Part shown: one piece after another, positions 1-64,000 of the stretch | Layout: each line of letters starts with the position of its first letter | How positions within the stretch are numbered: position 1 is the stretch's first letter | Source of the DNA: an uncultured Alphaproteobacteria bacterium | GTDB lineage: Bacteria; Pseudomonadota; Alphaproteobacteria; Sphingomonadales; Sphingomonadaceae | Direction of reading: 5' to 3' | DNA length: 64,000 bases | Assembly (NCBI GenBank): GCA_963703115.1 | Contig: OY969788.1 | Location: 855,265 to 919,264, forward strand | Made by a program: the position numbers and the translations under genes | Notes under the pieces: model-generated | What the model saw: only the letters and a program-made list of their open reading frames with translations | What the model was told of the DNA's origin: nothing | The model's database searches: none

Positions 1-369
1 CGGATCCTCAAGGTCGATTCGATCGCGCTCGCGCTGGGCATCGGCCCGGTCGCATTGATGATCGACGGCGGCGGACTTCAGCGACTGGATGCGGCATGGC
101 TGGGAAGCTGGATGGCCCAGCAACCCGCGTTGACCCTGCGCGCGGTGCCGCGTGGTCATGCCGCTTTTGGCCGCGCTGCCGGGACGGTCCGAGCGCAGGC
201 GCTGATCCCGATCCACTGCGGTTCGGGCCTGCCCAGCGGCCTGCTTGCGCTTGGCCAGCGCAAATCGATCGCGATCGAGGATTCGCACGGGGGCGAATTG
301 CTACGGTTCCTTGGCGACTCGCTTGGCGCTATCATCGCCCGGTGGCTGACCGAGACGAACCAGCGTTAA
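1..369 (+). CDS. DUF484-family protein, 3' part (5' end outside window)
   Basis: Frame 1 is open from nt 1 to TAA 367-369; the ORF track lists it only from 55. It lies directly upstream of and overlaps xerC, the usual DUF484-xerC arrangement in Alphaproteobacteria. The family call rests on context, not on a motif I can verify. Confidence 0.4.
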   Translation, partial: RILKVDSIALALGIGPVALMIDGGGLQRLDAAWLGSWMAQQPALTLRAVPRGHAAFGRAAGTVRAQALIPIHCGSGLPSGLLALGQRKSIAIEDSHGGELLRFLGDSLGAIIARWLTETNQR

Positions 370-1276
370 GCGCCCACCCGGCGAGCATTCTGGCCGCGAA
401 CTGGGAGCAGTTCCTCGCCCACGACCGACGCTGTTCGCCCCATACCGTGCGCGCCTATGTCGCCACTGCCGGACGCCTGATCGCCTTTCTGGGGGAGCAT
501 CTGGGAACGAGGGTCGGCGAGCGTGAATTGCAAGCGATCGATTCCGCTGATCTTCGCGCGTTCCTAGCACGCAGGCGTGCCGATGGCCTTGGCGCGGCAT
601 CGACTGCACGCGAATTGTCCGGCGTGCGCGCCTTCTTGCGCTATGCGGCGCGCAGCGACGGACGCGAGGCCAATTTACCGCGCACCCGCGCTCCCAAGCG
701 ACCGCGAACGCTGCCGCGGCCCGCTGCCCCGACCGAGGCGCTGAACCTGGCGGCAGATGCTCAGCGGGCGGCAAAAGTGCCGTGGATTGGTGCCCGGGAC
801 CTTGCAGTCCTGTTGTTGCTTTACGGAGCTGGCTTGCGAGTGGCCGAAGCGCTGTCCCTGACCGGGGCCGACTATCCACTCAGGGCTTCGGTGCGGATTA
901 CCGGAAAACGCGGGAAAACCCGGATCGTGCCGATCATCGAAAAGGTGCGCGATGCGATCGACAATTATGTTGCGCAATGCCCGTACCAGATAAAGGCGGA
1001 TGCCCCCTGTTCCGCGGCGCGCGGGGCGGTCCGCTCAATCCTGACCTGGTCCGCAGGGCGGTCGCATCGGCGCGTTGTCGGCTGGGCTTACCCGACAGCC
1101 TGACGCCGCACGCGCTTCGCCACAGCTTCGCGACCCACTTGCTGGCACGCGGGGCCGACTTGCGCGCGCTTCAGGAACTTCTTGGCCATGCCAGCCTCAG
1201 TTCAACCCAGATCTATACCAAGGTCGACGCGGCGCGCCTGCTTGACGTCTATCGCCACGCCCATCCGCGTGCGTGA
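342..1276 (+). pseudogene. xerC: tyrosine recombinase XerC, reading frame broken by a 1-nt indel
   Basis: The N-terminal part is in ORF 96..1103 ([42 protein letters not shown]). The C-terminal part is in ORF 782..1276 ([50 protein letters not shown], the catalytic R-H-R-Y region). The frames join at the C5 run 1003-1007; one more C would read [11 protein letters not shown]. Probable GTG start at 342. Confidence 0.85.
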
Positions 1277-1307
1277 CGCATTGAATTGCGACTGGATGCC
1301 GGGGATC

Positions 1308-1349
1308 GTCACGGGACGGCGATTAGTGGGGTAACCCCCGTCCCGCGAC
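1308..1349. terminator. GC-rich stem-loop between convergent xerC and the dedA-like gene
   Basis: GTCACGGGACGG (1308-1319) pairs with CCGTCCCGCGAC (1338-1349) with one mismatch and an 18-nt loop. There is no U tract, so terminator function is only plausible. Confidence 0.3.
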
Positions 1350-1436
1350 CTCGCCATGGTAGGCCGCAAACCTTGTTCAAAGCCTGCCCAGCTTCCTCAA
1401 TTTTCAGGTAACCATCGCCCGTGCCCCGGGAACTGG

Positions 1437-2039
1437 TTAGTCGCGGTGCGGCTTGTGGGAAAACACCCGCCAGGCATAAGCCCCGCCGATCGCGACCAGC
1501 ACCAGAATTGAAATCGGACCGATTACCGCCTCGATCGAGCCGTAGTGGGCACCCAGTTGTGCCCCCAAGAAGGCAAGCATCGCCGTCCACAAAGCGGTGC
1601 CGATCAGCGAGGCGAGGAAAAACGACCGGAAGCGCATGTCGAGGAGGCCCGCGGGGACCGATATCAGGCTTCGCGCGGTCGGCACCACGCGCCCGACCAG
1701 TACGAAGGCCGACCCATGCCGTTCGAACCAGTCGTGGGCTTTCTCAATATCTTTCCAGCCAATTCCCAGCCAGCGCCCCCAACGCTTGATGAACGGCTTT
1801 AGTCGCTGCGTTCCAAGCGCCCGGGCGGCAAGGTACCAAAGGATGTTGCCGAGCATTGCCCCGGCTGTACCCGCGGCAATGACACCGGCCATGTTCATTT
1901 GCCCGCGTTGGGCGGCAAGGCCCGCGACCGGCATGATTAGCTCGGATGGAATGGGTGGGAACACGGTCTCCAGGAACATCAGGAAGCCAATTCCAAGATA
2001 GCCCGATTGTTCGATCAGGCGAACGATCCAGTCGCTCAT
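1437..2039 (-). CDS. DedA-family (VTT/SNARE-associated domain) inner-membrane protein
   Basis: 200-aa ORF. The N-terminus GYLGIGFLMFLETVFPPIPSELIMPVAG and the later GRVVPTARSLISVPAG are typical of the DedA family. It has several hydrophobic helices. Confidence 0.85.
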   Translation of the reverse strand: MSDWIVRLIEQSGYLGIGFLMFLETVFPPIPSELIMPVAGLAAQRGQMNMAGVIAAGTAGAMLGNILWYLAARALGTQRLKPFIKRWGRWLGIGWKDIEKAHDWFERHGSAFVLVGRVVPTARSLISVPAGLLDMRFRSFFLASLIGTALWTAMLAFLGAQLGAHYGSIEAVIGPISILVLVAIGGAYAWRVFSHKPHRD

Positions 2040-2986
2040 TGCGATTTGATCCGACGTTCGATCGCATTCCAGATCGTTGCTGCGGTGTTGGTGCCATTGA
2101 ACCCGTCCATCGCCACGATCCCGGTCGGCGAGGTGACGTTGATTTCGGTCATCAGGCCGCCGATTACGTCGATTCCGACGAACAGCAGACCACGTTTCTT
2201 GAGTTCGGGACCCAAGGCGGCGCAGATTTCCTGCTCACGCGCGGACAATTGGGTGACTTCGGCACTCCCGCCGGCGGCGAGGTTGGAGCGAAATTCCCCC
2301 TGCGCCGGGCGGCGGTTGATCGCGCCCGCGACTTCGCCATCGACTAGGATGATCCTTTTGTCTCCGTCGGCAATCGCCGGAAGGAACGCCTGCACGATGA
2401 ACGGTTCCTTGGCGATGGCGCTGAACAATTCGGCAAGCGCGGCAAGATTGGTGCCCTCTTTGTCGATCCGGAACACGCCTTCGCCGGCCTTGCCGTGGAG
2501 CGGCTTTACGACCACCTCGCCATGCTTGGCGTGGAAGGCGCGGATTTCGCTCATGTCGCGACTGATGAGGGTCGGCGGCATGAACTCGGCAAAGTCGAGG
2601 ACGAAGAGCTTTTCCGGCGCGTCGCGGACGCTTCGCGGGTCGTTGACAACAAGGGTCTCGCGCGCCACGCGCTCAAGCAGATAGGTAGCCGTGATATAGC
2701 CGATGTCAAACGGCGGATCCTGCCGCATCAGTACGACGTCGACGTCGCTGCCAAGGTCGATGCTGACCGGCTGGTCGAACGAGAAATGATCTCCTGCGAC
2801 CGGTCTCACGCGCACCGGGTGAGCGGCCGCGCGCACCCTTCCGTCTTCGTACGTCAGATCGCCAGCGCCATAATGGAACAGCTGGTATCCGCGCTCCTGC
2901 GCTTCGAGCATCAGCGCGAACGTGGAATCTCCGGCGATGGAAATGCGCTCCATCGGGTCCATCTGAACGGCGATCCTAAGGTTCAT
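2036..2986 (-). CDS. gshB: glutathione synthetase
   Basis: 316-aa ORF with the prokaryotic GshB pattern (MDPMERISIAGDSTFALMLEAQERGY, VLMRQDPPFD, ATP-grasp C-terminal half). Its 4-nt stop/start overlap with the downstream gene suggests an operon. Confidence 0.9.
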   Translation of the reverse strand: MNLRIAVQMDPMERISIAGDSTFALMLEAQERGYQLFHYGAGDLTYEDGRVRAAAHPVRVRPVAGDHFSFDQPVSIDLGSDVDVVLMRQDPPFDIGYITATYLLERVARETLVVNDPRSVRDAPEKLFVLDFAEFMPPTLISRDMSEIRAFHAKHGEVVVKPLHGKAGEGVFRIDKEGTNLAALAELFSAIAKEPFIVQAFLPAIADGDKRIILVDGEVAGAINRRPAQGEFRSNLAAGGSAEVTQLSAREQEICAALGPELKKRGLLFVGIDVIGGLMTEINVTSPTGIVAMDGFNGTNTAATIWNAIERRIKSQ

Positions 2987-3017
2987 CGGGTTGAGCTAGG
3001 CGAGGGCCGCGCCTTTG

Positions 3018-3368
3018 TCATCCCTGCCACACGTCGGGCACGTGCCTGGGCCAGCGTCCCGGAAGGACGAATATTGCATCGATTCGGGTCTCATCGCCAT
3101 CACGGCCATAGCGCTGGATGAGTTGTTCGGCGGCCACCGCCACCCGGCGCAAGCGATAATGGTCCAGTGCAAAACGCGCGCTTTCCTCGCTTGCGCGCGC
3201 CTTGACCTCGACGAACGCAAGGGTGCGTCCGCGTCGGGCGACGATGTCGATTTCTCCGCCGCGCGCCTTGACCCGGCGCGCAAGAATCCGCCAGCCCTTG
3301 AGGCGCAGTGCCCAGCAGGCCAGCGTTTCGGCCTTGCGACCGCGCCGCTCTGCCTGGCGGCGGCTCAT
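3018..3368 (-). CDS. yraN: YraN-family endonuclease (UPF0102)
   Basis: 116-aa ORF. GRKAETLACWALRLKGWRILARRVKARGGEIDIVARRGRTLAFVEVKAR matches the YraN signature. It lies downstream of rsmI, the conserved arrangement. Confidence 0.8.
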   Translation of the reverse strand: MSRRQAERRGRKAETLACWALRLKGWRILARRVKARGGEIDIVARRGRTLAFVEVKARASEESARFALDHYRLRRVAVAAEQLIQRYGRDGDETRIDAIFVLPGRWPRHVPDVWQG

Positions 3369-4198
3369 CGCGACAAGTGGAGCGCCCGGGCGTAGGCGCG
3401 CTTTCGCGGGATCAAGAGCAAATCGGCAACCTCGGCGGCAGCGCGCGAGGGTGAAAGACGGGTCAGCGCCTCGCCCAGCGCGGAGTCAATTTCGGCATCG
3501 CTGGCTGCGGCGCGTTCCGACGGTGGGCCGACCACGATCACGATTTCGCCCTTGGGCGGCGCTTCGGCGTATCGCGCTGCAAGCTCGTCCAGCCGGCCGG
3601 TAACGCATTCCTCGTGCAGCTTGGTGAGTTCACGCGCCACCGCAGCATCGCGACTGCCCAGGCCTTGCGACAATGCCGAAAGGCAATCGGCAAGGCGCGG
3701 GCCGCTTTCGTATAACACCAGGCTGGCACGCAGTCCTGCGACCTCTGCGATTGCATCGGCGCGGGCCTTGGCCTTGGCGGGCAGGAAGCCAAGGAACAGG
3801 AAACGGTCGGTAGGAAGGCCGGACACGGCCATTGCAGCAATCGCGGCGCACGGGCCCGGCACCTGGTGCACGCTCAGGCCGCGTTCGCGCGCGGCGCGCA
3901 CCAATTTGTAGCCTGGGTCGGAGATGAGCGGTGTCCCGGCGTCGCTGACCAGAACGACCGCCTGCGATGCAATGAGGTCGAGCACCCCGTCGCGCTGGGC
4001 ATCGCTGGAATGATCGTCGTAGCGGCGCATTTGCGCTTTCGCGCCGACATGGGCGAGCAGCTTTGCGGTCACCCGCGTGTCCTCGGCAAGGATCAGGTCT
4101 GCGGCCTTCAGAGTGGCGGCAGCGCGCGGCGATAGGTCGCCAAGGTTCCCGATCGGAGTCGCGACTAGGTGAAGCCCGGGGGCAAGCGTCTCGCTCAT
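3365..4198 (-). CDS. rsmI: 16S rRNA (cytidine1402-2'-O)-methyltransferase
   Basis: 277-aa ORF with LHLVATPIGNLGDLSPRAAATLKAADLILAEDTRVTAKLL and VSDAGTPLISDPGYKLV, the tetrapyrrole-methylase fold typical of RsmI. Confidence 0.9.
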   Translation of the reverse strand: MSETLAPGLHLVATPIGNLGDLSPRAAATLKAADLILAEDTRVTAKLLAHVGAKAQMRRYDDHSSDAQRDGVLDLIASQAVVLVSDAGTPLISDPGYKLVRAARERGLSVHQVPGPCAAIAAMAVSGLPTDRFLFLGFLPAKAKARADAIAEVAGLRASLVLYESGPRLADCLSALSQGLGSRDAAVARELTKLHEECVTGRLDELAARYAEAPPKGEIVIVVGPPSERAAASDAEIDSALGEALTRLSPSRAAAEVADLLLIPRKRAYARALHLSR

Positions 4199-5322
4199 GC
4201 GGCGGCCTCGGCAGCGGTAAGTGCGATCCGGCCCAGGATATGATCGAGTAGGGGGCGCCCGGCACGGGTCAGGCCGATGCGGCAGTCATTTCGCCACACG
4301 TGCCCGCTCATGACCAGCCGATCAATCTCGGCCCAATCAATCGCGAGTGCGTCCGCTTCGACCCCTTCCGTGAGCCGCAGGCCCATCACCAGTGTCTCGT
4401 CGGCGCGCTGGGCGGGCGACAGGGCCGCCTGTTCGACCATGCCGTGGCCATTGCGCGCTACAGCATTAAGAAAATTCTCGGGTTTCTTGTGACGAAGCGT
4501 GCGCATTCCGCCGCGCCGACCATGGGCGCCGGGTCCGATCCCGGCATAATCGCCATAGCGCCAATAGGTCAGGTTGTGTCGGCTCTGGGCGCCAGGACGG
4601 GCATGGTTGGAAATCTCGTAGGCGGGCAGTCCCGCTGCTTGAGTCAGGTCCTGGGTAACTTCGAACAGGTCGACGCTGCAATCTTCGTCGAGCGGCGCGA
4701 ATTTCGCCTTTGCGACATCGGTTGCAAAGCGCGTTCCGGGCTCGATCGTCAGTTGGTAGAGCGACAAATGCTCGGTGCCGAGCGAAAATGCGCGGTGAAG
4801 GTCGGCTTCCCAACCCTCGATCGTGTCGCCCGGAAGCGCAGTGATGAGGTCGAAGCTGACCCGGTCGACAGTGGTCTGCGCAATTTCGAGTGCGGCGAGA
4901 CCTTCGGCCGCCGAATGCGCCCGCCCAAGGAACGCCAGCTTCTCGTCGTGGAAGCTTTGCAGCCCAAGACTGATCCGGTTGACCCCGGCGTGCGCCAGGT
5001 CGGCAAAGCGCGCAGCCTCCGCGCTATTCGGATTGGCCTCCAGCGTGATTTCGCAATCGTCGGAAAGTGACCAGTGTCTACCTGCGCCTTCGATCACTGC
5101 GGCAACGGTCGCCGGGTCCATCAGGCTGGGGGTTCCGCCGCCGAAAAAGATGCTGGTCAGCTGGCGTCCCGGAAGCAGCGCTGCTTCGTGCGCCAAATCG
5201 GCGAGCAGTGCGGAGCGCCATAGGTCCTGGTTAACGCTATCGCGGACGTGGCTGTTAAAGTCGCAATACGGGCACTTGCTGACGCAAAACGGCCAGTGAA
5301 CGTAAAGGGCTAGGCCCGCCAC
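4195..5322 (-). CDS. hemW: radical SAM heme chaperone HemW (HemN-like)
   Basis: 375-aa ORF. LYVHWPFCVSKCPYCDFNS carries the CxxxCxxC radical SAM motif in the HemW/HemN-like context. Confidence 0.9.
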   Translation of the reverse strand: MAGLALYVHWPFCVSKCPYCDFNSHVRDSVNQDLWRSALLADLAHEAALLPGRQLTSIFFGGGTPSLMDPATVAAVIEGAGRHWSLSDDCEITLEANPNSAEAARFADLAHAGVNRISLGLQSFHDEKLAFLGRAHSAAEGLAALEIAQTTVDRVSFDLITALPGDTIEGWEADLHRAFSLGTEHLSLYQLTIEPGTRFATDVAKAKFAPLDEDCSVDLFEVTQDLTQAAGLPAYEISNHARPGAQSRHNLTYWRYGDYAGIGPGAHGRRGGMRTLRHKKPENFLNAVARNGHGMVEQAALSPAQRADETLVMGLRLTEGVEADALAIDWAEIDRLVMSGHVWRNDCRIGLTRAGRPLLDHILGRIALTAAEAAA

Positions 5323-5325
5323 GGA

Positions 5326-5937
5326 TCAGCCCTTCAACGCTGCCACGAACTTGGTGAAGGCATCGGCGCGGTGGCTCATGGCGTGCTTTTGCGCCGGGTC
5401 CATTTCACCAAAGCTATGCTGGTGCCCGTTGGGGACGAACATCGGATCGTAGCCAAAACCCTTGTCGCCGCGCGGCGGCCAGATCAGCGTGCCGTCGACT
5501 CGGCCTTCGAAGGTTTCGGCCTGTCCGTCTTCGGGCCAGGCAATGGCAAGCGCGCAGGCGAAATGCGCGTCGGTGGACGGTTCCTCGCCGGTGTTGTGCA
5601 CGGCGTCCCAAACGCGTTTCATCGCCCGCATCCAGTCCCGCTTCCCGTCTTCGTCTTCGGCCCAGCGCGCCGAGTAAATCCCCGGGTTGCCGTGGAGCGA
5701 ATCGACTGCCAGCCCGCTGTCGTCGGCAAGTGCCGGAAAGCCCGAAAGGTCGGCCGCCTGCCGCGCCTTCAGATCGGCGTTGTCGGCGAAGGTTACCCCG
5801 GTTTCTTCCGGTTCGGGCAGGTCGAGTTCGGCGGCACTTACGCATTCGACCCCGAGCGGCTCCAGCAATTGCGCAATCTCGCGCAGCTTGCCGGGATTAT
5901 GGGTCGCGATCACCAGCTTGGGGCCGATGTTCCTCAT
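5326..5937 (-). CDS. rdgB: dITP/XTP pyrophosphatase (RdgB/HAM1 family)
   Basis: 203-aa ORF with [32 protein letters not shown] and FGYDPMF. It is adjacent to rph and hemW, as in many proteobacteria. Confidence 0.9.
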
Positions 5938-6662
5938 GCCGCATTCCCGTTGCCGGTGGCCTTGAGTTGGGCCGCAAAGATGTCGGCGCAGCCGATCCGG
6001 GCAAGCCGGAGTAGGCGAAGCAGCGATTCCTCGTCGAAGGTTGCGCCCTCGGCAGTCAATTGCGCCTCAACAATATTGCCATCGCCGGTAAGCACGAAAT
6101 TCCCGTCCGAATGGGCGTTACTGTCCTCGTCATAATCGAGGTCGAGGACCGGCGTTCCCTCGTAAATCCCGCAGCTAACCGCCGCGACCTGGGTGAGAAT
6201 GGGATCGACCTTGAGCGCTCCGGACGCGAGCAATTTGTCGATCGCGATGCGCAGCGCGACCCAACCGCCTGAAATTGAGGCGGTGCGGGTACCGCCATCG
6301 GCCTGGATGACGTCGCAATCGATAGTGATCTGGCGCTCACCGAGCTTGCCCATGTCGACGACCGCGCGCAGCGAACGGCCGATCAGGCGCTGGATTTCCT
6401 GGGTTCGGCCCGATTGCTTGCCGCGCGCTGCTTCACGGTTGCCGCGCGTGTGAGTCGCGCGGGGAAGCATCCCATATTCCGCGGTCACCCATCCTTGGCC
6501 CTTGGAGCGAAGCCACGGCGGAAGCCGTTCCTCGACGCTTGCAGTGCACAGCACCCGGGTGTCGCCGAAACTGACCAGGCACGAACCTTCGGCGTGCTTG
6601 GTGAACGCGGGCTCGAAGGTGAGGGTACGAATCTGGTCGGGTTCGCGGCCGGATGGGCGCAT
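5934..6662 (-). CDS. rph: ribonuclease PH
   Basis: [42 protein letters not shown] is near-canonical RNase PH. The ORF is open to 6671, but the conserved MRP start is at 6662. Confidence 0.92.
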
Positions 6663-6737
6663 GGGAAACATTCTCCTGATAATGGTCCGGCTGGCTCCCT
6701 AGACCGTTCGCTCTGGCAATCCTAGATAGCGCAGGCA

Positions 6738-7772
6738 ATGGCAGCACCCTTCCCCGAATTGACCGAGCGCATGCGCGATATCTTCGGCCTTGTGGTCGAA
6801 GCCTATCTTGATCGCGGGATTCCGGTCGGTTCCAAGGCGCTTGCCGGTAACATCAGCTTGTCGCCGGCATCGATCCGGGGGGTCATGAGCGACCTGGAAG
6901 AGCGCGGGCTGCTGACCCACCCGCATACCAGCGCTGGGCGCATTCCTACGGAAAGCGGGCTTCGCCTGTTCGTCGATGGGATCATGCAGGCGACGCGACC
7001 CGACCCTGATGAAGTGCGCGAAATCGAGCGGCGGATTTCCGCCGAGGCGCCGATCGAGGAACGGCTTGCGGCGGCTTCCGCGGCGCTTAGCGGCCTGTCG
7101 TCGTGCGCTGGGGTGGTAATGGCGCCCAAGGCCGACCTTCGCTTGAAACAACTCAGTTTCGTGCCCTTGAGCGAACGCCGCGCGCTTGCCGTGCTGGTCA
7201 GCGACGACGGGTCGGTCGAAAATCGCGTGGTGGCGTTGGACGGTGCAACCGGCGCTGCCGCTTTGGCCGAGATCAGCAATTACGTCACCGCGCGCATGGC
7301 GGGGTTTACGCTGGCCGAGGCCGGGGCTCGGCTGCGCACCGAAATCCGCGAGCGCAAGGAAGCGATCGACCATGCCGCCGCGGAACTCGTGGCCGCCGGG
7401 CTGGCCGACTGGAGCCGCGATAATTCCGAGCGCCCGGTGCTGATCGTGCGCGGCCAAGCCAATCTTATCGACGAGGCCGCCGCCGAAGACCTTGAGCGGG
7501 TGCGGCAATTGCTTGGCGAGCTTGAGGATACGCAGGAAATTGCGCGCCTTCTGGAGGGCGCACGCGATGCGCCGGGTTGCCGCGTGTTTATTGGCAGCGA
7601 GAATCGGATGTTCGCACTTTCAGGCTCGTCGGTGATCGCTGCCCCCTATCGCGGGAGCCAGGGCCAGGTGATCGGCGTTGTCGGTGTAATCGGGCCGACG
7701 CGGTTGAATTATGCGCGGGTGGTTCCCATGGTGGATTTCACGGCGAAAACGCTAACGAGATTGATGAGATGA
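6738..7772 (+). CDS. hrcA: heat-inducible transcription repressor HrcA
   Basis: 344-aa ORF. It has an N-terminal winged helix (LTERMRDIFGLVVEAYLDRGIPVGSKALA, SPASIRGVMSDLEERGLL). The ATGA overlap with grpE gives the conserved hrcA-grpE operon. Confidence 0.92.
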   Translation: MAAPFPELTERMRDIFGLVVEAYLDRGIPVGSKALAGNISLSPASIRGVMSDLEERGLLTHPHTSAGRIPTESGLRLFVDGIMQATRPDPDEVREIERRISAEAPIEERLAAASAALSGLSSCAGVVMAPKADLRLKQLSFVPLSERRALAVLVSDDGSVENRVVALDGATGAAALAEISNYVTARMAGFTLAEAGARLRTEIRERKEAIDHAAAELVAAGLADWSRDNSERPVLIVRGQANLIDEAAAEDLERVRQLLGELEDTQEIARLLEGARDAPGCRVFIGSENRMFALSGSSVIAAPYRGSQGQVIGVVGVIGPTRLNYARVVPMVDFTAKTLTRLMR

Positions 7773-8314
7773 GCGACGAGAACAATATGCACGACGAGGC
7801 CGAAGAGCTGCGCGAGGAAACCGCTGCGGAGGCCCCCGAACTTGCCGAGCACGACCGGGTGGCAGAACTGCAACAAGCGGTCGAGGAAGCTCAGGCCAAG
7901 GCGCTTTATGCCGCCGCCGAATTGCAGAATGCGCGTCGGCGGATGGAAAAGGAGATGGCCGACACCCGAAGCTATGCCGCGGCGGGATTTGCGCGCGACA
8001 TGCTTGCAGTCCGCGATCATCTTCAGCGTGCGATCGACCATGTTCCGCAAGGCGCACGAGAAGGCGAGATGGCGAATTTCATCGGCGGGGTCGAAGCGAC
8101 CCTTCGCGAAATCGATTCGGTGTTCGGGCGCAACGGCATCGAGAAGGTCCCGGCCAAGGGAATGCCGCTCGATCCCAACCTTCACCAGGCAATGGTCGAA
8201 ATCCCTACCGACGATTCCGAACCGGGCACGATCATCGAGGAGATGCAGGCCGGCTACAAGATGAAGGACCGGCTGCTTCGCCCGGCGATGGTCGGGGTGG
8301 CTCGCAAGCCCTAG
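7769..8314 (+). CDS. grpE: nucleotide exchange factor GrpE
   Basis: The ATG at 7769 overlaps the hrcA stop (ATGA). It has an acidic N-terminus and a coiled coil, then NARRRMEKE, FARDMLAVRDHL, DPNLHQAM and YKMKDRLLRPAMV, all typical of GrpE. Confidence 0.9.
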   Translation: MSDENNMHDEAEELREETAAEAPELAEHDRVAELQQAVEEAQAKALYAAAELQNARRRMEKEMADTRSYAAAGFARDMLAVRDHLQRAIDHVPQGAREGEMANFIGGVEATLREIDSVFGRNGIEKVPAKGMPLDPNLHQAMVEIPTDDSEPGTIIEEMQAGYKMKDRLLRPAMVGVARKP

Positions 8315-8329
8315 GCGCTTGCCGCCGTG

Positions 8330-9640
8330 CTAGAACGGGAAATAATGCTGGATCGCGATCACCCCGGCGGCCCAGGTGACAATGTTGAGCGGTAAGCCGA
8401 CCTTCAGGAAATCAACGTAATTATAGCGTCCCATCTGGTAGACGAGGACGTTGGTCTGATACCCGAACGGCGTTGCAAAGGACGCACTTCCCGCCATCAT
8501 CACCGCGATCAGGAAAGGGCGGGGGCTGACCCCCAGGCTTTGCGCCAGCGACACCGCAAGCGGGGTAATCAGCACCGCCACGGTGGCATTGGATAGCAAT
8601 TCGGTCAGGAACAAGGTCGCGCCATAAAGTCCGATCAAGGCCCACAGCGGCGGGAGATTGTCGAGCCCGCCGACCATCCACCGGGTGGCCGACCCGGCAA
8701 GGCCGGTTTCTTCCAGCGCAATCCCAAGGACGACCATCCCTGCGATCAGCATCAGAACTTCGGGCCTAAGCCCCTGATAGGCCTCGTCGGCGCTTAGAAC
8801 CCGCAGCAGGATAAGAAGGACCGCACCGGCAAATGCACAAGCGGCAATCGGCGCGACGTTCAGCGCTGCAGCGGTAATGACGCCGATGAACACCAGTCCC
8901 GCAATCACGGCCTTGCCCAGTTGCAGTTTGCGGTCCTTGGCAAAGGCCTGGACGGTGCCAAGCTGGCCGCCGGCGAGCCCGGCTTCTCCGGGCTTGTCGG
9001 GCATATCGCCGACTTCCCCGTCAGGGTGGGCACGAGCCAGCAATCGCTGTCCGATGAGTACCAGGTAGAGCCCGCCGGCAAGCGCAATCCACAGGCCGAC
9101 CGGGGTCATTTCGAACATCCCGAAATTGGGCTGGCCCGAAACGCGCGCCATGTCGTTGACGAGCAGGTTTGTCGAGGTTCCGATGAGCGTGCAGCAACCG
9201 CCCATCACGGCCGCATAGGAAAGTGGCATAAGGAACGTTTGCGGCTTCAGTTTCAACGCGGTCGCGACATCGCGGATGACGGGCGCGCTCAAGACCACGA
9301 TCGGCGTGTTGTTGAGGAACGCGGACGCTGCGCCGCAGATCCCGATCATGTACCAGATACCGGCCCGGCCAAAGCGCTTGCCAAGCGCGATCCCGCGATG
9401 GATCGCGGTGTCGAGAAGACCCGACAATTCCATCGCATAGGCAATCACGAATAGTGAGGCGAGTGCGATGATGGCCGGACTGGCGAAGGCGCTCTGCACC
9501 TCTACCGGACGGACTGCACCACTTACCAGAAGCACCGCTGCGCCGGTCAAGGCGACGACATCGGCGCGTCCTCTTTCAAAGATCAGTGCGCCAACAACCG
9601 CACCGAGCACGGCCAGCGTAATTAGTTGGTCCGCTGGCAC
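8330..9640 (-). CDS. SLC13/DASS-type anion permease (CitMHS/ArsB fold), without TrkA-C insert
   Basis: 436-aa polytopic membrane ORF with two homologous halves joined by a short hydrophilic linker. The N- and C-terminal motifs resemble SLC13-family permeases. Substrate unknown. Confidence 0.7.
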   Translation of the reverse strand: MPADQLITLAVLGAVVGALIFERGRADVVALTGAAVLLVSGAVRPVEVQSAFASPAIIALASLFVIAYAMELSGLLDTAIHRGIALGKRFGRAGIWYMIGICGAASAFLNNTPIVVLSAPVIRDVATALKLKPQTFLMPLSYAAVMGGCCTLIGTSTNLLVNDMARVSGQPNFGMFEMTPVGLWIALAGGLYLVLIGQRLLARAHPDGEVGDMPDKPGEAGLAGGQLGTVQAFAKDRKLQLGKAVIAGLVFIGVITAAALNVAPIAACAFAGAVLLILLRVLSADEAYQGLRPEVLMLIAGMVVLGIALEETGLAGSATRWMVGGLDNLPPLWALIGLYGATLFLTELLSNATVAVLITPLAVSLAQSLGVSPRPFLIAVMMAGSASFATPFGYQTNVLVYQMGRYNYVDFLKVGLPLNIVTWAAGVIAIQHYFPF

Positions 9641-9700
9641 CGTCCATCAATCTCCTTCGTGGCCCACGCACTCGCGGAGCGAGGCCAATTGTGGCACAGT

Positions 9701-10498
9701 ATGCCGATGTCGCACAGTCCGTCCAACAATCCGCTTGTACTTTGCGCGTTTCTGCCACTCCTTGTCGCGGCCTGTTCGGGAGGGAAACCGGAAGACGAGA
9801 ACGTCGCCGCTCCGCCCTCGGTCGATGCCCCGGCACCGGTCAAACGTGAGATTCCGCTGCCCGATTTGGCGCTGGATCGCGAAAGCCTGTTGGTGACCAT
9901 GCTGACGGCCGCCGGAAGTGCGATGACCGGGCTGGACGACGAGGAAGCTCAAAAGGCGCTCAACGGGCGCCGGTTCGAGCTTCGGATGCGCTTCGGTTGT
10001 CCCGGCGCCGACCCTGCCGCCACGAGACGCTGGAGTTTCGATCAGAAATCCGATGCGCTGAAAGTGACCGTAAAGCCCGATCTGTCGATCGAGGTGCCGG
10101 GGGCGGACGAAGATACCAAGCCGACCACCCTGAGTGGTTTTTCGGTGCCGCGCCCGCTGTTACTCGCCAACGGTTGCCCGCTTCCAGAATATCGCGGGAT
10201 CGACCCGGGTGCGCGGATCAACTTTGCGCTTGTCCAGGCGGCCGATCCCGACGCGCCGCGTGCTCGCGCCCTTCTTGCAAGCTATGACATCGTCAAGAAA
10301 ATCTCCCCCGAAGCCGCACCGAACGGCGGTCTCGACCTGTTCCTGAGCGGCCGGATCGAGGCGGACACGCAGGGCAGGACCATTACCTGTTCGCCAGCGG
10401 GTGGACAGGTTCGGTGCCTTGCCCGTGCGACCTTTGACCGGATCGCAATCGAAGATCCCGCCAGTTCGACTTTGGTCGCCGAATGGAGCGCGAACTGA
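9701..10498 (+). CDS. hypothetical lipoprotein
   Basis: The ATG at 9701 gives MPMSHSPSNNPLVLCAFLPLLVAACSGG, a signal peptide with an L-V-A-A-C lipobox. I recognise no family. Confidence 0.55.
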   Translation: MPMSHSPSNNPLVLCAFLPLLVAACSGGKPEDENVAAPPSVDAPAPVKREIPLPDLALDRESLLVTMLTAAGSAMTGLDDEEAQKALNGRRFELRMRFGCPGADPAATRRWSFDQKSDALKVTVKPDLSIEVPGADEDTKPTTLSGFSVPRPLLLANGCPLPEYRGIDPGARINFALVQAADPDAPRARALLASYDIVKKISPEAAPNGGLDLFLSGRIEADTQGRTITCSPAGGQVRCLARATFDRIAIEDPASSTLVAEWSAN

Positions 10499-10502
10499 AG
10501 GT

Positions 10503-10805
10503 CTAGAGGATTTCGAGGACCCGCGACTTCCAGATGACGATCATCATCGCCACGCACGCCAGCACCGAGATCGCGACGACCAGCCGAAGGGTCTGCATGT
10601 TGACGCTGACCACCCGGTGTTCATCGAGCCGGTCAAAGACTGCGCTCGCACGCCGCTCGGCGGAGACGAACATGAGAATCGCCGTGGCAAGAAAGCCGGT
10701 CGCGATCAGCCGCGGGACCCAGCCTGGTTCGACCTTGTTGAACAACGCTTGGAAGGCAAGGCCGATGCCGATCGCGCCATATCCGGTGCGTAGCCATGAT
10801 GCCAA
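10503..10805 (-). CDS. DUF202 (YidH-like) membrane protein; true start probably upstream of 10805
   Basis: Two hydrophobic helices. The family-defining N-terminal motif (DRTVLANERTLASWLRT) begins upstream of the only canonical start, TTG at 10805. See the finding on this region. Confidence 0.6.
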   Translation of the reverse strand: MASWLRTGYGAIGIGLAFQALFNKVEPGWVPRLIATGFLATAILMFVSAERRASAVFDRLDEHRVVSVNMQTLRLVVAISVLACVAMMIVIWKSRVLEIL

Positions 10806-10907
10806 GGTCCGCTCGTTGGCAAGGACGGTCCGGTCCTCTGCTAGATCGGTGCGCTGCGCGCTCCCGCTGTGGTTGTCACCGCCGGCGATAAATCAATTCT
10901 CCCAGGG

Positions 10908-12194
10908 CTAGATGATCTCGCGCTTGTGGATAGCGCTTTTGGTCGACAGCGCAAAACGCGGCTCGGGCGCGCGAAGACCGAACAGTCGCTCGCTCGCATA
11001 ATGGCCAACCGCCGGACCATGTTTGAAGCCGTGCCCCGAACCACCCCCGACGATCATGACATTGGCAAGGGTGGGATGCAGGTCGATAATGAAATCGCCG
11101 TTCGAGCTGTTTTCGTACTGGCATACCCGGGCCTCGGTCAGCGGCGCACCCCGAAGCAAGGGAAAGCGGCGGTCGCGAAAGGCGATGATCTCATCCAGCG
11201 CTGCCTGCGTCGGGCGGCGATCCTGGGTGTCCGGATCGACCGTTACGCCATGCTTGTCGTGCGCGAACTTGACTCCGCGACCCTCCAGGTCGGGAAAGCC
11301 GTAAAACACGTCGCCCCCATTGAAATCGGCCCAGCCGGGCATGGCCGCAGGGCGGAACATCACCGAGCCAGCGGGCGGGGCGAAGAAGAACACCTCCTGC
11401 CGGGTAGGCTCGATCTTCGCGCCCACGACGTCCGGAAAGACCTTCGCCAGCCACGGACCGCAGGCGAAGACGAAGCGATCGGCAGCGACCGTCTTGCCCG
11501 AGGACAGGCGAATGGTGTCAAGGCGCGCGCCGGACTCGGACGGCGGCTTGACCATGCTTTGGACGTAGGTGCCCCCTGCGGCGACAAATTCGGCCACCAG
11601 CGTCTGGACTGCACGGCGCGCCATCAACGCCCCGAATTCAGGCTCGAACAATCCAAGCTCGACACCGGAAAAGTCGATCATCGGAAAGCGCCGCGAAAGC
11701 TCTTGGCGGCCAAATTGGCGCAACGGCAGCCCGAGCTTGCGGTGAACCGCCACCAAATCGCTGAAATAAGCGTCGGGAACGCCTGAGAAGAATAACACGC
11801 CGCATTGGTGGAGGATCGGAAGTCCCGAACGGCCGCTCAACGCCTTCCATTCCGGCAGGCTGGCTACCGCCATCCGGGTGTAGATTTCATCCTTACCGTA
11901 ACCCGCCCGGGTCATGCGCGATTCGCCGCCCGATGAAGCGCGGGCGTTTGCCGATCCCCAGGCGTCGATCAGAGTCACGCGATGGCCCGCGCGCTGGAGG
12001 AAAATAGCTGTCCAGGCACCGAACACCCCGGCGCCGATGACCGCCACATGCTCACCCGATCCGCGCGGAGCCGCTTGGAGAAATGCCGGCAAAACGGCAG
12101 CGCCGCCCGCCCCCATAAGGAGCGAGCGGCGCGTCACGGCCGAAAGGCTGGCCTTCCGGCGGGTTCCGAGCGGACGATTACTCGCCGCGCTCAC
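10908..12194 (-). CDS. FAD-dependent oxidoreductase (DAO family) with twin-arginine signal
   Basis: A Tat-type signal (TRRSLLMGAGGAAVLPAFLQAAP) is followed by the dinucleotide-binding motif VAVIGAGVFGAWTA. An alternative GTG start at 12137 would remove the overlap with the upstream receptor gene. Confidence 0.8.
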   Translation of the reverse strand: MSAASNRPLGTRRKASLSAVTRRSLLMGAGGAAVLPAFLQAAPRGSGEHVAVIGAGVFGAWTAIFLQRAGHRVTLIDAWGSANARASSGGESRMTRAGYGKDEIYTRMAVASLPEWKALSGRSGLPILHQCGVLFFSGVPDAYFSDLVAVHRKLGLPLRQFGRQELSRRFPMIDFSGVELGLFEPEFGALMARRAVQTLVAEFVAAGGTYVQSMVKPPSESGARLDTIRLSSGKTVAADRFVFACGPWLAKVFPDVVGAKIEPTRQEVFFFAPPAGSVMFRPAAMPGWADFNGGDVFYGFPDLEGRGVKFAHDKHGVTVDPDTQDRRPTQAALDEIIAFRDRRFPLLRGAPLTEARVCQYENSSNGDFIIDLHPTLANVMIVGGGSGHGFKHGPAVGHYASERLFGLRAPEPRFALSTKSAIHKREII

Positions 12195-14769
12195 CGCGTT
12201 CCACCGGCGGCGGGGGAGGCGGCGGGGGAGGCGGCGGTGCCATCTCCTGAACCGGTGCGGGCGGCGGCGGCGGCATCATGACCGGAGCCGGCGCCGGTGC
12301 CGCGAGCGAGCGGCCGAACATCTTCCGGACCGTCAGACCGATCGTCCGCGGCTGGCCGATATTGTAGGCGATCCGCGCCCGAAGCCCGCGCTCACGATCG
12401 AGCGAGAGGAGCGGGTTCTTGTCGAAGATATTATTCACATAGGCGATGACCTCGAGGCCATTGTCCCAGTGAAGCCCGCCCGACAGGTTGACGAGGCTGT
12501 ACGAAGGCAGCTTGAGCGAGCCGAAGTCGTTGACACCGCTGCCATAAGCCCCGGTGGCCGGGTCATAGAACAGCGCGCTCGAGACAAGGCCGGCACCCGT
12601 CTCTTGGTCGCTCGGCTGGGTATAACGACTGCCAAGGTGCTGGAAGCTTGCAGTCAGGTTCCAGTCAGTGGAATCGTTAAGTGGCCGCTCGTAAGTTGCC
12701 GTGGCAGCGAACTGGAACTTGGGCACGGTCGGCAGGCGATTGCCATCGCGAATCCCGCCGAGCACTGCGCCGGTTCCGGTCGTCACCGTGCTGTCGAACT
12801 TGGCGGACTGAACGGTCGTTGCAACCGAGAGGTTGAGGTCCGGCGTCGGACGAACGCCGAATTCCGCTTCGAGACCGGTCGAATGCGCCTTGGGCACATT
12901 GAACACGACGCGCGACGAACAGCTTCCGGCATCAAGCGTGACCTGAAGGTCCTTGATCGCGTTGTGGAACGCGGCTGCGTTGAAGTACATTGAGCGGCCA
13001 AGGCCGTACTTCATCCCCGCTTCGTAATTCCACAAAGTCTCGTCGTCATATTGCTGGTAGCCGCCGAAGATTTCGGCGTCAGCGGGCGTGCACAGCGGAA
13101 GGTTGAGCGGGTCATTGACACCCCCAAGACGGAAGCCCTTGGCCGCCTGGACGTTGAACGACAGCGCGCGGTTGGCCTCATAGGTCAGGATGACGCGTGG
13201 CGAAACGCCATTCGACTTGGTCTTGTCGCCAAGGTTCGTATTTCCGTCCGAGAAAATGCCGCCCGAGACGAAGTCACGCAATTCCTTGAAGTTGTAATAG
13301 CGTGCGCCGGCGGTCAGTTTGAACTGGCCAAACTGATAGCTTCCTTCGCCGAACAGTGCAGTCTGCTTGATGTCGTATGGAATATCGGCGTTGTACGGCG
13401 AATTCGCCGGGAAGCCGTTATAGGTCGCCGAAATCGGCAATCCACCTGCAGCGACGTCAAGGAACGCCTGGCCGAACGGGTCCGAACCCGGTGTCGGAAG
13501 ACGCTGCGCATAGGTCCGGTCGACTTTGGAGTAAAAGCCGCCGAACACCCACTGGAACGGTCCGGCGCCAGTCGAGGACAGGCGCAGTTCCTGGGTCCAT
13601 TGCTTGAGCTTGGTCGTGTCCCGAAGGTTCGAGTTGAGCGCCGCACCGCCGGCCGCATCAGGTGCTGCGCCTGCGAACGAGATATAGACCGAACCGGTCA
13701 GTGCCGAGGCATCGCGGCTGACGAGGATGTTGCGGTTGAGATAGCTCGACACGCTGGTCAGTTCGGCCCCGCCAAAGTCATAGGACATGACGAGGTCGGT
13801 AAGCAGTGTCTTGTCGCTGAACTTCTCACGGAAGCGAAGATACTGTTCGCGTTCACCAAGCGTGTTGCCACCGGTAGTGAATTGGTTGTCGAACAGGATA
13901 TATTCGTCCTGACGGTTGAACCCGCCGGCGGTGACCTTCTGATAAACTACCCGCGGAGTGATACGGAAGTTGTCACTCGGCTGGAGGAGCAGCGCGATGC
14001 GGGTGCCCCAGCGGTCGCCGTCATTGACGTTCTTCTTGCTGTACGGCCCGATGGAATCGATGAAGCCGCCAAAGTGCGTGTTATAGCCGACGACGCGAAG
14101 CGCGGCCCCTTGCCCGAAGGGAATGTTATAGGCGCCCTTCACCGAATAGCCGACGCCGCCGCCCTTGAGCATGTTGACGTTGCCTTCGACCGCGCCCTCG
14201 ACGCGATCGGTGGTCGGCTGGTTGGTGATGTAGCGCAACGTTCCGCCGACGCTGCCCGAACCGAACAGCGTGCCCTGCGGGCCGCGCAGGGTCTCGAGGC
14301 GGTTCAAGTCGAACAAGTCAAAGTCGGGCGTGAAGAGCGAAAGCGATGCAACAAATTCGTCGAGATAGACGCCGACCTGTTCCTTGACTCCCGGCTGATC
14401 GCGCACGATCTGGCCCGCCGAAACACCGCGTACCGAGACCTGGCTTTGGCCCGGCCCGAGGTTCTGGACCGTCAGGCTGGCGACGTTACGGCTGATATCC
14501 TCAAGTGTCTGGGCATTTGCGCGCTGGATGTCTTCCTGGGTCTGCGCGTTGATTGAAAACGGCACGTCCTGCACGCGGCTGGCGCGCTTGGTCGCGGTCA
14601 CGATGATCGCGTCTTCCTCAAACGACGACACCTCGTCGGCCGGCGGCGTGGTAGTATTGTCAGTGTCATTCGCCTCTTGGGCGATTGCTGCCTGCTCGGT
14701 TTGGGCGTGGGCCGGTACTGCCAGCGCGACAAGCGACGTGCCGACCAGCAAAGATGTGGTGATGCGCAT
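12178..14769 (-). CDS. TonB-dependent receptor with a 45-aa proline-rich C-terminal extension
   Basis: Signal peptide (MRITTSLLVGTSLVALAVPAHA), plug domain (IIVTATKR, ETLRGPQGTLFGSGSVGG), long beta-barrel. The canonical terminal strand ends RTIGLTVRKMF (Phe codon 12316-12318) and is followed by 45 more codons containing 11 consecutive Pro. Confidence 0.9.
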   Translation of the reverse strand: MRITTSLLVGTSLVALAVPAHAQTEQAAIAQEANDTDNTTTPPADEVSSFEEDAIIVTATKRASRVQDVPFSINAQTQEDIQRANAQTLEDISRNVASLTVQNLGPGQSQVSVRGVSAGQIVRDQPGVKEQVGVYLDEFVASLSLFTPDFDLFDLNRLETLRGPQGTLFGSGSVGGTLRYITNQPTTDRVEGAVEGNVNMLKGGGVGYSVKGAYNIPFGQGAALRVVGYNTHFGGFIDSIGPYSKKNVNDGDRWGTRIALLLQPSDNFRITPRVVYQKVTAGGFNRQDEYILFDNQFTTGGNTLGEREQYLRFREKFSDKTLLTDLVMSYDFGGAELTSVSSYLNRNILVSRDASALTGSVYISFAGAAPDAAGGAALNSNLRDTTKLKQWTQELRLSSTGAGPFQWVFGGFYSKVDRTYAQRLPTPGSDPFGQAFLDVAAGGLPISATYNGFPANSPYNADIPYDIKQTALFGEGSYQFGQFKLTAGARYYNFKELRDFVSGGIFSDGNTNLGDKTKSNGVSPRVILTYEANRALSFNVQAAKGFRLGGVNDPLNLPLCTPADAEIFGGYQQYDDETLWNYEAGMKYGLGRSMYFNAAAFHNAIKDLQVTLDAGSCSSRVVFNVPKAHSTGLEAEFGVRPTPDLNLSVATTVQSAKFDSTVTTGTGAVLGGIRDGNRLPTVPKFQFAATATYERPLNDSTDWNLTASFQHLGSRYTQPSDQETGAGLVSSALFYDPATGAYGSGVNDFGSLKLPSYSLVNLSGGLHWDNGLEVIAYVNNIFDKNPLLSLDRERGLRARIAYNIGQPRTIGLTVRKMFGRSLAAPAPAPVMMPPPPPAPVQEMAPPPPPPPPPPPVERGERGE

Positions 14770-14897
14770 AAATTCTCCCCTTCGTGCGCTTTCGGTAAAA
14801 AGCGCGCCAATCTCTCCTAATCCGAAGCAAAGGTGGAGCCTAAAGCGTGTCCGGATGACGTTCTCGGGACGAATGTTGCATAACTGTAACAGTCGTT

Positions 14898-15386
14898 TCA
14901 GGCGAACGGCAGCAGTTCCGCGAGCTCTTGCCGGTCGGCTCGCGGTTGCGCGCCGATTTTCGCAAGGAACGCATGGCGAACGATTTCGGCTTGTTGTTCA
15001 AGCCCGTAGGCCGCGAATGCTTTGCCCGGAACACGGCGATAATCGTAGCGGCAGAACGGGTGGCGCATCAGCGGAAGGAAAAATCGCCCGCCTTTCTGCG
15101 CCTGCCAGACATGGGTCATCTCGTGGATGAAAAACCCCTGAGCGGCGGGCGGCTCAAGCGAAAAGTCCGGCGACCAGCCGCCACGTTCCGGATGGAAATA
15201 GATTTCGCCCATCGGTGCCATCGCTACTCCGCGCGGATGAAACGGCCAGAACTTGCCGCGAACCAGCCGCACTTGCAGATAGTCGATGGCGTCGCCGAAC
15301 ACCGTCCGGCACAGCGCGATTTCCCCGTTGGTAAGTTGGCGCTTGTGCATTGCCGTCCACTTAGGAAAAGAGGGGACCTGCGCCAA
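14898..15386 (-). CDS. HExxH-motif protein of unknown function (putative zinc-metallopeptidase-like)
   Basis: 162-aa ORF with [13 protein letters not shown] (HExxH). There is no signal peptide. Homologues are, as far as I recall, annotated only as Vgr-related or hypothetical. Confidence 0.6.
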
Positions 15387-15461
15387 GCGTCACGTGCTCC
15401 CTTGCGAGGATGCCGCGCCCTCGCTAGGGCAGCGCAAACGCATAAATGGAGGAAACATCAC

Positions 15462-15698
15462 ATGAGCGAGACTGCTGATCGGGTGAAGAAGATCGTCGTC
15501 GAACATCTCGGCGTCGAAGGCGAAAAGGTCACTGAGGAAGCCAGCTTCATCGACGACCTGGGCGCCGATAGCCTCGACATCGTCGAGCTGGTGATGGCGT
15601 TTGAGGAAGAATTCGGGGTCGAAATCCCGGACGACGCGGCGGAAAAGATCGCGACCGTCAAGGACGCGATCGACTATATCGACAGCAACAAGGGCTAG
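15462..15698 (+). CDS. acpP: acyl carrier protein
   Basis: 78 aa, [18 protein letters not shown]...[22 protein letters not shown], with the DSLD phosphopantetheine site. A GGAGG-type RBS lies upstream of the ATG at 15462. Confidence 0.95.
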
Positions 15699-15780
15699 CG
15701 CCCAAGCCGCTTCCTTGCCCTGAGCTTGTCGACGGGCCGCTCCGGTTGACCATTCGGGCCGGAATTGAGAAGCATCGACA

Positions 15781-15816
15781 GGCTCAGCCCCTAATCGGGC
15801 TGGGCCTTTCGTATTT
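15781..15816 (+). terminator. hairpin plus U-rich tract in the acpP-fabF spacer (possible attenuator)
   Basis: GGCTCAGCCC (15781-15790) pairs with GGGCTGGGCC (15797-15806) with one mismatch, followed by TTTCGTATTT. Confidence 0.35.
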
Positions 15817-15828
15817 CGGAGGGATAAT

Positions 15829-17088
15829 ATGCGTCGTGTCGTCGTGACTGGACTGGGCCTCGTTACCCCGCTTGGGGCGGACGTCGAAACCGCCTGGTCG
15901 AATCTCCTCGCGGGTAAGAGCGGCGCGGGACCAATCACCCGGTTCGACGCATCGGACCAGAAGTGTCAGATCGCTTGCGAGGTCAAACCCGCCGATCACG
16001 AATATGGATTCGACCCGAACAAGCGCGTTGACCACAAGGTCCAGCGCCAGGTGGACCAGTTCATCATCTATGGAATCGATGCCGCGGGCCAGGCGATCGA
16101 GGACGCTGGCCTGACCGACATGGACGAAGCGACCCGCTTTCGGGCAGGCTGCTCGATCGGCTCAGGGATCGGGGGCTTGCCGGGGATCGAGAGCGAAAGC
16201 CTGCTGCTTGCCGAAAAAGGGCCAACTCGGGTCAGCCCGCACTTCGTCCACGGACGCCTGATCAACCTTATCTCGGGCCAGGTCTCGATTAAATACGGCC
16301 TGATGGGCCCGAACCACGCTGTGGTCACCGCCTGTTCGACCGGCGCGCACTCGATCGGCGATGCTGCGCGGATGATCCGCGATTGCGATGCTGACATCAT
16401 GCTTGCCGGCGGTGCCGAAGCGACCATTTGCCCAATTGGAATCGCTGGATTTGCGCAGGCGCGGGCGCTCAACATGAGCATGAACGATCGCCCGCAAGAG
16501 GCCAGCCGACCCTACGACAAGGGCCGCGACGGGTTCGTGATGGGCGAAGGAGCAGGCGTTGTGGTGCTCGAGGAATATGAGCATGCCAAGGCGCGCGGAG
16601 CGAAAATCTACGCCGAGGTGGTTGGCTACGGAATGTCGGGCGATGCCCATCACGTTACCGCGCCCCATCCCGAAGGCGACGGGGCCTTCCGCTCGATGAA
16701 GGCGGCGCTTGATAAAGCGGGGATGAAGCCGACGGATATCGATTACATCAACGCCCACGGCACCTCGACGATGGCCGATACCATCGAGCTTGCGTCGGTC
16801 AGGAAGCTGTTCGGGGATGATATCGGCGGCGCATCGATGAGTTCGACCAAGTCGGCGATCGGGCACCTGCTGGGCGGCGCCGGAGCGGTCGAGACGATCT
16901 TCTGCATTCTCGCGATCCGGGACCAGATCGTTCCCCCGACCCTCAACCTCCACAATCCCGACGACGGGACCGAGGGCGTGGACCTGGTCCCGCTGAAGGC
17001 GCGAAAGCGCGAAGTGCGCGCCGCGCTCAACAACAGTTTCGGCTTTGGCGGCACCAACGCCTCGCTGATCGTCAAGAAGGTCGATTAG
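15829..17088 (+). CDS. fabF: beta-ketoacyl-ACP synthase II
   Basis: 419-aa ORF: MRRVVVTGLGLVTPLG, active-site region VVTACSTGAHSIGDA, HVTAPHPEG, NAHGTSTMADTIE and NSFGFGGTNASL. Confidence 0.95.
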   Translation: MRRVVVTGLGLVTPLGADVETAWSNLLAGKSGAGPITRFDASDQKCQIACEVKPADHEYGFDPNKRVDHKVQRQVDQFIIYGIDAAGQAIEDAGLTDMDEATRFRAGCSIGSGIGGLPGIESESLLLAEKGPTRVSPHFVHGRLINLISGQVSIKYGLMGPNHAVVTACSTGAHSIGDAARMIRDCDADIMLAGGAEATICPIGIAGFAQARALNMSMNDRPQEASRPYDKGRDGFVMGEGAGVVVLEEYEHAKARGAKIYAEVVGYGMSGDAHHVTAPHPEGDGAFRSMKAALDKAGMKPTDIDYINAHGTSTMADTIELASVRKLFGDDIGGASMSSTKSAIGHLLGGAGAVETIFCILAIRDQIVPPTLNLHNPDDGTEGVDLVPLKARKREVRAALNNSFGFGGTNASLIVKKVD

Positions 17089-17091
17089 CCG

Positions 17092-18054
17092 ATGCTGCGC
17101 GGGTGGGGCGCGCGGCTTGGCTTGCTTCTGGCCCTGGTGGTCGCGGCGGCGTGGTTCCTGTTCTGGAAGCCGGGCGGAAACAGCGAGCCGACGACCTTTA
17201 TCGTCGAGCAGGGGAGCAGCGTTTCCTCGGTCGCGGAAAAACTCGGCGACGCGGGACTGGTCGACCGGCCAATCGCCTTCAAACTTTATGCCCGCCTGTT
17301 TGGCGGTGGTGCCCCGGTCCAGGCCGGCGAGTTCGAGATTCCCGCCCGCGCAAGCACTGCTGCGATCGTCGACTTGCTGCAGCACGGGCGACCGCTGCAA
17401 CGCCTGATGACGGTGCCAGAAGGAATGCCCTCGATCATGGTGCAGGAGCGGCTGGCCGCCTTGCCCTTTACGCAAGGGAAGGCGCCGCTTCCGCCAGAGG
17501 GAAGCGTGCTTCCCAACAGTTACACCTATGAGCGGGGTGAGCAGCGCTCTGAAATCCTCAACCGCATGACCGGCGCGATGGACCAGGAACTTGCCAGATT
17601 GTGGGCGCAACGCGACGGCAAATGCCCGGTAAAGACCCCGCGAGAGGCGATCATCCTGGCGTCGATTGTCGAGAAGGAAACCGGTAAGCCGAGCGAACGG
17701 CCAATGATCGCCGGGGTGTATTGCAACCGGCTTAAAATCGGGATGAAGCTGGATGCGGATCCGACGGTGATCTACCCGGTAACAAAGGGCAAACCGCTGG
17801 GACGGCGGATCCTGCGGTCGGAACTTGCTTCGGATAACGGATACAATACCTATCGCCGCGCGGGCTTGCCGGACGGGCCGATCGCCAATCCGGGGAAGGA
17901 AAGCATTGCCGCGGTCCTTCGGCCAGCCACGACCGACGCGCTTTATTTCGTTGCAGATGGCAGTGGCGGGCATGTATTTGCTGCAACCTTCGAGGACCAC
18001 CAGCGCAACGTCGCCAAGTGGTTCGCTTATCGCCGCAAGAAAGGTGACATGTGA
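17092..18054 (+). CDS. mltG: endolytic murein transglycosylase MltG (YceG-like)
   Basis: N-terminal membrane anchor, then ILASIVEKETG, AGVYCNRLKIGMKLDADPTVIY, YNTYRRAGLPDGPIANPG. It follows fabF, as in many proteobacteria. Confidence 0.9.
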   Translation: MLRGWGARLGLLLALVVAAAWFLFWKPGGNSEPTTFIVEQGSSVSSVAEKLGDAGLVDRPIAFKLYARLFGGGAPVQAGEFEIPARASTAAIVDLLQHGRPLQRLMTVPEGMPSIMVQERLAALPFTQGKAPLPPEGSVLPNSYTYERGEQRSEILNRMTGAMDQELARLWAQRDGKCPVKTPREAIILASIVEKETGKPSERPMIAGVYCNRLKIGMKLDADPTVIYPVTKGKPLGRRILRSELASDNGYNTYRRAGLPDGPIANPGKESIAAVLRPATTDALYFVADGSGGHVFAATFEDHQRNVAKWFAYRRKKGDM

Positions 18055-18410
18055 ATAATCGTCGCGAAGACGGACACTCTTTGAAAATCGACCCCCGCAT
18101 TGTTCAGGCCGGGTGGTACGCGTTCGGAGCGTCGGTCTTTCTGTGGATTGCCGGAATGCTGGTCAGTCCGACCAGCGGACCCAGCGGTTCCGGCTCGCTT
18201 CCAATGTTGCGGGTGCAGGCCGCTTATGTCGTCGCGACGCTGCAAATCATCAGCGCGATTTTTGCCATGATGATCGTGGCCCCCTATCGCAGGAGCCGTC
18301 GGCGTCGCCGACCAATGCGGGACTGGTCGCTGCGTATCTTCCTTCTGGTCATCGTAATGACCGGGCTTCTGCAAATCTCGCTTTTGATGCGGATAACGCA
18401 CGCCCAATAG
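18051..18410 (+). CDS. hypothetical small membrane protein
   Basis: 119-aa ORF overlapping the mltG stop, with three hydrophobic segments and an RRSRRRRRP loop. I recognise no family. Confidence 0.45.
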   Translation: MNNRREDGHSLKIDPRIVQAGWYAFGASVFLWIAGMLVSPTSGPSGSGSLPMLRVQAAYVVATLQIISAIFAMMIVAPYRRSRRRRRPMRDWSLRIFLLVIVMTGLLQISLLMRITHAQ

Positions 18411-18433
18411 GGCCATCGGATTTGGCGCGGGGT

Positions 18434-18760
18434 CTAGCGACCGACCGCAGCGGCGTTCACGTAACCGACCAGCCCGTCATCGCCGGCATAGCCCCATGCC
18501 CACCCAAGCGTGTCGTCAAGTAGCCGAAAACGCGTGCCCTTCGAAAGTTTGGCAATGATCGCGCTGTGCTCGCTTGGACCCTCGTGCAGCGCTGCGTTTG
18601 CAACAAGGCGTCGTTCTACCGGTTCGGCATAGTGCGAGGCGATTACCCGGCCAGCCAGCGCCGCATCGGCCAGATCCTCGCGAAACGCATGACGGGTGGG
18701 GTCGGGCGGGTCGGACGGCCCAGCCAGTGCAAATCCGTTAACCGCGCGCGAAGGCTGCAA
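18434..18760 (-). CDS. bacterial SH3-domain protein (start uncertain)
   Basis: The C-terminal half (AIIAKLSKGTRFRLLDDTLGWAWGYAGDDGLVGYVNAAAV) looks like an SH3b domain. The ORF is open to 18919 but would then overlap the MarR gene by 180 nt. TTG at 18760 or 18832 are the plausible starts. Confidence 0.5.
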   Translation of the reverse strand: MQPSRAVNGFALAGPSDPPDPTRHAFREDLADAALAGRVIASHYAEPVERRLVANAALHEGPSEHSAIIAKLSKGTRFRLLDDTLGWAWGYAGDDGLVGYVNAAAVGR

Positions 18761-19115
18761 CTCGCTCGACTGGGCGAAGGACGTTTCCGTTGCCGGTCCC
18801 GGGTCCGGCGATATTGCGTTTAAATCCTTCAAGGAAATCAGCCCCGTTCGAAGTGCGGACGACGAATACGTTGCGGCGATCGTCCTGGTCGCGCTCGCGG
18901 CGCAGATAGCCGAGCCCACCCAAAGTGTTCAAGGCGCGCGTTACGACCGGTTTCGAAACTCCTAAAATGCGCGCAAGCCCGCGAACGGTGTGCGGGCCGG
19001 GCGTGAGGTAAACCACCATGAGAAGGGCCATCTGGCGGTTCGTAAGATCGGGTTCGCCCGACCTGACATAGGCGATCAGCGCTTTCATCCATGCGGCAAG
19101 CGGTCCATCGCCCAT
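18738..19115 (-). CDS. MarR-family transcriptional regulator
   Basis: 125-aa ORF with the winged-helix core LTNRQMALLMVVYLTPGPHTVRGLARILGVSKPVVTRALNTLGGLGYLRRERDQDDRRNVFV. Confidence 0.75.
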   Translation of the reverse strand: MGDGPLAAWMKALIAYVRSGEPDLTNRQMALLMVVYLTPGPHTVRGLARILGVSKPVVTRALNTLGGLGYLRRERDQDDRRNVFVVRTSNGADFLEGFKRNIAGPGTGNGNVLRPVERVAAFARG

Positions 19116-19216
19116 CTTGTCCTCCGTTCACGTCGCTTAGTGCAAGGTAAACTGGTAAGGACCCGAAATGTTGCAGGCGCGCCGCCAAAAATGACGAAAA
19201 ACTAGGGGTTTATAGC

Positions 19217-20617
19217 TCAATCGTCGGCGAACCGACTTTCCAGTGCGGTGAACATTGCACGAAGGCCCAGTGCCTCGCCCCCTTTCGGACGTCCCGGCGT
19301 GGCCGAATCCCGCCACGCGTAGGTGTCGATGTGGACCCAGGGGACCTGGGGCGGCACGAATTTTTCCAGGAACAAGGCCGCGGTGATGCAGCCCGCCATT
19401 GGCGAGTTCGCGCTATTGGCAATATCGGCAAGGTTGCTTTTGAGCATGTCGGCGTAAGGCTGCCACAGCGGCAAGCGCCACAGCGGGTCCAGCGCGTGCT
19501 CGGAAGCCGCAGTGACTTGTCCCGCAAGCTCTTCGTCATTGGCGAAGAATGGCGGCAGGTCAGGCCCCATGGCGACACGTGCTGCCCCGGTCAGCGTGGC
19601 AAGGTCGATGATGCACGAAGGCTCGCTTTCCGCCGCCTTGGCCAGGGCGTCGCCCAGGACCAGCCGGCCTTCGGCATCGGTATTGTCGATTTCTACCGTC
19701 AGCCCTAGCCGCGATTTCAGAATGTCGCCCGGGCGATAGGCCGCTCCCGAAATCGCGTTCTCGACCGCGGGGATTAGAAGGTGAAGTCGCACCTTCAGGC
19801 GTTCGGACATCACTAGCCCAGCGAGTGCAAGGGCATGGGCTGCGCCGCCCATGTCCTTCTTCATATTGCGCATTCCGCTGCCCGGCTTGATGTCGAGACC
19901 GCCCGAATCGAAGCACACGCCTTTGCCGACCAATGCAAGGCGCGGGTGGCCGGGATTGCCCCATTCAAGTTCGATCAGGCGCGGTGCGCGCGCAGAAATC
20001 GCCCCGCCTCCCACGGCTGCGATCATCGGGCAGGTTTCGGCCAACGCATCGCCCTTGGTGACGGTGACCTTGGCATCGTGATTCTTGGCAAGGTCGCGAA
20101 CCGCGTCTTCCAGCTCCGCAGGCCCAAGATCGGCGGCCGGCGTGTTGACAAGGTCGCGGACCAGCGCGGTCGCCTCGGCCTCGCGGACTATGCGTTCGAT
20201 CCGCGCTGCCTTTCCGGACAGCAGGATCCGCGGCCCGCGCCGCTGGTCGCCACAAGCTTTGTAACGGTCGAATACATGCTGAGCGAGCAGCCAGCCCAGC
20301 GCGGCGATTCCCGGATCATCGCAGGCAAGGCGATATGAGCCTTCGGGCAGCGCTTCTGCCAAGCCGGCAAGGCACCAAGGCGTCAGCTGCGCGACATTGG
20401 CGACAGTCACGGCGATTTCGAATTCGTCGGTCTTGCCGGTTGGAAGAAGGAGGAACCGGCCCTTAACCCCGCCATCGAAGCCGTTGGCCTTCATCCAGGC
20501 GCGCTGGTCGGCGGGGCGGGCTTTGGCCCAATCGTCAAAGCGTGCCTTGTCGACAAGGTGGATGGTCCGGGCATCACCGCCGCGGTCGGGTTTAAGCAGG
20601 GTAGAGAAATCCGTCAT
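19217..20617 (-). CDS. M17 leucyl aminopeptidase family protein
   Basis: 466-aa ORF with the M17 signature NTDAEGRLVLGDAL and the metal-ligand region VGKGVCFDSGGLDIKPG. Confidence 0.85.
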   Translation of the reverse strand: MTDFSTLLKPDRGGDARTIHLVDKARFDDWAKARPADQRAWMKANGFDGGVKGRFLLLPTGKTDEFEIAVTVANVAQLTPWCLAGLAEALPEGSYRLACDDPGIAALGWLLAQHVFDRYKACGDQRRGPRILLSGKAARIERIVREAEATALVRDLVNTPAADLGPAELEDAVRDLAKNHDAKVTVTKGDALAETCPMIAAVGGGAISARAPRLIELEWGNPGHPRLALVGKGVCFDSGGLDIKPGSGMRNMKKDMGGAAHALALAGLVMSERLKVRLHLLIPAVENAISGAAYRPGDILKSRLGLTVEIDNTDAEGRLVLGDALAKAAESEPSCIIDLATLTGAARVAMGPDLPPFFANDEELAGQVTAASEHALDPLWRLPLWQPYADMLKSNLADIANSANSPMAGCITAALFLEKFVPPQVPWVHIDTYAWRDSATPGRPKGGEALGLRAMFTALESRFADD

Positions 20618-20658
20618 CGCGTTGATGTAGGGGCTTGATGGCCGCTTGTCAGCGCTTC

Positions 20659-21729
20659 TCAGGGTACTACCGTCACCAGCAAATAGGCGGCGAAGATGAC
20701 GAGGTGCAGCATCCCCTGCAGCACGGTCGTCATGCCGCGCGTGATCGACAAGGCTGCGACGAAAAAGGTCAGCGCAGCCAGGACGATTTCCTTGGGCTCA
20801 AGCCCCAGCGAAAGCGGCAGGTGAAAATAGATCGAAACTACCGCGACTGCCGGAATGGTCAGGCCGATGGTCGCGATTGCCGACCCCAGTGCAAGATTGA
20901 GGCTGGTTTGAAGCCGGTTGTGCCACGCCGCGCGCAACGAGGCGAGGGCTTCGGGAAGAAGCACGACGGTCGCGATGACGACACCGACCACGGCCAGGGG
21001 AAGGCCCGCGCCAAGCACCACGCCTTCGACCACGGGCGACAGTTTCTTGGCCAAGAGGACGACCGAAAAGAGGCTTGCAACCAGAAGCGCAAGCGAGGCC
21101 ACAACCTGTCGCCCGCTGGCCTTGGGCGCATGGTCTTCTTCCCCGTGGGGATGCTTTTTCGACGGCAGGAAATAGCTGCGGTGGCGGACCGTCTGCACGA
21201 AGATGAAGCTGGAATAGAGGATGAAGCTCAACGCCGCGACCGTCGCCAGCTGCACCGGGGTATAAAGTCCGCCCGGTGCGCTGACGGTAAAATTGGGAAG
21301 GATCATCGTCAGCGTCATCAGGATCGCAATCGTGGCAAGCGCGGCAGTCGCGCCCGACTGGGTAAATCCCTGTTCATTATGCTTTATGCCGCCGACCAGC
21401 AGGCACAGGCCGATGATCAGGTTCAGGATCAGCATTGCGGCCGCGAACACCGTGTCGCGCGCGATTTCGTCAATCTCGTTCTTGCCGGCCAGCATCAGCG
21501 TGACGATCAGCCCGGCCTCGATCACGGTCACTGCAAGCGCAAGGACTAGCGAACCATAAGGTTCGCCGACTTTGTGCGCGATGACTTCGGCATGATGGAC
21601 CGCGGCAATGACCACCCCGACCAGCACGATCGCCATGATCGCAGTAACGAGGCCATATGGCTTGAGTAACAAGGCAGCGAGCCCAAGGAGCGGAATGACG
21701 ACCGGCCAGGACTTCTTGATTGGGATCAT
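20659..21729 (-). CDS. Ca2+/H+ antiporter (CaCA family)
   Basis: 356-aa polytopic membrane ORF with two repeated alpha-repeat-like halves, resembling ChaA-type calcium:proton antiporters. Confidence 0.65.
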   Translation of the reverse strand: MIPIKKSWPVVIPLLGLAALLLKPYGLVTAIMAIVLVGVVIAAVHHAEVIAHKVGEPYGSLVLALAVTVIEAGLIVTLMLAGKNEIDEIARDTVFAAAMLILNLIIGLCLLVGGIKHNEQGFTQSGATAALATIAILMTLTMILPNFTVSAPGGLYTPVQLATVAALSFILYSSFIFVQTVRHRSYFLPSKKHPHGEEDHAPKASGRQVVASLALLVASLFSVVLLAKKLSPVVEGVVLGAGLPLAVVGVVIATVVLLPEALASLRAAWHNRLQTSLNLALGSAIATIGLTIPAVAVVSIYFHLPLSLGLEPKEIVLAALTFFVAALSITRGMTTVLQGMLHLVIFAAYLLVTVVP

Positions 21730-21819
21730 TATCCAAGCGTTAAACGAATTGGAAAGTCCCGGCCAGAGAGATGTTCAGGTGCGGGACAAGCGCCTTGACG
21801 CGCGATCAGGATGGATAGG

Positions 21820-23175
21820 TCAGGCGGGCACGCCGAACAGGTCGTGCTCGTCGGTTTCCTCGATCAGGACGCGGGCGAAGTCCCCTTCAGACAGGTGCGC
21901 CGCGTCGCGCAGGTGCACTTCGCCGTCGATCTCGGGTGCATCGGCCTTGGATCGCCCGGTCGCGCCCCCCGTTTCAGGGTCGACGGCATCGATCAGTATG
22001 TCGATGGTCTTGCCGACCTTGGCTTCAAGCTTGCCTGCGCTGATCCGTGCGGAAAGCTCCATCACACGGGCATAGCGTTCCTGCTTGACCTCGTCCGGAA
22101 CAGGATCGGGAAGTGCGTTGGCGGCCGCGCCCTCGACCGGCTCGAAGGTAAAGGCACCAACGCGGTCGAGCCGCGCTTCCTCGAGCCATTGCAGGAGGTA
22201 CTCGAAATCCTCGTCGGTCTCGCCCGGGAAGCCGACCACGAAGCTGGATCGGACGGCGATATCGGGACAAATGGCACGCCAGTCCTTGAGGCGTTCGAGC
22301 ACCTTGGCCTCGTTCGCGGGACGGCGCATCGCCCGAAGCACCTTTGGGCTTGCGTGCTGGAACGGGATGTCGAGATAGGGAAGTACTGTGCCCGAAGCCA
22401 TCAACGGGATCACCTGGTCGACGTGCGGGTAGGGGTAGACATAATGAAGCCGTACCCAAACCTGCTCGCCTTCGGGTGTGCGGAGGCTGCCCAACTCCCT
22501 GGCGAGGTCGGTCATATGGGGCGTGACTTCCCGGCCGTGCCAGGTCCGCGGTTGCTTGCGGATATCGACGCCATAGGCCGACGTGTCCTGGCTGATGACC
22601 AGCAATTCCTTGGTTCCGGCGGCCACCAGTTTCTCCGCTTCGCGCAGGATGGCGTCGGGGCGGCGGCTGGCAAGATCGCCGCGGATCGAAGGAATGATGC
22701 AAAACGCGCAGCGGTGGTTACAGCCCTCGGAAATCTTCAAGTAACTGTAGTGGCGCGGGGTAAGCTTTAGCCCGGCCTCTGGAACCAGATCGATGAACGG
22801 CGAAGGGACCGGCGGGGCTGCCGCATGAACTGCAGAGACAACCGCTTCATACTGGTGCGGGCCGGTAATCGCGAGCACTTGCGGAAAGCGCGCCCGGATA
22901 ACGTCGGCTTCGTTGCCCATGCAGCCGGTCACGACCACGCGGCCGTTTTCGGCAATCGCCTCACCGATCGCTTCCAGGCTCTCTTCCTTGGCGCTGTCGA
23001 GGAAGCCGCAGGTATTCACCAGAACCACGTCGGCTCCGGCATAGTCGGGGCTCATGTGATAGCCGTCTGAGCGCAACTTGGTCATGATGCGCTCGGAATC
23101 GACCAGCGCCTTGGGGCAGCCGAGCGAGACCAGGCCCACGCGCGGGGCATCGGGGATTTTGGTTGTAATGGTCAT
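21820..23175 (-). CDS. rimO: ribosomal protein S12 methylthiotransferase RimO
   Basis: 451-aa ORF: [16 protein letters not shown] (UPF0004 domain), the radical SAM motif [13 protein letters not shown], and a C-terminal TRAM domain. Confidence 0.92.
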
Positions 23176-23241
23176 GGGTTTCGCGCGCCCAGTAGCGGGA
23201 ATTCGCGCGCAAATCGAGCAGCTTGTGCGACCCGCGACGAT

Positions 23242-24294
23242 TTAGCCCTTGGGTACCTTGGGCATCAGGTGTTCGGGAATGATCTCAATGATCCGGTCGC
23301 CAAGTTCCAGACGATTCGCACCTTCCTCCCAAAAGCCGATCGGATTGCCCGAACGAATCACCCTTAGGCCGATGCCGACCGCGGCTTCGTGAAGGCCCTT
23401 GCCGATCTCGAACTTCTCGATCTCGCGCTCGTGGATTCGGACTTGCCCCGCCGCCGAGGCAAGGTCCTTCATATAGTCGGCAATTCCGCGGCCATCGATC
23501 GACCCGGCAAGTAGCAGGCTTGCGAAACTGGTCGGGTTGATGACCACGTCGGCACCTGCTGCGCAGGCTGGAAATTCATTGTCATAGGCGCGCACCGCCA
23601 CCGAAATGGGAAGTCCGGGCGCAAGGTGCCGAGCGGTAAGGCAAATGAGGATCGAGGTATCGTCGCGGCCTGCCGACACCATCATCGCGCGCGCGCGTTC
23701 GACGTGTACCGCGTGCAGCGTGAAATCGCGCGTCGCATCGCCCTGAAGCACCGCACAGCCCATCGCTTCGGCGCGTTCCAGCGCGGCTTCGTCAGGGTCT
23801 ATCACGACGATCTTCTTGGGATTCGTGCCGCGCTCGATCAGTTCGCACACGGTCTGCGATCCGCTGTTTCCGAAGCCCGCGACGATCACGTGGCCCTTAA
23901 GTGTTTGCTGGATTCTTTTCATGATGAACTTGTTCCAGGTGCGCTTGATGACAAAGGTGTAGGCGGTGCCGGCGAGGATGAGGAGGAAAAAGATCCGCGC
24001 CGGGGTTACGATCAGGGCATCGAACAGGCGCGCTCGATCGGTGACCGGGACGATGTCGCCATAACCGGTGGTGGTGAGCGAGATCATCGTGAAATAGACG
24101 ACGTCGGAAAAGCTCATCACCCCGTCGACATTGTCGAGAAAGGCCCGTCTTTCCGTCCAGTGCACGAGGATGATGAACCCAAGCAGCCCAAGCATCGCCG
24201 CAAAGCGGATCAGCAGTGCAGGCCAGGGCCGGATCCGGCTGCTTTGGCGAAGGAGCGGCTTTTGCCGTGGGTCGGTCGACCTTGGCGAAACCAT
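23242..24294 (-). CDS. potassium channel protein with RCK/TrkA-N domain
   Basis: The selectivity filter TTTGYGD follows two TM helices. A Rossmann-type VIVAGFGNSGSQ RCK domain lies downstream. Confidence 0.85.
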   Translation of the reverse strand: MVSPRSTDPRQKPLLRQSSRIRPWPALLIRFAAMLGLLGFIILVHWTERRAFLDNVDGVMSFSDVVYFTMISLTTTGYGDIVPVTDRARLFDALIVTPARIFFLLILAGTAYTFVIKRTWNKFIMKRIQQTLKGHVIVAGFGNSGSQTVCELIERGTNPKKIVVIDPDEAALERAEAMGCAVLQGDATRDFTLHAVHVERARAMMVSAGRDDTSILICLTARHLAPGLPISVAVRAYDNEFPACAAGADVVINPTSFASLLLAGSIDGRGIADYMKDLASAAGQVRIHEREIEKFEIGKGLHEAAVGIGLRVIRSGNPIGFWEEGANRLELGDRIIEIIPEHLMPKVPKG

Positions 24295-24374
24295 CGATTA
24301 CGAGGGGTCCGGGTAGCGCATCCCGCTTTCTATAACTAAAGCGCGCAAAAGCACCAATTTGGCGTGGAGACGGC

Positions 24375-25685
24375 ATGAAAATCGCAATGATCGGCACCGG
24401 CTATGTGGGGTTGGTTTCTGGTGCCTGTTTCGCCGATTTTGGCCATGACGTCACCTGTGTCGACAAGGACGAGAGCAAGATTGCCGGGCTGCATGCCGGC
24501 AAGATGCCGATCTGGGAGCCCGGCCTGGACGGATTGGTGGAATCTAATGTTGCGCGCGGCCGTCTTATGTTCACCACCGATCTTGCCGCCGGGGTCAAGG
24601 AAGCCCAGGCGGTGTTCATCGCGGTGGGAACGCCGGCGCGGCGCGGCGACGGCCACGCCGACTTGAGTTACGTTTATGCCGCAGTGCGTGAGCTTGCCCG
24701 CCATATCCAGCCCGGAACGGTAGTCGTCACCAAGTCGACAGTCCCGGTCGGAACCGGCGACGAGATCGAGCGGATCCTGGGCGAAGAAGGGGTCACCGGC
24801 GTGTCGGTTGCTTCCAACCCCGAGTTCCTGCGCGAGGGCGCTGCGATCGCGGATTTCAAGCATCCCGACCGGATCGTGGTCGGCGCAAGCGATGAGCGCG
24901 CGGCCGAAGCGCTGAAGGAGATTTACCGGCCCTTGTTCCTCAACCGCGCGCCTATCCTGGTAACCGCGCGGCGCACGGCAGAGCTGATCAAATATGCCGC
25001 CAATGCCTTCCTCGCGGTCAAGATCAGCTTCATCAACGAAATCGCGGATTTGTGCGAAGCAGTCGATGCCGACGTGCAGGACGTGGCGCGCGGGATCGGC
25101 CTGGATAATCGCATCGGCGCGAAATTTCTTCACGCCGGCCCCGGCTATGGCGGAAGTTGCTTTCCCAAGGACACGCTGGCCTTGCTCCAGACTGCCCAGC
25201 AGGCGGGGGTCGAGCAGCAGATAGTCACCGCCACCGTCAAGGTGAACGACGAGCGCAAGTCGGCAATGGCGAGCCGGGTGGCCCGGGCATTGGGCGGGAA
25301 GCTTGAAGGAAAAACCATCGCGCTGCTGGGCCTGGCCTTCAAGCCCAACACCGATGACATGCGCGACGCGCCCTCGATCCCGCTGGTCGCCGGTTTGCTG
25401 GACAAGGGTGCAACGGTTGCCGCGTTCGACCCGGTCGCGCGCGAACAAGCTGAAAAAGTCATCACCGGCATTCGCTTCGCCGACGATGCCTACAGCGCTG
25501 TCGAGGGCGCGGACGCGGTCGTGATTGTCACGGAATGGGACGAATTCAGGGCCCTTGACCTCAATCGCCTTGCGGAGCGGATGAACGGCAGCGTCCTGAT
25601 CGACCTTCGCAACGTCTACGAAGCGCACGAGGCTGAACGCGCCGGGCTGAACTATATCGGCATCGGCCGCGGCAAGATCGGCTGA
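24375..25685 (+). CDS. ugd: UDP-glucose 6-dehydrogenase
   Basis: 436-aa ORF: MKIAMIGTGYVGLVSGACFA, GGSCFPKDT (catalytic Cys) and LGLAFKPNTDDMRDAP. Confidence 0.92.
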   Translation: MKIAMIGTGYVGLVSGACFADFGHDVTCVDKDESKIAGLHAGKMPIWEPGLDGLVESNVARGRLMFTTDLAAGVKEAQAVFIAVGTPARRGDGHADLSYVYAAVRELARHIQPGTVVVTKSTVPVGTGDEIERILGEEGVTGVSVASNPEFLREGAAIADFKHPDRIVVGASDERAAEALKEIYRPLFLNRAPILVTARRTAELIKYAANAFLAVKISFINEIADLCEAVDADVQDVARGIGLDNRIGAKFLHAGPGYGGSCFPKDTLALLQTAQQAGVEQQIVTATVKVNDERKSAMASRVARALGGKLEGKTIALLGLAFKPNTDDMRDAPSIPLVAGLLDKGATVAAFDPVAREQAEKVITGIRFADDAYSAVEGADAVVIVTEWDEFRALDLNRLAERMNGSVLIDLRNVYEAHEAERAGLNYIGIGRGKIG

Positions 25686-25832
25686 TCTTCGAGCGAAACA
25701 TTTTTGCGCGATCGCCATAGCGGCTTACAGTGGTGCTGATTTCACCGATCGGAGATTGACGACATTCTGGCCCGCACCAAACACCTGTCGACCATTGCCC
25801 CGCGCTCGTTCCTGGCGCGGCGGCGGGTCCAG

Positions 25833-27044
25833 TTGATCGGCGCGCTGGCGGTCAGCGCGCTGTTGCCATGGCTTATCCGGCTGCTCTTGCCCGGCACGAT
25901 CTTGGAAGAAGCGTCGGTCAACGGCCTGGTCGGCAACATCGTCGCAATTATCCTGGCTTTCTGGATGCGCCTGTCGATCAACGTCTATCCCGGCATCCAG
26001 CGGTCCAGCGTCATCCTGCCCTCTGCGCTTACCGGGCACGGAATCGTCTTGCTGTGGTTCGTCCTCACGCGCTTTCCCTATGACCGGCTGGAACTTACGC
26101 TGGGGTTCTTGTTCCACGTCGCCTGGCTGTACTTGATGTACGTCTATGCCGAGCGCGGGATCGAACGGCGGATCGGGATCGTCCCGTTCGGCGATGTCAC
26201 GCCGCTGGGCAAGATTCCGGGCGTGCGCTGGAGCACGCTCGAGAGGCCCGCCGTCAACCGCCAAGATAAAATGGACGCGCTGGTCGCCGACTTTAACGCC
26301 GACCTGCCAGACAAGTGGGAGGCGTTCCTCGCCGATCAGGCACTCGCCGGACGGATGGTTTACCAGGTCAAGCAACTCTCGGAATCGCTGACCGGCCGGG
26401 TAGAAATCGACCATCTTTCGGAAAACAGCTTTGGAAGCCTCGTCCCGGCACGCGGCTATTTCTATCTCAAGTCCGTGCTCGATTGGCTGGTCGCTTTTGC
26501 ACTGTTTCCGATCGCCCTGCCGTTCATGTTGGTGATTGCAGCTGCAATTCGCTTCGACAGCCACGGTCCTGCGCTGTTCCGACAGACCAGGGTTGGCCAC
26601 CGCGGCGACCCGATCACGGTCTACAAGTTTCGGACCATGCGAACGGTCGATTTCGACGACGCGCTGGAAGCCGCCAAGACCGATGACGAGGACGACCGGA
26701 TTACCAGGGTCGGAAACTGGCTGCGCAAGACCCGGCTGGATGAGGTGCCGCAGATGGTCAACATCCTACTTGGAGAGATGAGCTGGATCGGCCCGAGGCC
26801 CGAAGCACAGGTCCTTTCCAGTTGGTACACCAATGAAATCCCCTTCTATCGCTATCGCCACGTGGTGAAGCCGGGGATTTCGGGCTGGGCCCAGGTCAAC
26901 CAGGGTCACGTCGCCGAGGTGGACGAAGTCCACACCAAGCTCCAGTACGATTTCTATTACATCAAATATTTCTCGCCTTGGCTCGACATCCTGATCCTGT
27001 TCCGGACCGCCAAGACGATGCTTTCGGGGTTTGGCGCGCGCTAG
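25833..27044 (+). CDS. polyprenyl-phosphate sugar phosphotransferase (priming glycosyltransferase, bacterial sugar transferase family)
   Basis: An N-terminal TM region is followed by a C-terminal domain with GPALFRQTRVG, ITVYKFRTM, DEVPQMVNILLGEMSWIGPRP, PGISGWAQV and DILILFRT. TTG at 25833 is the only canonical start. Confidence 0.85.
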   Translation: MIGALAVSALLPWLIRLLLPGTILEEASVNGLVGNIVAIILAFWMRLSINVYPGIQRSSVILPSALTGHGIVLLWFVLTRFPYDRLELTLGFLFHVAWLYLMYVYAERGIERRIGIVPFGDVTPLGKIPGVRWSTLERPAVNRQDKMDALVADFNADLPDKWEAFLADQALAGRMVYQVKQLSESLTGRVEIDHLSENSFGSLVPARGYFYLKSVLDWLVAFALFPIALPFMLVIAAAIRFDSHGPALFRQTRVGHRGDPITVYKFRTMRTVDFDDALEAAKTDDEDDRITRVGNWLRKTRLDEVPQMVNILLGEMSWIGPRPEAQVLSSWYTNEIPFYRYRHVVKPGISGWAQVNQGHVAEVDEVHTKLQYDFYYIKYFSPWLDILILFRTAKTMLSGFGAR

Positions 27045-27652
27045 GAAATCAGCGCATCGAGCTTTGCAAGGGCCGCAGAGTCACTCTCGGCCATGTCGAT
27101 GGTCGAGGCGAGCTTTCCATCCTTGTCCATAAGGAACACCGTTGCGGTGTGGTCGATGGTGAAGTCGCCGCCCTTGGCCGGCACCTTTTCGTAATAGACA
27201 TGATAGGCGCGCACGACCTTCGCGAGTTGCGCTGTCGAACCGGTTAGTCCGGTGATCGGAACACCGAACAGGTCGAGATACCGGCCAATGTCGGCGGGAC
27301 TGTCGTGGTCCGGATCGAGCGAGACGAAGACGATTCGCAACTGTTTCCCGCCAGGCCCAAGCGCCTTCTTCCATCGCGCCAGCTTGGCAAGGGTGGTCGG
27401 GCAAACATCGGGGCATCGCGTGTAACCGAAGAACAGTGCGAAAGGCTGGCCGCGAAGGTCCGCGTCAGTAACCGTAGCTCCCTTGGTGTCGATAAGCGCG
27501 AAGGGGCCGCCCACACTTGCAGCGTAATTGGAAGCGGGACGGTCGTTCGGCTCTGCCCGACGAGTCGCGGTCCACAGTACCCAGCTAGCAAGGATCAAGA
27601 CCAGCCCCCAGAGCACGAGCCGGATGGTTCGTAGACGGTTGCGATCAGCCAT
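27041..27652 (-). CDS. SCO1/SenC-family copper chaperone
   Basis: A membrane anchor plus a thioredoxin fold with FGYTRCPDVCPTTL. The ATG at 27652 overlaps the upstream PCuAC stop by 8 nt; the ORF track start at 27706 is probably too long. Confidence 0.85.
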   Translation of the reverse strand: MADRNRLRTIRLVLWGLVLILASWVLWTATRRAEPNDRPASNYAASVGGPFALIDTKGATVTDADLRGQPFALFFGYTRCPDVCPTTLAKLARWKKALGPGGKQLRIVFVSLDPDHDSPADIGRYLDLFGVPITGLTGSTAQLAKVVRAYHVYYEKVPAKGGDFTIDHTATVFLMDKDGKLASTIDMAESDSAALAKLDALIS

Positions 27653-28175
27653 TGGCGGCAAGTTCAGGACCGGTAGATTCGACCGGCAAGACCGGAACCG
27701 CGACATCGATTGTCCCGGCTTTTTCGAACTGGAGTGTGATTGGAAGGATCGTTCCGCGCTCCAAGGGATGCTTTAGATCGACCAGCATCAGGTGGGTGCC
27801 GCCGGGACCCAGCGTCAACGATTCCCCGGTCGCAAGGTCAAGACCATCTTGGACCTGGCGCATACGCATGATGTTCCCGTCCATCGCCATGACGTGAAGC
27901 TCGATCCGCTCGGCCATCGGACTTGATGCCGAAAGCAGTCGGTCATTGACGCCTTCCGCGTTGACGATGCGCATGAAAGCGCCGCCATTATCCTGCCCCG
28001 GCGCGGTTTCGCGCGCCCAGGCTTCGGCCAGGGTGATCTGGTTCGCAGCGGGCTCGACCGCCTCACTTTCCGGGGCCGTCGGCGCCTTGGAGCAGGCGGC
28101 AAGCGCAACCACCGCGCACAAGGCAAGCGATTGGGCGATGCGCACGGACGCGATCGGGAAGAGGGCATTCGGCAC
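27645..28175 (-). CDS. copper chaperone PCu(A)C (DUF461)
   Basis: Lipoprotein-like signal (LALCAVVALAACS), then the Met/His-rich motif region HVMAMDGNIMRMR typical of PCuAC. It is coupled to the SCO gene. Confidence 0.8.
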   Translation of the reverse strand: MPNALFPIASVRIAQSLALCAVVALAACSKAPTAPESEAVEPAANQITLAEAWARETAPGQDNGGAFMRIVNAEGVNDRLLSASSPMAERIELHVMAMDGNIMRMRQVQDGLDLATGESLTLGPGGTHLMLVDLKHPLERGTILPITLQFEKAGTIDVAVPVLPVESTGPELAANG

Positions 28176-28274
28176 TTTTCGGTCCTCGGGCAGCCTGTCG
28201 ACTGCGTGCCGATAGCGAAATCGGCTCGGCCTGTCATTTCCGTCATCCTTAAGGCCGCAAAGCGCAGGCCCGAA

Positions 28275-30254
28275 TCACGCGTCGATGTCCGCCTCATCGA
28301 TTGCCGCGGCGCGCTCCTGAATGAAATTAAAGCGGTGTTCCGGGTTCTTGCCCATCAGCTTTTCGACCAGGTCCTTGACCGGCTGGGTGCTCTCATAATC
28401 CTGCGGCAGCGTGACCTTGATCAACGACCGGCTTGCCGGGTCCATGGTCGTTTCCTTCAACTGTTGCGGGTTCATCTCGCCCAGGCCCTTGAAGCGTGCG
28501 ACCTCGACCTTTTTGCCCTTGAATTCCTTTTCCTCCAGCTCAGCGCGGTGGGCATCATCGCGCGCGTACAGCGATTTCGACCCGCTGGTGAGGCGATAAA
28601 GCGGGGGCTGGGCAAGAAACAGGTGCCCGCTGCGCACCAGTTCGGACATTTCCTGGAAAAAGAAGGTCATCAGCAGGGTTGCGATGTGCGCGCCGTCAAC
28701 ATCCGCGTCGGTCATGATGATAACCCGCTCATAACGAAGAGAATCTTCGTCGAACTTGTCGCGCGTGCCGCAACCCAGCGCCTGCGAAAGATCAGCGATC
28801 TCCTGGTTGGCGCGAATCTTGTCGGCGGTGGCGGAAGCGACGTTCAGGATCTTGCCGCGAATGGGAAGGATGGCCTGGGTCTTGCGGTTACGCGCCTGCT
28901 TGGCGCTGCCCCCGGCGCTATCCCCTTCGACAATAAACAATTCGGTGCCATCGGCATCGTCGTTGGCGCAATCGGTAAGTTTTCCAGGCAGTCGAAGCTT
29001 GCGCGCACTGGTCGCGGTCTTGCGCTTGATCTCTCGCTCGGCGCGACGTTTCAATCGCTCATCCATCCGCTCCAGCACGTTGCCCAGCAATGCTCGGCCG
29101 CGATCCATGTTGTCGGCCAGATAATGGTCGAAATGGTCGCGCACTGCCGCCTCTACGAAGCGGGCTGCTTCAAGGCTGGTCAGCCGGTCCTTGGTCTGGC
29201 TCTGGAAATGCGGATTGCGAATGAACACGGACAGCATCACCTCAATGCCGTTCATCACGTCATCGGGAATGACGTCCTTTGCCTTCTTCTGGCCGACCAG
29301 GTCACCGAAAGCGCGGATCCCCTTGGTCAGCGCGGCGCGCAGCCCCGCCTCGTGGGTGCCGCCGTCAGGCGTGGGAATGGTATTGCAGTAATAGCTCTGC
29401 GATCCTTCGGAATAGAGCGGCCAGGCGACTGCCCATTCTGCGCTGCCCTGGCCATCGGAAAAATCCTGTCGGCCAGTAAACGGGTGATTGGTGACGCACG
29501 GCCGGTCGCCCAATTGCTCGGTCAGGTGATCGGCAAGCCCGCCCGGAAACTGGAATACCGACTGCTCGGGAACGTCCTGCGAGGCCAGGCTGGGATCGCA
29601 CTTCCAGCGAATCTCCACGCCGGCGAAAAGATAAGCCTTGGACCGCGCCAGCTCATACAGGCGCTTCGCGGAAAATTTCGCGTCAGCGCCGAAAATCTCG
29701 GGGTCGGGCACAAAGCTGACGGTGGTACCGCGACGATTTGGGGCGGCGCCGACTTCTTCGATCCGGCTGGTCGCATTGCCCCTGGAAAAACGCTGTCGGT
29801 ACAGCTTCTTGTCGCGCGCCACCTCGACTATTGTCTCGGATGAAAGCGCGTTTACCACCGATACTCCGACACCGTGCAGGCCGCCCGAAGTTGCATAGGC
29901 CTTGCCCTCGAACTTCCCGCCCGAATGGAGCGTGGTCATGATCACTTCCAGTGCCGACTTGCCCGGAAACTTGGGGTGGGGATCGATCGGGATCCCGCGG
30001 CCGTTGTCGGTGACGCTCAGGCGATTGCCCACGCCCAACTCGACCTCGATGCGGCTGGCATGGCCGGCGACCGCCTCGTCCATCGAATTGTCGATGACTT
30101 CGGCCGCAAGGTGGTGGAGCGCGCGCGCATCGGTGCCGCCGATATACATGCCGGGGCGGCGGCGGACTGGCTCGAGACCCTCAAGGACCTCGATTGCGGA
30201 CGCATCGTAATTATCGGGGGCGGCGCTTTGGCCGCCGGAAAACAGGTCGGACAT
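28275..30254 (-). CDS. parE: DNA topoisomerase IV subunit B
   Basis: 659-aa ORF: GHKL ATPase (GLEPVRRRPGMYIGG, HHLAAEVIDNSMDE), Toprim (ELFIVEGDSAGGSAKQARNR, IMTDADVDGAHI). It lacks the GyrB-specific insert and C-terminal length, which favours ParE. Confidence 0.9.
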   Translation of the reverse strand: MSDLFSGGQSAAPDNYDASAIEVLEGLEPVRRRPGMYIGGTDARALHHLAAEVIDNSMDEAVAGHASRIEVELGVGNRLSVTDNGRGIPIDPHPKFPGKSALEVIMTTLHSGGKFEGKAYATSGGLHGVGVSVVNALSSETIVEVARDKKLYRQRFSRGNATSRIEEVGAAPNRRGTTVSFVPDPEIFGADAKFSAKRLYELARSKAYLFAGVEIRWKCDPSLASQDVPEQSVFQFPGGLADHLTEQLGDRPCVTNHPFTGRQDFSDGQGSAEWAVAWPLYSEGSQSYYCNTIPTPDGGTHEAGLRAALTKGIRAFGDLVGQKKAKDVIPDDVMNGIEVMLSVFIRNPHFQSQTKDRLTSLEAARFVEAAVRDHFDHYLADNMDRGRALLGNVLERMDERLKRRAEREIKRKTATSARKLRLPGKLTDCANDDADGTELFIVEGDSAGGSAKQARNRKTQAILPIRGKILNVASATADKIRANQEIADLSQALGCGTRDKFDEDSLRYERVIIMTDADVDGAHIATLLMTFFFQEMSELVRSGHLFLAQPPLYRLTSGSKSLYARDDAHRAELEEKEFKGKKVEVARFKGLGEMNPQQLKETTMDPASRSLIKVTLPQDYESTQPVKDLVEKLMGKNPEHRFNFIQERAAAIDEADIDA

Positions 30255-30389
30255 GAGGGGACAGCTATAGGCTGCCCGTCATCGCCCTGCAAAGCACTTG
30301 GCGGGGGTTATCCACACCTCGCTTCGATCCCGGCGCGATTTGCCGTTCCGGTATGCGTAACGGACATTCCATCCGCCTCCCGAAGCCCT

Positions 30390-30418
30390 CTTGAAACCCC
30401 GTCGGAAAATCCCAAATC
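30390..30418 (+). promoter_or_regulatory. candidate sigma32 (RpoH) heat-shock promoter of the Hsp20 gene
   Basis: CTTGAAA (30390-30396), a 14-nt spacer, then CCCAAATC (30411-30418). Compare the sigma32 consensus CTTGAAA-N13-15-CCCCATNT. It lies about 100 nt upstream of the Hsp20 start. Confidence 0.45.
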
Positions 30419-30424
30419 CAAGCC

Positions 30425-30521
30425 GCCGGACGCCAAATCACGGGTCTGGCGACGGGATGAAATTGGCCCGTGCGCGGCCGTTCTCCCGCCCTGTTGCTCA
30501 CTCAAGGAGGACATTAACATG
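30425..30521 (+). promoter_or_regulatory. candidate ROSE-like RNA thermometer in the Hsp20 5' UTR
   Basis: The UTR would be about 95 nt. A UUGCU element (CTGTTGCTC) lies just upstream of the SD. CCUGUUG can pair with CAAGGAGG (3+3 bp around a G-rich internal loop, 6-nt loop), masking AAGGAGG 8 nt before the ATG. Additional upstream hairpins are possible (CGCCA...TGGCG). Confidence 0.3.
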
Positions 30522-31004
30522 CGTAGCGCTATCGATTTTGCTCCATTCCGCCGTTCCAGCGTCGGGTTCGACCGGCTGTTCGACATGCTCGAAAGCCCGA
30601 ATTTTTCGAACGGCGGCGAAAATTACCCGCCATTTGACCTCATCAAGACCGGTGAGAACGACTATCGGATCGAGCTCGCGGTCGCCGGCTTCAAGGCCGA
30701 CGAAATTGACATCACTGCCCAGCAAAACGTGCTGATCGTATCGGGCCGCAAGCGCGAGGATGGTCAGGAAAAGGGCACCAATTACGTCTATCGCGGGATC
30801 GCCAACCGATCATTCGAACGCCGGTTCGCGCTTGCCGACCATATCCAGGTCCGGGGAGCCGACATGAATGACGGCATGCTGCAAATTGACCTTGTGAGGG
30901 AAATCCCCGAGGCGATGAAGCCGCGCAGGATCGCGATCGGCGGTGCCGAAGAAGCCAAGACGATCGAGGCCAAGGCCGAAAACCGCGAAACCGCGGACGC
31001 CTGA
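30519..31004 (+). CDS. Hsp20/alpha-crystallin family small heat-shock protein (IbpA-like)
   Basis: 161 aa: FAPFRRSSVGFDRLFDML, YPPFDLIKTGENDYRIELAVAGFKADEIDI, YRGIANRSFERRFALAD and GMLQIDL. Confidence 0.9.
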   Translation: MRSAIDFAPFRRSSVGFDRLFDMLESPNFSNGGENYPPFDLIKTGENDYRIELAVAGFKADEIDITAQQNVLIVSGRKREDGQEKGTNYVYRGIANRSFERRFALADHIQVRGADMNDGMLQIDLVREIPEAMKPRRIAIGGAEEAKTIEAKAENRETADA

Positions 31005-31027
31005 ACCGATTACTGGCGACCAATTTG

Positions 31028-31065
31028 GCTCCGGGGTGCGCAATGCTCCCCGGGGCTATTTTTTC
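31028..31065 (+). terminator. rho-independent terminator of the Hsp20 gene
   Basis: The CCGGGG (31031-31036) / CCCCGG (31048-31053) stem is followed by T6 (31059-31064). It overlaps the 3' end of the convergent gene. Confidence 0.6.
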
Positions 31066-31502
31066 GCTTTGACGGCGCGATGGATCTCGCTGGTGAGTTT
31101 GTTATTTTCTTCGATCAGGCGATGCATCTGGTCGTTGAGGTGGAGGATCGCCTCGGCGTCCATGTAGGTCTGGTAGGCCTGGGCATCGGAGGCGCGGGCA
31201 GCGACCTTTTGGCCGACCATGATGATCGACAACAGGACCAATTGCAGGAACGTTTGGGCAATCCACGCGATCAGTGGCGCGATTCCGCCCGCAATGGCCT
31301 GTGGAAGGCTGATCAGCGCGAGGAGTGTAAAGGCATAGGCACACCACATCGTCCCCACCGCATTGGTGATAGCAAGGGCGATGCGGCTGTTGAGCGTGTC
31401 CTTCTTGGGTTCGGGCTTCTGCACTTCGCGTGAGCGATGCATCATCCATTCCCGCGCCCGCACCAGCGGTCCGTTCGTTGCGGCCCCTTCGCTCATTGCC
31501 AT
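31056..31502 (-). CDS. hypothetical membrane protein with C-terminal coiled coil (DUF1003-like topology)
   Basis: 148-aa ORF with two TM helices and a charged helical tail (LNDQMHRLIEENNKLTSEIHRAVKAKK). The family assignment is tentative. Confidence 0.5.
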   Translation of the reverse strand: MAMSEGAATNGPLVRAREWMMHRSREVQKPEPKKDTLNSRIALAITNAVGTMWCAYAFTLLALISLPQAIAGGIAPLIAWIAQTFLQLVLLSIIMVGQKVAARASDAQAYQTYMDAEAILHLNDQMHRLIEENNKLTSEIHRAVKAKK

Positions 31503-31634
31503 CCCCTCAGGCTGATTGACGAATATCCAGCATGAAGCGCCAAGTGGCGCACCGCCAGCCCGAAATTCGCCTTTTGAAGCAAATGAGTGATGCGATGATG
31601 CTGGCCGACGGCCGAAGCGATCGACCCAGCGGGA

Positions 31635-32348
31635 TTAGCGGACCCTTGGACCACCGAACGGCAACGGCGGCGGCGGGCGCCGGTCGCGCCGCGGAAGCTG
31701 CGCCTGATAGGCTACTCCGCAATGCGCGACGCAATAGGGATAGCCGGGGTTCGCGGGCTGGCCGCAGAAATGGAAGTCCGGTTCACCGGGATGTCCCATG
31801 GGCCACTTGCAGATACGGTCATTGAGGTCGAGCAGGCTGGTCTTGTCGGCGACTTCAGGGCTCGGCTTGGCAGGGACCAGGCGGCGCGGGGGAGCTGGCG
31901 GGATCGGTGCCTGCTGGTCGCCCGGACCCTGGCGAATGAAGCCGCCCGGACCGATTGAGCGATATTGCATTTCAGGACCGCTGGGCTTGGTCGGCGTAGC
32001 CTGCGAGGCGGAGGCCTTGTCACCTTTTGCTTCCGGTTCGGCAGGGGCGGGCGAAGAAGCGGGTGCAGAAGACTTGGCCTTGGCAGCCGGTGCAGGGCGC
32101 GGCGCGGCTGCAGCCGGCGCTGCCTTCTTGGCTGATGCCCTGGTAGCGGCAGGGCGGGCCGAAGCCTTCTTGGCCTTGGCTTCGCCGCTCTTGACCGGGG
32201 AGGGGCGCTGCTCGAGCCCCAGGCGGTGTGCCTTACCAATCACCGCATTGCGGCTGACTCCGCCAAGGTCGTCGGCGATTTGGCTGGCGGTGGAGCCAGC
32301 GGCCCACATCTTCTTGAGGCGGTCGATGCGTTCTTCGGTCCAGGACAT
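31635..32348 (-). CDS. gcrA: cell-cycle transcriptional regulator GcrA
   Basis: MSWTEERIDRLKKMWAAGSTASQIADDLGGVSRNAVIGKAHRLGL, then an Ala/Pro/Lys-rich linker. The conserved C-terminus is CKWPMGHPGEPDFHFCG...YCVAHCGVAYQ. Confidence 0.9.
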   Translation of the reverse strand: MSWTEERIDRLKKMWAAGSTASQIADDLGGVSRNAVIGKAHRLGLEQRPSPVKSGEAKAKKASARPAATRASAKKAAPAAAAPRPAPAAKAKSSAPASSPAPAEPEAKGDKASASQATPTKPSGPEMQYRSIGPGGFIRQGPGDQQAPIPPAPPRRLVPAKPSPEVADKTSLLDLNDRICKWPMGHPGEPDFHFCGQPANPGYPYCVAHCGVAYQAQLPRRDRRPPPPLPFGGPRVR

Positions 32349-32450
32349 AAGTCGTGCGCTCTCCGGCGGAAAATTCTAAACATGCCCGGGGGCCTTGCGG
32401 CTCGACGGGTCGCTTGCGGCGGTCGGCGTTAGCCGATAGTCGCTCTTTAA

Positions 32451-33305
32451 GTGAACGACCAGCCCCACATTCCCCAAGCCAACGCCGACCCGGTATCGTG
32501 GGTCCGCAGCGAACCCGGCGTTCCGGTTCTGAAGGGCGTCAATTGGGGTGGGCTCTCCACCCTTTATATCAAGGAGGTGCGGCGGTTCTTCAAGGTCCAG
32601 CTCCAGACTGTCTGGGCGCCGGCCATTACCACGCTCCTGTATCTTGCCATTTTCACCATCGCACTGGGCCGCGCCGGACGGACCGTCATGGGCGTTCCGT
32701 TCGCCGACTTCATCGCGCCGGGCCTGATCGTCATGGCAATGATCCAAAATGCCTTCGCCAATGCCAGCTTCTCGCTGCTGGTGGGCAAGATGCAGGGCAA
32801 TATCATCGATTATCTGATGCCGCCGCTTTCGGTCGGTGAATTGATTGCGGCGCTGGTCGGCGCCTCAGTGACGCGCGCTTTCCTGGTCGGTGGCGCGGTG
32901 TGGCTGGCGATGGTGCTGTGGCCCGGAGTCCATGTCGCCCCCAAGTCGATCGGAATCAGCTTGTGGTTCGGGCTGATGGGCGCGCTGATGCTCAGCTTCA
33001 TGGGTCTCATCACCTCACTGTGGGCGGACAAGTTCGACCATGCCGCAGCAGTCGGAAATTTCCTCGTCACTCCGCTGTCGCTGCTGTCCGGAACATTCTA
33101 TTCCGTCGACACCTTGTCACCGACGTTCCGCGCGATCAGCCACGCCAACCCCTTTTTCTACATTATCTCGGGATTTCGCGCAGGGTTCCTGGGCGTTAGC
33201 GATTCGCCGCTCCTGGTCGGCGGACTTTCGCTTTTGGGGCTGAACATCGTCCTGTGTGCGGTGTGTTACGCGCTGCTCAAGAGTGGCTGGAAGATCAAGA
33301 GCTGA
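32451..33305 (+). CDS. ABC-2 type transporter permease
   Basis: 284-aa ORF (GTG start) with six predicted TM helices and ABC-2 family features (YIKEVRRFFKVQLQTVWAPAITTLLYL). No cognate ATPase gene is adjacent. Confidence 0.75.
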   Translation: MNDQPHIPQANADPVSWVRSEPGVPVLKGVNWGGLSTLYIKEVRRFFKVQLQTVWAPAITTLLYLAIFTIALGRAGRTVMGVPFADFIAPGLIVMAMIQNAFANASFSLLVGKMQGNIIDYLMPPLSVGELIAALVGASVTRAFLVGGAVWLAMVLWPGVHVAPKSIGISLWFGLMGALMLSFMGLITSLWADKFDHAAAVGNFLVTPLSLLSGTFYSVDTLSPTFRAISHANPFFYIISGFRAGFLGVSDSPLLVGGLSLLGLNIVLCAVCYALLKSGWKIKS

Positions 33306-33484
33306 CGGTCGCTTGTTAGCGATCGGGAAAGCGCATCTCACCTTTGCAAAGCTGCCGTTTCCCGCCGCGCGGATCGCGTTATCGCCGTGCGGTTAACCCG
33401 TTCACCTCAGTGAACAGGGGGTGACGGGAACATTCAGCAATGCCTCAAACGTTCTCCTCCATATTGGCAGGGTAGAAATGGCTC

Positions 33485-33914
33485 ATGAAGAGGAGAGACG
33501 ACATGCGCAAACTGACCATGGTTTCCCTTGCAGGTGCAGCCGCGGGTTTCGCGGTCGCTACCCCTGCTTCGGCGCAATATTACCAGGTTCGCCCGATGCC
33601 GCAGCAATACAGCTACGGTTATTCCAACAACAGCCGGACGGCGGTGCTTGGAATGAAGGCCCGAATTCGACGGAATCCAGCAGCGCATCGGCTATCTTTA
33701 TTCGCGCCGGGCAATCACGCGCGACGAATATAACGGCCTGCGCCGGGAATCGAACCGGATCGAAGCGCGGATCGCGCGTTATGCGCGCTACGGGATCAAC
33801 CCAGCCGAAGCGCAGGACGTCGATCGCCGGATTTACAAGCTCGAGGCGCACATCGCGCACGAGGTCAATGACGGCAATTACTGGAAGAATCGCAACCGCC
33901 CCCGCTGGCGCTAG
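33485..33914 (+). pseudogene. secreted protein of unknown function, paralogue of 33951..34520, frame broken by a 1-nt indel
   Basis: The signal peptide and AQYY start are in frame 2 (MRKLTMVSLAGAAAGFAVATPASAQYYQ...). The C-terminal 82 codons are in frame 0 up to TAG 33912-33914 (EFDGIQQRIGYLYSRRAITRDEYNGLRRESNRIEARIARYARYGINPAEAQDVDRRIYKLEAHI). This part aligns with the downstream paralogue. The junction is at the C3 run 33660-33662. Confidence 0.6.
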
Positions 33915-33950
33915 CAGCGGACCCTGAATTCCCTTTGAAAGGACAATATC

Positions 33951-34520
33951 ATGCGTAACCTTGCACTTATTCTCGCTGCTGCCGCTGGCAGTCTTGCGAT
34001 TGCCGCTCCGGCTGCCGCGCAATATTATCCGGCGCCCCAGTATCCGGTCTATCCGACCCAGGCACCGGGCTATGGCCAACCCTATGGCTATAACCAGGCA
34101 TACGGCACCCAATCGCCGTGGCTCTATAATTTCCGCGACAATCGGTACGCGGGGATGATGCAGCAGCGGGTGAGCGCGCTTCGTAACGACATCCGCAACA
34201 TGGGGATGCAGCGCATCCTGTCGCGAAGCGAAACTCGCACCCTCGATCGCCAGGCCGATCGCATCCAGCAGAAAATCTGGCGCTATTCGCAATATGGGGT
34301 CGGCGCATACGAAGCGCAGTCGATCGACCGCCAGGTCAACAACCTGGAACGTCGTATCATGCGGGCAGCAAGTGACTGGAACGTGCGTCCGGGCGCCCGC
34401 CGCTACAACCCGTACGATTACAACCGCTACCAGGGCTATTACGGCAAGTCGAACAAGCGCGACCGTGACCATGACGGCAAGATCCACCGTTATAAAGACA
34501 AGGGCCGCGATCGCGACTAA
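33951..34520 (+). CDS. secreted protein of unknown function (Tyr/Pro/Gln-rich N-terminus, helical repeats, highly charged tail)
   Basis: 189-aa ORF with signal peptide MRNLALILAAAAGSLAIAAPAAAQYY and a C-terminal KRDRDHDGKIHRYKDKGRDRD. I recognise no family. Confidence 0.65.
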   Translation: MRNLALILAAAAGSLAIAAPAAAQYYPAPQYPVYPTQAPGYGQPYGYNQAYGTQSPWLYNFRDNRYAGMMQQRVSALRNDIRNMGMQRILSRSETRTLDRQADRIQQKIWRYSQYGVGAYEAQSIDRQVNNLERRIMRAASDWNVRPGARRYNPYDYNRYQGYYGKSNKRDRDHDGKIHRYKDKGRDRD

Positions 34521-34674
34521 TCGCGGTTAATCGCCTGACCAATGAAGCGCCCCGGGACCAAAGCGGCTCCGGGGCGCTTTTCCTTTGCGCCGCGCCCTTC
34601 TATATGGGCGCGGCTGCGGGGGCAGCCGCCTCCCACCAGTCACGAAGATTCGCCGTCAAAGGAGCCGATTCCCC

Positions 34675-35860
34675 ATGGCCATCACGCCACTCATGCCCGT
34701 CTATCCGCGTTCGCCGGTCCGCCCGGTAAGGGGCGAGGGAGTTTATCTGTATGGCGAGAATGGGGAGAAGTATCTCGACTTCGCAAGTGGCATTGCGGTC
34801 AATATCCTGGGTCATGGCCACCCGCACCTGACCAAGGCGATCCAGAAGCAGGCGGAGACGTTGATCCACGTCTCAAACCTATACGGAAGCCCGCAGGGGG
34901 AGCATTTCGCACAGCGCCTGGTCGACCTGACCTTTGCCGACACCGTTTTCTTCACCAATTCCGGCGCCGAGGCGGTGGAATGCGCGATCAAGACCGCGCG
35001 CCGCTATCATTTCGCCAAGGGCAAGCCCGAGAAGCACAACCTCATCACCTTTTCCAACGCCTTTCACGGGCGGACGATGGCGACGATCAGCGCGACCGAC
35101 CAGGCCAAGCTGCGCGAAGGTTTCGCGCCCTTGTTGACGGGCTTTACAGTGGTCCCTTTCAACGACCTCGACGCGGCGCTGAATGCGGTTGACGAACATA
35201 CTGCCGGGTTCCTGTTGGAGCCGGTGCAGGGTGAAGGCGGGATCATGCCCGCGACGAAGGAATTTCTCGCCGGTCTGCGTAAGGCGTGCGACGAAAAGGA
35301 TCTGATGCTGGTGTTCGACGAAGTGCAGTGCGGGGTCGCGCGCACGGGGCAACTTTACGCTTACGAGCATTATGGCATCGCGCCCGACATCATGGCGTCC
35401 GCCAAGGGCATCGGCGGCGGCTTCCCGCTTGGGCGCCTGCCTTGCGACCGAGAAGGCGGCGGCGGGAATGGTCGTCGGCACCCATGGCTCGACCTACGGC
35501 GGCAACCCGCTGGCGATGGCCGCGGGGGAAGCGGTGTTCGACATCGTCGCCGATGACGCGTTCCTGGCCGGGGTGCGCGAAAAGGGCGAGCGGCTGCGCA
35601 ACGCACTCGAACAGATGATCCCGAACCACGACAAGCTGTTCGATCACGTCCGCGGGCTCGGCCTGATGCTGGGGGTCAAGATGAAGACCGACCCGCGTGC
35701 CTTTGTCACCTATTTGCGAACCCGCGGGATCCTTGCGGTCGCGGCCGGCGATAGCGTTCTGCGCATCCTGCCGCCGTTGACGATCGAGGAATCGGACATT
35801 CGCGAGTTCGTTGACGGGCTGAGCAAGGCAGCGGCGGAATATGAGATTCCGCAGGCCTAA
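34675..35860 (+). pseudogene. argD: acetylornithine/succinyldiaminopimelate aminotransferase ArgD, frame broken by a 1-nt indel
   Basis: The N-part comes from the ATG at 34675 ([67 protein letters not shown]). The C-part is in ORF 35372..35860 ([31 protein letters not shown]). The frames join at GGG 35431-35433; one G fewer restores LGACLATEK. Confidence 0.88.
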
Positions 35861-35916
35861 TCAGCCGCATTGCGGCGGGGATTGAGCGCAAGCTGAGCCG
35901 CCACTATCTAGCGGCC

Positions 35917-36822
35917 ATGCCTTCAGATACTTCCAACCTCGACGTCGCGCTGAGCGTGGCGATCCCGTCGCGCGATGCTCGTGGACGGCTGGTTCGCCTT
36001 GGGCCTTCGCTCGATGCGATTCTCGGCGCGCATAATTATCCGCCACCGATCGAACAATTGCTGGGCGAAGCCCTGGTCCTGACAGCGTTGCTTGGCTCGC
36101 TGCTCAAGGAAGAAGACGGCCAGGTGACGATCCAGGCTCAGACCGAAAACGGGATCGTCGACTTGATGGTGTGCGATTATTTGCGCGGACAATTGCGTGG
36201 CTACATTCGCCATGACAGCGAGCGACTTGCCGAAGCAGGGCCGCACCCGTCGCTGTTCTCGCTGTTCGGCAAGGGCTATCTCGCGATCACCTTCGACCAT
36301 CCCAAGATGGAAGAACGCTATCAGGGTATCGTGCCGCTGGAAGGCGCGAGCCTGGCCGAAGCGGCGGAGAGCTTTTTCGCTCAGTCCGAGCAAATCCCCT
36401 CGATCGTCCGTCTTGCGGCGGGAAAGCGCGATGGCGCGTGGGTTGGCGGCGGCCTGCTGTTCCAGCACTTGCCCGAGGGCGAAGAGGGACGTGAGCGGCT
36501 ACATACCCGCCTCGATCACCCCCAGTGGCGTGAGGTCGCGATACTTGCCGGGTCGACCAAGGAGGAGGAACTAACCGATGCTGGTCTGAGCCTCGAGGAA
36601 ATCGCGTGGCGATTATTCCACGAGGAGGACGAGGTTCGCGTTCTGGGTGGCCAGCCACTTTCGCGGGGATGCCGCTGCGATCCGGAATATGTCCGTTCGG
36701 TAATCGCCCGTTTTCCCGAAGCGGAACGGGCCGAGATGATCGGCGAAAATGGCAAGATCACGGTCAATTGCGAATTTTGCTCAACCAGTTTCGGCCTTTC
36801 CCCGGACGAACTTGCGGGCTGA
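35917..36822 (+). CDS. hslO: Hsp33-family redox-regulated chaperone
   Basis: 301-aa ORF with the C-terminal zinc centre CRCDPEYV...NCEFCSTSF and Hsp33 core motifs. Confidence 0.9.
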   Translation: MPSDTSNLDVALSVAIPSRDARGRLVRLGPSLDAILGAHNYPPPIEQLLGEALVLTALLGSLLKEEDGQVTIQAQTENGIVDLMVCDYLRGQLRGYIRHDSERLAEAGPHPSLFSLFGKGYLAITFDHPKMEERYQGIVPLEGASLAEAAESFFAQSEQIPSIVRLAAGKRDGAWVGGGLLFQHLPEGEEGRERLHTRLDHPQWREVAILAGSTKEEELTDAGLSLEEIAWRLFHEEDEVRVLGGQPLSRGCRCDPEYVRSVIARFPEAERAEMIGENGKITVNCEFCSTSFGLSPDELAG

Positions 36823-36857
36823 CTTCCCGCTCTGGATTCGTTAATCGAGTGCCCGTT

Positions 36858-37250
36858 ATGACGAAGTTTATGCGACGCTCTACGATATTTGCAGGCCTCC
36901 TGGCCTTCCCACTGGTGGCCGCAGCGGCCCCGCTGGTGTTTGCGGACGCCAAACCTGGCCTGTGGGAATTGTCCGTTGCAGGAAGCGCGAAGCCGCCCAT
37001 CAAGGTGTGCGTCAAGAACATCCTTGAAGTCGCTGCGGTCGAACATGGTGCGCCGGGCAGTTGCACCTACCGCGACCTGGGTGGCGGGAACACCACCAAG
37101 CGGGTCAATTTCACCTGTTCGGGCGGCGGATTCGGTCAGGCCGTCATGACAGTCATTACCCCGCGCAATCTGAAGGTCGCTACCCAAGGATTGGTCGACG
37201 GCGCGCCATATAATGAGAATTTTCAGGCGCGCCGCCTGGGGGATTGCTAG
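36858..37250 (+). CDS. DUF3617-like secreted protein
   Basis: The ATG at 36858 gives signal peptide MTKFMRRSTIFAGLLAFPLVAAAAP followed by KPGLWEL, typical of DUF3617 as I recall it. Confidence 0.6.
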   Translation: MTKFMRRSTIFAGLLAFPLVAAAAPLVFADAKPGLWELSVAGSAKPPIKVCVKNILEVAAVEHGAPGSCTYRDLGGGNTTKRVNFTCSGGGFGQAVMTVITPRNLKVATQGLVDGAPYNENFQARRLGDC

Positions 37251-37437
37251 CAGCCGCGGGCGCTTCCTTGTTTTGCGATTAAGCCGCCGTTTATCCACCT
37301 TCGCCTAAAGCTGGGGCGTGCCGTTTTACTGGCATGCATTCTTCCCAGCCGGGCGATGCCCCGGCTCCTGGGCCGCTCGACCAGTCTGGTGGGCGGCCCT
37401 TCTTTTTGTTCGCGCGATTGCCTAGAGGCGCGCTGAA

Positions 37438-38140
37438 ATGACGCAACAACCCACTTCTTCCGCCAGGCGCGCGGTCGTTCTTCTCTCGGGCGGGCTCGAC
37501 TCCATGGTGTGCGCGGGTCTTGCGCGCGAATCCGGCTACGAGATCCTTGCGCTGACAATCGATTATCACCAGCGCCACCGGGTCGAACTTGAAGCCGCCA
37601 GGCGGATCGCCGCGACCATCGGAGTCGCGCGCCACGTCGTCCTTCCGCTCGACCTCTCGGTGTTCGGCGGATCGGCGCTGACCGCCGATATCGCGGTTCC
37701 AAAAGGCGGAGTGGGAACGGACATCCCGGTCACCTACGTACCGGCCCGCAATATCGTATTCCTGCTCGCTATGCGTAGCATTTGCCGAAGCGGTGGAGGC
37801 GCACGACGTCTATATCGGGGTAAACAGCCTGGATTATTCGGGCTATCCCGACTGCCGCCCCGATTTCATCGCCGCGTTCCAGGCTGCCGCCAACCTTGGC
37901 ACCAAGGCGGGTGATCAAGGTCATGGCTTTGCGATCCAAACCCCACTTCAATATCTGACCAAGGCAGAAATCGCGCTGGAGGCCGAGCGCCTGGGGCTCG
38001 ATTCCGGCATGAGCTGGTCGTGCTATGACCCGACACCGGATCAGCGTCACTGCGGACTGTGCGACAGCTGCCGCTTGCGCAGCGCGGGGTTCGCGGAAGC
38101 TGGACTTGCAGATCCGACCGACTACGCGGCGCGACCATGA
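37438..38140 (+). pseudogene. queC: 7-cyano-7-deazaguanine synthase QueC, frame broken by a 1-nt indel
   Basis: The N-part has AVVLLSGGLDSMVCAG and YVPARNIVFL. The C-part is in ORF 37793..38140 (AEAVEAHDVYIGVNSLDYSGYPDCRPDF, CYDPTPDQRHCGLCDSCRLR zinc site). The frames join between 37771 and 37783, which includes a T3 run at 37781-37783. Confidence 0.88.
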
Positions 38141-38769
38141 GCTATGCGGTCAAGGAGATTTTCCTCACCTTGCAGGGGGAGGGCGTGCAGCAGGGGCACC
38201 GGGCGGTATTCCTGCGCTTTTCCGGCTGTAATCTATGGTCGGGCCGCGAGGCGGACCGCGCGCAAGCGCAATGCCGCTTTTGCGATACCGACTTCGTGGG
38301 GACGGACGGCCTCCACGGCGGCAAATATGCCGATGCGCAGGGTCTAACTTCGAAAGTCGCGGAACTGTGGGGCGAAGGAAAGTCCGAGCGACTGGTGGTG
38401 ATTACCGGCGGTGAGCCGATGCTCCAGCTCGATTCGCCATTGATCGACGCGCTTCACGGCGCAGGCTTTCGAATAGCGGTCGAAAGCAACGGGACACTGC
38501 CCGCCCCGAGCGGAATTGACTGGCTGTGCATCAGTCCGAAGGCGGGTACCGAAGTGGTGCAGCGCTCAGGCGACGAACTGAAGCTCGTCTGGCCACAAGA
38601 AGGGGTCGATCCCTTGGACCTGGAGGATTGGGGGTTTGATCACTTCTTGGTCCAGCCGATGGACTGCGAGGACGGGGACCGGGCGCTAGACGCGGCGATC
38701 GCGCTGGCGATGGAACGGCCCAAGTGGCGCCTTGCACTCCAGGCGCATAAGGTCGTCGGCCTTCCCTGA
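38137..38769 (+). CDS. queE: 7-carboxy-7-deazaguanine synthase QueE
   Basis: The ATG at 38137 overlaps the queC stop (ATGA). MSYAVKEIFLTLQGEGVQQGHRAVFLRFSGCNLWSG...CRFCDTDF is the QueE radical SAM pattern. Confidence 0.88.
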   Translation: MSYAVKEIFLTLQGEGVQQGHRAVFLRFSGCNLWSGREADRAQAQCRFCDTDFVGTDGLHGGKYADAQGLTSKVAELWGEGKSERLVVITGGEPMLQLDSPLIDALHGAGFRIAVESNGTLPAPSGIDWLCISPKAGTEVVQRSGDELKLVWPQEGVDPLDLEDWGFDHFLVQPMDCEDGDRALDAAIALAMERPKWRLALQAHKVVGLP

Positions 38770-38779
38770 AGGCAAGCGA

Positions 38780-39133
38780 TCAGGTCGCGCTATTACCTTC
38801 GGGTGTGCTGCCTTCAGTTGCTGGTGCGGGTTCGGTCCGCTTGACCGCGGGCCGGGTGGTCTTGGTCGGCTTCTTGGGCGCACTCGAATTGTCGGTTTCC
38901 GCCGACGAATCCTCGCCATTGTCCAGCGAATCGCCGTCGTTCCATTGCACATCGGCGGCCATGTTGGCGGCCTGTCCGGTGACCGCGTCGATCGCGGTTA
39001 CGTCGTTGACCGAATATTCCTCGGCGGTGACGGCAGCGGTGCCGTTGGTCGCCGCATCTTCGGCGGCCTGCTTGCCACAGCCGGCAAGCGCAAGCGCAGC
39101 AAGCAGCGCGACGGGAAATGTTTTGCTGGTCAT
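38780..39133 (-). CDS. hypothetical lipoprotein, acidic and low complexity
   Basis: MTSKTFPVALLAALALAGCG has a lipobox. The rest is Ala/Asp/Thr-rich with a basic Pro-rich tail. Confidence 0.6.
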   Translation of the reverse strand: MTSKTFPVALLAALALAGCGKQAAEDAATNGTAAVTAEEYSVNDVTAIDAVTGQAANMAADVQWNDGDSLDNGEDSSAETDNSSAPKKPTKTTRPAVKRTEPAPATEGSTPEGNSAT

Positions 39134-39194
39134 CGCTTGCTTCCTATCGCTTCAGGCGCGCTTGGCAATCGCCAGAATTTGCCCTGGCCACGAA

Positions 39195-39229
39195 AAAAGG
39201 CTGCCAGACACGAGGTCCGGCAGCCTTTT
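39195..39229. terminator. bidirectional rho-independent terminator
   Basis: AAAAGGCTGCC (39195-39205) and GGCAGCCTTTT (39219-39229) form a perfect 7-bp GC stem flanked by A and T runs. It lies just downstream of the minus-strand gene 39275..39502. Confidence 0.6.
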
Positions 39230-39274
39230 CAACTGCTGGCCGGTCGGACGAATGACGCCCGACAAGCCAGTCGA

Positions 39275-39502
39275 TTACATCGCGTTTGCGTCGGCCGTGT
39301 TGGCGTCCGTAGCATTCGCGTCCATGGCATTGGCGTCCATGCCATTGGCGTCCATGGTCATGTTCGCGTCCATGGCGTTGGCATCGACGGTCTCTTCAGC
39401 GACCATGTTTTCGTCGAGGTTCATGGTGTTGTCAGCGGCTTCGTTGCTGCTGCAAGCGGTGACTGCAAGGGCCGCACCGGCGACCAGGATAAGAGCACGC
39501 AT
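39275..39502 (-). CDS. small lipoprotein with tandem Met-rich DAN pentapeptide repeats
   Basis: MRALILVAGAALAVTACSS has a lipobox. It is followed by VDANAMDANMTMDANGMDANAMDANATDANTADANAM, which runs to the stop codon. Confidence 0.6.
   Translation of the reverse strand: MRALILVAGAALAVTACSSNEAADNTMNLDENMVAEETVDANAMDANMTMDANGMDANAMDANATDANTADANAM
39288..39395 (-). repeat. tandem 15-nt (one 18-nt) coding repeat, about 7 units
   Basis: Plus-strand units start at 39288, 39303, 39318, 39333, 39348, 39366 and 39381 (consensus GCGTCCATGGCATTG). They encode the DAN-x-M repeats. Confidence 0.7.
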
Positions 39503-39593
39503 TCAAAAACTCCCTATTTTTATCGATTTGGGCTGTCTGGAATAAGACAACGCGCAAACCGTGCCGGTACATAGTCCGAGAGCACAGGCACCT

Positions 39594-40333
39594 TCAAGTA
39601 ACTTTGCACGCCGTCGCCAAGTCATTGAGGAAGCTTGGAAAATTTTCCTTCAATGCCCGGTCCGCAGCGGCCATGTCGACGGCCACGCCCAAATCGGCGA
39701 GGCTGGTAACCCCAAATTCGGCAATTCCGCACGGCACGATTCCACTGAAATGGCCGAGGTCTGGCGCGATATTGAGCGAGAATCCGTGCATCGTGACCCA
39801 GCGCTTCACGCGCACGCCCAGCGCTCCGATCTTGGCTTCGGCCGGTCCTTCGCCGACCCAAATGCCGATCCGTCCCGGCGCACGGTGTGCCCTGATCCCA
39901 AGGTCGCCAAGCGCGGCAATCATCCACCCTTCGAGCGCGTGGACGAAACAGCGGACATCCTTGCCCCGTCTGGCAAGGTCGAGGACCAGATAGCCGACCC
40001 GCTGGCCAGGCCCGTGATAGGTGTAACGCCCGCCGCGTCCCGCAGCGAACACCGGGAAACCCTGCGGGTTCATCAGTTCGGAGAATCAGCGCTGGTCCCG
40101 GCGGTAAAAGTCGGCGGATGCTCAAGCAACCAGACCAGTTCTCGGGCGGTGCCGGATTGCACCCCGGCGACCTGCGCCTCCATTTCGGCCAAGGCCTGTG
40201 CATAGGGCACCTGTTCTTCGCTGACGCGCCATTCGATGTCGTCGATCCCGTCCACCGCCGCGACATGGAACCAAGGCTCGCGGCTTGCAAGCCGGTTGCA
40301 AGCTGCCGCGGGTCGTGGAACACAAGGGTCCAA
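39594..40333 (-). pseudogene. lipB: lipoyl(octanoyl) transferase LipB, frame broken by a 1-nt indel
   Basis: The N-part is ORF 40073..40333 ([18 protein letters not shown]). The C-part is ORF 39594..40073 ([49 protein letters not shown]). The frames join near 40075-40080; one extra G/C would read [10 protein letters not shown]. The real start is possibly GTG at 40255. Confidence 0.85.
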
Positions 40334-40344
40334 TCAGGGAAGGA

Positions 40345-41160
40345 ATGCAGATGGGCGCGTTGTCGATTTCAAAGGCGTGGGACGAGACCAAGGCCGTGGT
40401 CGGTCGCGACGGGCGCTTGTTCGCGACCATTTCCCTGGCGCTGGTTGGCCTTCCTCAATTGCTGTCGACGGTGATTGCGCCGGACGCGCAGACTAGCAGC
40501 GACTTTAAGTTGATTGACCTATTCGTTCTTCTGCTTGGCCTCGTGACGTTGGTCGGCCAGCTCGCGATCGCAAGGCTCGCGCTTGCGCCGCCGGTTACCG
40601 TCGGTGAAGCGATCAACCGGGCGATCAAGCGGTTTCCGGTTCAGCTGGGGGTGATCGCGCTGTGCGTTGTCGGCGCGGTCCTGTTGTTCGTGCCATTCTT
40701 TGTGGTCGCAGCAAGCGAGGGCGCTTCCCTGACCGACCGCGCGAGCTTTGAAACGCTTTCGGGCCGGGCAGTGCTGGTGGCTTTTGCAGCAGTGCTGTTG
40801 ATCATCTATTTCGGGTTGCGGCTGGTGCCCCTCAATGCGGTGGTGGTGGCGGAGAAATTAGGCCCGGTCGCTGCTCTTGTGCGGAGCTGGAAATTGACCT
40901 CTGGCAACGTGCTTCGACTGTTCGTCTTTTTCATCGTTGCAGTGATCGTGATGTTCGTCCTGTTGCTTGCGGTGGGCGCGACGGTGGGAGCGCTTGCCGC
41001 TGCGACCCTAGGCGCGCCTGAGCCGCTGTCGGCGGCCGCGCTGGTAATCGGACTGGTCCAAGCGGTGATAACTGCAGCAGTCACCGTCCTGTTCGTGGTG
41101 ATGAGCGTTCGAATTTATACCCAGCTGGCTGGGCGCGACAGCGTCGAACCGTTGGGCTGA
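40345..41160 (+). CDS. hypothetical polytopic membrane protein
   Basis: About 270 aa with 5-6 hydrophobic helices. The N-terminus is MQMGALSISKAWDETKAVVGRDGRLF. I recognise no family with confidence. Confidence 0.55.
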   Translation: MQMGALSISKAWDETKAVVGRDGRLFATISLALVGLPQLLSTVIAPDAQTSSDFKLIDLFVLLLGLVTLVGQLAIARLALAPPVTVGEAINRAIKRFPVQLGVIALCVVGAVLLFVPFFVVAASEGASLTDRASFETLSGRAVLVAFAAVLLIIYFGLRLVPLNAVVVAEKLGPVAALVRSWKLTSGNVLRLFVFFIVAVIVMFVLLLAVGATVGALAAATLGAPEPLSAAALVIGLVQAVITAAVTVLFVVMSVRIYTQLAGRDSVEPLG

Positions 41161-41163
41161 AGT

Positions 41164-42016
41164 CTATTTCCACCGCGCAAGCGGAGGCAGGCTCATCAGG
41201 ATTGCGTCGATGTTGCCGCCGGTCTTGAGGCCGAACAGGGTGCCGCGGTCGTAAAGCAGGTTGAACTCGACGTAGCGCCCGCGGAATTCCAGCAGTGAAT
41301 CCATGTCTTTTTCATCGAACGGCATGTCCATGCGCTTGCGGACCAGTTGCGGGTAGCATGTCGAGGAACGCTTCGCCGACCGCGCGAGTGAAGGCGAAAT
41401 GGGCGTCGAAATGGCCTTCGAGATGATCGTAGAAAATGCCCCCGACCCCGCGTGCCCGCTGGCGATGGGGTAGCCAGAAATAGTCCTCCGCCCACTTGGA
41501 AAACTTGGGATAGAAGGTCGGGTCGTGCGCAGCGCACGCTGCCCGCAAGCGCGCATGGAAGGCTTGCGTGTCTTCATCGTACGGGATCGCTGGATTCAGG
41601 TCCGCGCCGCCACCGAACCATCTTTTGGTGGTGCACAGGAACCGGGTGTTCATGTGGACTGCGGGGACATGCGGGTTGGCCATGTGGGCGACCAGGCTGA
41701 TACCGGTTGCAAAGAAGCGTGGGTCTTCAGCAGCGCCGTTGATCTGTGCCGCGAATTCGGGCGCGAAGCGGCCGCCAACGGTCGACACGTTGACCCCGAC
41801 TTTTTCGAACACTTTCCCGTTCATCTGGCCGCGCACGCCGCCACCGCCGGGCGAACCGTCGTCGGTCTCGCGCGCCCACGGCGTGTAAGTGAAGGCGGCT
41901 TTACTCCCAGCCTCGCGTTCGATTGCCTCGAACGCGGCACAGATCCGTTCGCGCAGGGTCTCGAACCAGTCGCGCGCTGCCTGCTGCTGCTCGTCCAACT
42001 CCAGTTTCTCGCTCAT
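41164..42016 (-). pseudogene. hemF: oxygen-dependent coproporphyrinogen III oxidase HemF, frame broken by a 1-nt indel
   Basis: The N-part is ORF 41312..42016 ([52 protein letters not shown]). The C-part is ORF 41164..41577 ([50 protein letters not shown]). The frames join at the plus-strand GGG 41351-41353. Confidence 0.88.
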
Positions 42017-42026
42017 CGGGCGGGCC

Positions 42027-42247
42027 CTAGTAGATTCGGCGCTGGGCCGCGAGCAACATGCGAAGCAGCATTGCCACCGGGCGCGGCACTCCGACTTTGC
42101 CTTCCAGCCACAAGCTTACCGCGCTGCGCGATACGCCGATCGCCTGGGCAAGGTCGTTCTGGGTCCGGTAGCCAAGGCTGCGCATGGTGCGACGCAATTC
42201 TTCCGGCGCCATGGACGCAAGCATTTCGCGGTTGGTGTTTTCATTCA

Positions 42248-42248
<1 letters not shown>
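42027..42248 (-). CDS. XRE-family helix-turn-helix protein
   Basis: 73 aa with the HTH core QNDLAQAIGVSRSAVSLWLEGK. Its start overlaps the stop of the upstream P-II gene by 1 nt (TGATG). Confidence 0.7.
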
Positions 42249-43429
<1,181 letters not shown>

Positions 43430-43674
43430 GGAAACTTTACTGCTCAAAAAGGGAGCAAGTTTTTCTGAACCCGACGGTATGAGTGCATATGGCATGGCGA
43501 ATAGACTGGTATCGTTCGCCCTGCCGGTTACTTTTGCGCGCACTTGCTTTGTCCGAATTGCCTGCAAGGTCGAGTGAGCTGTGAGATCGTTATGATGCGT
43601 CTTGATCGAGATATAGTGACCATTAACGCCACTCTTTCTGCATTGCGTCGCGCGCTGGGACATTCGGCACAACA

Positions 43675-45339
43675 ATGAATTTCCGCAACATCCTAGAAAT
43701 TGCCGAGCGCTATCGCGCCGCGCTTCTGCGTTTGGCGCTGTTCGCGATAATTTCGTCCGCATCGGCACTGACCCTTCCCTGGTTTGCCGGGGAATTGTTC
43801 GGCACGGTGATTGATCGCGACGCTTCTACCTCGGTTGCAAGGCCGATAGGGTTGCTGGTTGCAGCACTGCTTGTGACGAGCATGTTCAGTGTCATCGCCG
43901 GGATCCAAACCGCGGTTCTTGAAATCCGGGTGCTGACCGATCTGCGCCAGCGAATTTTCGAACATGTCCAGCGACTTCCGATCGGTTTCCACGAGAATAG
44001 GGGTAAGGGAGATACGTTGGCGCTGATGACCTACGAGGTGGGGCATCTTTCGCATTATCTGACCGGGACCATGGCGCTTATTCCCGCCCGCCTTCTTACC
44101 GCAATTGGTGCAATCGCAGCCATGTTCTGGATCAATGCCCGGACGGCGCTGATCGTGCCCTTTCTTATTCCGGCCATTTACCTTTTTCTCAAAATCCTGG
44201 GTCGAAGCCTGCGGGGGGTGGCGGCAGCAATCCAGCATGCCGAAGCCGAGGTCGTCGAGGTTGCTGAGCAATCTCTGGACATTCTCCCGGCGACCAAAGC
44301 CTTCACTCGCGAGGTGATGGCAGCAGCGAATTATCGCGTCGTTACGGAGGAAGCCGCGCGGCTCTCGGTTAATCGCCGTCGGATTGAAGCAATGATCGAT
44401 CCCATGCTGGGGCTGATCGCTGCCGTCGCGTCAATTCTTGTATTGTTGACAGTCGGGCAGGGGTTGCGGGCGGGCAATCTGAATGTCGCCGAGCTTTTCA
44501 GCTTTCTGTTTTATGCGATGCTCCTGACCCGACCAGCAAGCGCATTGTCCCATATTTACGGAGAAACTCAGAACGCCTTGGGAACCAGCGCGCGAATGCA
44601 ATCGGTACTCGAACAATCGGTTGAGCAGATGCGGACGACGAAAAATAGCCGGCGTGCACAAGGCAAGATCGTGTTCGAAAACATCTCGTTCGCTTATCCC
44701 GGGCGGGACAGCCTGTTACGCAACCTCGACCTTGAAATTTCCCCCGGTGAGAAGATCGCGATCGTCGGGCCGAACGGTTCGGGCAAGACCGCGCTCGTCA
44801 ATCTGCTTTTGCGATATTACGAGCCGGACGGGGGGAGAATTCTCCTCGATGATACTGACATTCGCGATTATGGCTTCGCCGACTTGCGGCAGCAAATCGG
44901 GCTGGTTCCGCAAACGCCCCTGCTGTTCAATTCGACGATCCGGGACAATGTGTGCTTCGGCTCGCCAGATGCGTCGCCCGTCGATCTCAACCGCGTTCTC
45001 CAGCTGGCCCAGGCCAAGAAATTTATCGACGACCTTCCAAAAGGGCTCGAGACGACCATCGGCGACCGGGGCGTTCGTTTGTCAGGGGGACAGAAGCAGC
45101 GCCTCGCGCTGGCCCGCGCCTTGATCAAGGACCCTCCGATTCTGATCCTCGATGAAGCGACCTCCATGTTCGATCTGGGTGGGGAAGTCGCGCTGGTTGC
45201 CGGCATCGAAAAGGCGATCAAGGGCCGCACAGTAATCTTTATCACTCACCGCCTGATGTTGCTCGACCTCGCCGACCGTATTTTCGAAATTAATGACGGG
45301 AAGCTGGTGGACATTGGGAAACAGAGAACTCGAAGTTGA
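43675..45339 (+). CDS. ABC exporter, fused permease-ATPase (McjD/MsbA type); candidate lasso-peptide D protein
   Basis: 554 aa: six-TM domain, then Walker A GPNGSGKT, ABC signature LSGGQKQRLALARAL and Walker B ILILDEATS. There is no N-terminal C39 peptidase domain. It is the first gene of the lower-GC island. Confidence 0.88.
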   Translation: MNFRNILEIAERYRAALLRLALFAIISSASALTLPWFAGELFGTVIDRDASTSVARPIGLLVAALLVTSMFSVIAGIQTAVLEIRVLTDLRQRIFEHVQRLPIGFHENRGKGDTLALMTYEVGHLSHYLTGTMALIPARLLTAIGAIAAMFWINARTALIVPFLIPAIYLFLKILGRSLRGVAAAIQHAEAEVVEVAEQSLDILPATKAFTREVMAAANYRVVTEEAARLSVNRRRIEAMIDPMLGLIAAVASILVLLTVGQGLRAGNLNVAELFSFLFYAMLLTRPASALSHIYGETQNALGTSARMQSVLEQSVEQMRTTKNSRRAQGKIVFENISFAYPGRDSLLRNLDLEISPGEKIAIVGPNGSGKTALVNLLLRYYEPDGGRILLDDTDIRDYGFADLRQQIGLVPQTPLLFNSTIRDNVCFGSPDASPVDLNRVLQLAQAKKFIDDLPKGLETTIGDRGVRLSGGQKQRLALARALIKDPPILILDEATSMFDLGGEVALVAGIEKAIKGRTVIFITHRLMLLDLADRIFEINDGKLVDIGKQRTRS

Positions 45340-45464
45340 GCCGGGGGATTGAGATGCGCCCTATTCGCATTTCGACGAACTTCACGAGCGCAAGCTCCGC
45401 ATAATTCCAGATTGCCACCGCGCGCCGGTGGGGATGTCTCCAGCAGAGTGAGGAGAAAAAGAGC

Positions 45465-47354
45465 TTGAGCGGAGTGGCAGCCATTATCCGATTTGACGGT
45501 GGTGAGGTTGAACCCGGCTTGATCGAAAAAATCACGGCGGCGATGAGTTATCGGGGCTGTGACGGGATACGTCACCTTTCGCGCGGATCCATCGCGTTAG
45601 GTCATTGCATGTTACACACGACCAAGGAGTCGCTGGAAGAAACTCAGCCGCTTTGCAATGAGGACGAAAGCTTGATGCTGGTCATGGATGGCTGGCTCAG
45701 CAATTGGACTGAACTTCGCTCCGAACTGATTGCTCGAGGATCGCATTTACGCACGCGCTCCGACGCTGAACTTGTACTGCGTGCCTACGAAGTCTGGGGT
45801 GAGGATTGCCCACAGCATATCGACGGCGAGTTCGCTTTCGTCATCTGGGACCAGAACCGTCGCGAAGCGTTCGTAGCCGGCGATCACGTCGGTTTAAAAC
45901 CACTGCATTATCACTGGGATGGCCGCCAACTTGTCGTTGCCTCCGACATTGTGGGCGTGTTGGCGATGCCGGGTTTTTCACGCGAACCAAACCTGGCGCG
46001 AATATCGGAATATCTTAAATTCGAATGGGGCACGCGTGGGCAGACAATCTGGAAGGGCGTGTCTCGCGCCGTTCCCGCACACTCGATGCGATTTAGAAAC
46101 GGCCATTGCGAGAGCAGGAAATATTGGGAACCGCCGCTTGAAACCACCATTTTCTATAAGCGCGACGAGGAATATTTCGAACACTACCGGCACCTTTTTA
46201 CCGAATGCGTCCGCAGAGCATCGCGAACGCACAAGCCGCTTGCTTGCGACGTCAGCGGCGGGCTGGATTCCTCAGCTGTTTTTGCAATGGCTCATGAACT
46301 GCGGCGCAAGGGGACCCTGCCCGCACCTGGGGTCAAGGGCTACACCTATTTTTTCAAAGATGCCGAAGGCACCGAACACGACGAGATTGAATATGCGCGT
46401 GCGACCGCACGACACCTGGGGGTAGCTCTTAAAGAGGTCCCGCCTTTCCTTCCCGATATGCAGTGGTTTCTGGAGCGCGGGCGGATGGACTGTGACATCG
46501 CCGGCTATCCTAACGGAGCAATGTCGATCGCCATTGGCAAAACCCTGGTCGCCGATGGCTGCCGCGTGAGTTTGAACGGCGAGGGCGGCGATGAATTCTT
46601 GGCTGGAACTCGATTTTACTTCGCTGAGCAGCTCGCGGCGCGCGAGTGGGGCAAGTTATCGCAGACCTTTATCGAAGATACGGCCGAAATCGGTCTACGA
46701 AAAACGGCCTGGAACCTGTTGCGTTTCGGGCTTGCTCCGATGTTGCCGGTCCCGGTTTTGGAGGTGCTCCGCAATCTTCGGGAACGCCGACGGATAGGCG
46801 AGTTGGACAAAGCTGCCTGGATCAAAGCGGAATTGAGGAACTCGGCGAATCTAAAGGGATTGAGGCCTGGTCATGAACTAATGCAATTGGCCAAGTCGGC
46901 TCGTCGCTGCAAACATCTGGTCCTGAATGATCCCTTTGCGCTGGTGGTTTGGGACCAGTTCTCACGACAAAGTGCCAGAGTTGGCTACGAAATTCGCACT
47001 CCAATGTACGCAAGAGAATTCATCGACTTCTCCTTTGCCACGCCCGAGCGGATCAGGCTTCGGGGAGAGCGCCGGAAATTTATTCATGTCAGAGCGCTTG
47101 AGGGATTGCTTCCCGAAGTCGTGGCCAATCGAAAAACCAAGGCAGACTTCGGAATTGCCTTTACCCGCCTTCTTGAAATGGTGAAGAGTCATTTAATGGA
47201 TGCGGTAGATGGGGATGGTTCCGACTACCTAGACAAGAAAGGGCTCGCACGATTGTTCGAGCGGCAGCAGGCGGAGCCGGACGATTTCCGGTTGGTCTGG
47301 CATGTGTGGACGCTTTTCGAATTGAATGATATTTTGATGCAAAATGAGAATTAA
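45465..47354 (+). CDS. asparagine-synthetase-like protein lacking the Cys nucleophile; candidate lasso cyclase (C protein)
   Basis: 629 aa with a TTG start preceded by GAGGAG. The N-terminus is MSGVAAI rather than MCG. AsnB fold motifs are present (LGHCMLH, SDAELVL, GEFAFVIWD, GLKPLHY) together with the ATP-PPase loop DVSGGLDSSAVFAM. Confidence 0.8.
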   Translation: MSGVAAIIRFDGGEVEPGLIEKITAAMSYRGCDGIRHLSRGSIALGHCMLHTTKESLEETQPLCNEDESLMLVMDGWLSNWTELRSELIARGSHLRTRSDAELVLRAYEVWGEDCPQHIDGEFAFVIWDQNRREAFVAGDHVGLKPLHYHWDGRQLVVASDIVGVLAMPGFSREPNLARISEYLKFEWGTRGQTIWKGVSRAVPAHSMRFRNGHCESRKYWEPPLETTIFYKRDEEYFEHYRHLFTECVRRASRTHKPLACDVSGGLDSSAVFAMAHELRRKGTLPAPGVKGYTYFFKDAEGTEHDEIEYARATARHLGVALKEVPPFLPDMQWFLERGRMDCDIAGYPNGAMSIAIGKTLVADGCRVSLNGEGGDEFLAGTRFYFAEQLAAREWGKLSQTFIEDTAEIGLRKTAWNLLRFGLAPMLPVPVLEVLRNLRERRRIGELDKAAWIKAELRNSANLKGLRPGHELMQLAKSARRCKHLVLNDPFALVVWDQFSRQSARVGYEIRTPMYAREFIDFSFATPERIRLRGERRKFIHVRALEGLLPEVVANRKTKADFGIAFTRLLEMVKSHLMDAVDGDGSDYLDKKGLARLFERQQAEPDDFRLVWHVWTLFELNDILMQNEN

Positions 47355-47376
47355 CCCATTTAGACCGAGGTGAAGC

Positions 47377-47779
47377 TTGCCGAGCGAAAAGAGCGCAGTT
47401 GCGAATGAACCTGGCGCCAAGCCCGACAAAGCGAATGTCGGGACGAAGCTGGAATATGAAACTCCGACACTGACAATTTATGGTTCAGTCAGGGAACTAA
47501 CGGGGTCAGGGTCAGGCGGGTCTTCCGATGGTGGCATGCCCATGGCCGTCGTCGGATTCTGCTGTAAAAGAACATGTCGTGCGGGTCGGGGACCATCCGG
47601 CCGGCTTCGGGATATACCTGTTCGATTACAAGCCGGAGTTCCGCAACTCATTTGGTCATGGTCGACAATTTGGCGTCATCGCAGATGAAGTTGAGCGGGT
47701 TGTCCCCGAGGCCGTCACCATTGGCAGCGATGGCTACAGGCGGGTTTGCTACAGCTTGCTTGGGATCGAACGACAGTGA
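47377..47779 (+). CDS. lasso-type RiPP precursor (YxxPxLx3Gx5TxG leader), apparently continuing across a 1-nt frame break into a peptidase-S74 autoprocessing domain
   Basis: Frame A starts at the TTG at 47377 (GAGGTG 5 nt upstream) and reads MPSEKSAVANEPGAKPDKANVGTKLEYETPTLTIYGSVRELTG|SGSGGSSDGGM.... Frame B is open from 47501 to TGA 47777-47779 and reads ...PWPSSDSAVKEHVVRVGDHPAGFGIYLFDYKPEFRNSFGHGRQFGVIADEVERVVPEAVTIGSDGYRRVCYSLLG, the S74/CIMCD pattern with S-D-x-x-x-K. Deleting one C of the CCC run 47539-47541 fuses them into a 133-aa protein. Confidence 0.6.
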
Positions 47780-47817
47780 TCCAAACGCTTCTCGATTAAT
47801 ATCATTGGTCCCCTGTT

Positions 47818-48942
47818 TTGCTGACAACGCTGGAAGAGCATCACGGCTATCTCTCTGACGAGAGGCGCCTTGAGAGATTCCGCGAAGCAATTGGCCATGC
47901 GGTTCGGCCGGGTGATCTTGTCGCCGACGTTGGCTGCGGTTTCGGGATACTTGGACTGATGTGCCTTCAGGCGGGCGCCTCTAGAGTATGGGGGATCGAC
48001 CGAACGGACGCGATTGAAATTGCCCGGGAGAGCTTGGGTCGCGCGGGTTTTGGCGACCGCTACACCTGCATTCGTGATCATTCGTCCCGGGTGATCTTGC
48101 CAGAAATGGTTGATGTCATCGTCTGCGATAACGTCGGTTATTTCGGGATAGATTACGGCATCGTCGAAACACTGGCCGACGCTCGTCGCCGTTTCCTCAA
48201 ACCAGGCGGCCGGATAGTGCCCAGCCGGATCAGGCTGATGCTGGCCGGGGTTGCTTCGCCAGAATGCCGCGGCAAGGCAGAAGGCTGGGACGATCCGCGC
48301 GTACCCGACGAATATCATTGGCTGCGCGAATTCGGGGTCAATTCGAAATTTGCGCACATGTTTGAAACGGATGAAATCGCTACCGAGTCTCTCATCGTCG
48401 GCACGATTGATCTCAATACGGACAGCCCAGACACATTTTCATGCCAAGTGTCCCTGACTGCCACTCAAGACGCTGTACTGGATGGGCTCGGTGGGTGGTT
48501 CGAGTGCGAGCTGTCGCCGGACAATTGGATGACGAATTCACCGCTTGCGCACGATCAAATCGACAGGCCACAAATCTTTCTGCCTTTCGATACGCCGATC
48601 ACTGTTGGCGCGGGTGACAGTGTAGAAGTTTCAATCGTTGTTCGCCATGATGCGCACCTGTTCGCTTGGAGCGTGCGAGACCCCCGGACGGGCGTAAAGC
48701 AGAAACAATCTACTTGGCGAAGTCGCATTCTGGCTGAATCCGATCTGTCTCCGAAGTCTGATCGGCCATTGCAACTTAGTGCCGAAGGCCATGCGCGCAG
48801 CATTATTTGCGACTATGTCGACGGCAATCGCAGTGCGCGGCAAATTGAGGATGCCGTTTTGTCCGATCATCCCGATTTACTCCCGTCGTCCGAAGAAATC
48901 CGCCGATTTGTGGGAAAAGAATTGGCCCGGAACGCTCGATGA
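47818..48942 (+). CDS. PRMT-fold class I SAM methyltransferase with C-terminal PqqD-like (RRE) extension
   Basis: LEEHHGYLSDERRLERFREAIGHAVRPGDLVADVGCGFGILGLMCLQAGASRVWGIDRTD matches the protein arginine methyltransferase signature and SAM motif I. GGWFECELS...NSPLAH...QIFLPFDTPITVGAGDSV resembles the PRMT beta-barrel. The last ~70 aa (ARSIICDYVDGNRSARQIEDAVLSDHPDLLPSSEEIRRFVGKEL) look PqqD-like. Confidence 0.7.
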   Translation: MLTTLEEHHGYLSDERRLERFREAIGHAVRPGDLVADVGCGFGILGLMCLQAGASRVWGIDRTDAIEIARESLGRAGFGDRYTCIRDHSSRVILPEMVDVIVCDNVGYFGIDYGIVETLADARRRFLKPGGRIVPSRIRLMLAGVASPECRGKAEGWDDPRVPDEYHWLREFGVNSKFAHMFETDEIATESLIVGTIDLNTDSPDTFSCQVSLTATQDAVLDGLGGWFECELSPDNWMTNSPLAHDQIDRPQIFLPFDTPITVGAGDSVEVSIVVRHDAHLFAWSVRDPRTGVKQKQSTWRSRILAESDLSPKSDRPLQLSAEGHARSIICDYVDGNRSARQIEDAVLSDHPDLLPSSEEIRRFVGKELARNAR

Positions 48943-49799
48943 TCTTTCATCTGGAGCAATTGGCCGCAAAGCCGCAAGGTGAGATCGAAGACAGTCCATA
49001 TGACCGCTGGCTGAGCGTCGAAGGCCAGGACGTCGCGCTATTTTACCGTACGGACCAAAGCTTTTTGGTGCGGTTCCAGGATAAGGCAGATTTTGAATTA
49101 TCTGTCGGTAGGGGGGTCGTCACCTGCACGCCGGCGCCTGACGTTTCGGGTCAAACGACGATCGATCTGTTTCACAACCAGGTGATCCCCCTACTTCTCA
49201 ATCATCAGGGCGAATTGGTGCTCCATGGAAGCGCTGTTGCTGGAAGCACTGGCGCCCTGGGTTTCATCGGGCAATCGGGCAGCGGCAAGTCAACGATTGC
49301 AGCCTATTTTGCGAAGGCAGGCCATCCGTTCATGACCGACGATGGCCTGTTTTTGAAGGAAGCGGGATCCGCATATAACGTTGAACCTTATCGTCCCTAC
49401 CTGCGTCTTTGGTCTGACAGCAATCAAGCGGTGCTTGGCCGGAAGCCTCCCACCGCGGAGGAGGGAGAAGACAACAAAACACTGATCGATGCCGGGCCAT
49501 CACTTCCATTTCAGGAGACGCCGTTGCCGCTGGCTGCGCTATATCTTCTAGGCAGTAGGGAGGTGGAGAAGGTTTCGGTCGAACGCATGAAGCCCGACCT
49601 GGCGCTATTGGCGTTGCTAAAGCACTCCTTCATCCTTGATGTGGACGATCGCCAACGGTTGAAAGCCCATTTCGAACGTTTGGCAAAGCTGTCGGAAGCA
49701 ATTCTATGCTTCACTCTCGAATATCCGCGGGATTATGGGGTGTTCCCCGAGTTGATCCCCACGGTTCTTAACCACGCGTCATCGGAAGGTGTCTTATGA
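48939..49799 (+). CDS. HPr-kinase-related serine kinase (RiPP/lasso tailoring kinase type)
   Basis: 286 aa with an ATGA overlap with the methyltransferase gene. VLHGSAVAGSTGALGFIGQSGSGKSTIAAYFAKAGHPFMTDDGLF matches the HprK C-terminal P-loop region (Walker A at 49269-49295). Confidence 0.75.
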   Translation: MIFHLEQLAAKPQGEIEDSPYDRWLSVEGQDVALFYRTDQSFLVRFQDKADFELSVGRGVVTCTPAPDVSGQTTIDLFHNQVIPLLLNHQGELVLHGSAVAGSTGALGFIGQSGSGKSTIAAYFAKAGHPFMTDDGLFLKEAGSAYNVEPYRPYLRLWSDSNQAVLGRKPPTAEEGEDNKTLIDAGPSLPFQETPLPLAALYLLGSREVEKVSVERMKPDLALLALLKHSFILDVDDRQRLKAHFERLAKLSEAILCFTLEYPRDYGVFPELIPTVLNHASSEGVL

Positions 49800-50080
49800 A
49801 TTTAACCGACAAGATGGTCGCCTCGGACGAAGTCGTCGCTCGTGACGTGGGAGGCGAAACTGTCCTTCTGAATCTCGCGAGTGGCACCTATTTCGGTCTC
49901 AACTCGGTCGGTGCGCGAATTTGGACCATCGTCGAAAATGACGAAAACTTAAGCATGTCGCAAGTTTGCGACACCTTAGCGAATGAATTTGATGTCTCGC
50001 GTCAGCAGTTAGAGGGCGATGTACTGAACCTTGCGACTGAACTCGTCGAACAAAAGCTTGTCGTCATCAAGGAAGAATAG
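49796..50080 (+). CDS. PqqD-family protein (lasso B1 / RiPP recognition element)
   Basis: 94 aa with an ATGA overlap with the kinase gene. VVARDVGGETVLLNLASGTYFGLNSVGARIWTIVENDENLSMSQVCDTLANEFDVSRQQLEGDVLNLATELVEQKLV is a textbook PqqD pattern. Confidence 0.85.
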   Translation: MNLTDKMVASDEVVARDVGGETVLLNLASGTYFGLNSVGARIWTIVENDENLSMSQVCDTLANEFDVSRQQLEGDVLNLATELVEQKLVVIKEE

Positions 50081-50123
50081 ACTGTTTCGCATCACGGCAA
50101 AATAACATCATCTGATCGTCAAA

Positions 50124-50966
50124 TCAGAGTATCTGGCTGACGTCACTTAGCTCGCTCAATTCAGGAATACCGAATAGCTCGGCCCATGTTTTCGGCTGGC
50201 ATAGGTCGGAAGTCCCCACCGGGATGTAATGAAGGAACAGCAGGTCACAAAATTGCCGACCAGGGTTGCGAGGCAGCGGTTCACGGAAATGCCACTGATT
50301 GGTACCGGAAAATAAAACCGCGTCTCCCGGCTGCAAGACCTCCTGCGTAAAGCGCATTTTCGGGTCCGATGGCACGGCGTTAAAGTCGACGCTCTCCAGT
50401 TCGGACCTTGTTTCGGGCCATGGTACAGGGCGGCTGAAGCTGATTGGCCACGGGTCACTTTGGTCGATGCAAATGTCGAGCGTCCATTTTGCCGAAGGAG
50501 CATCAAGATGGGGCCGACATACGCCGCGGCCAGTATACAGGCTCAAGAAATTGTAGCTCGGCTCAACCAACTCGCCGGCGAGTTCGGACACTGCTTCAAC
50601 TAGTCGGGATTGCAGTTCGGTGAAGGGCGGCCAGCGATGAACAATAAAGCGGCCGAACTCTTCAGCTTCGGTCAGATTGAGGGATTCGCGGGGGATCTTC
50701 CTGATCGTGTCCCGGATTTCGTCCAGCTGCAATTCGCTCAGGAAGTCGGACACAAACCGCTGGGTGAAGTCCGGTGCTATGCGCAAGGGATCGAAGCTGC
50801 GTTCAAACTCCTGCAGGCGAGCGGGTGCAACACGCGCAATGATTTCTTTCGCCTCGATATATTTTGTCAGCCAGATCGAATCATACCAGCGCTTTTCCCG
50901 CGCAATCGGGTTTGAGCCCTGTTTCCTAGCGGCTGTCAGCACTTTGATCCGTCCATTTTCGTTCAC
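50124..50966 (-). CDS. putative Fe(II)/2-oxoglutarate-dependent oxygenase
   Basis: 280 aa. LSLYTGRGVCRPHLDAPSAKWTLDICI carries an HxD (His153/Asp155). LQPGDAVLFSGTNQWHFREP carries a distal His226. The spacing fits the 2-His-1-carboxylate facial triad of a cupin. This is motif-level evidence only. Confidence 0.45.
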   Translation of the reverse strand: MNENGRIKVLTAARKQGSNPIAREKRWYDSIWLTKYIEAKEIIARVAPARLQEFERSFDPLRIAPDFTQRFVSDFLSELQLDEIRDTIRKIPRESLNLTEAEEFGRFIVHRWPPFTELQSRLVEAVSELAGELVEPSYNFLSLYTGRGVCRPHLDAPSAKWTLDICIDQSDPWPISFSRPVPWPETRSELESVDFNAVPSDPKMRFTQEVLQPGDAVLFSGTNQWHFREPLPRNPGRQFCDLLFLHYIPVGTSDLCQPKTWAELFGIPELSELSDVSQIL

Positions 50967-51025
50967 TTAAACAGATTTCGAGTCGCCCTCACTGCTTGTT
51001 TTCCGATGCAGGAGCCAATTCGAAT

Positions 51026-52192
51026 TCAATTCTTCACCCGATCAGGGCGACTGCGAAGCAGGTCGATAATACGCCTGACATATAGCGCCGCTAATGGAAA
51101 ATTTTGCATGCTCGGATATTTTCCGCGCAGGAAATTCGCAGGAGGAAGTGTCCGTTGAGCCAGAAATCTGACTTTGTTGCGAAGCCCTTTCACAGCTTTC
51201 AGATCCTGTAGCGCCCGACCTGCCTGGCCCAGTTCAAGCAGATAGATAGAGGGACCGGACGCAGAAGCGGGTGCCTGGCCTAGGCGCTCCATCACGCCTG
51301 ACGATACAACAGTATCGAAGTGGCTCATCGCGAACTTCAAACCATCGAGGCAAACCGGCGCCAGTTCCATTCGAATGGCGGTCTCGCAAAACGCGCTCCA
51401 CTCTGCTTGCGAAAGTGCACCGGCAAGGAGGTGAATATCATAGGCCCAGATCAGCCGGTCGCCGCCATAATAAGTCACACCGTCGACCATGTATGGACTG
51501 GTGATATGGGTGGCGCGATGCATGGACGCATGGATCAGCATTGTCGCGCGATCCATCGTGAAGGCATTGTCGTCGAGGAGCGGCAGGACTCGCTTGTTCG
51601 CGGCGCAATCAGCGAAAACAAGCGTTTGGCGAAGCGCCATCGAATTCATCGCTTGCCAGTGGAGATCGATGACATGGTTAGTCCCATCCCCTGAAGCGAA
51701 GTTCCAGATTTCCTGGAGTTCAAGATCGTCGGATCTTCCAGCGCACGGCGGGGCCAAGCAAAAGCCGCATTTGGCGAGCGCAAGCCGGGTCTGTTCCAAC
51801 TCCTCCCGCTTTACCAAAAGGTCGGTGTCTCCACGTGCGCGAGTGGCGGGTTTCGCGTAAAGATCGTAGGCTAAAGCGGTGCCTTTCAGGATAAGGGATT
51901 TGATCCCATTTTGACGAAGTTCGGCAAGAAGCCGTGTGAGCATTTGTCTATGACGGACTTCCCACATTTCCTGCGCGATTGCCTGCTGGTGCAAGCGTTC
52001 GAACACTTCCTTGGGCCATCCAATCGGCCGGCCTTCGATCAGCAGGCCAGCGATGCCATGATAGAGCGCGCGATCAACAACGGCCGCCCAAGTCGATGCG
52101 TGATTCCAATGATCCGGCCAGGCGGTACAGCAATTGCCCAACGTTCTTGAAAAGAACCGATCGATTGAATCGCTCAAATTGGCCATTGCCAT
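51026..52192 (-). CDS. NTP_transf_5-type uncharacterised nucleotidyltransferase
   Basis: 388 aa. GIKSLILKGTALAYDLYAKPATRARGDTDLLVKREE and HVIDLHW fit the family that accompanies HprK-like kinases and PqqD proteins in kinase-containing lasso clusters. Confidence 0.65.
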   Translation of the reverse strand: MAMANLSDSIDRFFSRTLGNCCTAWPDHWNHASTWAAVVDRALYHGIAGLLIEGRPIGWPKEVFERLHQQAIAQEMWEVRHRQMLTRLLAELRQNGIKSLILKGTALAYDLYAKPATRARGDTDLLVKREELEQTRLALAKCGFCLAPPCAGRSDDLELQEIWNFASGDGTNHVIDLHWQAMNSMALRQTLVFADCAANKRVLPLLDDNAFTMDRATMLIHASMHRATHITSPYMVDGVTYYGGDRLIWAYDIHLLAGALSQAEWSAFCETAIRMELAPVCLDGLKFAMSHFDTVVSSGVMERLGQAPASASGPSIYLLELGQAGRALQDLKAVKGLRNKVRFLAQRTLPPANFLRGKYPSMQNFPLAALYVRRIIDLLRSRPDRVKN

Positions 52193-52397
52193 TGATTACT
52201 GGGGCCGGATTGACCACCCGTCAATTTGTGGACCACTTCGCTGGATCACCGGACATCCTTCTTGACGGTCAGCCCTCCGACCACCGCCGAAGCGGACGGA
52301 CTACGCAGGTGCGAAGCCGAGGCTTGGAAAAATTTTGTCCTTGGGGACTGTTCACTATCACGCCGCGAGGCCAAGGTAGCGGTCAGATGCGTCCAGC

Positions 52398-53519
52398 ATG
52401 CACGCGTTGGCAGGCCGGGATTGCAGCAATGCGCGACCTGCTATTTCCAGGAGCCGGAGGAAGTCGAGTTTGTTCCCCTATTTCCTCCTTTTGACTTACT
52501 TCGGCTTAGGGGCGCTCGCGACCCCCCAGGCGTCGAGTGAACCGCGCCGCGGTTTCCAGCCGATCTTCTTGTTCGGGATTTTGCTGATCGTGGTGATGGT
52601 GGGCCTGCGCTATCGCGTTGGCGCGGACTGGGGAAATTACCTGCGCATCTACCAGACGTTCGGACGATTAAGTTTCGAATCGGCGGTCGGTAGAGGTGAA
52701 GCGGGCTACATGTTCTTCAACTGGCTCGGCTATCAATGGCGGACCGGCATCTGGCTTCCCAACCTGGTTTGCGCAGCGATCTTCGGGTTCGGGCTTGCAA
52801 GATTATGCCGCATCCAGCCCAACCCCATGCTGGCAGCGACCATTGCGATCCCGTATCTCACCGTGGTGGTGGCGATGGGATACACCCGGCAAAGCGCCGC
52901 GATCGGTTTCGCAATGTGGGCGATTGCCGACATGATCAAGCGCCAGTCGATCATCCGGTTCTTTTTCATCCTGGCCTTGGGGGCGTTGTTCCACAAATCG
53001 GTCGTCGTGGTCGCGGCATTCGTGCTGATGACAGGTGAGAAGAACCGCCTCCTTAAAGGGCTGGTTTCAGCCGTCCTGATCGTCGTGCTGTTCCAGTTTT
53101 TCCTCCAGGACTCGCTCGACAAGTACAAGACCAACTACCTCGATGCCCGCTACCAGTCGCAAGGCGCAGCAATCCGGGTGGCGATCGACGGCTTGGCAGC
53201 GATTATCTTCTTCCTGATGAACAAAGACATGCGATTTAGCGTCATCGAGCGCCAGTTGTGGCGCAATTTTTCGATCGTTTCGCTGATCATGTTGGTCGCC
53301 TTGCTAGTGACCCCGTCCTCGACCGCGATCGATCGGCTTTCGCTCTATCTCGTGCCCTTGCAGATCGCGGTCTTCGCACAGGTTCCCTATGTGCGAGGCG
53401 GGCGTCAGGGCGGTGTGGCGGGAGTGGTCGTCTATTCGGCCCTGGTGCTGACAGTATGGCTGCTGTTTGCAGTTCATGCCCGGGCGTGGCTTCCGTACCG
53501 AATGATCGTCTTCACATGA
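52398..53519 (+). CDS. EpsG-family polysaccharide polymerase-like membrane protein (start uncertain)
   Basis: A polytopic membrane ORF with GLRYRVGADWGNYLRIY near the N-terminus, as in EpsG/O-antigen polymerase-like proteins. An internal TTG near 52467 may be the real start. Confidence 0.7.
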   Translation: MHALAGRDCSNARPAISRSRRKSSLFPYFLLLTYFGLGALATPQASSEPRRGFQPIFLFGILLIVVMVGLRYRVGADWGNYLRIYQTFGRLSFESAVGRGEAGYMFFNWLGYQWRTGIWLPNLVCAAIFGFGLARLCRIQPNPMLAATIAIPYLTVVVAMGYTRQSAAIGFAMWAIADMIKRQSIIRFFFILALGALFHKSVVVVAAFVLMTGEKNRLLKGLVSAVLIVVLFQFFLQDSLDKYKTNYLDARYQSQGAAIRVAIDGLAAIIFFLMNKDMRFSVIERQLWRNFSIVSLIMLVALLVTPSSTAIDRLSLYLVPLQIAVFAQVPYVRGGRQGGVAGVVVYSALVLTVWLLFAVHARAWLPYRMIVFT

Positions 53520-53589
53520 TCGCGGCCGCCCCGACTGTGTGGTCACGAGGTCGCGGTCGCATGGATGTTACCGGCCAGGCGACAGGCTG

Positions 53590-55561
53590 ATGTGCGGAAT
53601 AGCGGGAATATTGGGGGAAGGGCGCGCGCGACCCCTCGCTCATTGCGGCGATGACCGCGCGGATCAACCATCGCGGGCCCGACGACCAGGGATTATGGAG
53701 CGATCACGCGGCCGGGATTGCGCTGGGCCACCGCCGTCTTGCAGTGATCGACCTGTCACCCGCAGGCTTTGAGCCGATGCACTCGGCGAGCGGGCGATTC
53801 ACGATCAGCTTCAACGGTGAAATCTACAATTACCAGGACCTTCGCGACGTCCTAGAGTCAGGCGGGGAAGCGCCTAAGACCGGTTGGCGCGGCCATAGCG
53901 ATGTCGAAGTGTTCCTTGAGGCGTTGGAGCGTTGGGGAATTGAACGGGCACTGTCAGCCGCAGTGGGCATGTTCGCCTTCGCCTTGTGGGATAACAAGGA
54001 ACGAAAATTGTGCCTGGTGCGCGACCGCTTTGGGGAAAAGCCGCTTTATTACGGCTGGGCAGGCAGGGACCTTGTTTTCGCCTCGGAACTGAAATCGCTG
54101 GTTGCCCATCCCCGCTTTGAGCGCCTGCTTAACCGCGACGCGCTGGATGCATATTTGCGGCACAACTATGTGCCTGCGCCAGCGAGCATCTATCGTCACG
54201 CATTCAAGCTGCAACCTGGCACGATCCTGACCCTGGCGCCGGGGGTCGGGCAAATGGCCGAGGCTCCAGCTGTGGGCGAAGCGGGCAAGCATTGGTCTCT
54301 CGACGCATATTACGATTATCGCGCGACCGTCTCAAAGGGTGCCGCCGACAGCTTTAGCGATCATGGCGAAGCGCTCGACGCCCTTGAAGATGTGCTGGAA
54401 CGGGCGGTCGGCGACCAGGCGGTTGCCGATGTCCCGGTGGGGGCCTTCCTGTCGGGCGGGATCGACAGTTCGACGATTACCGCGCTGTACCAGCGCCAGA
54501 CTGCGCATCCGGTGCGCACCTTTTCGATCGGATTCAACGAAGACCGCTACAACGAGGCGGTCCATGCCAAGCGTGTCGCAGCGCACCTTGGGACCGTCCA
54601 TGACGAGCTTTACGTTACCGATGCACAAGCGCGCGAGGTCATTCCCCTGCTGCCGGATATGTACGATGAACCGTTCGCGGATTCCTCGCAGATCCCGACC
54701 TTCATCGTCAGCCGGTTCGCGCGCCAGCAGGTCACCGTTGCACTGACCGGCGATGGCGGGGACGAGATGTTCGCTGGCTATAATCGCCACCTTCTGGTTC
54801 CGCGATGGCGACGGCGCCTGAGCCGGCTTCCGTCGGTACTGCGCAGGCCCGGCGGGGCACTGGCGGCCCGAGTCCCTGGACGCCTGGTCGAACTTGCTGC
54901 GCGGTCGATCGGTGCAAGCGACCCGCGCCAGGCCGCAGCGAAGATGCGCAAGGGACTGGCGCTTGCTGCCGGGGCGAAATCGCTGCCCGCCGTCCTGGAA
55001 GGGCTGCTTGATAACTGGGCCTTGCGCGGTGACATCGTCGATGATGCCGACTCGCGGCACGAGCCCGACCTGGACTTTGGAGCGGCAACCGGGGAAGCAG
55101 AGAAACTCGCCGCTTACGATGCACTGACCTACTTACCCGACGACATCCTTGCCAAGGTCGACCGGGCGTCGATGGCAGTTGGGCTGGAAACGCGGGTGCC
55201 ATTCCTGGACCACCGGGTGGCGGCGGTCGCGGCGCGCATTCCAGGACATATGAAAATCCGTGGCGGGAAGGGGAAGGTGATCTTGCGCGATTTGCTCTCC
55301 CGCCACGTGCCACAGGAATTGCTCGACCGCCCCAAGGCCGGCTTCGCGGTCCCGGTTTCCCAGTGGTTGCAGGGTCCCTTAAGGGACTGGGCAGAGGACC
55401 TTCTTTCGCCCACGGCGCTCGCCGAAGCCGGGGTCCTTAATGTCAAAGCGATCCGAAATCGATGGCTTGCACACGCCAGGGGCAGCGAAGACGCGGCCAA
55501 TGCCATATGGGCGGTGCTGATGTTTCAGGCGTGGCGCCGAGAGTGGAATCCGACGATTTAG
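53590..55561 (+). pseudogene. asnB: asparagine synthase (glutamine-hydrolysing) family amidotransferase, frame broken by a 1-nt indel
   Basis: The ATG at 53590 gives MCGIAGILG, with the Cys2 nucleophile. The rest is in ORF 53651..55561 (INHRGPDDQGLW, GHRRLAVIDLS, FNGEIYNY, SGGIDSS). The frames join at the G5 run 53613-53617; G4 would read ILGKGAADPSLIAAM. Confidence 0.88.
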
Positions 55562-55817
55562 CCCGAAGCGCAAAGAGGAGCCATGATGGTGCGAGTTCCC
55601 GGCGCAACAGGTGACAATTAAATGCACAGGTTTTCTTGTCAGTCCTTGTTAAGGGAGCTGCGCGTAGGTATAGGCGCGGATGGGGATGGCTTGTTTCTTG
55701 CTAACCAGCGGGAATGTAAGCCAATTTTGCCTCCGGCATACCGGGAGGCCGGTGAATGTCGAAGGCTCGCGTAACGCGTTGCGCATTAGCGCGCGACGCT
55801 TGTTCGGGGAGGGCATT

Positions 55818-56282
55818 ATGGCGACCGCACTCAAAGACATTTATGGCAAGGACCGCGAACCGTTCGATCGTGTCGTGCTGTCCGACGACTACAAGCCGTC
55901 GGAAACGGAAGAATTCATGTGCACGAAGCAGCGCGCATATTTCCTTCGCAAGCTCAAGGACTGGAAGGAATCGATCATCGAGGAGTCGCGCGCAACGATG
56001 GCGCAGCTCCAGGTCGACTCGCTTCGTGAACCGGATCTCGCCGACCGCGCGTCGAGTGAGACCGACTGGGGGATCGAGCTTCGTACCCGCGACCGCCAGC
56101 GCAAACTGATCTCCAAGATCGATTGCGCGATCCGTCGTCTATACGACGGTGAATATGGCTATTGCGAGGTTAGCGGTGAGCCGATCAGCCTCGCTCGGCT
56201 TGAAGCGCGGCCAGTGGCCACGATGACGCTCGAAGCCCAAGAAAAGCATGAGCGCGTCGAGCGCGTTTCGCGCGACGATTAA
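55818..56282 (+). CDS. dksA: RNA polymerase-binding transcription factor DksA (only one of the four zinc-finger Cys retained)
   Basis: The ATG at 55818 gives MATALKDIYG.... It has a coiled coil with DxxDxA (DLADRASSETD). The C-terminus is YGYCEVSGEPISLARLEARPVATMTLEAQ, compared with CxxC...CxxC in E. coli DksA. Confidence 0.88.
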   Translation: MATALKDIYGKDREPFDRVVLSDDYKPSETEEFMCTKQRAYFLRKLKDWKESIIEESRATMAQLQVDSLREPDLADRASSETDWGIELRTRDRQRKLISKIDCAIRRLYDGEYGYCEVSGEPISLARLEARPVATMTLEAQEKHERVERVSRDD

Positions 56283-56304
56283 GCGCTTCGAAAACCGATC
56301 AGGA

Positions 56305-56342
56305 AAAGGCCCGGGCGGTTAATTTCCGCGCCGGGCCTTTTT
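56305..56342. terminator. bidirectional rho-independent terminator between dksA and the DUF465 gene
   Basis: AAAAGGCCCGGGCGG ... CCGCGCCGGGCCTTTTT: an 11-bp GC-rich stem with one bulge, an A run on the left and T5 on the right. Confidence 0.7.
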
Positions 56343-56353
56343 CATGTGACGGG

Positions 56354-56518
56354 CTAGTGGGTCATGTGCCCGGTAATTTCGTCCTTGAGCCTCAATTTTT
56401 CCTTTTTCAGCCGGTGAAGAAGGTCGTCGTCGGGGTGTGGTCGGTGCTCTTCTTCCTCAATCAAGGCATGAAGAGCAGCGTGCTTTGATTCCAGTGCATC
56501 GACGACAGATTTTTCCAT
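56354..56518 (-). CDS. DUF465 (YdcH-like) protein
   Basis: 54 aa from the ATG at 56518: MEKSVVDALESKHAALHALIEEEEHRPHPDDDLLHRLKKEKLRLKDEI. The 158-aa ORF in the track is an over-extension. Confidence 0.7.
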   Translation of the reverse strand: MEKSVVDALESKHAALHALIEEEEHRPHPDDDLLHRLKKEKLRLKDEITGHMTH

Positions 56519-56680
56519 TGGTGCGCGTCCTTTCCGAAATTGAGGTGTCACCGCAAAGCAATAAAACACGAAAATTCCGCTTTGTCTCGCCTTCGGCGGC
56601 GGCCTGCCGTTCCGGGCTATCGACTGGTCGCTGCAAAATGTCGCTTTGAGGGTCTGCGGGATTGCGCCTAAAGGCCGCTG

Positions 56681-56887
56681 GTGGCGATTAACGACGATCT
56701 TCCGCTGTCCGAGGAACTGGAGTCGCTGCGGACTGAACATCGTAGGCTCGACGACCAGATCGCAAGGCTGGTCGAGTCGGGCCAGGCCGACCAGCTTGAG
56801 ATTGCCCGCCTGAAAAAGCGCAAGCTTCATCTGAAGGATCGGATCAAGGCGATCGCCGACATCACCACGCCCGACATCAGCGCGTAA
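56681..56887 (+). CDS. DUF465 (YdcH-like) protein
   Basis: 68 aa with a GTG start: LESLRTEHRRLDDQIARL...LEIARLKKRKLHLKDRI. It is divergent from the other DUF465 gene. Confidence 0.7.
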   Translation: MAINDDLPLSEELESLRTEHRRLDDQIARLVESGQADQLEIARLKKRKLHLKDRIKAIADITTPDISA

Positions 56888-56965
56888 TTGCCGACATTCG
56901 TCCCGATCCGGGACATTGTTGCGATTTTCGGAGCCCCGGGGCGCAATCGGGCGTTTCCAAGTCCC

Positions 56966-57463
56966 ATGAACAGTGACATCTTTGGATCCATGGACGAGGC
57001 ACCAATCGCTTCGAACGCCAGGATCACCGCCCGGCTAATCGATTCCCTTTACACAGAGGCGATGCTGCTCGCCGATGAGGCGCGCCATTACTTCGACGAG
57101 AGCGGGCGCGACGAGCGTTCAACGCTGGAACCCTTCGCGCGCGTCGGCTTCGCTTGCGAGTCGCTCAAGGTGACAACTCGGATCATGCATATCGTGGCTT
57201 GGCTGTTGACCCAGAAAGCGATCGAGAGCGGCGAGATATCGTCGGTTGATGGCCGGCGCCCGGACCGTCGGCTGGGCAATGCCCAGGACAGCGATCCCAA
57301 GGTCGTCGAGCAATTGCCGGCGACCGCCAAGCAATTGATCAGCGCGAGCGCCGAACTTTACGAGCGGGTCAAGCGACTCGATGAGGGCGGGATCGAAGTG
57401 GAGGTCGTCGAAAGTCCGGCCCGGGCATTGATGGGGCGGCTGGAGCGAGGCTTGCGCGGTTAG
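56966..57463 (+). CDS. DUF1465 protein (RcdA-like regulator of CtrA degradation)
   Basis: The ATG at 56966. ITARLIDSLYTEAMLLADEARHYF and ESLKVTTRIMHIVAWLLTQKA match my recollection of DUF1465/RcdA. Confidence 0.65.
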   Translation: MNSDIFGSMDEAPIASNARITARLIDSLYTEAMLLADEARHYFDESGRDERSTLEPFARVGFACESLKVTTRIMHIVAWLLTQKAIESGEISSVDGRRPDRRLGNAQDSDPKVVEQLPATAKQLISASAELYERVKRLDEGGIEVEVVESPARALMGRLERGLRG

Positions 57464-57470
57464 TCTCTGG

Positions 57471-58415
57471 CTAACCGCACAGCGCGGCCTTAGCCTCGAT
57501 ATATTCACGCTCAAGACGGTCGACCATGGTAGCGGTTGAAACGATGTCCTTGACTGCACCGATGCCTTGGCCCGACCCCCAGATATCCTTCCACGCCTTG
57601 GCACCACCAAAGTCCATTTTGCTGGGGTCGGCCTCAGGTAGGGCGGCAGGATCCAGTCCAGCGCGGACGATTGAACCCTTGAGATAATTGCCGTGGATGC
57701 CGGTAAACAACGAGGAAGCAACGATGTCCTCAGCGCCCGACTTGACGATTTCCGCTTTATATTCGTCCATCGCCCGTGCTTCATCGGTCGCGATGAACGG
57801 TGAACCGATATAGGACAGGTCGGCACCCATTGCCTGGGCGGCAAGAACAGACTGGCCGCGCGCGATTGCTCCCGACAGGAGCAAGGGGCCATCGAAATAT
57901 TCGCGGATTTCCTGGATCAGCGCGAACGGTGAGAGCTTGCCGGCGTGGCCACCTGCGCCCGTTGCAACCGCGATCAGGCCGTCAGCACCTTTATCCAGCG
58001 CCTTGCGGGCAAAACGGTTGTTGATGATGTCATGAAGCGTAATCCCGCCCCAGCGATGAACCGCCTCGTTCAGCTCCTCGCGCGCGCCGAGCGAAGTTAT
58101 GACGATCGGCACCTTGTATTTCTCGCACGTGACAAGGTCTTCCTCCCAGCGGACATTGGTCGGATGGACGATCTGGTTCACCGCAAAGGGCGCCGCTGGC
58201 CGGTCGGGGTTTTCCCGATCGTGCTTGGCGAGCGTTTCGGTAATCTCATGCAGCCATTCGTCGAGTTGGCTTGCCGGGCGCGCATTCAATGCGGGAAAAG
58301 AGCCGACGATCCCCGCCTTGCACTGCGCGATGACCAGCGGCGGGTGCGAGATGATGAACAGCGGTGCGCCAACCACCGGAAGCCTGAGGTTGGCAAGAAT
58401 CGGCGGAAGGCTCAT
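57471..58415 (-). CDS. nitronate monooxygenase (NMO/2-nitropropane dioxygenase family)
   Basis: 314 aa: PVVGAPLFIISHPPLVIAQCKAGIVGSFPALN and a TIM-barrel FMN-binding pattern (GADGLIAVATGAGGHAG). Confidence 0.85.
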   Translation of the reverse strand: MSLPPILANLRLPVVGAPLFIISHPPLVIAQCKAGIVGSFPALNARPASQLDEWLHEITETLAKHDRENPDRPAAPFAVNQIVHPTNVRWEEDLVTCEKYKVPIVITSLGAREELNEAVHRWGGITLHDIINNRFARKALDKGADGLIAVATGAGGHAGKLSPFALIQEIREYFDGPLLLSGAIARGQSVLAAQAMGADLSYIGSPFIATDEARAMDEYKAEIVKSGAEDIVASSLFTGIHGNYLKGSIVRAGLDPAALPEADPSKMDFGGAKAWKDIWGSGQGIGAVKDIVSTATMVDRLEREYIEAKAALCG

Positions 58416-59416
58416 GCATTGACCCCGAAATAATTGCGGTACCAGTCGACGAAGCGGGGAACGCCCTCGTCGATCCGCGTTTTGGGCTCAAAGCCGTGGT
58501 CGCGCTGGATCGCGCTGATGTCGGCGTAGGTATCGCTGACGTCGCCCCGCTGCATCGGCAGAAGCTCGAATTCCGCCTTCCGGCCGGTCTCTTCTTCAAG
58601 CAGCGCGATCACGCGGCTCAGGTCCTCGCTGCGGCTGTTTCCGATATTGTAGATGGCATGCGGCGCGGTGCTTCCCCCCGCCTTGGCCTCACCATCGTCC
58701 TTGGGCGGGTTGTCGAAGCTGGCGATGATCCCGGCGACGATGTCGTCGATGTAAGTGAAATCGCGCCGCATTTTCCCGCGATTGAACAGCGGCAGCGGCT
58801 TGCCGTCGTAAAGCGCCTTGGTGAAAATGAACATCGCCATGTCCGGGCGACCCCACGGCCCGTAAACGGTAAAAAAGCGCAGGCCGGTCTGCGGAAGCCG
58901 GAACATGCTGGCATAGCTTTCGGACAACAATTCATCCGATTTCTTGGTCGCTGCATATAGCGACAGCGGCCGGTCGACCCGGTCTTCGACGCGGAACGGC
59001 AGGCTCTTGTTGCTGCCATAGACTGAGGAGGACGAGGCATAGACCAGGTGCTTGATTTCGCGCTGGCGGCCGAGCTCTAGCAGGTTGCAATGGCCGACCA
59101 GGTTCGACCGGACATAGGCGCCGGGATTGACCAGGCTGTAGCGAACCCCGGCCTGCGCGCCCAAGTGCACGATCCGGTCGATCGCGTATTTTTCGGCGAC
59201 TTCATTCAAGATTTCGGAATCCGCGAAATCCATCTTCTCGAATGCAAATGCGTCACCATGGAGCGCACGGATCCGGTCCAGCCGAGCATGCTTGATCGCC
59301 GGGTCGTAATAATCGTTGATATTGTCGATCCCGAGCACACGTTCGCCGCGACCAAGCAGTGCAAGCGAAACGTGGGATCCGATGAAGCCGGCCGCGCCGG
59401 TGACCATTATTGACAT
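58412..59416 (-). CDS. NAD-dependent epimerase, UDP-glucuronate 4-epimerase type
   Basis: The ATG at 59416 gives MSIMVTGAAGFIGSHV. It also has YASSSSVYG and YAATKKSDE (YxxxK). The ORF track start at 59512 is too long. Confidence 0.85.
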   Translation of the reverse strand: MSIMVTGAAGFIGSHVSLALLGRGERVLGIDNINDYYDPAIKHARLDRIRALHGDAFAFEKMDFADSEILNEVAEKYAIDRIVHLGAQAGVRYSLVNPGAYVRSNLVGHCNLLELGRQREIKHLVYASSSSVYGSNKSLPFRVEDRVDRPLSLYAATKKSDELLSESYASMFRLPQTGLRFFTVYGPWGRPDMAMFIFTKALYDGKPLPLFNRGKMRRDFTYIDDIVAGIIASFDNPPKDDGEAKAGGSTAPHAIYNIGNSRSEDLSRVIALLEEETGRKAEFELLPMQRGDVSDTYADISAIQRDHGFEPKTRIDEGVPRFVDWYRNYFGVNA

Positions 59417-59614
59417 GGAATAGAGACATAGGCGGCCCGCTTCGACCATCCAAGGCAAAATCAAGAACGCCGGGAACCTAGTCTTGGTCCAACGCGCCCA
59501 AGGTTGGGGCAACTAGCAATTTCACGGTCTTCACAATAAGAACGTGAGAGAGCTTGGAAGGAAAAATAGGGCCTTTTTCCCAGCCCAATAATTTTCACGA
59601 AAACAAGGTAGTAA

Positions 59615-61060
59615 ATGGCTTCGTATCGCCACCACCAAATCCATCCCGTCATCTTGTGCGGGGGCGCGGGCAGTCGGCTTTGGCCCTTGTCACGCCAATC
59701 CTATCCCAAGCAGTTCACCGACTTGCTCGGCGGACTGAGCTTGTTTCAGCGAACCGCAGAGCGCTTGACCGGGGAAGGATTTGCCCCGCCGTGGATCGTG
59801 ACCGGGGAAAATTTCCGGTTCACGGTGACCGATCAGCTGGCTCAGATCGGGATGCACGCGAAAAATATCCTGCTCGAGCCGGAACCCAAGAATACCGGTC
59901 CTGCGATTTGCGCCTTGGCGCTTGCAATCGAAGAGCAGCATCCCGGTGGACTGATGCTTGTTTCACCTTCCGACCATCTCATTCCCGATGGCGAACGCTT
60001 TCGGCAGGCGGTCCTCGATAGCGCTGAGGACGCGGGAAGTGGCCGGATTGTCCTGTTCGGAATCGCGCCGACCCGTCCTGAAACCGGATATGGATGGATC
60101 CAGACGAAAGCGCCGACGGACCGTGAAGAGACCAAGCTGTTGCCGATTGCCCGGTTTGTCGAAAAACCCGATCTCGCCACGGCAACTGCGCTCCTCCAGG
60201 GCGAGGGCAATTTCTGGAATGCAGGAATATTCCTGTTTCGAAGCGATGTAATCATCGCGGCCTTCGAGGAATTCTTTCCGGACATCGTCAGTAACGTCCG
60301 CAAAAGTCTTGCCGATGCGACCAGCGATCTGGGCTTCAGGCGCTTGGGCAAGGCGGGCTGGTGCGATCTGCAGTCGATCTCCGTCGACTATGCGATCATG
60401 GAAAAAGCCCAGAACCTCTATCTCAAGCCCTATCACCACGCCTGGTCGGATCTTGGCGACTGGTCGTCGATCAAGGCGGCGGGCGCAGCGGACGAACATG
60501 GCAATTCGGTTGGCGAAAACGTCACCTATGTCGAGTGCAAGGACACGATGTTGCGCTCGACGTCCGAAGCGATCGAGGTGGTTGGCGTGAACCTTGAGAA
60601 CATCCTGGTTATCGCCATGCCCGACGCGGTGCTGGTCGCGGATTCTTCAAAGGCGCAAAACGTTCGAATTGGGGTGGACCTGCTGACGGCAAAGGGCGCA
60701 AGCCAGGCGGTACAGGCGCGCCGCGACTTTCGGCCGTGGGGCTGGTTCGAAAGCATCGACAAGGGTCCCGGATACCAAGCCAAAAGGCTGGTCATCAACC
60801 CGGGCGGGACCTTGAGCCTTCAGTCCCATCGACACCGGTCCGAACACTGGATCGTCGTTCGCGGGGTCGCCACCGTTACCCTTGGGGAAACGGAACGCAG
60901 CGTCCAGGAAAATGAGTCGGTGTTCATCCCTGTTGGCGTAAGGCACCGGCTTGCCAACCGGACGAAGGAAAAGCTGGTGATTATCGAGGTCCAGACTGGA
61001 AGTTACCTCGGCGAAGACGACATCACGCGATACGAAGACGTTTATGATCGCACGGGGTAA
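59615..61060 (+). CDS. manC: mannose-1-phosphate guanylyltransferase / mannose-6-phosphate isomerase
   Basis: 481 aa: PVILCGGAGSRLWPLSRQSYPKQF, an N-terminal NTP-transferase domain and a C-terminal cupin (RPWGWFESI, YQAKRLVINPGGTLSLQSHRHRSEHWIVV). Confidence 0.9.
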   Translation: MASYRHHQIHPVILCGGAGSRLWPLSRQSYPKQFTDLLGGLSLFQRTAERLTGEGFAPPWIVTGENFRFTVTDQLAQIGMHAKNILLEPEPKNTGPAICALALAIEEQHPGGLMLVSPSDHLIPDGERFRQAVLDSAEDAGSGRIVLFGIAPTRPETGYGWIQTKAPTDREETKLLPIARFVEKPDLATATALLQGEGNFWNAGIFLFRSDVIIAAFEEFFPDIVSNVRKSLADATSDLGFRRLGKAGWCDLQSISVDYAIMEKAQNLYLKPYHHAWSDLGDWSSIKAAGAADEHGNSVGENVTYVECKDTMLRSTSEAIEVVGVNLENILVIAMPDAVLVADSSKAQNVRIGVDLLTAKGASQAVQARRDFRPWGWFESIDKGPGYQAKRLVINPGGTLSLQSHRHRSEHWIVVRGVATVTLGETERSVQENESVFIPVGVRHRLANRTKEKLVIIEVQTGSYLGEDDITRYEDVYDRTG

Positions 61061-61120
61061 AACGAATGTGGCGGCATCTTCGTTGACCGGGAACACCGGG
61101 CGCTTCACAAACCTACGAAG

Positions 61121-62242
61121 ATGAAAATTGGCCTGAATGCGACCGTTATCGATGATCGCCCGTCGGGCGCAAAGCAGCGATTCGTCGGCCTCTACGGTGC
61201 CTTGATCGAGGCGAGTCCCGAACATGAGTTTATCGTCTACGTCCCGGAGGGAAGCGAGTTCGCCAACAGCTTCGCCGAGAAAGGGAACTGCACAGTTCGG
61301 CCGGTCAAGATCGACAATTCCAACCGCACCCTGAAGTACCTGTCCGCTAATCGAACATGGAAGAGAACGCTTAAGGAAGACCGACTGGACATAATCGAGA
61401 ATTATCATTTCCCGCCGGTGTTCAACCCTCACGGTTCAACGTTGCTCACGATCCATGACCTGCGATATTTGAAGAACGAATATGGGGCGTTGTTTCGAAC
61501 CGCCTACAAATATGGAGTGAAGTATTTTCTGAACCGGGTCGATGCCGCGATTATCGTGTCGGACACGATTTTAAAGGATGCGCGATCGCTTCATCCCAAG
61601 GCCAATCTCTACCGCGTATATAACGGCATCGAGTCCGCCCGTTTTAACTCAACCACCAGCGATCGGGGAAAGGCTGGTCCCGCCCGGGCCGATAGCAATC
61701 TGATCTTGGCAGTAGGCCACCTTGAAGGACGCAAGAATTTCGACACGCTGGTGCGTGCTGCAAAGCTGCTCAAGGAGCGCGAGGTGCCTTTCAAGGTGAA
61801 GATCGTCGGCAATGACAGCGGCGAAGGGGCAAATCTCAGAAATTTGGTCGAACAGCTTGGACTTCAGGACAGCTGTCAGTTTCTATCCGATCTCGACGAC
61901 CAGGAGGTCATCCGGCTTTATTCGTCAGCCAGCGTGTTCGTATTTCCATCAAGTTACGAAGGGTTTGGAATTCCGATCCTTGAGGCGATGGCGAGTGGAA
62001 CGCCGATGGCCTTGAGTGAACTTGAAATCTTCCATGAGATTGCAGGAGACTCCGCGATCTATTTTGACACGCACGATCCCGGTGATCTGGCGTTGAAGCT
62101 TCAAACTCTTCTCGAACATCCCGAGCAACGCGCCAAGTTGTCGACGCGCGGGAAAGCGCGCGTAAAGGATTTCGAATTCGCGCATCTGGCGGGCCAGCTG
62201 AAGCAGATTTATCGGGACATCGCCCCCGCGGCAAAACGCTGA
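61121..62242 (+). CDS. glycosyltransferase family 4 (GT-B fold)
   Basis: 373 aa. The C-terminal Glycos_transf_1 pattern is present: LAVGHLEGRKNFDTLVRA, VFVFPSSYEGFGIPILEAMASGTP. Confidence 0.85.
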   Translation: MKIGLNATVIDDRPSGAKQRFVGLYGALIEASPEHEFIVYVPEGSEFANSFAEKGNCTVRPVKIDNSNRTLKYLSANRTWKRTLKEDRLDIIENYHFPPVFNPHGSTLLTIHDLRYLKNEYGALFRTAYKYGVKYFLNRVDAAIIVSDTILKDARSLHPKANLYRVYNGIESARFNSTTSDRGKAGPARADSNLILAVGHLEGRKNFDTLVRAAKLLKEREVPFKVKIVGNDSGEGANLRNLVEQLGLQDSCQFLSDLDDQEVIRLYSSASVFVFPSSYEGFGIPILEAMASGTPMALSELEIFHEIAGDSAIYFDTHDPGDLALKLQTLLEHPEQRAKLSTRGKARVKDFEFAHLAGQLKQIYRDIAPAAKR

Positions 62243-62249
62243 AGGCGGA

Positions 62250-63373
62250 TCAAGATTTTGGCAGTTCTTCCAACCCAAGCGCCTTAAAGTGATGGCGGAT
62301 AACCCGGTCTTCGCGAAACGGTGCGATTGCCTGCGCAAGCATTGCGGCTGAAATCGGCCGCGCGATCGCCTGTTCGATCGCGGCGGCAATCGAGACCGGG
62401 TCGCCCACCTTGGCAAGATAGCCGAACTTGCCGTCCTGTAGAATTTCCCGCGGACCGGTTGGACAGTCGGTCGCGACAGGCGTGCAGCCGGCCATCATGC
62501 CTTCGATAAGGACGTTGGGCATTCCTTCCACGCGGGAGGTCAGTAACGAGATGTCGGCCACTGCAAAATAGGGCAGGGGATTGGCCTTGTGGCCCGCCAG
62601 CCGCACACTGTCTTCAAGGCCGAGAAGTTCAATCTGCTGCTGGAGCTTGGCGCGGTCCGGACCCTCGCCGATGATCATCATTCGAACAGCCAGGCCGCGC
62701 GCCTTCAGTTCCGCAGCTGCGGCGACGGCGTCCTGAAAGCGTTTCCATTCGGCAAGACTTCCAACGCAGACAATCTTCGTGGCCTTCGACTTGGAAAGCC
62801 AATCATCGTCGCACCGCTGGGCAAGGCGATTCCTGAAAATTCGCTGTCGACGATGTTGTACACCCGCTGATGCTTGCCGCGTGGAAAGACCGCCCGATAC
62901 TGGCCCACCATTTCTTCGGAAACGCACGTCAAGGCATCGGCCCGCCAGGCGGTCGCGCGTGCAAGTTTCTTCAGCACCCAGCGCTTGGTCAGCGGCCGGT
63001 TCGAATAGGTGTCGAACGGCGTCACGCGCGACGAGGCGCTGATCTTCGCATTCGATCGCGCCAGTATTGCCATCATCAGGACGAGCACGTTGAGATGGTC
63101 TTCGGCGGAAAACACGATGTCGGGCTTTTGGTCGCGAAGGTAGCGATAGACGCCTTGGGCCATTCCCAGCGTTCGTTCGCTTCCAATGACGATATTTTTG
63201 ACGCCCTCCTGTTCGGGCAATTCAAGCTTGGGATCGACATGACCGATCATCAGCGTGACGTCGTGACCTTGAAGCGCAAGCGACCGGGCGAAGCGGGTCT
63301 GGGCCAAGGCAACCCCGGAAAGCACGTATCGCGGCGTCACCACGAGAATGCGGTATTTCGTACCGGTCGCCAT
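62250..63373 (-). pseudogene. glycosyltransferase family 4, frame broken by a 1-nt indel
   Basis: The N-part comes from the ATG at 63373 (MATGTKYRILVVTPRYVLSGVALAQ...VYNIVDSE). The C-part is ORF 62250..62927 (FRNRLAQ...KIVCVGSLAEWKRFQDAV, LTSRVEGMPNVLIEGMMAGCTPV). The frames join at the plus-strand A4 run 62836-62839. Confidence 0.8.
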
Positions 63374-63374
63374 C

Positions 63375-64000
63375 CTACCTCGCAACCTGGAGGATTTTGG
63401 TAAGTCCCTTGACCAGCGCCGAACGCGAGTAATTTTGTTCGTAGATCGATCGCAGTTGGTCATCATAGGGCAAAGGGGGGGCGGCAATCATTTCGGAGAT
63501 CGCCGCTGACATTTCGACTGCTCCCTCGCACGACCGGCAGGAAGCTGGCACATCATAGCCGACGAACGCCTCGGGCGTTCCGACTACGGCCTTTCCATGC
63601 ATCAGCGCTTCAGCGACCTTGGTTTTCATTCCCGATCCGTCAAAAATCGGGGCGACGACCGCGATCGCGCCGCGGTACCAGGGCGCCAGATCGTCGACCT
63701 GGCCGACCACTTCCAGCTTTCCGGGAAGTTCGATCGCGTCTTTCATCGCACTCATGCCTTTTCCGACCACAAGTGTTGGCACCGGAAGGAAGGGCGCTAC
63801 GTTTTTGGAATACCACAAGATGCCCTGCTGGTTGGCGTAGAAGCTGCCACCGACGAAGAGCAGATAAGGTTCCTTTCGAGCGGGAGGCGCATCGCGTGCT
63901 TCCCGCGGCCTTTCCGCAACGATCATCGGCAGGATGCAATCTGCGGCTCGGCCAAATATGGTTAGAAAGGCTTTGCTGTCCCGTTGGTTCAACGCGATCA
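63375..64000 (-). CDS. glycosyltransferase (GT-B C-terminal domain), 5' end outside window
   Basis: The frame is open to the window edge. LLFVGGSFYANQQGILWY, APIFDGSGMKTKVAEALMHGKAVVGT resembles a Glycos_transf_1 domain. The 205 aa visible are only the C-terminal half. Confidence 0.6.
   Translation of the reverse strand, partial: IALNQRDSKAFLTIFGRAADCILPMIVAERPREARDAPPARKEPYLLFVGGSFYANQQGILWYSKNVAPFLPVPTLVVGKGMSAMKDAIELPGKLEVVGQVDDLAPWYRGAIAVVAPIFDGSGMKTKVAEALMHGKAVVGTPEAFVGYDVPASCRSCEGAVEMSAAISEMIAAPPLPYDDQLRSIYEQNYSRSALVKGLTKILQVAR

Follow-up and report, generated by a model that had tools for sequence, protein, structure and literature searches.

A probable lasso-peptide-type gene cluster from a widespread family with Peptidase_S74-tailed precursors

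Closest described systems

The kinase-containing lasso-peptide clusters pade (paeninodin), psm (pseudomycoidin) and SyanK (Sphingobium yanoikuyae) encode an AsnB-like C protein, a split B1 protein (PqqD), an ABC exporter and an HprK-related kinase whose His, Lys, Asp and Asp residues are conserved, and their enzymes act on the linear precursor (PMC8498205; PMC9266682; PMC6993621). The His-Lys-Asp-Asp motif, which lasso kinases conserve, is needed for catalysis (PMC9266682). The psm cluster also includes a nucleotidyltransferase, psmN, and neither B1 nor B2 is essential for making pseudomycoidin in vivo (PMC6993621). The known precursors of these clusters are short peptides with a Ser at the C-terminus, the residue on which the kinase acts. 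Canonical class II lasso clusters (such as those of microcin J25, astexins and caulosegnins) follow a C/B1/B2/D gene logic, with Thr at position -2 and an acidic acceptor at position 7-9. SAM methyltransferases or Fe/2OG oxygenases are found in lasso clusters as well (the lassomycin-type O-methyltransferase, StspM, canucin CanE); StspM and CanE recognise the linear precursor, not the folded lasso peptide (PMC8498205).

The window, that is, the whole 64-kb stretch of DNA analysed here, contains a gene cluster (Table 1) that we consider to be probably a lasso-peptide-type RiPP cluster, belonging to a widespread subfamily with S74-tailed precursors. The window copy would be a variant lacking B2 and split between two frames, whose S74 domain is most likely still made. 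The original prediction had likened it to the kinase-containing clusters above. This likeness stands for the AsnB-like C protein, B1, the kinase, the exporter and the nucleotidyltransferase, and does not extend to the precursor, the gene order, the missing B2 and the methyltransferase, no PRMT-fold enzyme being reported for pade, psm or SyanK. Here, a 75-aa S74 domain comes after the core in place of the Ser targeted by the kinase, and the residue preceding the predicted cut varies. The family shares with class II clusters the Thr at -2, the acidic acceptor and the C/B1/B2/D genes, and differs from them by a C-terminal domain predicted to self-cleave, by cores nearly devoid of bulky aromatic plugs, and by C and PqqD proteins scoring under the NCBIfam lasso cut-offs. 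No description of a precursor with the S74 architecture, or of this gene combination, was found in the searchable literature; the subfamily is thus apparently undescribed so far, in line with the novelty claimed for the combination.

Table 1. Features of the cluster, in window coordinates
Feature	Length	Position	Strand	Remarks
ABC exporter (D-like), without peptidase domain	554 aa	43675..45339	+	ABC_membrane + ABC_tran
AsnB-like macrolactam synthetase homologue (C)	629 aa	45465..47354	+	TTG start; Asn_synthase + GATase_7
Leader peptide (..KLEYETPTLTIYGSVRELTG)	43 aa	47377..47505	+	frame 1, TTG start, NF033521
Predicted core SGSGGSSDGGMPMAV	15 aa	47506..47550	+	Asp8, candidate ring acceptor
Extra base G		47551	+	shifts S74 to the +1 frame; coincides exactly with the predicted self-cleavage site
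Mini Peptidase_S74 (intramolecular chaperone) domain	75 aa	47552..47779	+	frame 2, PF13884
PRMT-fold SAM methyltransferase	374 aa	47818..48942	+	TTG start; PrmA, Methyltransf_25, PRMT_C
HprK-like P-loop kinase	286 aa	48939..49799	+	H96, K117, D135, D160; ATGA overlap with methyltransferase gene
PqqD-family RRE protein (B1)	94 aa	49796..50080	+	ATGA overlap with kinase gene
Fe(II)/2-oxoglutarate oxygenase-fold protein	280 aa	50124..50966	-	H153-x-D155...H226
NTP_transf_5 nucleotidyltransferase-family protein	388 aa	51026..52192	-	GDTD at residue 121

Gene content of the low-GC island

The GC content of positions 43430-52397 is 55.1%, against 61.5% in the rest of the window and a minimum of 58.4% among the 149 other 9-kb windows. 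GC3 lies between 0.57 and 0.665 in the island genes, compared to 0.70-0.76 in flanking genes. The lower GC that had been proposed for this region is therefore real, and the hand counts behind it were reproduced (56% and 47%; the third gave 64% instead of 63%). As an island, however, the region is defined by its composition, without definable insertion boundaries. Searches at the island found no tRNA and no meaningful flanking repeat, in agreement with the reported absence of mobility markers. The three TTG starts were verified at 45465, 47377 and 47818: the first falls where cyclase homologues have a conserved N-terminus, MSGIAGI, the second is preceded by GAGGTGA, and the third falls where methyltransferase homologues have one, ..LEEH. 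Both ATGA overlaps were also found (48939-48942 and 49796-49799). Overall, profiles and folds matched the gene set proposed: exporter, AsnB-like C protein, methyltransferase, kinase, PqqD and the convergent pair.

The exporter is an MsbA-type half transporter (118 bits for ABC_membrane, 119 for ABC_tran), and of the 40 related loci with full flanks, 25 have a homologue no more than 9 kb from the precursor. In the C protein, Ser2 replaces the glutaminase Cys. When the 629-aa protein was placed with HMMs, as suggested originally, its best NCBIfam match was the lasso cyclase model NF033535 (316 bits), ahead of asn_synth_AEB (249 bits) and the EPS amidotransferase model (211 bits). The neighbouring 636-aa AsnB behaves in the opposite way (516 bits for TIGR03108, 170 for the lasso model). 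The score of C is nevertheless under the lasso cut-off of 525, and this was counted against the lasso reading.

The AlphaFold model of the methyltransferase (pLDDT 92.6) retrieved PRMT3, PRMT1 and CARM1 with Foldseek (E around 1e-28, target-normalised TM about 0.8 over some 305 residues). Its homologues form 812 clusters, and the gene is present in 24/40 full-flank loci. Compared to the lassomycin-type enzyme and StspM, it is distinguished by a type I PRMT fold and a helical C-terminal extension. By manual alignment, Asp104 and Asp112 occupy what we take to be the position of the double-Glu loop of type I PRMTs. The C-terminal extension, of about 75 aa, had been read as a PqqD-like RRE; no sequence profile supports this, and the model shows only helices there.

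The H, K, D and D residues of the kinase are invariant among its homologues, the gene being present in 37/40 full-flank loci, and the best PDB match of the family profile is HPr kinase 1jb1 (E 1.4e-5). B1 scored 59.8 bits against Pfam PqqD (cut-off 23.4), and its gene is likewise found in 37/40 loci; its 61 bits against lasso_PqqD_Bac are under the cut-off of 80, which also counted against the lasso reading. A distant HprK-like kinase and PqqD pair is shared with the NCBIfam HprK-related kinases A/B and the 'HPr-rel-A system PqqD family peptide chaperone' (TIGR04352, TIGR04355, TIGR04353), the window cluster having polysaccharide-locus neighbours in addition. Membership of these families was rejected, since scores were far below the cut-offs: 31.7 (TIGR04352) and 24.2 bits against 200 for the kinase, and 23.4 against 35 for PqqD (PqqD_rel_X).

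In the convergent pair, the 280-aa protein had no Pfam, NCBIfam or PDB sequence match, and in this it differs from CanE, but its model (pLDDT 90.8) gave top Foldseek matches that were all Fe/2OG oxygenases (E 3.5e-8 to 4e-6, TM 0.4-0.6), as expected for the putative 2OG oxygenase. Its HxD...H residues are invariant, and the gene occurs in 9/40 full-flank loci. The second protein, present in 18/40, matched PF14907 at 103 bits and has the GD.D motif, which bears out the NTP_transf_5 assignment.

The Peptidase_S74-tailed precursor family

Homologues of the precursor, 120-140 aa long, form 186 protein clusters; 226 representatives at 50% identity were obtained at E<=1e-10, and 71 species-level genome loci were collected from Alpha-, Beta- and Gammaproteobacteria, Cyanobium and Acidobacteriota. 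Members are built from a lasso leader, a core of 15-19 aa and a 75-aa Peptidase_S74 domain. Judging from these homologues, the architecture is that of a large conserved family and is not peculiar to the window genome. A lasso-type leader-core is encoded beside C in 64/71 loci (37/40 with full flanks), C lying directly upstream of the precursor in the latter. The genes C-A-MT-K-B1 are colinear within 7 kb in 18/40 full-flank loci, and this order recurs across Proteobacteria, Cyanobium and Acidobacteriota. A Transglut_core3 B2 leader protease is encoded in 47/71 loci, or 30/40 with full flanks. None was found in the whole 64-kb window, even at E<=1, as had been reported; the B2-less state is a minority within the family.

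The window leader scored 26.7 bits against NF033521 (lasso_leader_L3, cut-off 19), and its motif Y..P.L...G.....LT, with Thr at -2, is kept across the family. Together with the best match of C to the lasso cyclase model and the PqqD score above the Pfam cut-off, this agrees with the atypical lasso-like RiPP system originally proposed. Among 118 family precursors, 107 have Asp or Glu at core position 7-9; the first acidic residue is the eighth of the core in 57 and the ninth in 41. Ser or Thr occupies position 3 in 90 precursors, and 92 have Gly at position 4. The cores are rich in Gly, Ser, Thr and Met. Two features were counted against the lasso reading: aromatic residues, the candidate steric plugs, are nearly absent, and 26/118 cores begin with Asn or Thr, which is unusual among lasso peptides.

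Could these genes belong instead to the adjacent exopolysaccharide locus, the AsnB-like protein, kinase, PqqD and nucleotidyltransferase modifying a sugar or a protein? The island borders on EpsG, an EPS-type AsnB, and GDP-mannose and glycosyltransferase genes; 12-16 related loci have Wzy-like, RmlB, Wzc and Wza genes no more than 9 kb from the cassette; and the kinase and PqqD can be likened to the TIGR04352-TIGR04355 cassettes, HprK_rel_A/B being the top NCBIfam matches of the kinase and matched by 28 of 30 of its homologues. We find this highly improbable, given the low scores against these models, the linkage of leader-core and C, the presence of B2 in most loci, and a C protein without the glutaminase Cys that fits the lasso model better than the EPS one, with a true EPS-type AsnB 6 kb away.

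The S74 domain of the window scored 30.9 bits against PF13884 (cut-off 22), and the family profile matched the ICA domain of MyRF (7dc3, E 9.8e-5). In MyRF and endoNF, cleavage takes place N-terminal to the Ser of this domain and requires a Ser/Lys dyad, and MyRF trimerisation is driven by a C-terminal coiled coil (PMC8326128). As in MyRF-type domains, an SD...K dyad motif and a beta-rich core stand at the C-terminal end of the polypeptide (PMC8326128), and Ser59, Asp60 and Lys64 are invariant in the precursor family, so that self-cleavage may be predicted from the dyad. Contrary to MyRF-type and fibre domains, no triple beta-helix lies upstream; a leader-core of about 60 aa precedes a domain of only about 75 aa, in a RiPP cluster instead of a fibre. 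It stops some 20 residues past the Pfam model, and therefore lacks the trimerising coiled coil. This lack was counted against our explanation, as was the absence of a C-terminal precursor Ser, the residue before the predicted cut being Ala, Thr, Pro, Ser or others.

The tail fibres and tailspikes of phages are where PF13884 is typically met, and homologues are named 'tail fiber domain-containing protein' in the sources. Yet we give practically no credence to a tail-fibre leftover lying in the cluster by chance: no other phage genes were present among the ORFs examined (36-64 kb of the window), S74 is in frame after the leader-core wherever both were detected, save three split forms, and in related loci it always stands beside C, kinase and PqqD.

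While the parts, their conservation, linkage and motifs are observed, we infer for this family the chemistry throughout, a threaded product and the substrates of the tailoring enzymes, as follows. The PqqD protein would bind the leader, and the linear precursor would be modified by the HprK-like kinase, with the NTP_transf_5, 2OG oxygenase and PRMT-fold methyltransferase proteins acting likewise in the loci that encode them. The Ser/Lys dyad of S74 would cut the bond just before its invariant Ser, thereby defining the C-terminus of the core. B2, where present (most relatives), would remove the leader after Thr-x, and the AsnB-like enzyme would link the N-terminus thus freed with Asp8 or Asp9, closing a macrolactam of 8 or 9 residues. 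The ABC transporter would export the product.

The frame change in the window copy

Three-frame translations placed the leader-core in frame 1 (47377-47550) and S74 in frame 2 (47552-47779). The atypical precursor first described does have a lasso leader and core and an unusual build, but is not one ORF, a split that had gone unreported. Its closest in-frame relative (P0001) reads SGTGGSSDGGMPMAV/SD. In the window, frame 1 stays open after the core for 45 more non-conserved codons (residues 59-103, starting with the second Val), and the S74 ORF is open from an ATG at 47528 (MVACPWPS/SDSAVKEH..). A frame offset of 1 was found only in the window and in L072, an independent metagenome contig; the remaining loci in which leader-core and S74 were both detected have an offset of 0.

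A sequencing indel at base 47551, in what would truly be a single in-frame leader-core-S74 gene, is one explanation. At least two other genes of the window are frameshifted, QueC and the EPS-type AsnB, the latter at a G5 homopolymer (53590-53651), and the source contig, 1.98 Mb long and without close relatives in the database, suggests a long-read MAG. However, there is no homopolymer at the site (GCCGTC G TCGGAT), and L072 shows an identical offset at the matching position in a different local sequence (GCGGCA A ACTGAT), the two aligning without gaps over 322 nt. An assembly artefact thus seems quite improbable, and the frame change is ancestral, because L072 shares it.

Alternatively, the cluster could be a decaying relic, no longer functional, having lost B2 and suffered a frameshift in its precursor, with intact ORFs reflecting recent inactivation. 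The missing B2, the frame change between core and S74, the 45 non-conserved codons (a stretch with stops in L072) and the further disrupted genes of the window all speak for this; the missing B2, the run-on codons and the disrupted genes were also counted against our main explanation. In L063, the closest cassette relative, the C gene (363 aa) and the precursor match are both truncated. Yet the window and L072 are only 74.5% identical in DNA, with dS >1, and both S74 (omega 0.09) and the leader-core (0.09-0.13) show constraint on a par with that of the flanking enzyme genes (0.12-0.16), wrong frames giving 1.5-5.4. The seven other genes of the cluster are full length with respect to their homologues. 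The cultured isolates Aurantiacibacter sp. D1-12 and A. sediminis JGD-13 carry B2-less, otherwise intact cassettes with in-frame precursors, and pseudomycoidin is made in vivo without B1 and B2 (PMC6993621). We regard a relic as unlikely, a simple pseudogene being hard to reconcile with an offset common to L072 and with purifying selection on both halves. This selection suggests that, in a lasso-type cluster with a split precursor, S74 is most likely still made, either as a separate product from the ATG at 47528 or via +1 recoding. Natural split forms exist elsewhere in the family: in one locus (L081), the A gene ends at a stop and is followed by an ATG and a stand-alone S74, and in another (L004), a TAG is found at the Ser codon.

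Gene content of the low-GC island and of related loci

GC content is 55.1% in the island (43430-52397) and 61.5% in the remainder of the window; 9-kb windows taken elsewhere had a minimum of 58.4% (n=149). GC3 was 0.57-0.665 for the island genes and 0.70-0.76 for the flanking genes. The low-GC island had been proposed from three hand counts, which proved right to within one base, and both the GC profile and GC3 bear it out. The ORFs lie where the original prediction had placed them, and the TTG starts at 45465, 47377 and 47818 were verified, as were the two ATGA overlaps. It had also seen no mark of mobility on the island, and indeed it is marked by neither a tRNA gene nor a credible flanking repeat, and no integrase turned up either, so that nothing sets its insertion limits. 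Promoter and terminator scans gave no excess over shuffled controls.

Genes of the island other than the precursor, with the number of related loci carrying each gene among the 40 loci that have at least 6 kb on each side
Gene	Position	Strand	Domains or motif	Source	Related loci
ABC exporter	43675-45339	+		domain search	25/40
AsnB-like cyclase homologue (C)	45465-47354	+	Asn_synthase, GATase_7	domain search	37/40
PRMT-like methyltransferase	47818-48942	+	PrmA, Methyltransf_25, PRMT_C	domain search	24/40
Kinase	48939-49799	+	weak HprK_rel_A	domain search	37/40
PqqD (B1)	49796-50080	+	PqqD, 59.8 bits	domain search	37/40
280-aa protein	50124-50966	minus	no family match	domain search	9/40
NTP_transf_5	51026-52192	minus	NTP_transf_5, 103 bits; GDTD motif	domain search	18/40
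Leader peptidase (B2), not in the window					30/40

The original prediction had asked whether C belongs with the polysaccharide amidotransferases. The C protein, whose gene adjoins the precursor, had the lasso cyclase NF033535 as its top NCBIfam model, with 316 bits, below the cut-off of 525; it scored 249 bits with asn_synth_AEB and 211 with the XrtA/PEP-CTERM amidotransferase model. A second AsnB-family gene (53651-55561), next to EpsG, gave the opposite order, with 516 bits for the EPS model TIGR03108, 435 for asn_synth_AEB and 170 for the lasso model. This opposite scoring favours the RiPP reading. Throughout the family, C homologues start with MSG(I/V)A.. and have Ser in place of the N-terminal Cys, presumably at the position of the glutamine-amidotransferase Cys nucleophile of AsnB.

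The window PqqD scored 59.8 bits with the Pfam family (cut-off 23.4), and reached 61 bits with the lasso-specific NCBIfam model, below its cut-off of 80. For the kinase, a profile of 30 homologues had HPr kinase 1jb1 as best PDB match (E 1.4e-5), and 28 of the 30 matched HprK_rel_A/B far below the model cut-offs. H96, K117, D135 and D160 are invariant in these homologues, so that the window kinase shares the His-Lys-Asp-Asp motif described for lasso kinases (PMC9266682). Since the kinase scored 31.7 bits where TIGR04352 has a cut-off of 200, and PqqD 23.4 where TIGR04353 has a cut-off of 35, the window proteins fall outside the HprK_rel_A/B and PqqD_rel_X families and outside the HPr-rel-A system.

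A scan of one genome per species yielded 71 related loci, in which the window-type cassette was found nearly throughout (tblastn with the window proteins as queries). Their hosts are Alpha-, Beta- and Gammaproteobacteria, Cyanobium, Acidobacteriota and Chloroflexi MAGs (Anaerolineaceae, Caldilineaceae), and include the isolates Aurantiacibacter sp. D1-12, A. sediminis JGD-13, Mesorhizobium ventifaucium and Erythrobacter crassostreae. In 18 of the 40 loci with long flanks, the genes for C, precursor (A), methyltransferase, kinase and B1 lie in this order within 7 kb.

When the remaining ORFs were clustered, a B2 candidate of about 154 aa turned up in 46-47 loci; it belongs to Transglut_core3 (PF13471, 69-81 bits), the family of the lasso B2 leader peptidases. 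An HMM made from 38 family B2 proteins placed B2 in 47 of the 71 loci. With this B2, the family appears to have every gene of a lasso cluster, and the window copy is without B2: in a six-frame translation of the whole 64 kb, the HMM found none at E<=1, in agreement with the absence of B2 from the cluster noted earlier. B2 was missing, with the cassette otherwise kept, from 7 full-flank relatives, including both Aurantiacibacter isolates (precursors in frame). A weak tblastn match to B2 at 39750-40034 (E 0.057) was rejected. The ORF in which it lies carries RGG..TYHGPGQ, which we take to be the motif of the octanoyltransferase LipB.

Polysaccharide genes, named by eye, were also seen within 9 kb of the precursor in related loci: a 465-aa multi-pass membrane protein resembling O-antigen ligase or Wzy (16 loci), an RmlB-like dehydratase (14), and Wzc-like (13) and Wza-like (12) proteins. 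The window cluster itself adjoins EpsG, GDP-mannose genes and glycosyltransferases.

A precursor with a Peptidase_S74 tail

The precursor is the key feature of the cluster, and in the window it is split. Frame 1, read from TTG 47377, encodes a leader and core, MPSEKSAVANEPGAKPDKANVGTKLEYETPTLTIYGSVRELTG-SGSGGSSDGGMPMAV..., and frame 2, read from 47552, encodes SDSAVKEHVVRVGDHPAGFGIYLFDYKPEF...LLGIERQ, a Peptidase_S74 (intramolecular chaperone, ICA) domain (PF13884, 30.9 bits for a cut-off of 22). With the two parts joined as query, 186 protein clusters of about 120-140 aa were found in which leader, core and S74 are in frame. A scan of 1.84 billion representatives returned 226 proteins at E<=1e-10; among the best 150 of these 226, most were 120-165 aa long and matched from the leader through the S74 end. 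The source annotation of such homologues is "tail fiber domain-containing protein" or "hypothetical".

The window leader scored 26.7 bits with the NCBIfam lasso leader model NF033521 (cut-off 19). It ends in ..YETPTLTIYGSVRELT-G, with Thr at the penultimate position, and the lasso-type motif (Y..P and penultimate Thr) is kept in 118 of 123 family members. In the 118 family precursors compared, Thr stands two residues ahead of the predicted core, and 107 have Asp or Glu at core position 7-9. The first acidic residue of the core is the eighth in 57 of the 118 and the ninth in 41. The window core reads SGSGGSSD.., with Asp8 as candidate ring acceptor. Ser or Thr occupies position 3 in 90 of the 118, and Gly occupies position 4 in 92. 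The cores are mostly 15-19 aa long, with abundant Gly, Ser, Thr, Ala, Met and Asn and nearly no aromatic residues (n=118).

The S74 domain of the window carries SDSAVK at its N-terminal edge, an S-x4-K dyad, of which Ser59 and Lys64, together with the Asp of SD...K, are invariant in an alignment of the family (A1). A family S74 profile aligned this SD...K motif with S587/K592 of the MyRF ICA (7dc3, E 9.8e-5). In MyRF and phage endoNF, the Ser/Lys dyad cleaves directly N-terminal to the Ser, and in MyRF a C-terminal helical coiled coil drives the trimerisation needed for cleavage (PMC8326128). The family domain is minimal, about 75 aa, and stops soon past the beta-rich core, some 20 residues beyond PEAV (..DGYRRVCYSLLGIERQ followed by the stop in the window), which leaves no space for a coiled coil of the MyRF type. 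The residue ahead of the predicted cut is Val in the window and variable in the family (Ala 30, Thr 26, Pro 22, Ser 8, others).

RiPP clusters often have multi-copy precursors. Tandem precursors, two per locus and each with leader and S74, were seen in five related loci (L014, L029, L044, L048, L053); two more (L031, L061) had two S74 matches each, the second leader not being detected by the script. In one database protein of 746 aa (P0376), an AsnB-like C protein seems to run in frame into leader, core and S74; this may be a genuine fusion, or a stop codon may have been overlooked in gene calling.

The uncoupled S74 domain

Among all loci examined, a +1 offset of S74 against leader-core occurs in two only, the window and L072, a 1349-bp contig of the metagenome assembly GCA_030154725.1. 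Wherever else both parts were detected among the related loci, S74 follows leader-core without a frame change, the split forms in L004 and L081 (see below) aside. Window and L072 share 74.5% identity over 322 nt, and because their alignment is gap-free, the extra base is at the same spot in both. The junction reads GCC GTC g TCG GAT in the window and GCG GCA a ACT GAT in L072, which puts the extra base precisely where the core ends and the catalytic Ser/Thr codon begins.

Sporadic indel errors in the assembly are plausible in general, given that two other genes of the window are frameshifted. QueC (37438-38140) appears to be split into two ORFs (37438-37914 and 37793-38140) that overlap in different frames; the break comes after ..VPARNIVFLL and before ..[26 protein letters not shown]. 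The EPS-type AsnB has its canonical MCGIAGIL start (ATG 53590) out of frame with its main ORF at 53651-55561, the shift being at a G5 run near 53607-53612; it is either a pseudogene or the product of an assembly indel. For the precursor, omega was estimated between window and L072 (Nei-Gojobori, with protein-guided alignment for the flanking genes). It was 0.09 for S74 in its own frame (pS 0.62, pN 0.11), 0.09-0.13 for leader-core in its own frame, and 0.16 and 0.12 for the flanking genes (C-terminus of C and N-terminus of the methyltransferase, respectively). Read in the wrong frames, the same stretches gave 1.5-5.4. Both leader-core and S74 have been under purifying selection since the split between window and L072 (dS >1). 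A dead gene is unlikely to show such selection on both halves, nor would a single assembly mistake in the window account for it.

Past the junction, frame 1 meets an immediate stop in L072 (..MPMAAN-stop) and continues for 45 unconserved codons in the window (residues 59-103), where no 0-frame stop is present at the junction. We found no signal for programmed +1 frameshifting at the window and L072 junctions, that is, no shared slippery sequence and no conserved upstream SD-like element.

Two further loci show natural breaks, placed at the C-terminal end of the core or just past it. In L004 (VMTF01000282.1, 8105-8452), a TAG replaces the catalytic Ser codon (..MTKN-stop-DPAVKEN..) and the S74 frame beyond it is otherwise intact. 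In L081 (Ga0307981_1007143, 2801-3231), a 50-aa A gene encodes the leader and the core GTGGQGNDSGLNMTMTMT and ends in ..MTMTMT-stop; two bases past this stop lies the ATG of a stand-alone 91-aa S74 protein (MLMAI/SDSRVKDN..). The C gene is upstream and a PRMT-like methyltransferase downstream of this split precursor. The window has an ATG at 47528, 7 bases after GGCGGG, with a predicted product starting MVACPWPS/SDSAVKE, and by analogy it could act like the stand-alone S74 start of L081. Two database proteins taken as candidates for further stand-alone S74 genes (P0388, P0414) were rejected: leader and core are in frame upstream in the DNA, and both are truncated gene calls.

Proposed maturation and tailoring enzymes

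By its sequences, the family is a lasso-type RiPP family with a putative self-cleaving precursor tail, and the window holds an unusual member, devoid of B2 and with a split precursor. From the observed parts, linkage and motifs, we infer the following chemistry. PqqD would bind the Y..P.L leader, and the kinase and optional tailoring enzymes would modify the linear precursor. In known lasso pathways, StspM, ThcoK, SyanK and CanE act on the linear precursor (PMC8498205). S74 would then cleave before its own Ser, releasing a leader-core with a defined C-terminus, B2 would take off the leader after Thr-x, C would join an 8- or 9-residue ring at Asp or Glu, and the ABC transporter would export the product.

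The closest described clusters are those of paeninodin, pseudomycoidin and SyanK, which resemble this family in having an AsnB-like C protein, B1, a kinase of HprK type, a nucleotidyltransferase and an exporter. Compared with them, the family adds an S74 follower domain and a PRMT-fold methyltransferase. Moreover, unlike in the paeninodin and pseudomycoidin type, there is no C-terminal Ser as phosphorylation site, as the precursor runs on into S74. As S74 cleavage would leave a variable residue at the end of the core, the kinase must have a target other than the C-terminal Ser used in paeninodin-type peptides; one candidate is the Ser/Thr conserved at core position 3. A phospho-hexose has been proposed as the lock in pseudomycoidin (PMC6993621), and with tails that have no aromatic plugs, a modification-based lock of this sort is an attractive idea here too, by analogy.

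The methyltransferase is predicted to have a PRMT fold, with a Rossmann domain and a beta-barrel: its model (pLDDT 92.6) matched PRMT3, PRMT1 and CARM1 in Foldseek (E ~1e-28, target-normalised TM ~0.8 over ~305 residues). The PqqD-like tail, or PRMT-RRE fusion, that had been proposed for this protein was not confirmed. Compared with the PqqD family of the cluster, the tail gave an hhalign probability of 1.2%, Pfam had no match for it at E<=5, and the last ~75 residues are modelled as helices only. The arginine-binding double-Glu and THW loops were not found in the window protein in a by-eye alignment with the PRMT motifs. At the expected positions of these loops stand Asp104 and Asp112, invariant in an alignment of homologues (A7), and MTNSP; from manual alignment, we take the Asp residues to occupy the double-Glu sites and MTNSP the THW loop. 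With these loops replaced and Arg present in just 17 of 118 cores, arginine is probably not the substrate. Met was present in the core tail at all 26 loci with a PRMT-like gene and at 5 of 16 without (Fisher p = 1e-6, a value that ignores shared ancestry), and where this gene is missing, the cores contain more Lys, Phe and Pro. This correlation between sequences may be a pointer to the methyltransferase target.

Taken together, these elements may amount to a new maturation logic of lasso type, a joint reading that we put forward tentatively and consider rather doubtful as a whole. First, a miniature phage-fibre autoprotease may serve as a self-removing C-terminal follower that sets the C-terminus of the peptide, and S74 may also act as a temporary stopper or oligomerisation module. 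Second, S74 may be selected even where it is uncoupled at the cleavage site (+1 in window and L072, separate genes in L081), which would call for +1 recoding or else for action in trans. Third, the PRMT-fold enzyme may install an S-methyl-Met sulfonium or similar group, in replacement of a Lys, Arg or aromatic plug.

The lasso-peptide-like RiPP interpretation of the original prediction was largely right; its PqqD-like methyltransferase tail was not confirmed, and the precursor proved to be split. It had further held that this combination of parts was undescribed; in line with this, we found no description of the architecture, nor of an S74-type follower in RiPP biosynthesis, in the searchable literature, which has most subscription journals outside its scope. 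If the proposed mode is true, a self-cleaving follower domain derived from phage tail-fibre chaperones would be added to RiPP biosynthesis. The family would then be a large untapped group of lasso-like peptides, present in at least 71 species-level genomes with about 200 representatives at 50% identity. These peptides would be small, rich in Gly, Ser, Thr and Met, and made by environmental Proteobacteria as well as members of other phyla. The action of an HprK-like kinase and a PRMT-fold methyltransferase on cores of this kind, and the way in which a lasso is held in place when it has no aromatic plug, would become concrete questions. The window copy is a natural experiment in this respect, as its follower is uncoupled at the exact cleavage site and still conserved, and it can show whether or not the follower works in cis only.

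The 280-aa protein had no sequence match in Pfam, NCBIfam or PDB, and only its predicted fold was informative. The top Foldseek matches of its model (pLDDT 90.8) were all Fe(II)/2OG oxygenases, with E values of 3.5e-8 to 4e-6, among them ALKBH6, SnoN, HygX, EctD and proline hydroxylases. The residues H153-x-D155...H226 are invariant.

Follow-up and report, generated by a model that had tools for sequence, protein, structure and literature searches.

A predicted lasso peptide precursor from a family with fused Peptidase_S74 domains, and a one-base offset between its two modules

At positions 47377–47550 (+ strand) of a 64-kb window, the whole stretch of DNA analysed here, lies a reading frame that a preliminary description interpreted as a lasso peptide precursor. 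Is it a genuine precursor, and what defines the C-terminus of a core peptide that is not followed by a stop codon in its own frame? The frame is opened by TTG 47377, which aligns with the ATG start of the close relative L074 and, as read from the sequence, follows 4 nt after a Shine-Dalgarno-like GAGGTG (47367–47372, + strand). Frame 1 reads (M)PSEKSAVANEPGAKPDKANVGTKLE-YETPTLTIYGSVRELTG-SGSGGSSDGGMPMAVVGFCC..., in which the first 43 codons (47377–47505) constitute the leader peptide. Its recognition motif YETPTLTIYGSVRELTG (47455–47505) contains Tyr-17, Pro-14, Leu-12, Gly-8, Thr-2 and Gly-1, with the spacing counted back from Gly43 (47503–47505). This is the full YxxPxLx3Gx5TxG pattern of lasso leaders, with the Thr at position -2 included. 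The start and spacing given in the preliminary description recur unchanged in our translation up to GGM. In the six-frame translation of the window, the pattern Y..P.L...G.....T. occurs only once, at 47455, compared with 0.09 occurrences per shuffled window. Furthermore, residues 27–44 match the NCBIfam model NF033521 'lasso_leader_L3' with 25.2 bits (cut-off 19).

The predicted core, SGSGGSSDGGMPMAV, comprises 15 aa (47506–47550, + strand), and its end was placed by homology with P0001, P0003, L074, L155 and L156. The small first residue, Ser1 (47506–47508), and the predicted macrolactam acceptor Asp8 (47527–47529), which falls within the 7–9 range of lasso precursors, were both found where they had been proposed. 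A frame correction suggested earlier, giving a core that ends in ...MPWPS, turned out to be misplaced. The relatives read ...GGMPMAV|SD (P0001), ...NGMPMA|SD (P0003) and ...SNMPMAA (L074), and therefore the shift is located at 47551. Since the homology-defined core is SGSGGSSDGGMPMAV, the Trp that had been considered a steric plug is lost as well; the core tail offers just Met and Pro, and no large residue that could act as a plug. The calculated mass of the lasso form of SGSGGSSDGGMPMAV is 1277.5016 Da, with an [M+H]+ of 1278.509 compared with 1347.527 for the ...MPWPS version. Judged by its sequence, 47377–47550 is the part of a genuine lasso peptide precursor gene that encodes the 43-aa leader and the 15-aa core.

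The precursor belongs to a large family of about 186 homologues (in 71 species genomes and on 80 metagenome contigs, with 81 clusters at 50% identity, E ≤ 1e-30), the species genomes being from Alpha-, Beta- and Gammaproteobacteria, Cyanobium and Acidobacteriota. Nearly all members are single ORFs of 120–145 aa that encode a leader, a core of 14–26 aa and a Peptidase_S74 domain. In alignment A1, the leader residues Y, P, L, G and T and the S74-site residues S, D and K are invariant, and 117 sequences all have S59 and K64. An Asp or Glu is present at core position 8 or 9 in all 113 motif-parsable members, in line with the ring residue proposed for the window, and the core ends variably, in A, T, P, S or V. 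In-frame members include L030 from Aurantiacibacter sediminis JGD-13 and L019 from Aurantiacibacter sp. D1-12; L030 has the core GSLGNVGDGGIMTMAM (lasso M = 1491.652, [M+H]+ 1492.659). Two relatives lack the S74 domain, L155 ending with ...GGMPMA* and L156 with ...GGMPML*, so that their stop codons lie within one residue of the predicted S74 cut point; in L155, a methyltransferase gene follows directly. The homologues carry the NCBI label 'tail fiber domain-containing protein'. Short S74-only proteins found in a representative search appear to be gene calls that lack the N-terminus. No published description of a lasso precursor with a C-terminal S74 domain was found: the literature search for a lasso-S74 fusion, or for a lasso or RiPP precursor with S74, an intramolecular chaperone or autoproteolysis, gave no report.

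The gene neighbourhood contains both proteins that are expected next to a lasso precursor. The lasso cyclase (C; an asparagine-synthase homologue with Pfam Asn_synthase and GATase_7; 45465–47354, + strand) ends 22 nt before the precursor, and a PqqD-family RRE (B1; Pfam PqqD, 59.8 bits; 49796–50080, + strand) is located downstream. They score below the cut-offs of the lasso isopeptide cyclase model NF033535 (316 bits, cut-off 525) and of NF033536 (61 bits, cut-off 80), respectively. Together with the NF033521 match and the homologues, these genes support the earlier assignment as a lasso precursor. Two other elements of that description did not hold in the window. It implied two RREs, and the family HMM finds a single PqqD/RRE; it invoked a B2 leader peptidase, and none is detectable anywhere in the 64 kb by tblastn or by a three-round family HMM against all six-frame ORFs (best E > 1). 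Between the precursor and the PqqD gene, also on the + strand, are encoded a PRMT-like SAM methyltransferase (47818–48942; Pfam PrmA, PRMT5_C and PRMT_C; PDB PRMT1, E = 4e-22) and an HprK-related, ScmC-like P-loop protein (48939–49799), a candidate tailoring kinase. The latter matches TIGR04352 and TIGR04355 weakly and lies far under the NCBIfam cut-offs (31.7 versus 200), and its homologues show a weak Pfam ScmC match. An ABC exporter (D; Pfam ABC_membrane and ABC_tran; 43675–45339, + strand) precedes the cyclase. On the - strand, 50124–50966 encodes a conserved protein with no match in Pfam, NCBIfam or PDB, which has homologues of 56–58% identity at the corresponding position of L001 and L002, and 51026–52192 encodes an NTP_transf_5 nucleotidyltransferase (Pfam PF14907, 103 bits), a class known from phospho-glycosylated lasso clusters (PMC8498205). 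A promoter and terminator scan of 42000–52600 gave the same counts as shuffled sequences and detected no terminator separating the precursor from the methyltransferase gene. Across 73 related loci, the cyclase is found in 66, upstream of the precursor, followed by the HprK-like protein (62), PqqD (56), the methyltransferase (55, adjacent to the precursor), the ABC exporter (39), NTP_transf_5 (35) and the 50124–50966-type protein (17). Among the 48 related loci that span 15 kb or more, 37 have B2.

In the window, the Peptidase_S74 (intramolecular chaperone, autoprocessing) domain occupies 47552–47779 (+ strand; 75 codons and a stop) in the +1 frame relative to the leader and core. The frame-corrected protein matches PF13884 with 29.3 bits (cut-off 22), and the predicted nucleophile Ser (47552–47554) and dyad Lys (47567–47569) form an S-D-x3-K site. 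The family profile matches the MyRF ICA domain 7dc3, of which it covers residues 46–113 of 179, and the phage fibre 6f45 in the PDB. In an AF2 model of P0001, the S74 domain is predicted with a pLDDT of about 90, and the N-terminal 58 residues have low pLDDT. A BFVD Foldseek search with this model gave 15 matches at E ≤ 1e-3, led by phage 'intramolecular chaperone auto-processing domain' proteins (E = 1.8e-7), while the PDB Foldseek search returned nothing significant; the model is a monomer and the crystal domain an intertwined trimer.

Autoproteolysis immediately N-terminal to the family S74 Ser is predicted by analogy with the known S74 cases, which are cut at this position (PMC8326128), and the end points of the S74-less L155 and L156 support it indirectly. 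MyRF is cleaved between P586 and S587, and its S587/K592 dyad is equivalent to S911/K916 of endoNF (PMC8326128). In MyRF, cleavage needs trimerisation, which is mainly driven by a C-terminal coiled-coil helix (PMC8326128). The S74 domain of the lasso family ends about 75 aa after the Ser, approximately where this helix begins, and the AF2 model lacks a long terminal helix of the trimeric coiled-coil type. Therefore, self-cleavage of the family domain cannot be assumed. Moreover, the segment upstream of the domain is a disordered RiPP leader and core, and not a trimeric fibre or beta-helix that the domain would chaperone.

The two modules are set out of frame by an extra base (g) at 47551 (+ strand), a position that the DNA alignment with L157, L158 and L074 resolves only to about 47548–47551. 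The junction of L157 reads GCG GTA TCC GAC in frame, and L158 is likewise in frame, while L074 shares both the 10-nt spacing and the +1 offset of the window. A lasso precursor would be short and end soon after its core, and the family norm is the S74 fusion. In the window, no frame-0 stop follows the core, and the frame continues for 45 codons (VGFCCKRTC...RHRR*; 47551–47688, + strand); the product would therefore be 103 aa long with a non-conserved tail, unless recoded. In L074, the same frame meets stop codons at once; there, the shift puts a TGA right at the junction, which gives a normal 59-aa precursor. The frame-0 tail of the window is probably nonfunctional. Between the window and L074, which are separated by a dS of about 1.3, omega is ~0.09–0.10 in both halves, each taken in its own frame. 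L074 has Thr and not Ser at the S74 nucleophile position. In both sequences, a Shine-Dalgarno-like GGCGG and a start codon in the +1 frame precede the S/T-D site by 8–10 codons; the positions of these candidate internal starts are not conserved between the two.

Only the window and L074 carry the offset, and a scan of 80 metagenome loci yielded no further relative with leader and S74 in different frames. In an NJ bootstrap over 406 columns, L074 grouped with the in-frame L158 in 75% of the replicates and with the window in 25%; the window and L074 may therefore share the offset without having inherited it. The idea that the offset is ancestral to both sequences, and that S74 is hence selected in the +1 frame, was downgraded after this result. 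A precursor-only NJ tree of 107 aa that paired the window with P0001 was also set aside as misleading, because the C-terminus of the flanking cyclase is only 34% identical.

Whether the offset belongs to the organism at all has to be considered, as the extra base may be an assembly error in an ordinary in-frame member (...GGMPMAV|SDSAVKEH...). The queC, hemF and lipB genes, 6–10 kb upstream, are each split over two frames in the window, the queC and hemF halves matching consecutive Pfam profile coordinates, so indels may be frequent in this assembly. Removal of one base gives back a protein with 68% identity to P0001, and the approximately 155 other family loci are in frame. However, a random indel has only about a 1% chance of falling into the ~4-nt junction of a 400-nt gene, the seven larger island genes (~8 kb in total) show no frameshift relative to their homologues, and offset and spacing recur in L074, an independent metagenome contig of Illumina type. 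An assembly error thus appears improbable to us. Still harder to accept is that the locus does not encode a RiPP, and that its product is a small S74 protein of the tail-fibre type whose N-terminus is disordered and carries a lasso-like motif by coincidence. The NCBI annotation of the homologues and the low pLDDT over the N-terminal 58 residues would suit such a protein, but the family as a whole keeps the five leader positions and the Asp or Glu at core position 8 or 9. In 66 of 73 loci, the precursor comes directly after the lasso cyclase, accompanied by PqqD and usually by B2, and the S74-less versions are typical short lasso precursors. We regard coincidence as scarcely conceivable.

If the base is real, the S74 module may be in the process of being lost. 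A genuine inactivating frameshift would have occurred once in an ancestor or independently in the window and L074, leaving the S74 frame as a young remnant in a locus that either makes or fails to make a stand-alone precursor; the window copy, with no stop codon and no B2, may then be defective. The same clade contains the S74-deleted L155, the S74-less L156 and L074 with its junction TGA and 59-aa precursor, in which Thr also replaces the nucleophile Ser. The 75% grouping of L074 with the in-frame L158, the absence of a recoding signal and the absence of B2 from the window are consistent with such a loss as well. On the other hand, every other invariant S74 residue is intact in the window and L074, and 75 codons have stayed free of stops despite a dS of about 1.3, so either the losses are very recent or the domain is still in use. 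The GGCGG with a +1-frame start ahead of the S/T-D site in both sequences also speaks against loss, which we rate as rather unlikely. Programmed +1 ribosomal frameshifting at the junction, by which a fused leader-core-S74 protein would still be made, was likewise weighed. Offset and spacing are equal in two diverged sequences, the frame-0 junction codon is slow or a stop (GGA in the window, TGA in L074), and omega is about 0.1 in both halves. Nevertheless, the P-site codons GUC and AAC cannot re-pair in the +1 frame (GUC-G, AAC-U), no Shine-Dalgarno-like stimulator is located 3 nt upstream, and a ribosome shifting at that codon would miss the catalytic Ser. Neither a slippery sequence nor a conserved RNA structure was found at or downstream of the junction in the window and L074; the downstream folds differ and surpass those of shuffled sequences only weakly (z = -1.7 and -2.3), and the upstream side showed no structure. 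Programmed frameshifting is therefore highly improbable.

Taken together, the locus probably encodes a lasso precursor, with a leader and the core SGSGGSSDGGMPMAV, of the S74-fused family, whose S74 module is decoupled here by the extra base. In the proposed pathway, Tyr-17, Pro-14 and Leu-12 of the leader would be bound by the PqqD protein (49796–50080), and the leader would be cut off after Thr-2/Gly-1. We infer that the cyclase (45465–47354) would join the amine of Ser1 to the side chain of Asp8 around the tail, and the finished lasso would be exported by the ABC transporter. By analogy with phage tail-fibre and MyRF domains, the S74 domain would cut immediately N-terminal to the Ser of S-D-x3-K and free the C-terminus of the lasso. 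It would thus act as a built-in follower protease, and perhaps as a bulky stopper until then. Since the extra base at 47551 decouples the S74 module of the window, this module would be translated separately from an internal start at ATG 47528, be recoded, or be on its way to being lost as in close relatives. Our further proposal is tentative: a truncated phage-tail-fibre S74 autoprotease may serve as a natural lasso follower that holds the threaded tail, acting as a stopper or an oligomerisation module, then cleaves itself and sets the C-terminus, the module of the window still being used from the +1 frame through internal initiation or recoding.

Lasso peptides are valued as stable scaffolds, and it is normally up to the cyclase and a stop codon to hold the tail during ring closure and to define the C-terminus. 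What is most unusual about this locus, and absent from the preliminary description, is that the C-terminus of the core appears to be set by a conserved fused S74 domain of predicted autoproteolytic activity. If this is correct, a self-cleaving precursor would represent a new route to C-terminal processing in RiPPs, and the S74 follower a maturation logic not described before, as well as a third context for S74 after phage fibres and MyRF. The family would then also provide a natural precedent for lasso-protein fusions and a minimal S74 autoprotease of about 75 aa for comparison with the phage and MyRF domains. Genome miners limited to short ORFs would miss lasso-S74 precursors. With its fused, frame-offset and S74-deleted versions, the clade around the window constitutes a natural experiment on the need for the domain.

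In comparison with known lasso systems, the window resembles the caulonodins in its Ser1 start, ring residue and alphaproteobacterial host. Caulonodins IV–VII and other alphaproteobacterial lassos reportedly start with Ser or Ala and close the ring via Asp or Glu at position 8 or 9. Their clusters are said to contain a fused B protein, often an isopeptidase, and cores with bulky plug residues, and reportedly no S74 domain, PRMT-like methyltransferase or HprK-like gene. The Thr at -2 and the YxxPxL leader are shared with paeninodin, pseudomycoidin and putative Sphingobium yanoikuyae clusters (PMC8498205). The split B1 (PqqD), Asn-synthase-type cyclase, ABC exporter, HprK-related protein and NTP_transf_5 are those of kinase- and nucleotidyltransferase-associated lasso clusters, and pseudomycoidin is also made without a leader peptidase (PMC8498205). 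In contrast to the precursors of those clusters, which are short, end with a stop and are phosphorylated at a C-terminal Ser (PMC8498205), the present family continues into S74 and has a variable last core residue. Unlike in the kinase-associated clusters, the HprK-like protein of the window scores only 31.7 against an NCBIfam cut-off of 200, and the PRMT-like methyltransferase is the most constant partner.

With the S74 domains of phage fibres and MyRF, the family domain shares a PF13884 score above the cut-off, the conserved S-D-x3-K and a sequence and fold that fit the 'donut' part. The partner differs: a trimeric beta-helix or fibre there, a RiPP leader and core here. The family domain is also reduced to ~75 aa, without the C-terminal coiled-coil helix that drives MyRF trimerisation, and its genes reside on bacterial chromosomes, inside biosynthetic clusters. 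As far as they are summarised in PMC8498205, engineered C-terminal protein fusions of astexin-1 were processed by the lasso machinery (Zong, Maksimov and Link 2016), and a folded protein on the lasso tail shows that threading by cyclases works when the tail runs on into a domain. Those fusions were artificial, needed a designed linker and were not self-removing, whereas the lasso-S74 family is natural and widespread and carries its own predicted protease.

The open reading frame beginning at the TTG at 47377 reads MPSEKSAVANEPGAKPDKANVGTKLE-YETPTLTIYGSVRELTG-SGSGGSSDGGM...; Gly43 occupies 47503–47505, and the putative core has its Asp8 at 47527–47529. The TTG lines up with the ATG start codon of the closest relative, and a Shine-Dalgarno-like hexamer (GAGGTG) is located 4 nt 5′ of it. 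When the sequence was re-read, the leader spacing in the preliminary description (Tyr-17, Pro-14, Leu-12, Gly-8 and Thr-2) proved to be counted correctly. Translated in all six frames, the window contains the motif Y..P.L...G.....T. a single time, compared with 0.09 times per shuffled window, and the precursor reaches 25.2 bits with NF033521, the NCBIfam domain model for lasso leaders (cut-off 19). The sequence tests thus uphold the proposed lasso precursor; this assignment is solid, and as such a precursor the gene is ordinary. Two further features of lasso systems were not found, namely a short precursor ending after the core and a transglutaminase-like B2 leader peptidase in the cluster, none being detected in the whole 64 kb by tblastn and an iterated family HMM. 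No stop codon follows the core in its own frame (frame 0) and the ORF extends to 47688 (103 aa), the Peptidase_S74 domain being encoded by the +1 frame from ~47528 to 47779.

The preliminary description corrected the frame after Met-Pro, which gave the core SGSGGSSDGGMPWPS with Trp as a possible plug. DNA alignment with in-frame relatives places the shift later: frame-0 homology runs through ATG CCC ATG GCC GTC, and +1-frame homology begins at TCG GAT (Ser-Asp), preceded by one surplus base at 47551. The homology-based core is therefore SGSGGSSDGGMPMAV, with a calculated lasso form of M = 1277.5016 and no aromatic residue. Small, Gly/Ser/Met-rich core tails are typical for the family in which leader, core and S74 domain are fused, which is one reason to suspect that the attached domain helps to keep the thread in place.

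This family was collected by searching the window protein, with its two frames joined, against 5.8 billion proteins. The 186 matches are nearly all single ORFs of 120–145 aa, with a query coverage of 80–100%. In alignments of 28 and 117 members, the five leader motif positions are (near-)invariant, one Asp or Glu in the core is nearly invariant, and a conserved domain of ~75 aa opens with an S-D-x3-K motif whose Ser and Lys are invariant. Among 113 parsed members, the acidic residue occupies core position 8 in 71, position 9 in 40, and both 7 and 8 in 2; cores are 14–26 aa long and start with G, A, S, N or T, rarely D. Three homologues (P0098, P0108 and P0115) carry S-E in place of S-D, the latter two with longer, Cys-containing cores.

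Among genomes sampled once per species, 71 encode the architecture, including Sphingomonadales (Croceibacterium, Novosphingobium, Aurantiacibacter, Erythrobacter) as well as Thiobacillaceae, Competibacteraceae, Burkholderiales, Lysobacterales, Mesorhizobium, Cyanobium and Acidobacteriota. Metagenomes added 80 loci, and when a profile was run against 1.84 billion cluster representatives, 81 clusters matched at E ≤ 1e-30. Three loci (L045, L050, L056) possess two such genes each with differing cores (near 10157 and 10534 or 13114). Orphan genes whose Gly/Met-rich cores are unusually long (~30 aa) occur in Erythrobacter genomes (L071, 10001–10378; L073, 10001–10357), where neither a cyclase nor PqqD or any other gene of the cluster lies within 10 kb. 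One 746-aa homologue, P0139, seen as protein only, joins the cyclase and a leader-core-S74 precursor in one ORF, perhaps as a genuine C-A fusion, perhaps through loss of a stop codon.

The C-terminal module is a Peptidase S74 domain by both sequence and fold, with the coiled coil and fibre context absent. Pfam Peptidase_S74 scores 29.3 (gathering cut-off 22), and among PDB sequences the family profile matched the intramolecular chaperone auto-processing (ICA) domain of MyRF (7dc3, E = 1.2e-4) and 6f45, the intramolecular chaperone of a phage long tail fibre. The AlphaFold model of the homologue P0001 has a pLDDT of ~90 across residues 60–130, with leader and core disordered, and resembles structures predicted for phage proteins named 'intramolecular chaperone auto-processing domain' (best E = 1.8e-7; 15 matches at E ≤ 1e-3). 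MyRF is cut between P586 and S587 by a dyad, S587/K592, equivalent to S911/K916 of endoNF; cleavage needs the trimer, and a C-terminal coiled-coil helix is described as the main driving force of trimerisation (PMC8326128). In contrast, the lasso-family domain stops about where this helix starts. The lasso family keeps the catalytic motif, and its self-cleavage is proposed by analogy.

Two S74-less precursors of the window's clade bear on the predicted cut site. L155 (757–942) ends in ...LTGSGTGGAFDGGMPMA followed by a stop codon, with the methyltransferase gene directly next, and L156 (946–1119), a stand-alone precursor, ends in ...LTGSGTGGSSDGGMPML and a stop. Both end at most one residue from the predicted cut in the fused homologues P0003 (...NGMPMA/SD) and P0001 (...GGMPMAV/SD), lending natural support to this site.

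In the window, an asparagine-synthase-type lasso cyclase of 629 aa (Pfam Asn_synthase and GATase_7) ends 22 nt before the precursor; its 316 bits on NF033535 ('lasso peptide isopeptide bond-forming cyclase') fall short of the 525-bit cut-off. A PRMT-like methyltransferase (47818–48942, plus strand) is a bacterial protein homologous to the protein arginine methyltransferases of eukaryotes (PDB PRMT1, E = 4e-22); Arg is rare in the cores of related loci. An HprK-related protein, a PqqD RRE, the only RRE detectable in the window, and an NTP_transf_5 nucleotidyltransferase (minus strand) are encoded downstream or nearby, and an ABC exporter and a sugar-phosphate nucleotidyltransferase upstream. 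A conserved 280-aa protein (50124–50966, minus strand) matches nothing in Pfam, NCBIfam or PDB; homologues 56–58% identical occupy the same position in related clusters (17/73 loci), and PHLD...H-type motifs hint at an oxygenase. Across 73 family loci, the cyclase is present in 66, mostly directly 5′ of the precursor, together with HprK-like proteins (62), PqqD (56), the PRMT-like methyltransferase (55, in each adjoining the precursor), the ABC exporter (39) and NTP_transf_5 (35). B2 is encoded in 37 of the 48 loci that span 15 kb or more; cultured Aurantiacibacter genomes are among those without it and have a layout similar to the window's. The G+C content of the island (about 42.6–52.2 kb) is 54–57%, compared with ~62% in the flanks, consistent with horizontal acquisition.

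Among ~158 fetched loci, leader and S74 domain lie in different frames only in the window and in L074, an NCBI metagenome contig of 1349 bp. The exceptions are L066 and L068 (~10001–10400), from Microflora Danica MAGs, which have frameshifts within S74 and, in L066, also an in-frame stop inside the core; they may reflect assembly errors or genuine pseudogenes and were not taken as evidence. In L074, a frame-0 TGA exactly at the junction yields a normal 59-aa precursor, ...SGSGGNSDSNMPMAAN, and the S74 domain carries on in the +1 frame with its nucleophile Ser replaced by Thr. The two sequences align without gaps across the junction, with an ATG-to-GAT spacing of 10 nt in both. In their own frames, omega is 0.097 (dS 1.28) for the S74 stretch and 0.092 (dS 1.88) for leader and core, compared with > 1.5 in the wrong frames. 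This pattern was initially taken as an inherited offset with S74 still selected. By their flanking genes, the window and L074 fall into one clade with L155 and the in-frame L158; within it, a 406-column NJ bootstrap joins L074 to L158 in 75% of replicates and to the window in 25%, which weakens that reading. Upstream by 6–10 kb, queC (37438–38140, plus), lipB (39594–40340, minus) and hemF (41100–42016, minus) are each split over two frames; the queC halves match positions 1–101 and 102–209 of the Pfam QueC profile, those of hemF match Coprogen_oxidas 4–206 and 209–271, and the shift sites in queC and hemF lie outside homopolymer runs. These splits suggest an indel-prone assembly or real pseudogenes, a caveat for every frameshift in the window, and the former further weakens the inherited-offset reading.

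We tentatively favour a real offset with the S74 domain still used, probably via an internal start, since GGCGG and an ATG/GTG occur in the +1 frame 8–10 codons upstream in both the window and L074. A somewhat less likely alternative is that the domain is under loss through recent, possibly recurrent events. That the extra base is an assembly error, as the three frameshifted genes might suggest, seems improbable, because the chance of a random indel in this 4-nt junction is only ~1% and the other island genes (~8 kb) are intact. Programmed +1 frameshifting is very improbable, given that neither a slippery site nor a conserved structure was found at the junction.

PqqD proteins bind leaders of the Tyr/Pro/Leu motif class, and by analogy the PqqD protein here would bind the precursor. 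The leader would then be cut off after Thr-2/Gly-1, by B2 where present; for the window this protease is perhaps encoded elsewhere, and pseudomycoidin, made without a leader peptidase, offers a precedent (PMC8498205). The cyclase would link Ser1 to Asp8 around the tail, and cyclases accept C-terminal protein fusions according to Zong 2016, as cited in PMC8498205. In fused members, the S74 domain would cleave N-terminal to its Ser, freeing the C-terminus. The methyltransferase, HprK-like protein and nucleotidyltransferase may contribute tailoring, and the ABC transporter would export the product.

In 7.7 million PMC full texts and 0.34 million bioRxiv preprints, subscription-only literature being outside the scope, no link of lasso or RiPP precursors to S74, intramolecular-chaperone or tail-fibre domains was found. 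The interest of the locus lies in the fused domain, predicted to cleave itself, and in its being out of frame here. In its mode of action the locus would resemble lasso clusters of the kinase and nucleotidyltransferase type. The C-terminal Ser modified by known lasso kinases (PMC8498205) is mostly missing from the family cores.

Follow-up and report, generated by a model that had tools for sequence, protein, structure and literature searches.

The segment at 47377 to 47779 raises the question of whether its two overlapping reading frames, one resembling a lasso peptide precursor and the other a phage-type peptidase domain, belong to a single gene, and what such a gene would make. The window, which is the whole 64-kb stretch of DNA analyzed here, carries on its plus strand a frame-1 ORF from 47377 to 47688, starting with TTG behind a Shine-Dalgarno sequence (GAGGTG, 47367-72) and overlapping a second frame that is open from 47501 to 47776, begins right after a TAA (47498-47500) and ends with a TGA (47777-47779). 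The frame-2 translation given in the initial annotation (PWPSSDSAVKEH to LLGIERQ) was reproduced exactly on re-reading. The two frames are a single gene, split by one extra base within 47539-47554. We consider it likely that the locus is a member of a conserved family of lasso precursors made of a leader, a core, and a peptidase S74 domain, in which the domain would cleave itself off and release the core.

Frame 1 encodes a leader peptide of 43 aa (47377-47505, plus strand) with the motif Y27-x-x-P30-x-L32 and with T42 at position -2. Residues 27-44 pass the NCBIfam model NF033521, lasso_leader_L3, with 25.2 bits (cutoff 19), and a PDB profile search gave a weak match to the TbiA leader (5v1v). 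Y27, P30, L32, G36, and T42 are conserved in the family alignments (A1 and A3). The core, SGSGGSSD(8)GGMPMAV, follows in the same frame and strand at 47506-47550 with Asp at core position 8, its last one to three residues being uncertain because of the frame break; 12 out of 12 residues are identical to GGSSDGGMPMAV of the homologue P0001. In the family, Asp occupies core position 8 in 139 of 162 cores, and every one of the 162 unique in-frame precursors carries Asp or Glu within core positions 7-9. At the first core position 159/162 have G, S, A, N, or T, chiefly one of the first four, while core length ranges from 14 to 38 residues (mode 16-18) and each core contains either no Cys or exactly two. 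By these sequence features, the family cores look like lasso cores.

The product of frame 2 had been proposed to be a peptidase S74, or intramolecular-chaperone autoprocessing (ICA), domain, and this identity was borne out by a match well above chance level. The domain (47552-47779, plus strand, frame 2; 75 aa plus stop) matches Pfam PF13884 along the entire profile (1-58 of 58; E 3.4e-7, 30.9 bits, cutoff 22), starting at the nucleophile Ser, and the family profile detected the MYRF ICA domain (7dc3, E 3.6e-4) and the phage T5 fiber chaperone pb1 (6f45, E 0.016) in the PDB. Both catalytic residues lie in frame 2 where they had been placed, Ser as TCG at 47552-54 and the general-base Lys as AAA at 47567-69, and the S-D-x-x-x-K dyad is in register with the catalytic dyad of MYRF 7dc3. 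An AF2 model of P0001, which is intact, has a pLDDT of about 90 across the S74 part and of about 50 across leader and core, which are predicted to be disordered. Compared with BFVD, this model matched phage "intramolecular chaperone auto-processing" and endosialidase-chaperone proteins (best E 2.7e-7), and Foldseek against the PDB returned weak matches, the best again being 7dc3 (E 0.17). Of the 162 unique precursors in one frame, 158 carry Ser and 3 carry Cys as the nucleophile, and 161 have a Lys five residues past this position; the frame-broken relative L082 has a Thr there. At 34 conserved columns of the family, the S74 sequence of the window departs only twice, both times conservatively, with no decay, and interrupted S74 copies have 0-3 departures, not significantly different from intact ones, for which the mean is 1.3. 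A trimeric beta-helix or fiber domain, on which S74 chaperones usually act, is absent upstream, where there are only the 43-aa leader and the core of about 15 aa; this counts against the proposed self-cleaving role.

Fused precursors were then sought in other genomes, and more than 180 homologues of the fused query were found (186, nearly all between 121 and 146 aa long and spanning 80-100% of the query), with about 160 loci in which leader, core, and S74 domain lie in one frame beside lasso genes. Of 205 S74 copies in 163 loci, 189 share their frame with a lasso leader, and in 80/80 metagenome loci a single tblastn segment matched from the leader through the S74 domain. The in-frame fusion also occurs in genomes of isolates, namely Parablastomonas sp. 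CN1-191 (complete; locus L035, NZ_CP186480.1), two Aurantiacibacter, Mesorhizobium ventifaucium, and Cyanobium. The family comprises hundreds of loci and 81 clusters at 50% identity; its hosts are mostly Proteobacteria, with loci from several phyla. These data support the view that a large, conserved family encoded next to lasso biosynthesis genes normally has leader, core, and S74 domain in one continuous frame. Searches of the accessible literature on lasso peptides with S74, intramolecular-chaperone, or autoproteolytic domains returned no description of the leader-core-S74 architecture, in line with the initial annotation, according to which such an architecture would be new, and this kind of precursor is widespread and apparently undescribed.

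The same loci also contain short paralogous precursors without an S74 domain, which end exactly where the Ser would stand. Moreover, a stop stands in place of the Ser codon in three lineages, TAG in L005, TGA in L106, and TAA in L110, L113, and L115, the TAA allele being identical in these three samples, whose precursor genes show no differences among them. As short paralogues and Ser-to-stop copies all end there, the predicted cut site is independently marked, and the precise coincidence of these natural endings with the predicted scissile bond shows that the core functions without the domain.

Gene order was compared over 36 well-flanked related loci. Upstream of the precursor, on the plus strand, lie an ABC exporter with fused permease and ATPase (43675-45339; Pfam ABC_membrane and ABC_tran), likely the lasso "D" transporter, with a homologue within 8 kb in 23/36 loci, and an AsnB-like homologue of the lasso cyclase "C" (45465-47354; Pfam Asn_synthase and GATase_7), whose N-terminus is MSG, not MCG. 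The best NCBIfam match of the cyclase homologue is the lasso isopeptide bond-forming cyclase NF033535, whose cutoff of 525 is not reached (316 bits); the gene is present in 35/36 loci, and in 34 of the 36 it immediately precedes the precursor gene in the same orientation. Downstream, still on the plus strand, are a PrmA/PRMT-like SAM-dependent methyltransferase (47818-48942; Pfam PrmA, Methyltransf_25, and weakly PRMT_C; 30/36 loci), a P-loop protein weakly related to HprK kinases (48939-49799; 35/36 loci), and a PqqD-family RiPP recognition element, the lasso "B1" (49796-50080; Pfam PqqD, E 3.4e-16, 59.8 bits, cutoff 23.4; 35/36 loci), for which the best NCBIfam match, lasso_PqqD, scores 61 bits, below the cutoff of 80. 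On the minus strand lie a conserved protein with no Pfam or NCBIfam match (50124-50966), with orthologues in 9/36 loci, a subset of the clusters, and an NTP_transf_5 nucleotidyltransferase (51026-52192; PF14907, E 2.3e-29; 29/36 loci). Searches of six-frame translations by tblastn and iterated HMM, with E up to 10, detected no B2 transglutaminase-like peptidase in the 64 kb, so that this copy of the pathway may be incomplete. B2 is found in 57/81 related loci and in 28/36 of the well-flanked ones, and the B2 copy of L001 passes NF033537.

Taken with canonical lasso biosynthesis, this gene set suggests how the precursor would be processed. The PqqD protein would bind the YxxPxL leader, a B2 peptidase would cleave after T(-2)-x, and the AsnB-like cyclase would link the new N-terminus to Asp8, giving a product of presumed lasso topology. 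By analogy with the chemistry of S74/ICA domains in endosialidase and MYRF, the C-terminal 75-aa domain would fold, probably as a trimer, and its Ser-Lys dyad would cut the bond immediately before its own Ser. The S74 domain thereby probably cuts itself off and sets the C-terminus of the peptide. The core would be released with a defined end and the S74 domain discarded, which would make it a built-in traceless follower or a stabilizing tag; the order of these steps is likewise a proposal.

The position of the frame break bears on where the core of the window would end. Frame analysis and DNA alignment with the in-frame relative L081 and with L082 define the zone 47539-47554 (plus strand) for the extra base between core frame and S74 frame. 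The initial annotation had assigned it to the CCC run at 47539-41, and removing one C there does yield a continuous protein of 133 aa. The arithmetic is valid, but the site is disfavored, since ATGCCCATGGC, the 11-mer that includes the CCC, is unchanged in L081 and since MPMA(V/A/-) precedes Ser in all three closest relatives. On these grounds the extra base more probably lies at about 47546-47553, after the MPMA codons, and the junction would more probably read ...MPMAV/SD or ...MPMAS/SD than ...MPWPS/SD (slash at the junction). Errors of this assembly do fall in G/C runs, a point in favor of the CCC site. An exact look-up of the 83-aa ORF of the window (P0002) had no contig recorded; the Logan contig L163 is 99.7% identical to the window and ends before the precursor, and run ERR11523665 holds neighboring genes that are 99.7% identical to it.

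As to the cause of the break, an assembly indel seems to us a little more probable than a real mutation. The same class of error had been claimed for eight other genes, and this could be verified for four: at least four other conserved genes of the window are frame-broken by single-base errors in G/C runs, so the assembly demonstrably contains such errors in housekeeping genes. A genuine frameshift, by which the lineage of the window would have separated core and S74 exactly where cleavage would naturally occur, either as one case of a recurrent loss of the S74 follower or as a recently dead precursor in a cluster that lacks B2 as well, is a serious though somewhat less probable reading. One argument for it is the closest relative, L082 (GCA_030154725.1, JALYEJ010067961.1), which has a one-base offset in the same direction and at the same inter-codon position, and whose core frame stops at the next codon (...MPMAAN, then stop); if the offset in the window were merely a sequencing error, its identical position in L082 would be an odd coincidence. 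A random assembly error inside a 16-nt zone is also a priori rare, one-base offsets just before the Ser codon occur in L082, in the second copy of L001, and in L069, and both the recurrent stops at the Ser codon and the short S74-less precursors of the same loci show forms of the gene that end at this point. Against a genuine frameshift, the core frame of the window meets no stop and runs through 46 out-of-frame codons to 47688, an implausible product, and the S74 sequence of the window is fully intact and, compared with L082, has an omega of 0.10 at a dS of 1.28. Furthermore, L001 and L069 are seemingly long-read assemblies, judging by the names of contigs and bins, and elsewhere in these genes MAGs of that series have frameshifts or stops.

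The role proposed for the domain could also be wrong in another way. The S74-like domain may stay attached as a trimerization, docking, or carrier domain, the product being a lasso-capped small protein, which we regard as improbable. Cleavage is predicted from sequence, S74 domains are obligate trimerization modules, and cyclases reportedly tolerate artificial C-terminal protein fusions to lasso peptides, according to work of the Link laboratory, all of which would suit a retained domain. However, a Ser, Cys, or Thr nucleophile with Lys five residues on is almost invariant, and naturally truncated copies as well as short paralogues terminate right at the bond predicted to be cut, which argues for removal.

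Programmed frameshifting, raised in the initial annotation as an alternative, was considered as well. In its broader form, the offset, which falls where the last core codon meets the Ser/Thr codon, at the bond that S74 would otherwise cut, would be a maintained state that the window and L082 inherited in common, the split gene expressing its S74 part by recoding or by separate translation, and we give this only a small chance. Should it be true, then, together with the Ser-to-stop alleles elsewhere, cells would switch between fused and unfused lasso precursors. That selection maintains such an offset, common by descent to the two, so that the S74 part is translated by +1 ribosomal frameshifting or on its own appears very unlikely. 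The likeness of the window and L082 in the direction and inter-codon position of the offset, at a distance of about dS 1.3, speaks for it, as does the strong purifying selection on S74 (omega 0.10, against 0.11 for the adjacent methyltransferase). On reading 47530-47560 of the window and L082, however, no shift signal was found: neither GCC GTC G TCG nor GCA A ACT offers a slippery or re-pairing site, no stall codon is conserved (a TGA follows in L082 only), and the S74 frame has no conserved start codon or Shine-Dalgarno sequence. In addition, the core-frame products are wholly different, with a tail of 46 aa in the window against 1 aa in L082, and for about 92% of the family no recoding is needed. 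That the domain is a leftover of a phage tail-fiber gene, by chance beside an unrelated lasso cluster, as the NCBI name of the homologues ("tail fiber domain-containing protein") would have it, is refuted by the comparative data, because the small protein directly follows the cyclase gene in 34/36 well-flanked loci from several phyla and because a lasso leader and core, with no fiber shaft, always precede the domain in the same frame.

A C-terminal Ser, left after cleavage and phosphorylated by the HprK-like kinase, had also been suggested, and the family statistics led us to reject it. Only 12/162 precursors have Ser immediately ahead of the predicted cut, and the C-terminal residue of the short precursors in the same loci is C, N, M, T, Q, F, or G; in the window the residue ahead of the cut is Val or Ser, depending on the position of the frame break. 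The P-loop protein scores 31.7 bits against TIGR04352, around the P-loop only and far below the cutoff of 200, and 24.2 bits, also far below cutoff, against TIGR04355. Its L001 orthologue has a weak match to Pfam ScmC, and a PDB search with the kinase-like protein found P-loop similarity only, with no kinase match beyond. That a kinase-like gene is nearly universal in these loci, yet a C-terminal Ser is not conserved, counts against our preferred explanation of a self-cleaving precursor. Lasso clusters containing a kinase are known, as in paeninodin/ThcoK of Firmicutes and SyanK of Sphingobium yanoikuyae (PMC8498205). As here, where the relation to HprK is weak, those clusters have a P-loop HprK-related gene beside lasso genes, often with an NTP_transf_5-type nucleotidyltransferase, and Sphingomonadales are among their taxa; unlike here, where the C-terminal residue varies and an S74 domain follows, their precursors are short and end in a phosphorylated Ser (PMC8498205).

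Compared with canonical split-B lasso clusters (A, B1/PqqD, B2, C, and D; the proteobacterial and cyanobacterial types of NCBIfam NF0335xx), the family shares the YxxPxL leader, Thr at -2, a small first core residue, Asp/Glu at 7-9, a homologue of the AsnB-like cyclase, the PqqD recognition element, the ABC exporter, and, in relatives, B2, a gene that canonical clusters have and the window does not. Lasso precursors known so far terminate in the core, whereas these, of 120-145 aa, run on into a folded 75-aa S74 domain. With the S74/ICA domains of endoNF, T5 pb1, and MYRF, the domain shares PF13884, the S-x4-K dyad, the C-terminal position, the predicted fold, and the expected cut before Ser. 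The cargo differs, being here a disordered peptide of about 17 aa and no trimeric beta-helical fiber in need of a chaperone for folding, as does the context, a virion protein or membrane-tethered transcription factor there and a cellular RiPP cluster here, and a further difference is that Cys and Thr variants of the nucleophile are found in this family. Removal of a C-terminal extension to give the mature product also recalls RiPP followers (the recognition sequences of bottromycin and cyanobactins), inteins, and the Hedgehog C-terminal domain; the chemistry likely begins with an acyl shift, N-to-O or N-to-S, at Ser or Cys. Known RiPP followers are short and removed by separate proteases, whereas here the follower is a folded domain that would remove itself. 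No RiPP precursor is known to carry an autoproteolytic domain of its own, and literature searches found none.

If the S74 domain does cleave itself, this family would contain the first known RiPP precursors with an autoproteolytic follower of their own, and would be a rare use of the phage/MYRF chaperone-protease beyond fibers and the release of transcription factors. Self-cleavage would also explain how these clusters escaped lasso genome mining, since mining seeks short precursors and NCBI gives the homologues a tail-fiber name, and it would open a large, untapped pool of lasso cores whose C-termini can be predicted exactly, as well as a natural, traceless, self-removing tag for peptide expression. 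As fused, stop-at-junction, and short forms coexist, the family is a natural experiment on the gain and loss of such a domain.

The lasso leader and core lie in a first reading frame (47377-47688, plus strand) that opens with a TTG, with GAGGTG upstream at 47367-72, and whose product reads MPSEKSAVANEPGAKPDKANVGTKLEYETPTLTIYGSVRELTG and then SGSGGSSDGGMPMAV, followed by 46 further residues with similarity to nothing. On the same strand, a second frame is open from 47501, directly 3' of a TAA, to the TGA at 47777-79 and encodes ...PWPS-SDSAVKEHVVRVGDHPAGFGIYLFDYKPEF...LLGIERQ. The initial annotation had recognized a Peptidase S74 (intramolecular-chaperone autoprocessing, ICA) domain in this frame, and we reproduced its ORF, translation, nucleophile Ser codon (47552-54), Lys codon (47567-69) and CCC run (47539-41) in the window sequence. 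A profile run bears out the domain identity as well: Pfam PF13884 (Peptidase_S74) is complete in frame 2 (profile positions 1-58 of 58, 30.9 bits with a cutoff of 22, E 3.4e-7), beginning at Ser 47552-54. Residues 27-44 of the frame-1 product match the NCBIfam lasso leader NF033521 (25.2 bits, cutoff 19). As both matches exceed their cutoffs, the observation is correct and well beyond chance.

Removal of a single base would join leader, core and S74 domain into one 133-aa protein, and such fused precursors do occur in other genomes. A search with the reconstructed protein gave 186 homologues, nearly all of 121-146 aa with query coverage of 80-100%, the window's own product among them being the 83-aa ORF P0002. 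Scanning of species-representative genomes yielded 79 loci, mostly in Sphingomonadales, Burkholderiales, Thiobacillaceae, Competibacteraceae and Lysobacterales; Mesorhizobium, Cyanobium, Acidobacteriota and other taxa contributed a single case each. Metagenomes yielded 80 loci. Of the 205 S74 copies counted at 163 loci, 189 share their frame with a lasso leader, isolate genomes included (for example, the complete chromosome of Parablastomonas sp. CN1-191). When 1.84 billion cluster representatives were searched exhaustively with a profile, 81 clusters matched at an E of 1e-30 or lower. One protein of the representative library, P0141 (746 aa), is a possible in-frame fusion of the cyclase with an S74-type precursor.

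In the window, the precursor is preceded on the plus strand by an ABC exporter (43675-45339) and an AsnB-like protein (45465-47354) that starts with MSG rather than MCG and whose top NCBIfam match is the lasso cyclase. It is followed by a PrmA/PRMT-like methyltransferase (47818-48942), a P-loop protein with weak HprK-related similarity (48939-49799) and a PqqD protein (49796-50080), all on the plus strand, and, on the minus strand, by a conserved 280-aa protein without Pfam or NCBIfam match (50124-50966) and an NTP_transf_5 nucleotidyltransferase (51026-52192). Part of this stretch, 48737-50264, recurs in an independent public sequencing run (L163, Logan ERR11523665) at 99.74% identity without gaps. 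The GC content of the whole cluster (43.5-52.5 kb) is 53-56%, compared with 60-63% on either flank, which suggests that the low-GC island at 43500-52500 was acquired horizontally. Of the 36 loci flanked by 7 kb or more on each side, 35 have a cyclase homologue, which is directly upstream of the precursor and on the same strand in 34; homologues of PqqD and of the P-loop protein occur in 35 each, of the methyltransferase in 30, the nucleotidyltransferase in 29, the transglutaminase-like leader peptidase B2 in 28 and the ABC transporter in 23, and the 280-aa protein is kept beside the cluster in 9, mainly in Sphingomonadales. No B2 was detectable in the 64-kb window, even when an HMM made from 57 relatives was used, or, within 10 kb, at three loci of the Aurantiacibacter type whose precursors are intact (L023, L043 and L045); in these four cases, B2 may be sited elsewhere in the genome, or a different protease may serve. 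At another locus, L079, a single ORF (9943-12576) has matches to B2 as well as to the ABC transporter and is a possible fusion.

The anatomy of the family was derived from 162 unique in-frame precursors. The leader follows the pattern Y-x-x-P-x-L...G...T(-2)-x, and the first core residue is G in 73 precursors, S in 43, A in 24 and N in 15. Every core has an acidic residue, at position 8 in 139, at position 9 in 15 and at 7/8 or 8/9 in 8. Cores are 14-38 residues long, most often 16-18, and a second length group of 24-26 residues has exactly two Cys. Most cores have no Cys (124), and the other 38 have exactly two. The S74 domain starts with S-D-x-x-x-K; the nucleophile is Ser in 158 precursors but Cys in 3, and the Lys is present in 161. 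Cys stands at this position at L042 2068, L061 10136, L135 1301 and L161 896, and Thr at 457 of the frame-broken relative L082; a non-nucleophilic residue was never seen there in well-aligned copies. The family profile puts S...K in register with the MYRF ICA domain 7dc3 (E 3.6e-4) and also matches the phage T5 fibre chaperone 6f45. The catalytic dyad is Ser587 and Lys592 in MYRF and Ser911 and Lys916 in endoNF. An AlphaFold2 model of the intact fused homologue P0001 is confident over the S74 part alone (pLDDT about 90), leader and core being disordered; it matches phage proteins of the types 'intramolecular chaperone auto-processing domain' and 'endosialidase chaperone' with E down to 2.7e-7 and, among solved structures, weakly 7dc3 (E 0.17).

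Natural truncations of the precursor end at the predicted cut. At several loci, short precursors without S74, with leaders and cores homologous to the fused ones, end where the Ser would stand; for example, a short ...NINRQRTC with a stop adjoins a fused ...RLTRRPCA/SD (the solidus marks the cut). Stand-alone short precursors begin at L022 6686, L112 2689, L142 1063, L106 3117, L131 663, L133 189, L009 391 and L154 2780, and are also present at L050/L038. Moreover, three unrelated lineages, apparently in short-read assemblies, have an in-frame stop in place of the Ser codon itself: TAG in the sole S74 copy of L005 (8231-8233), TAA in one allele from three samples (L110 1711-1713, L113 5055-5057 and L115 1542-1544) and TGA in L106 (5633-5635). 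In all three, the S74 sequence 3' of the replaced codon still scores as an intact copy, and intact tandem copies adjoin the interrupted one in L106 and L110/L113/L115. Since the truncations end there, they argue that the functional C-terminus of the peptide lies at the bond before Ser and that the core is able to function without the domain; S74 would therefore be an accessory that is removed, and one lost repeatedly in evolution. A C-terminal Ser is a substrate of paeninodin- or SyanK-type kinases (PMC8498205), and the initial annotation had proposed this role for the window peptide. Such a Ser is not a family feature, because the residue left before the cut varies (A 29, G 24, P 20, M 16, S 12, plus others, among the 162 precursors), as does the last residue of the short paralogues (C, N, M, T, Q, F or G).

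An assembly error is, by a modest lead, the explanation that we favor for the frameshift in the window. The annotation had seen this class of error in eight other genes; we count at least four other conserved window genes that are split by single-base errors in or beside G/C runs, namely a XerC/D-like integrase (96-1276, plus strand, C5 run at 1003-1007), a class-III aminotransferase (34585-35860, plus strand, ggg at 35431-33), hemF (41164-42016, minus strand, ccc at 41351-53) and a second AsnB (53587-55561, plus strand), whose MCGIAGILG start (from 53590) is out of frame with 53651-55561. The assembly appears indel-prone; in addition, the S74 sequence is without decay, and the frame-1 product would bear a senseless 46-aa tail. 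Random errors would leave unexplained the clustering of +1 offsets at the junction, a few nucleotides 5' of the Ser/Thr codon, in the window, L082 (about 440-460), L001 (about 6520-6532) and L069 (about 12500-12533).

A genuine mutation, to which we give roughly one chance in three, would fit this recurrence. The closest relative, L082 (80% amino acid identity over S74), likewise has an extra base, placed between the same two codons (GCA-A-ACT, window GTC-G-TCG), its core frame stopping one codon later, and junction interruptions recur in the family as stops at the Ser codon and as the offsets in L069 and the second L001 copy. Against this, L001 and L069 both appear to be long-read assemblies, and frame breaks occur elsewhere in these genes in MAGs of that series. 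Between the window and L082, S74 shows dS 1.28, dN 0.124 and omega 0.10 (0.11 in the adjoining methyltransferase), which excludes a long-standing pseudogene common to both; the two offsets would either be errors or have arisen recently and independently; the least likely case is that they are maintained. Programmed frameshifting, also raised in the annotation, is very improbable, as neither the window nor the L082 junction has a slippery site, a stall codon or a conserved internal start. Frameshifts inside S74, at the same profile position, were also seen in L071 (9900-10340, with several more frame breaks in the core) and L077 (about 10113-10343), MAGs that are apparently long-read from their names; these look like assembly errors.

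Any one-base deletion within 47539-47554 restores the frame. The annotation had placed the extra base in the CCC run, giving MPWPS/SD; a site at about 47546-47553, giving MPMAV/SD or MPMAS/SD, is more probable from the alignment, because the in-frame L081 has an identical ATGCCCATGGC, CCC included, and reads MPMAV/SD, P0003 reads MPMA/SD and the L082 core frame reads MPMAA. The CCC run is a less probable site, although the errors of this assembly favor G/C runs.

The locus would work as a split-B lasso cluster with an S74 autoprotease attached, the sequence-level hallmarks of both being present. The leader would be bound by PqqD and removed by B2, and the cyclase would close an 8-residue ring onto Asp8; the S74 domain would fold, probably as a trimer, and its Ser would attack the preceding carbonyl, hydrolysis of the resulting ester freeing the C-terminus of the lasso peptide. 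The domain could plausibly help by stabilizing or solubilizing a peptide that is small and rich in Gly/Ser, by protecting the tail or by acting as a trimer-based scaffold. This arrangement differs from lasso clusters in the S74 follower on the precursor and, in the window itself, in the missing B2, and from known S74 proteins in that the upstream part is a short disordered peptide, not a trimeric fibre. To our knowledge, no lasso precursor has a folded, self-removing follower, and no S74 domain stands after such a peptide in place of a trimeric fibre; in non-subscription full text, we found no literature linking lasso peptides with S74, endosialidase, intramolecular chaperone or autoproteolysis. 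In conclusion, S74-fused lasso precursors form a widespread family for which self-cleavage is sharply predicted.
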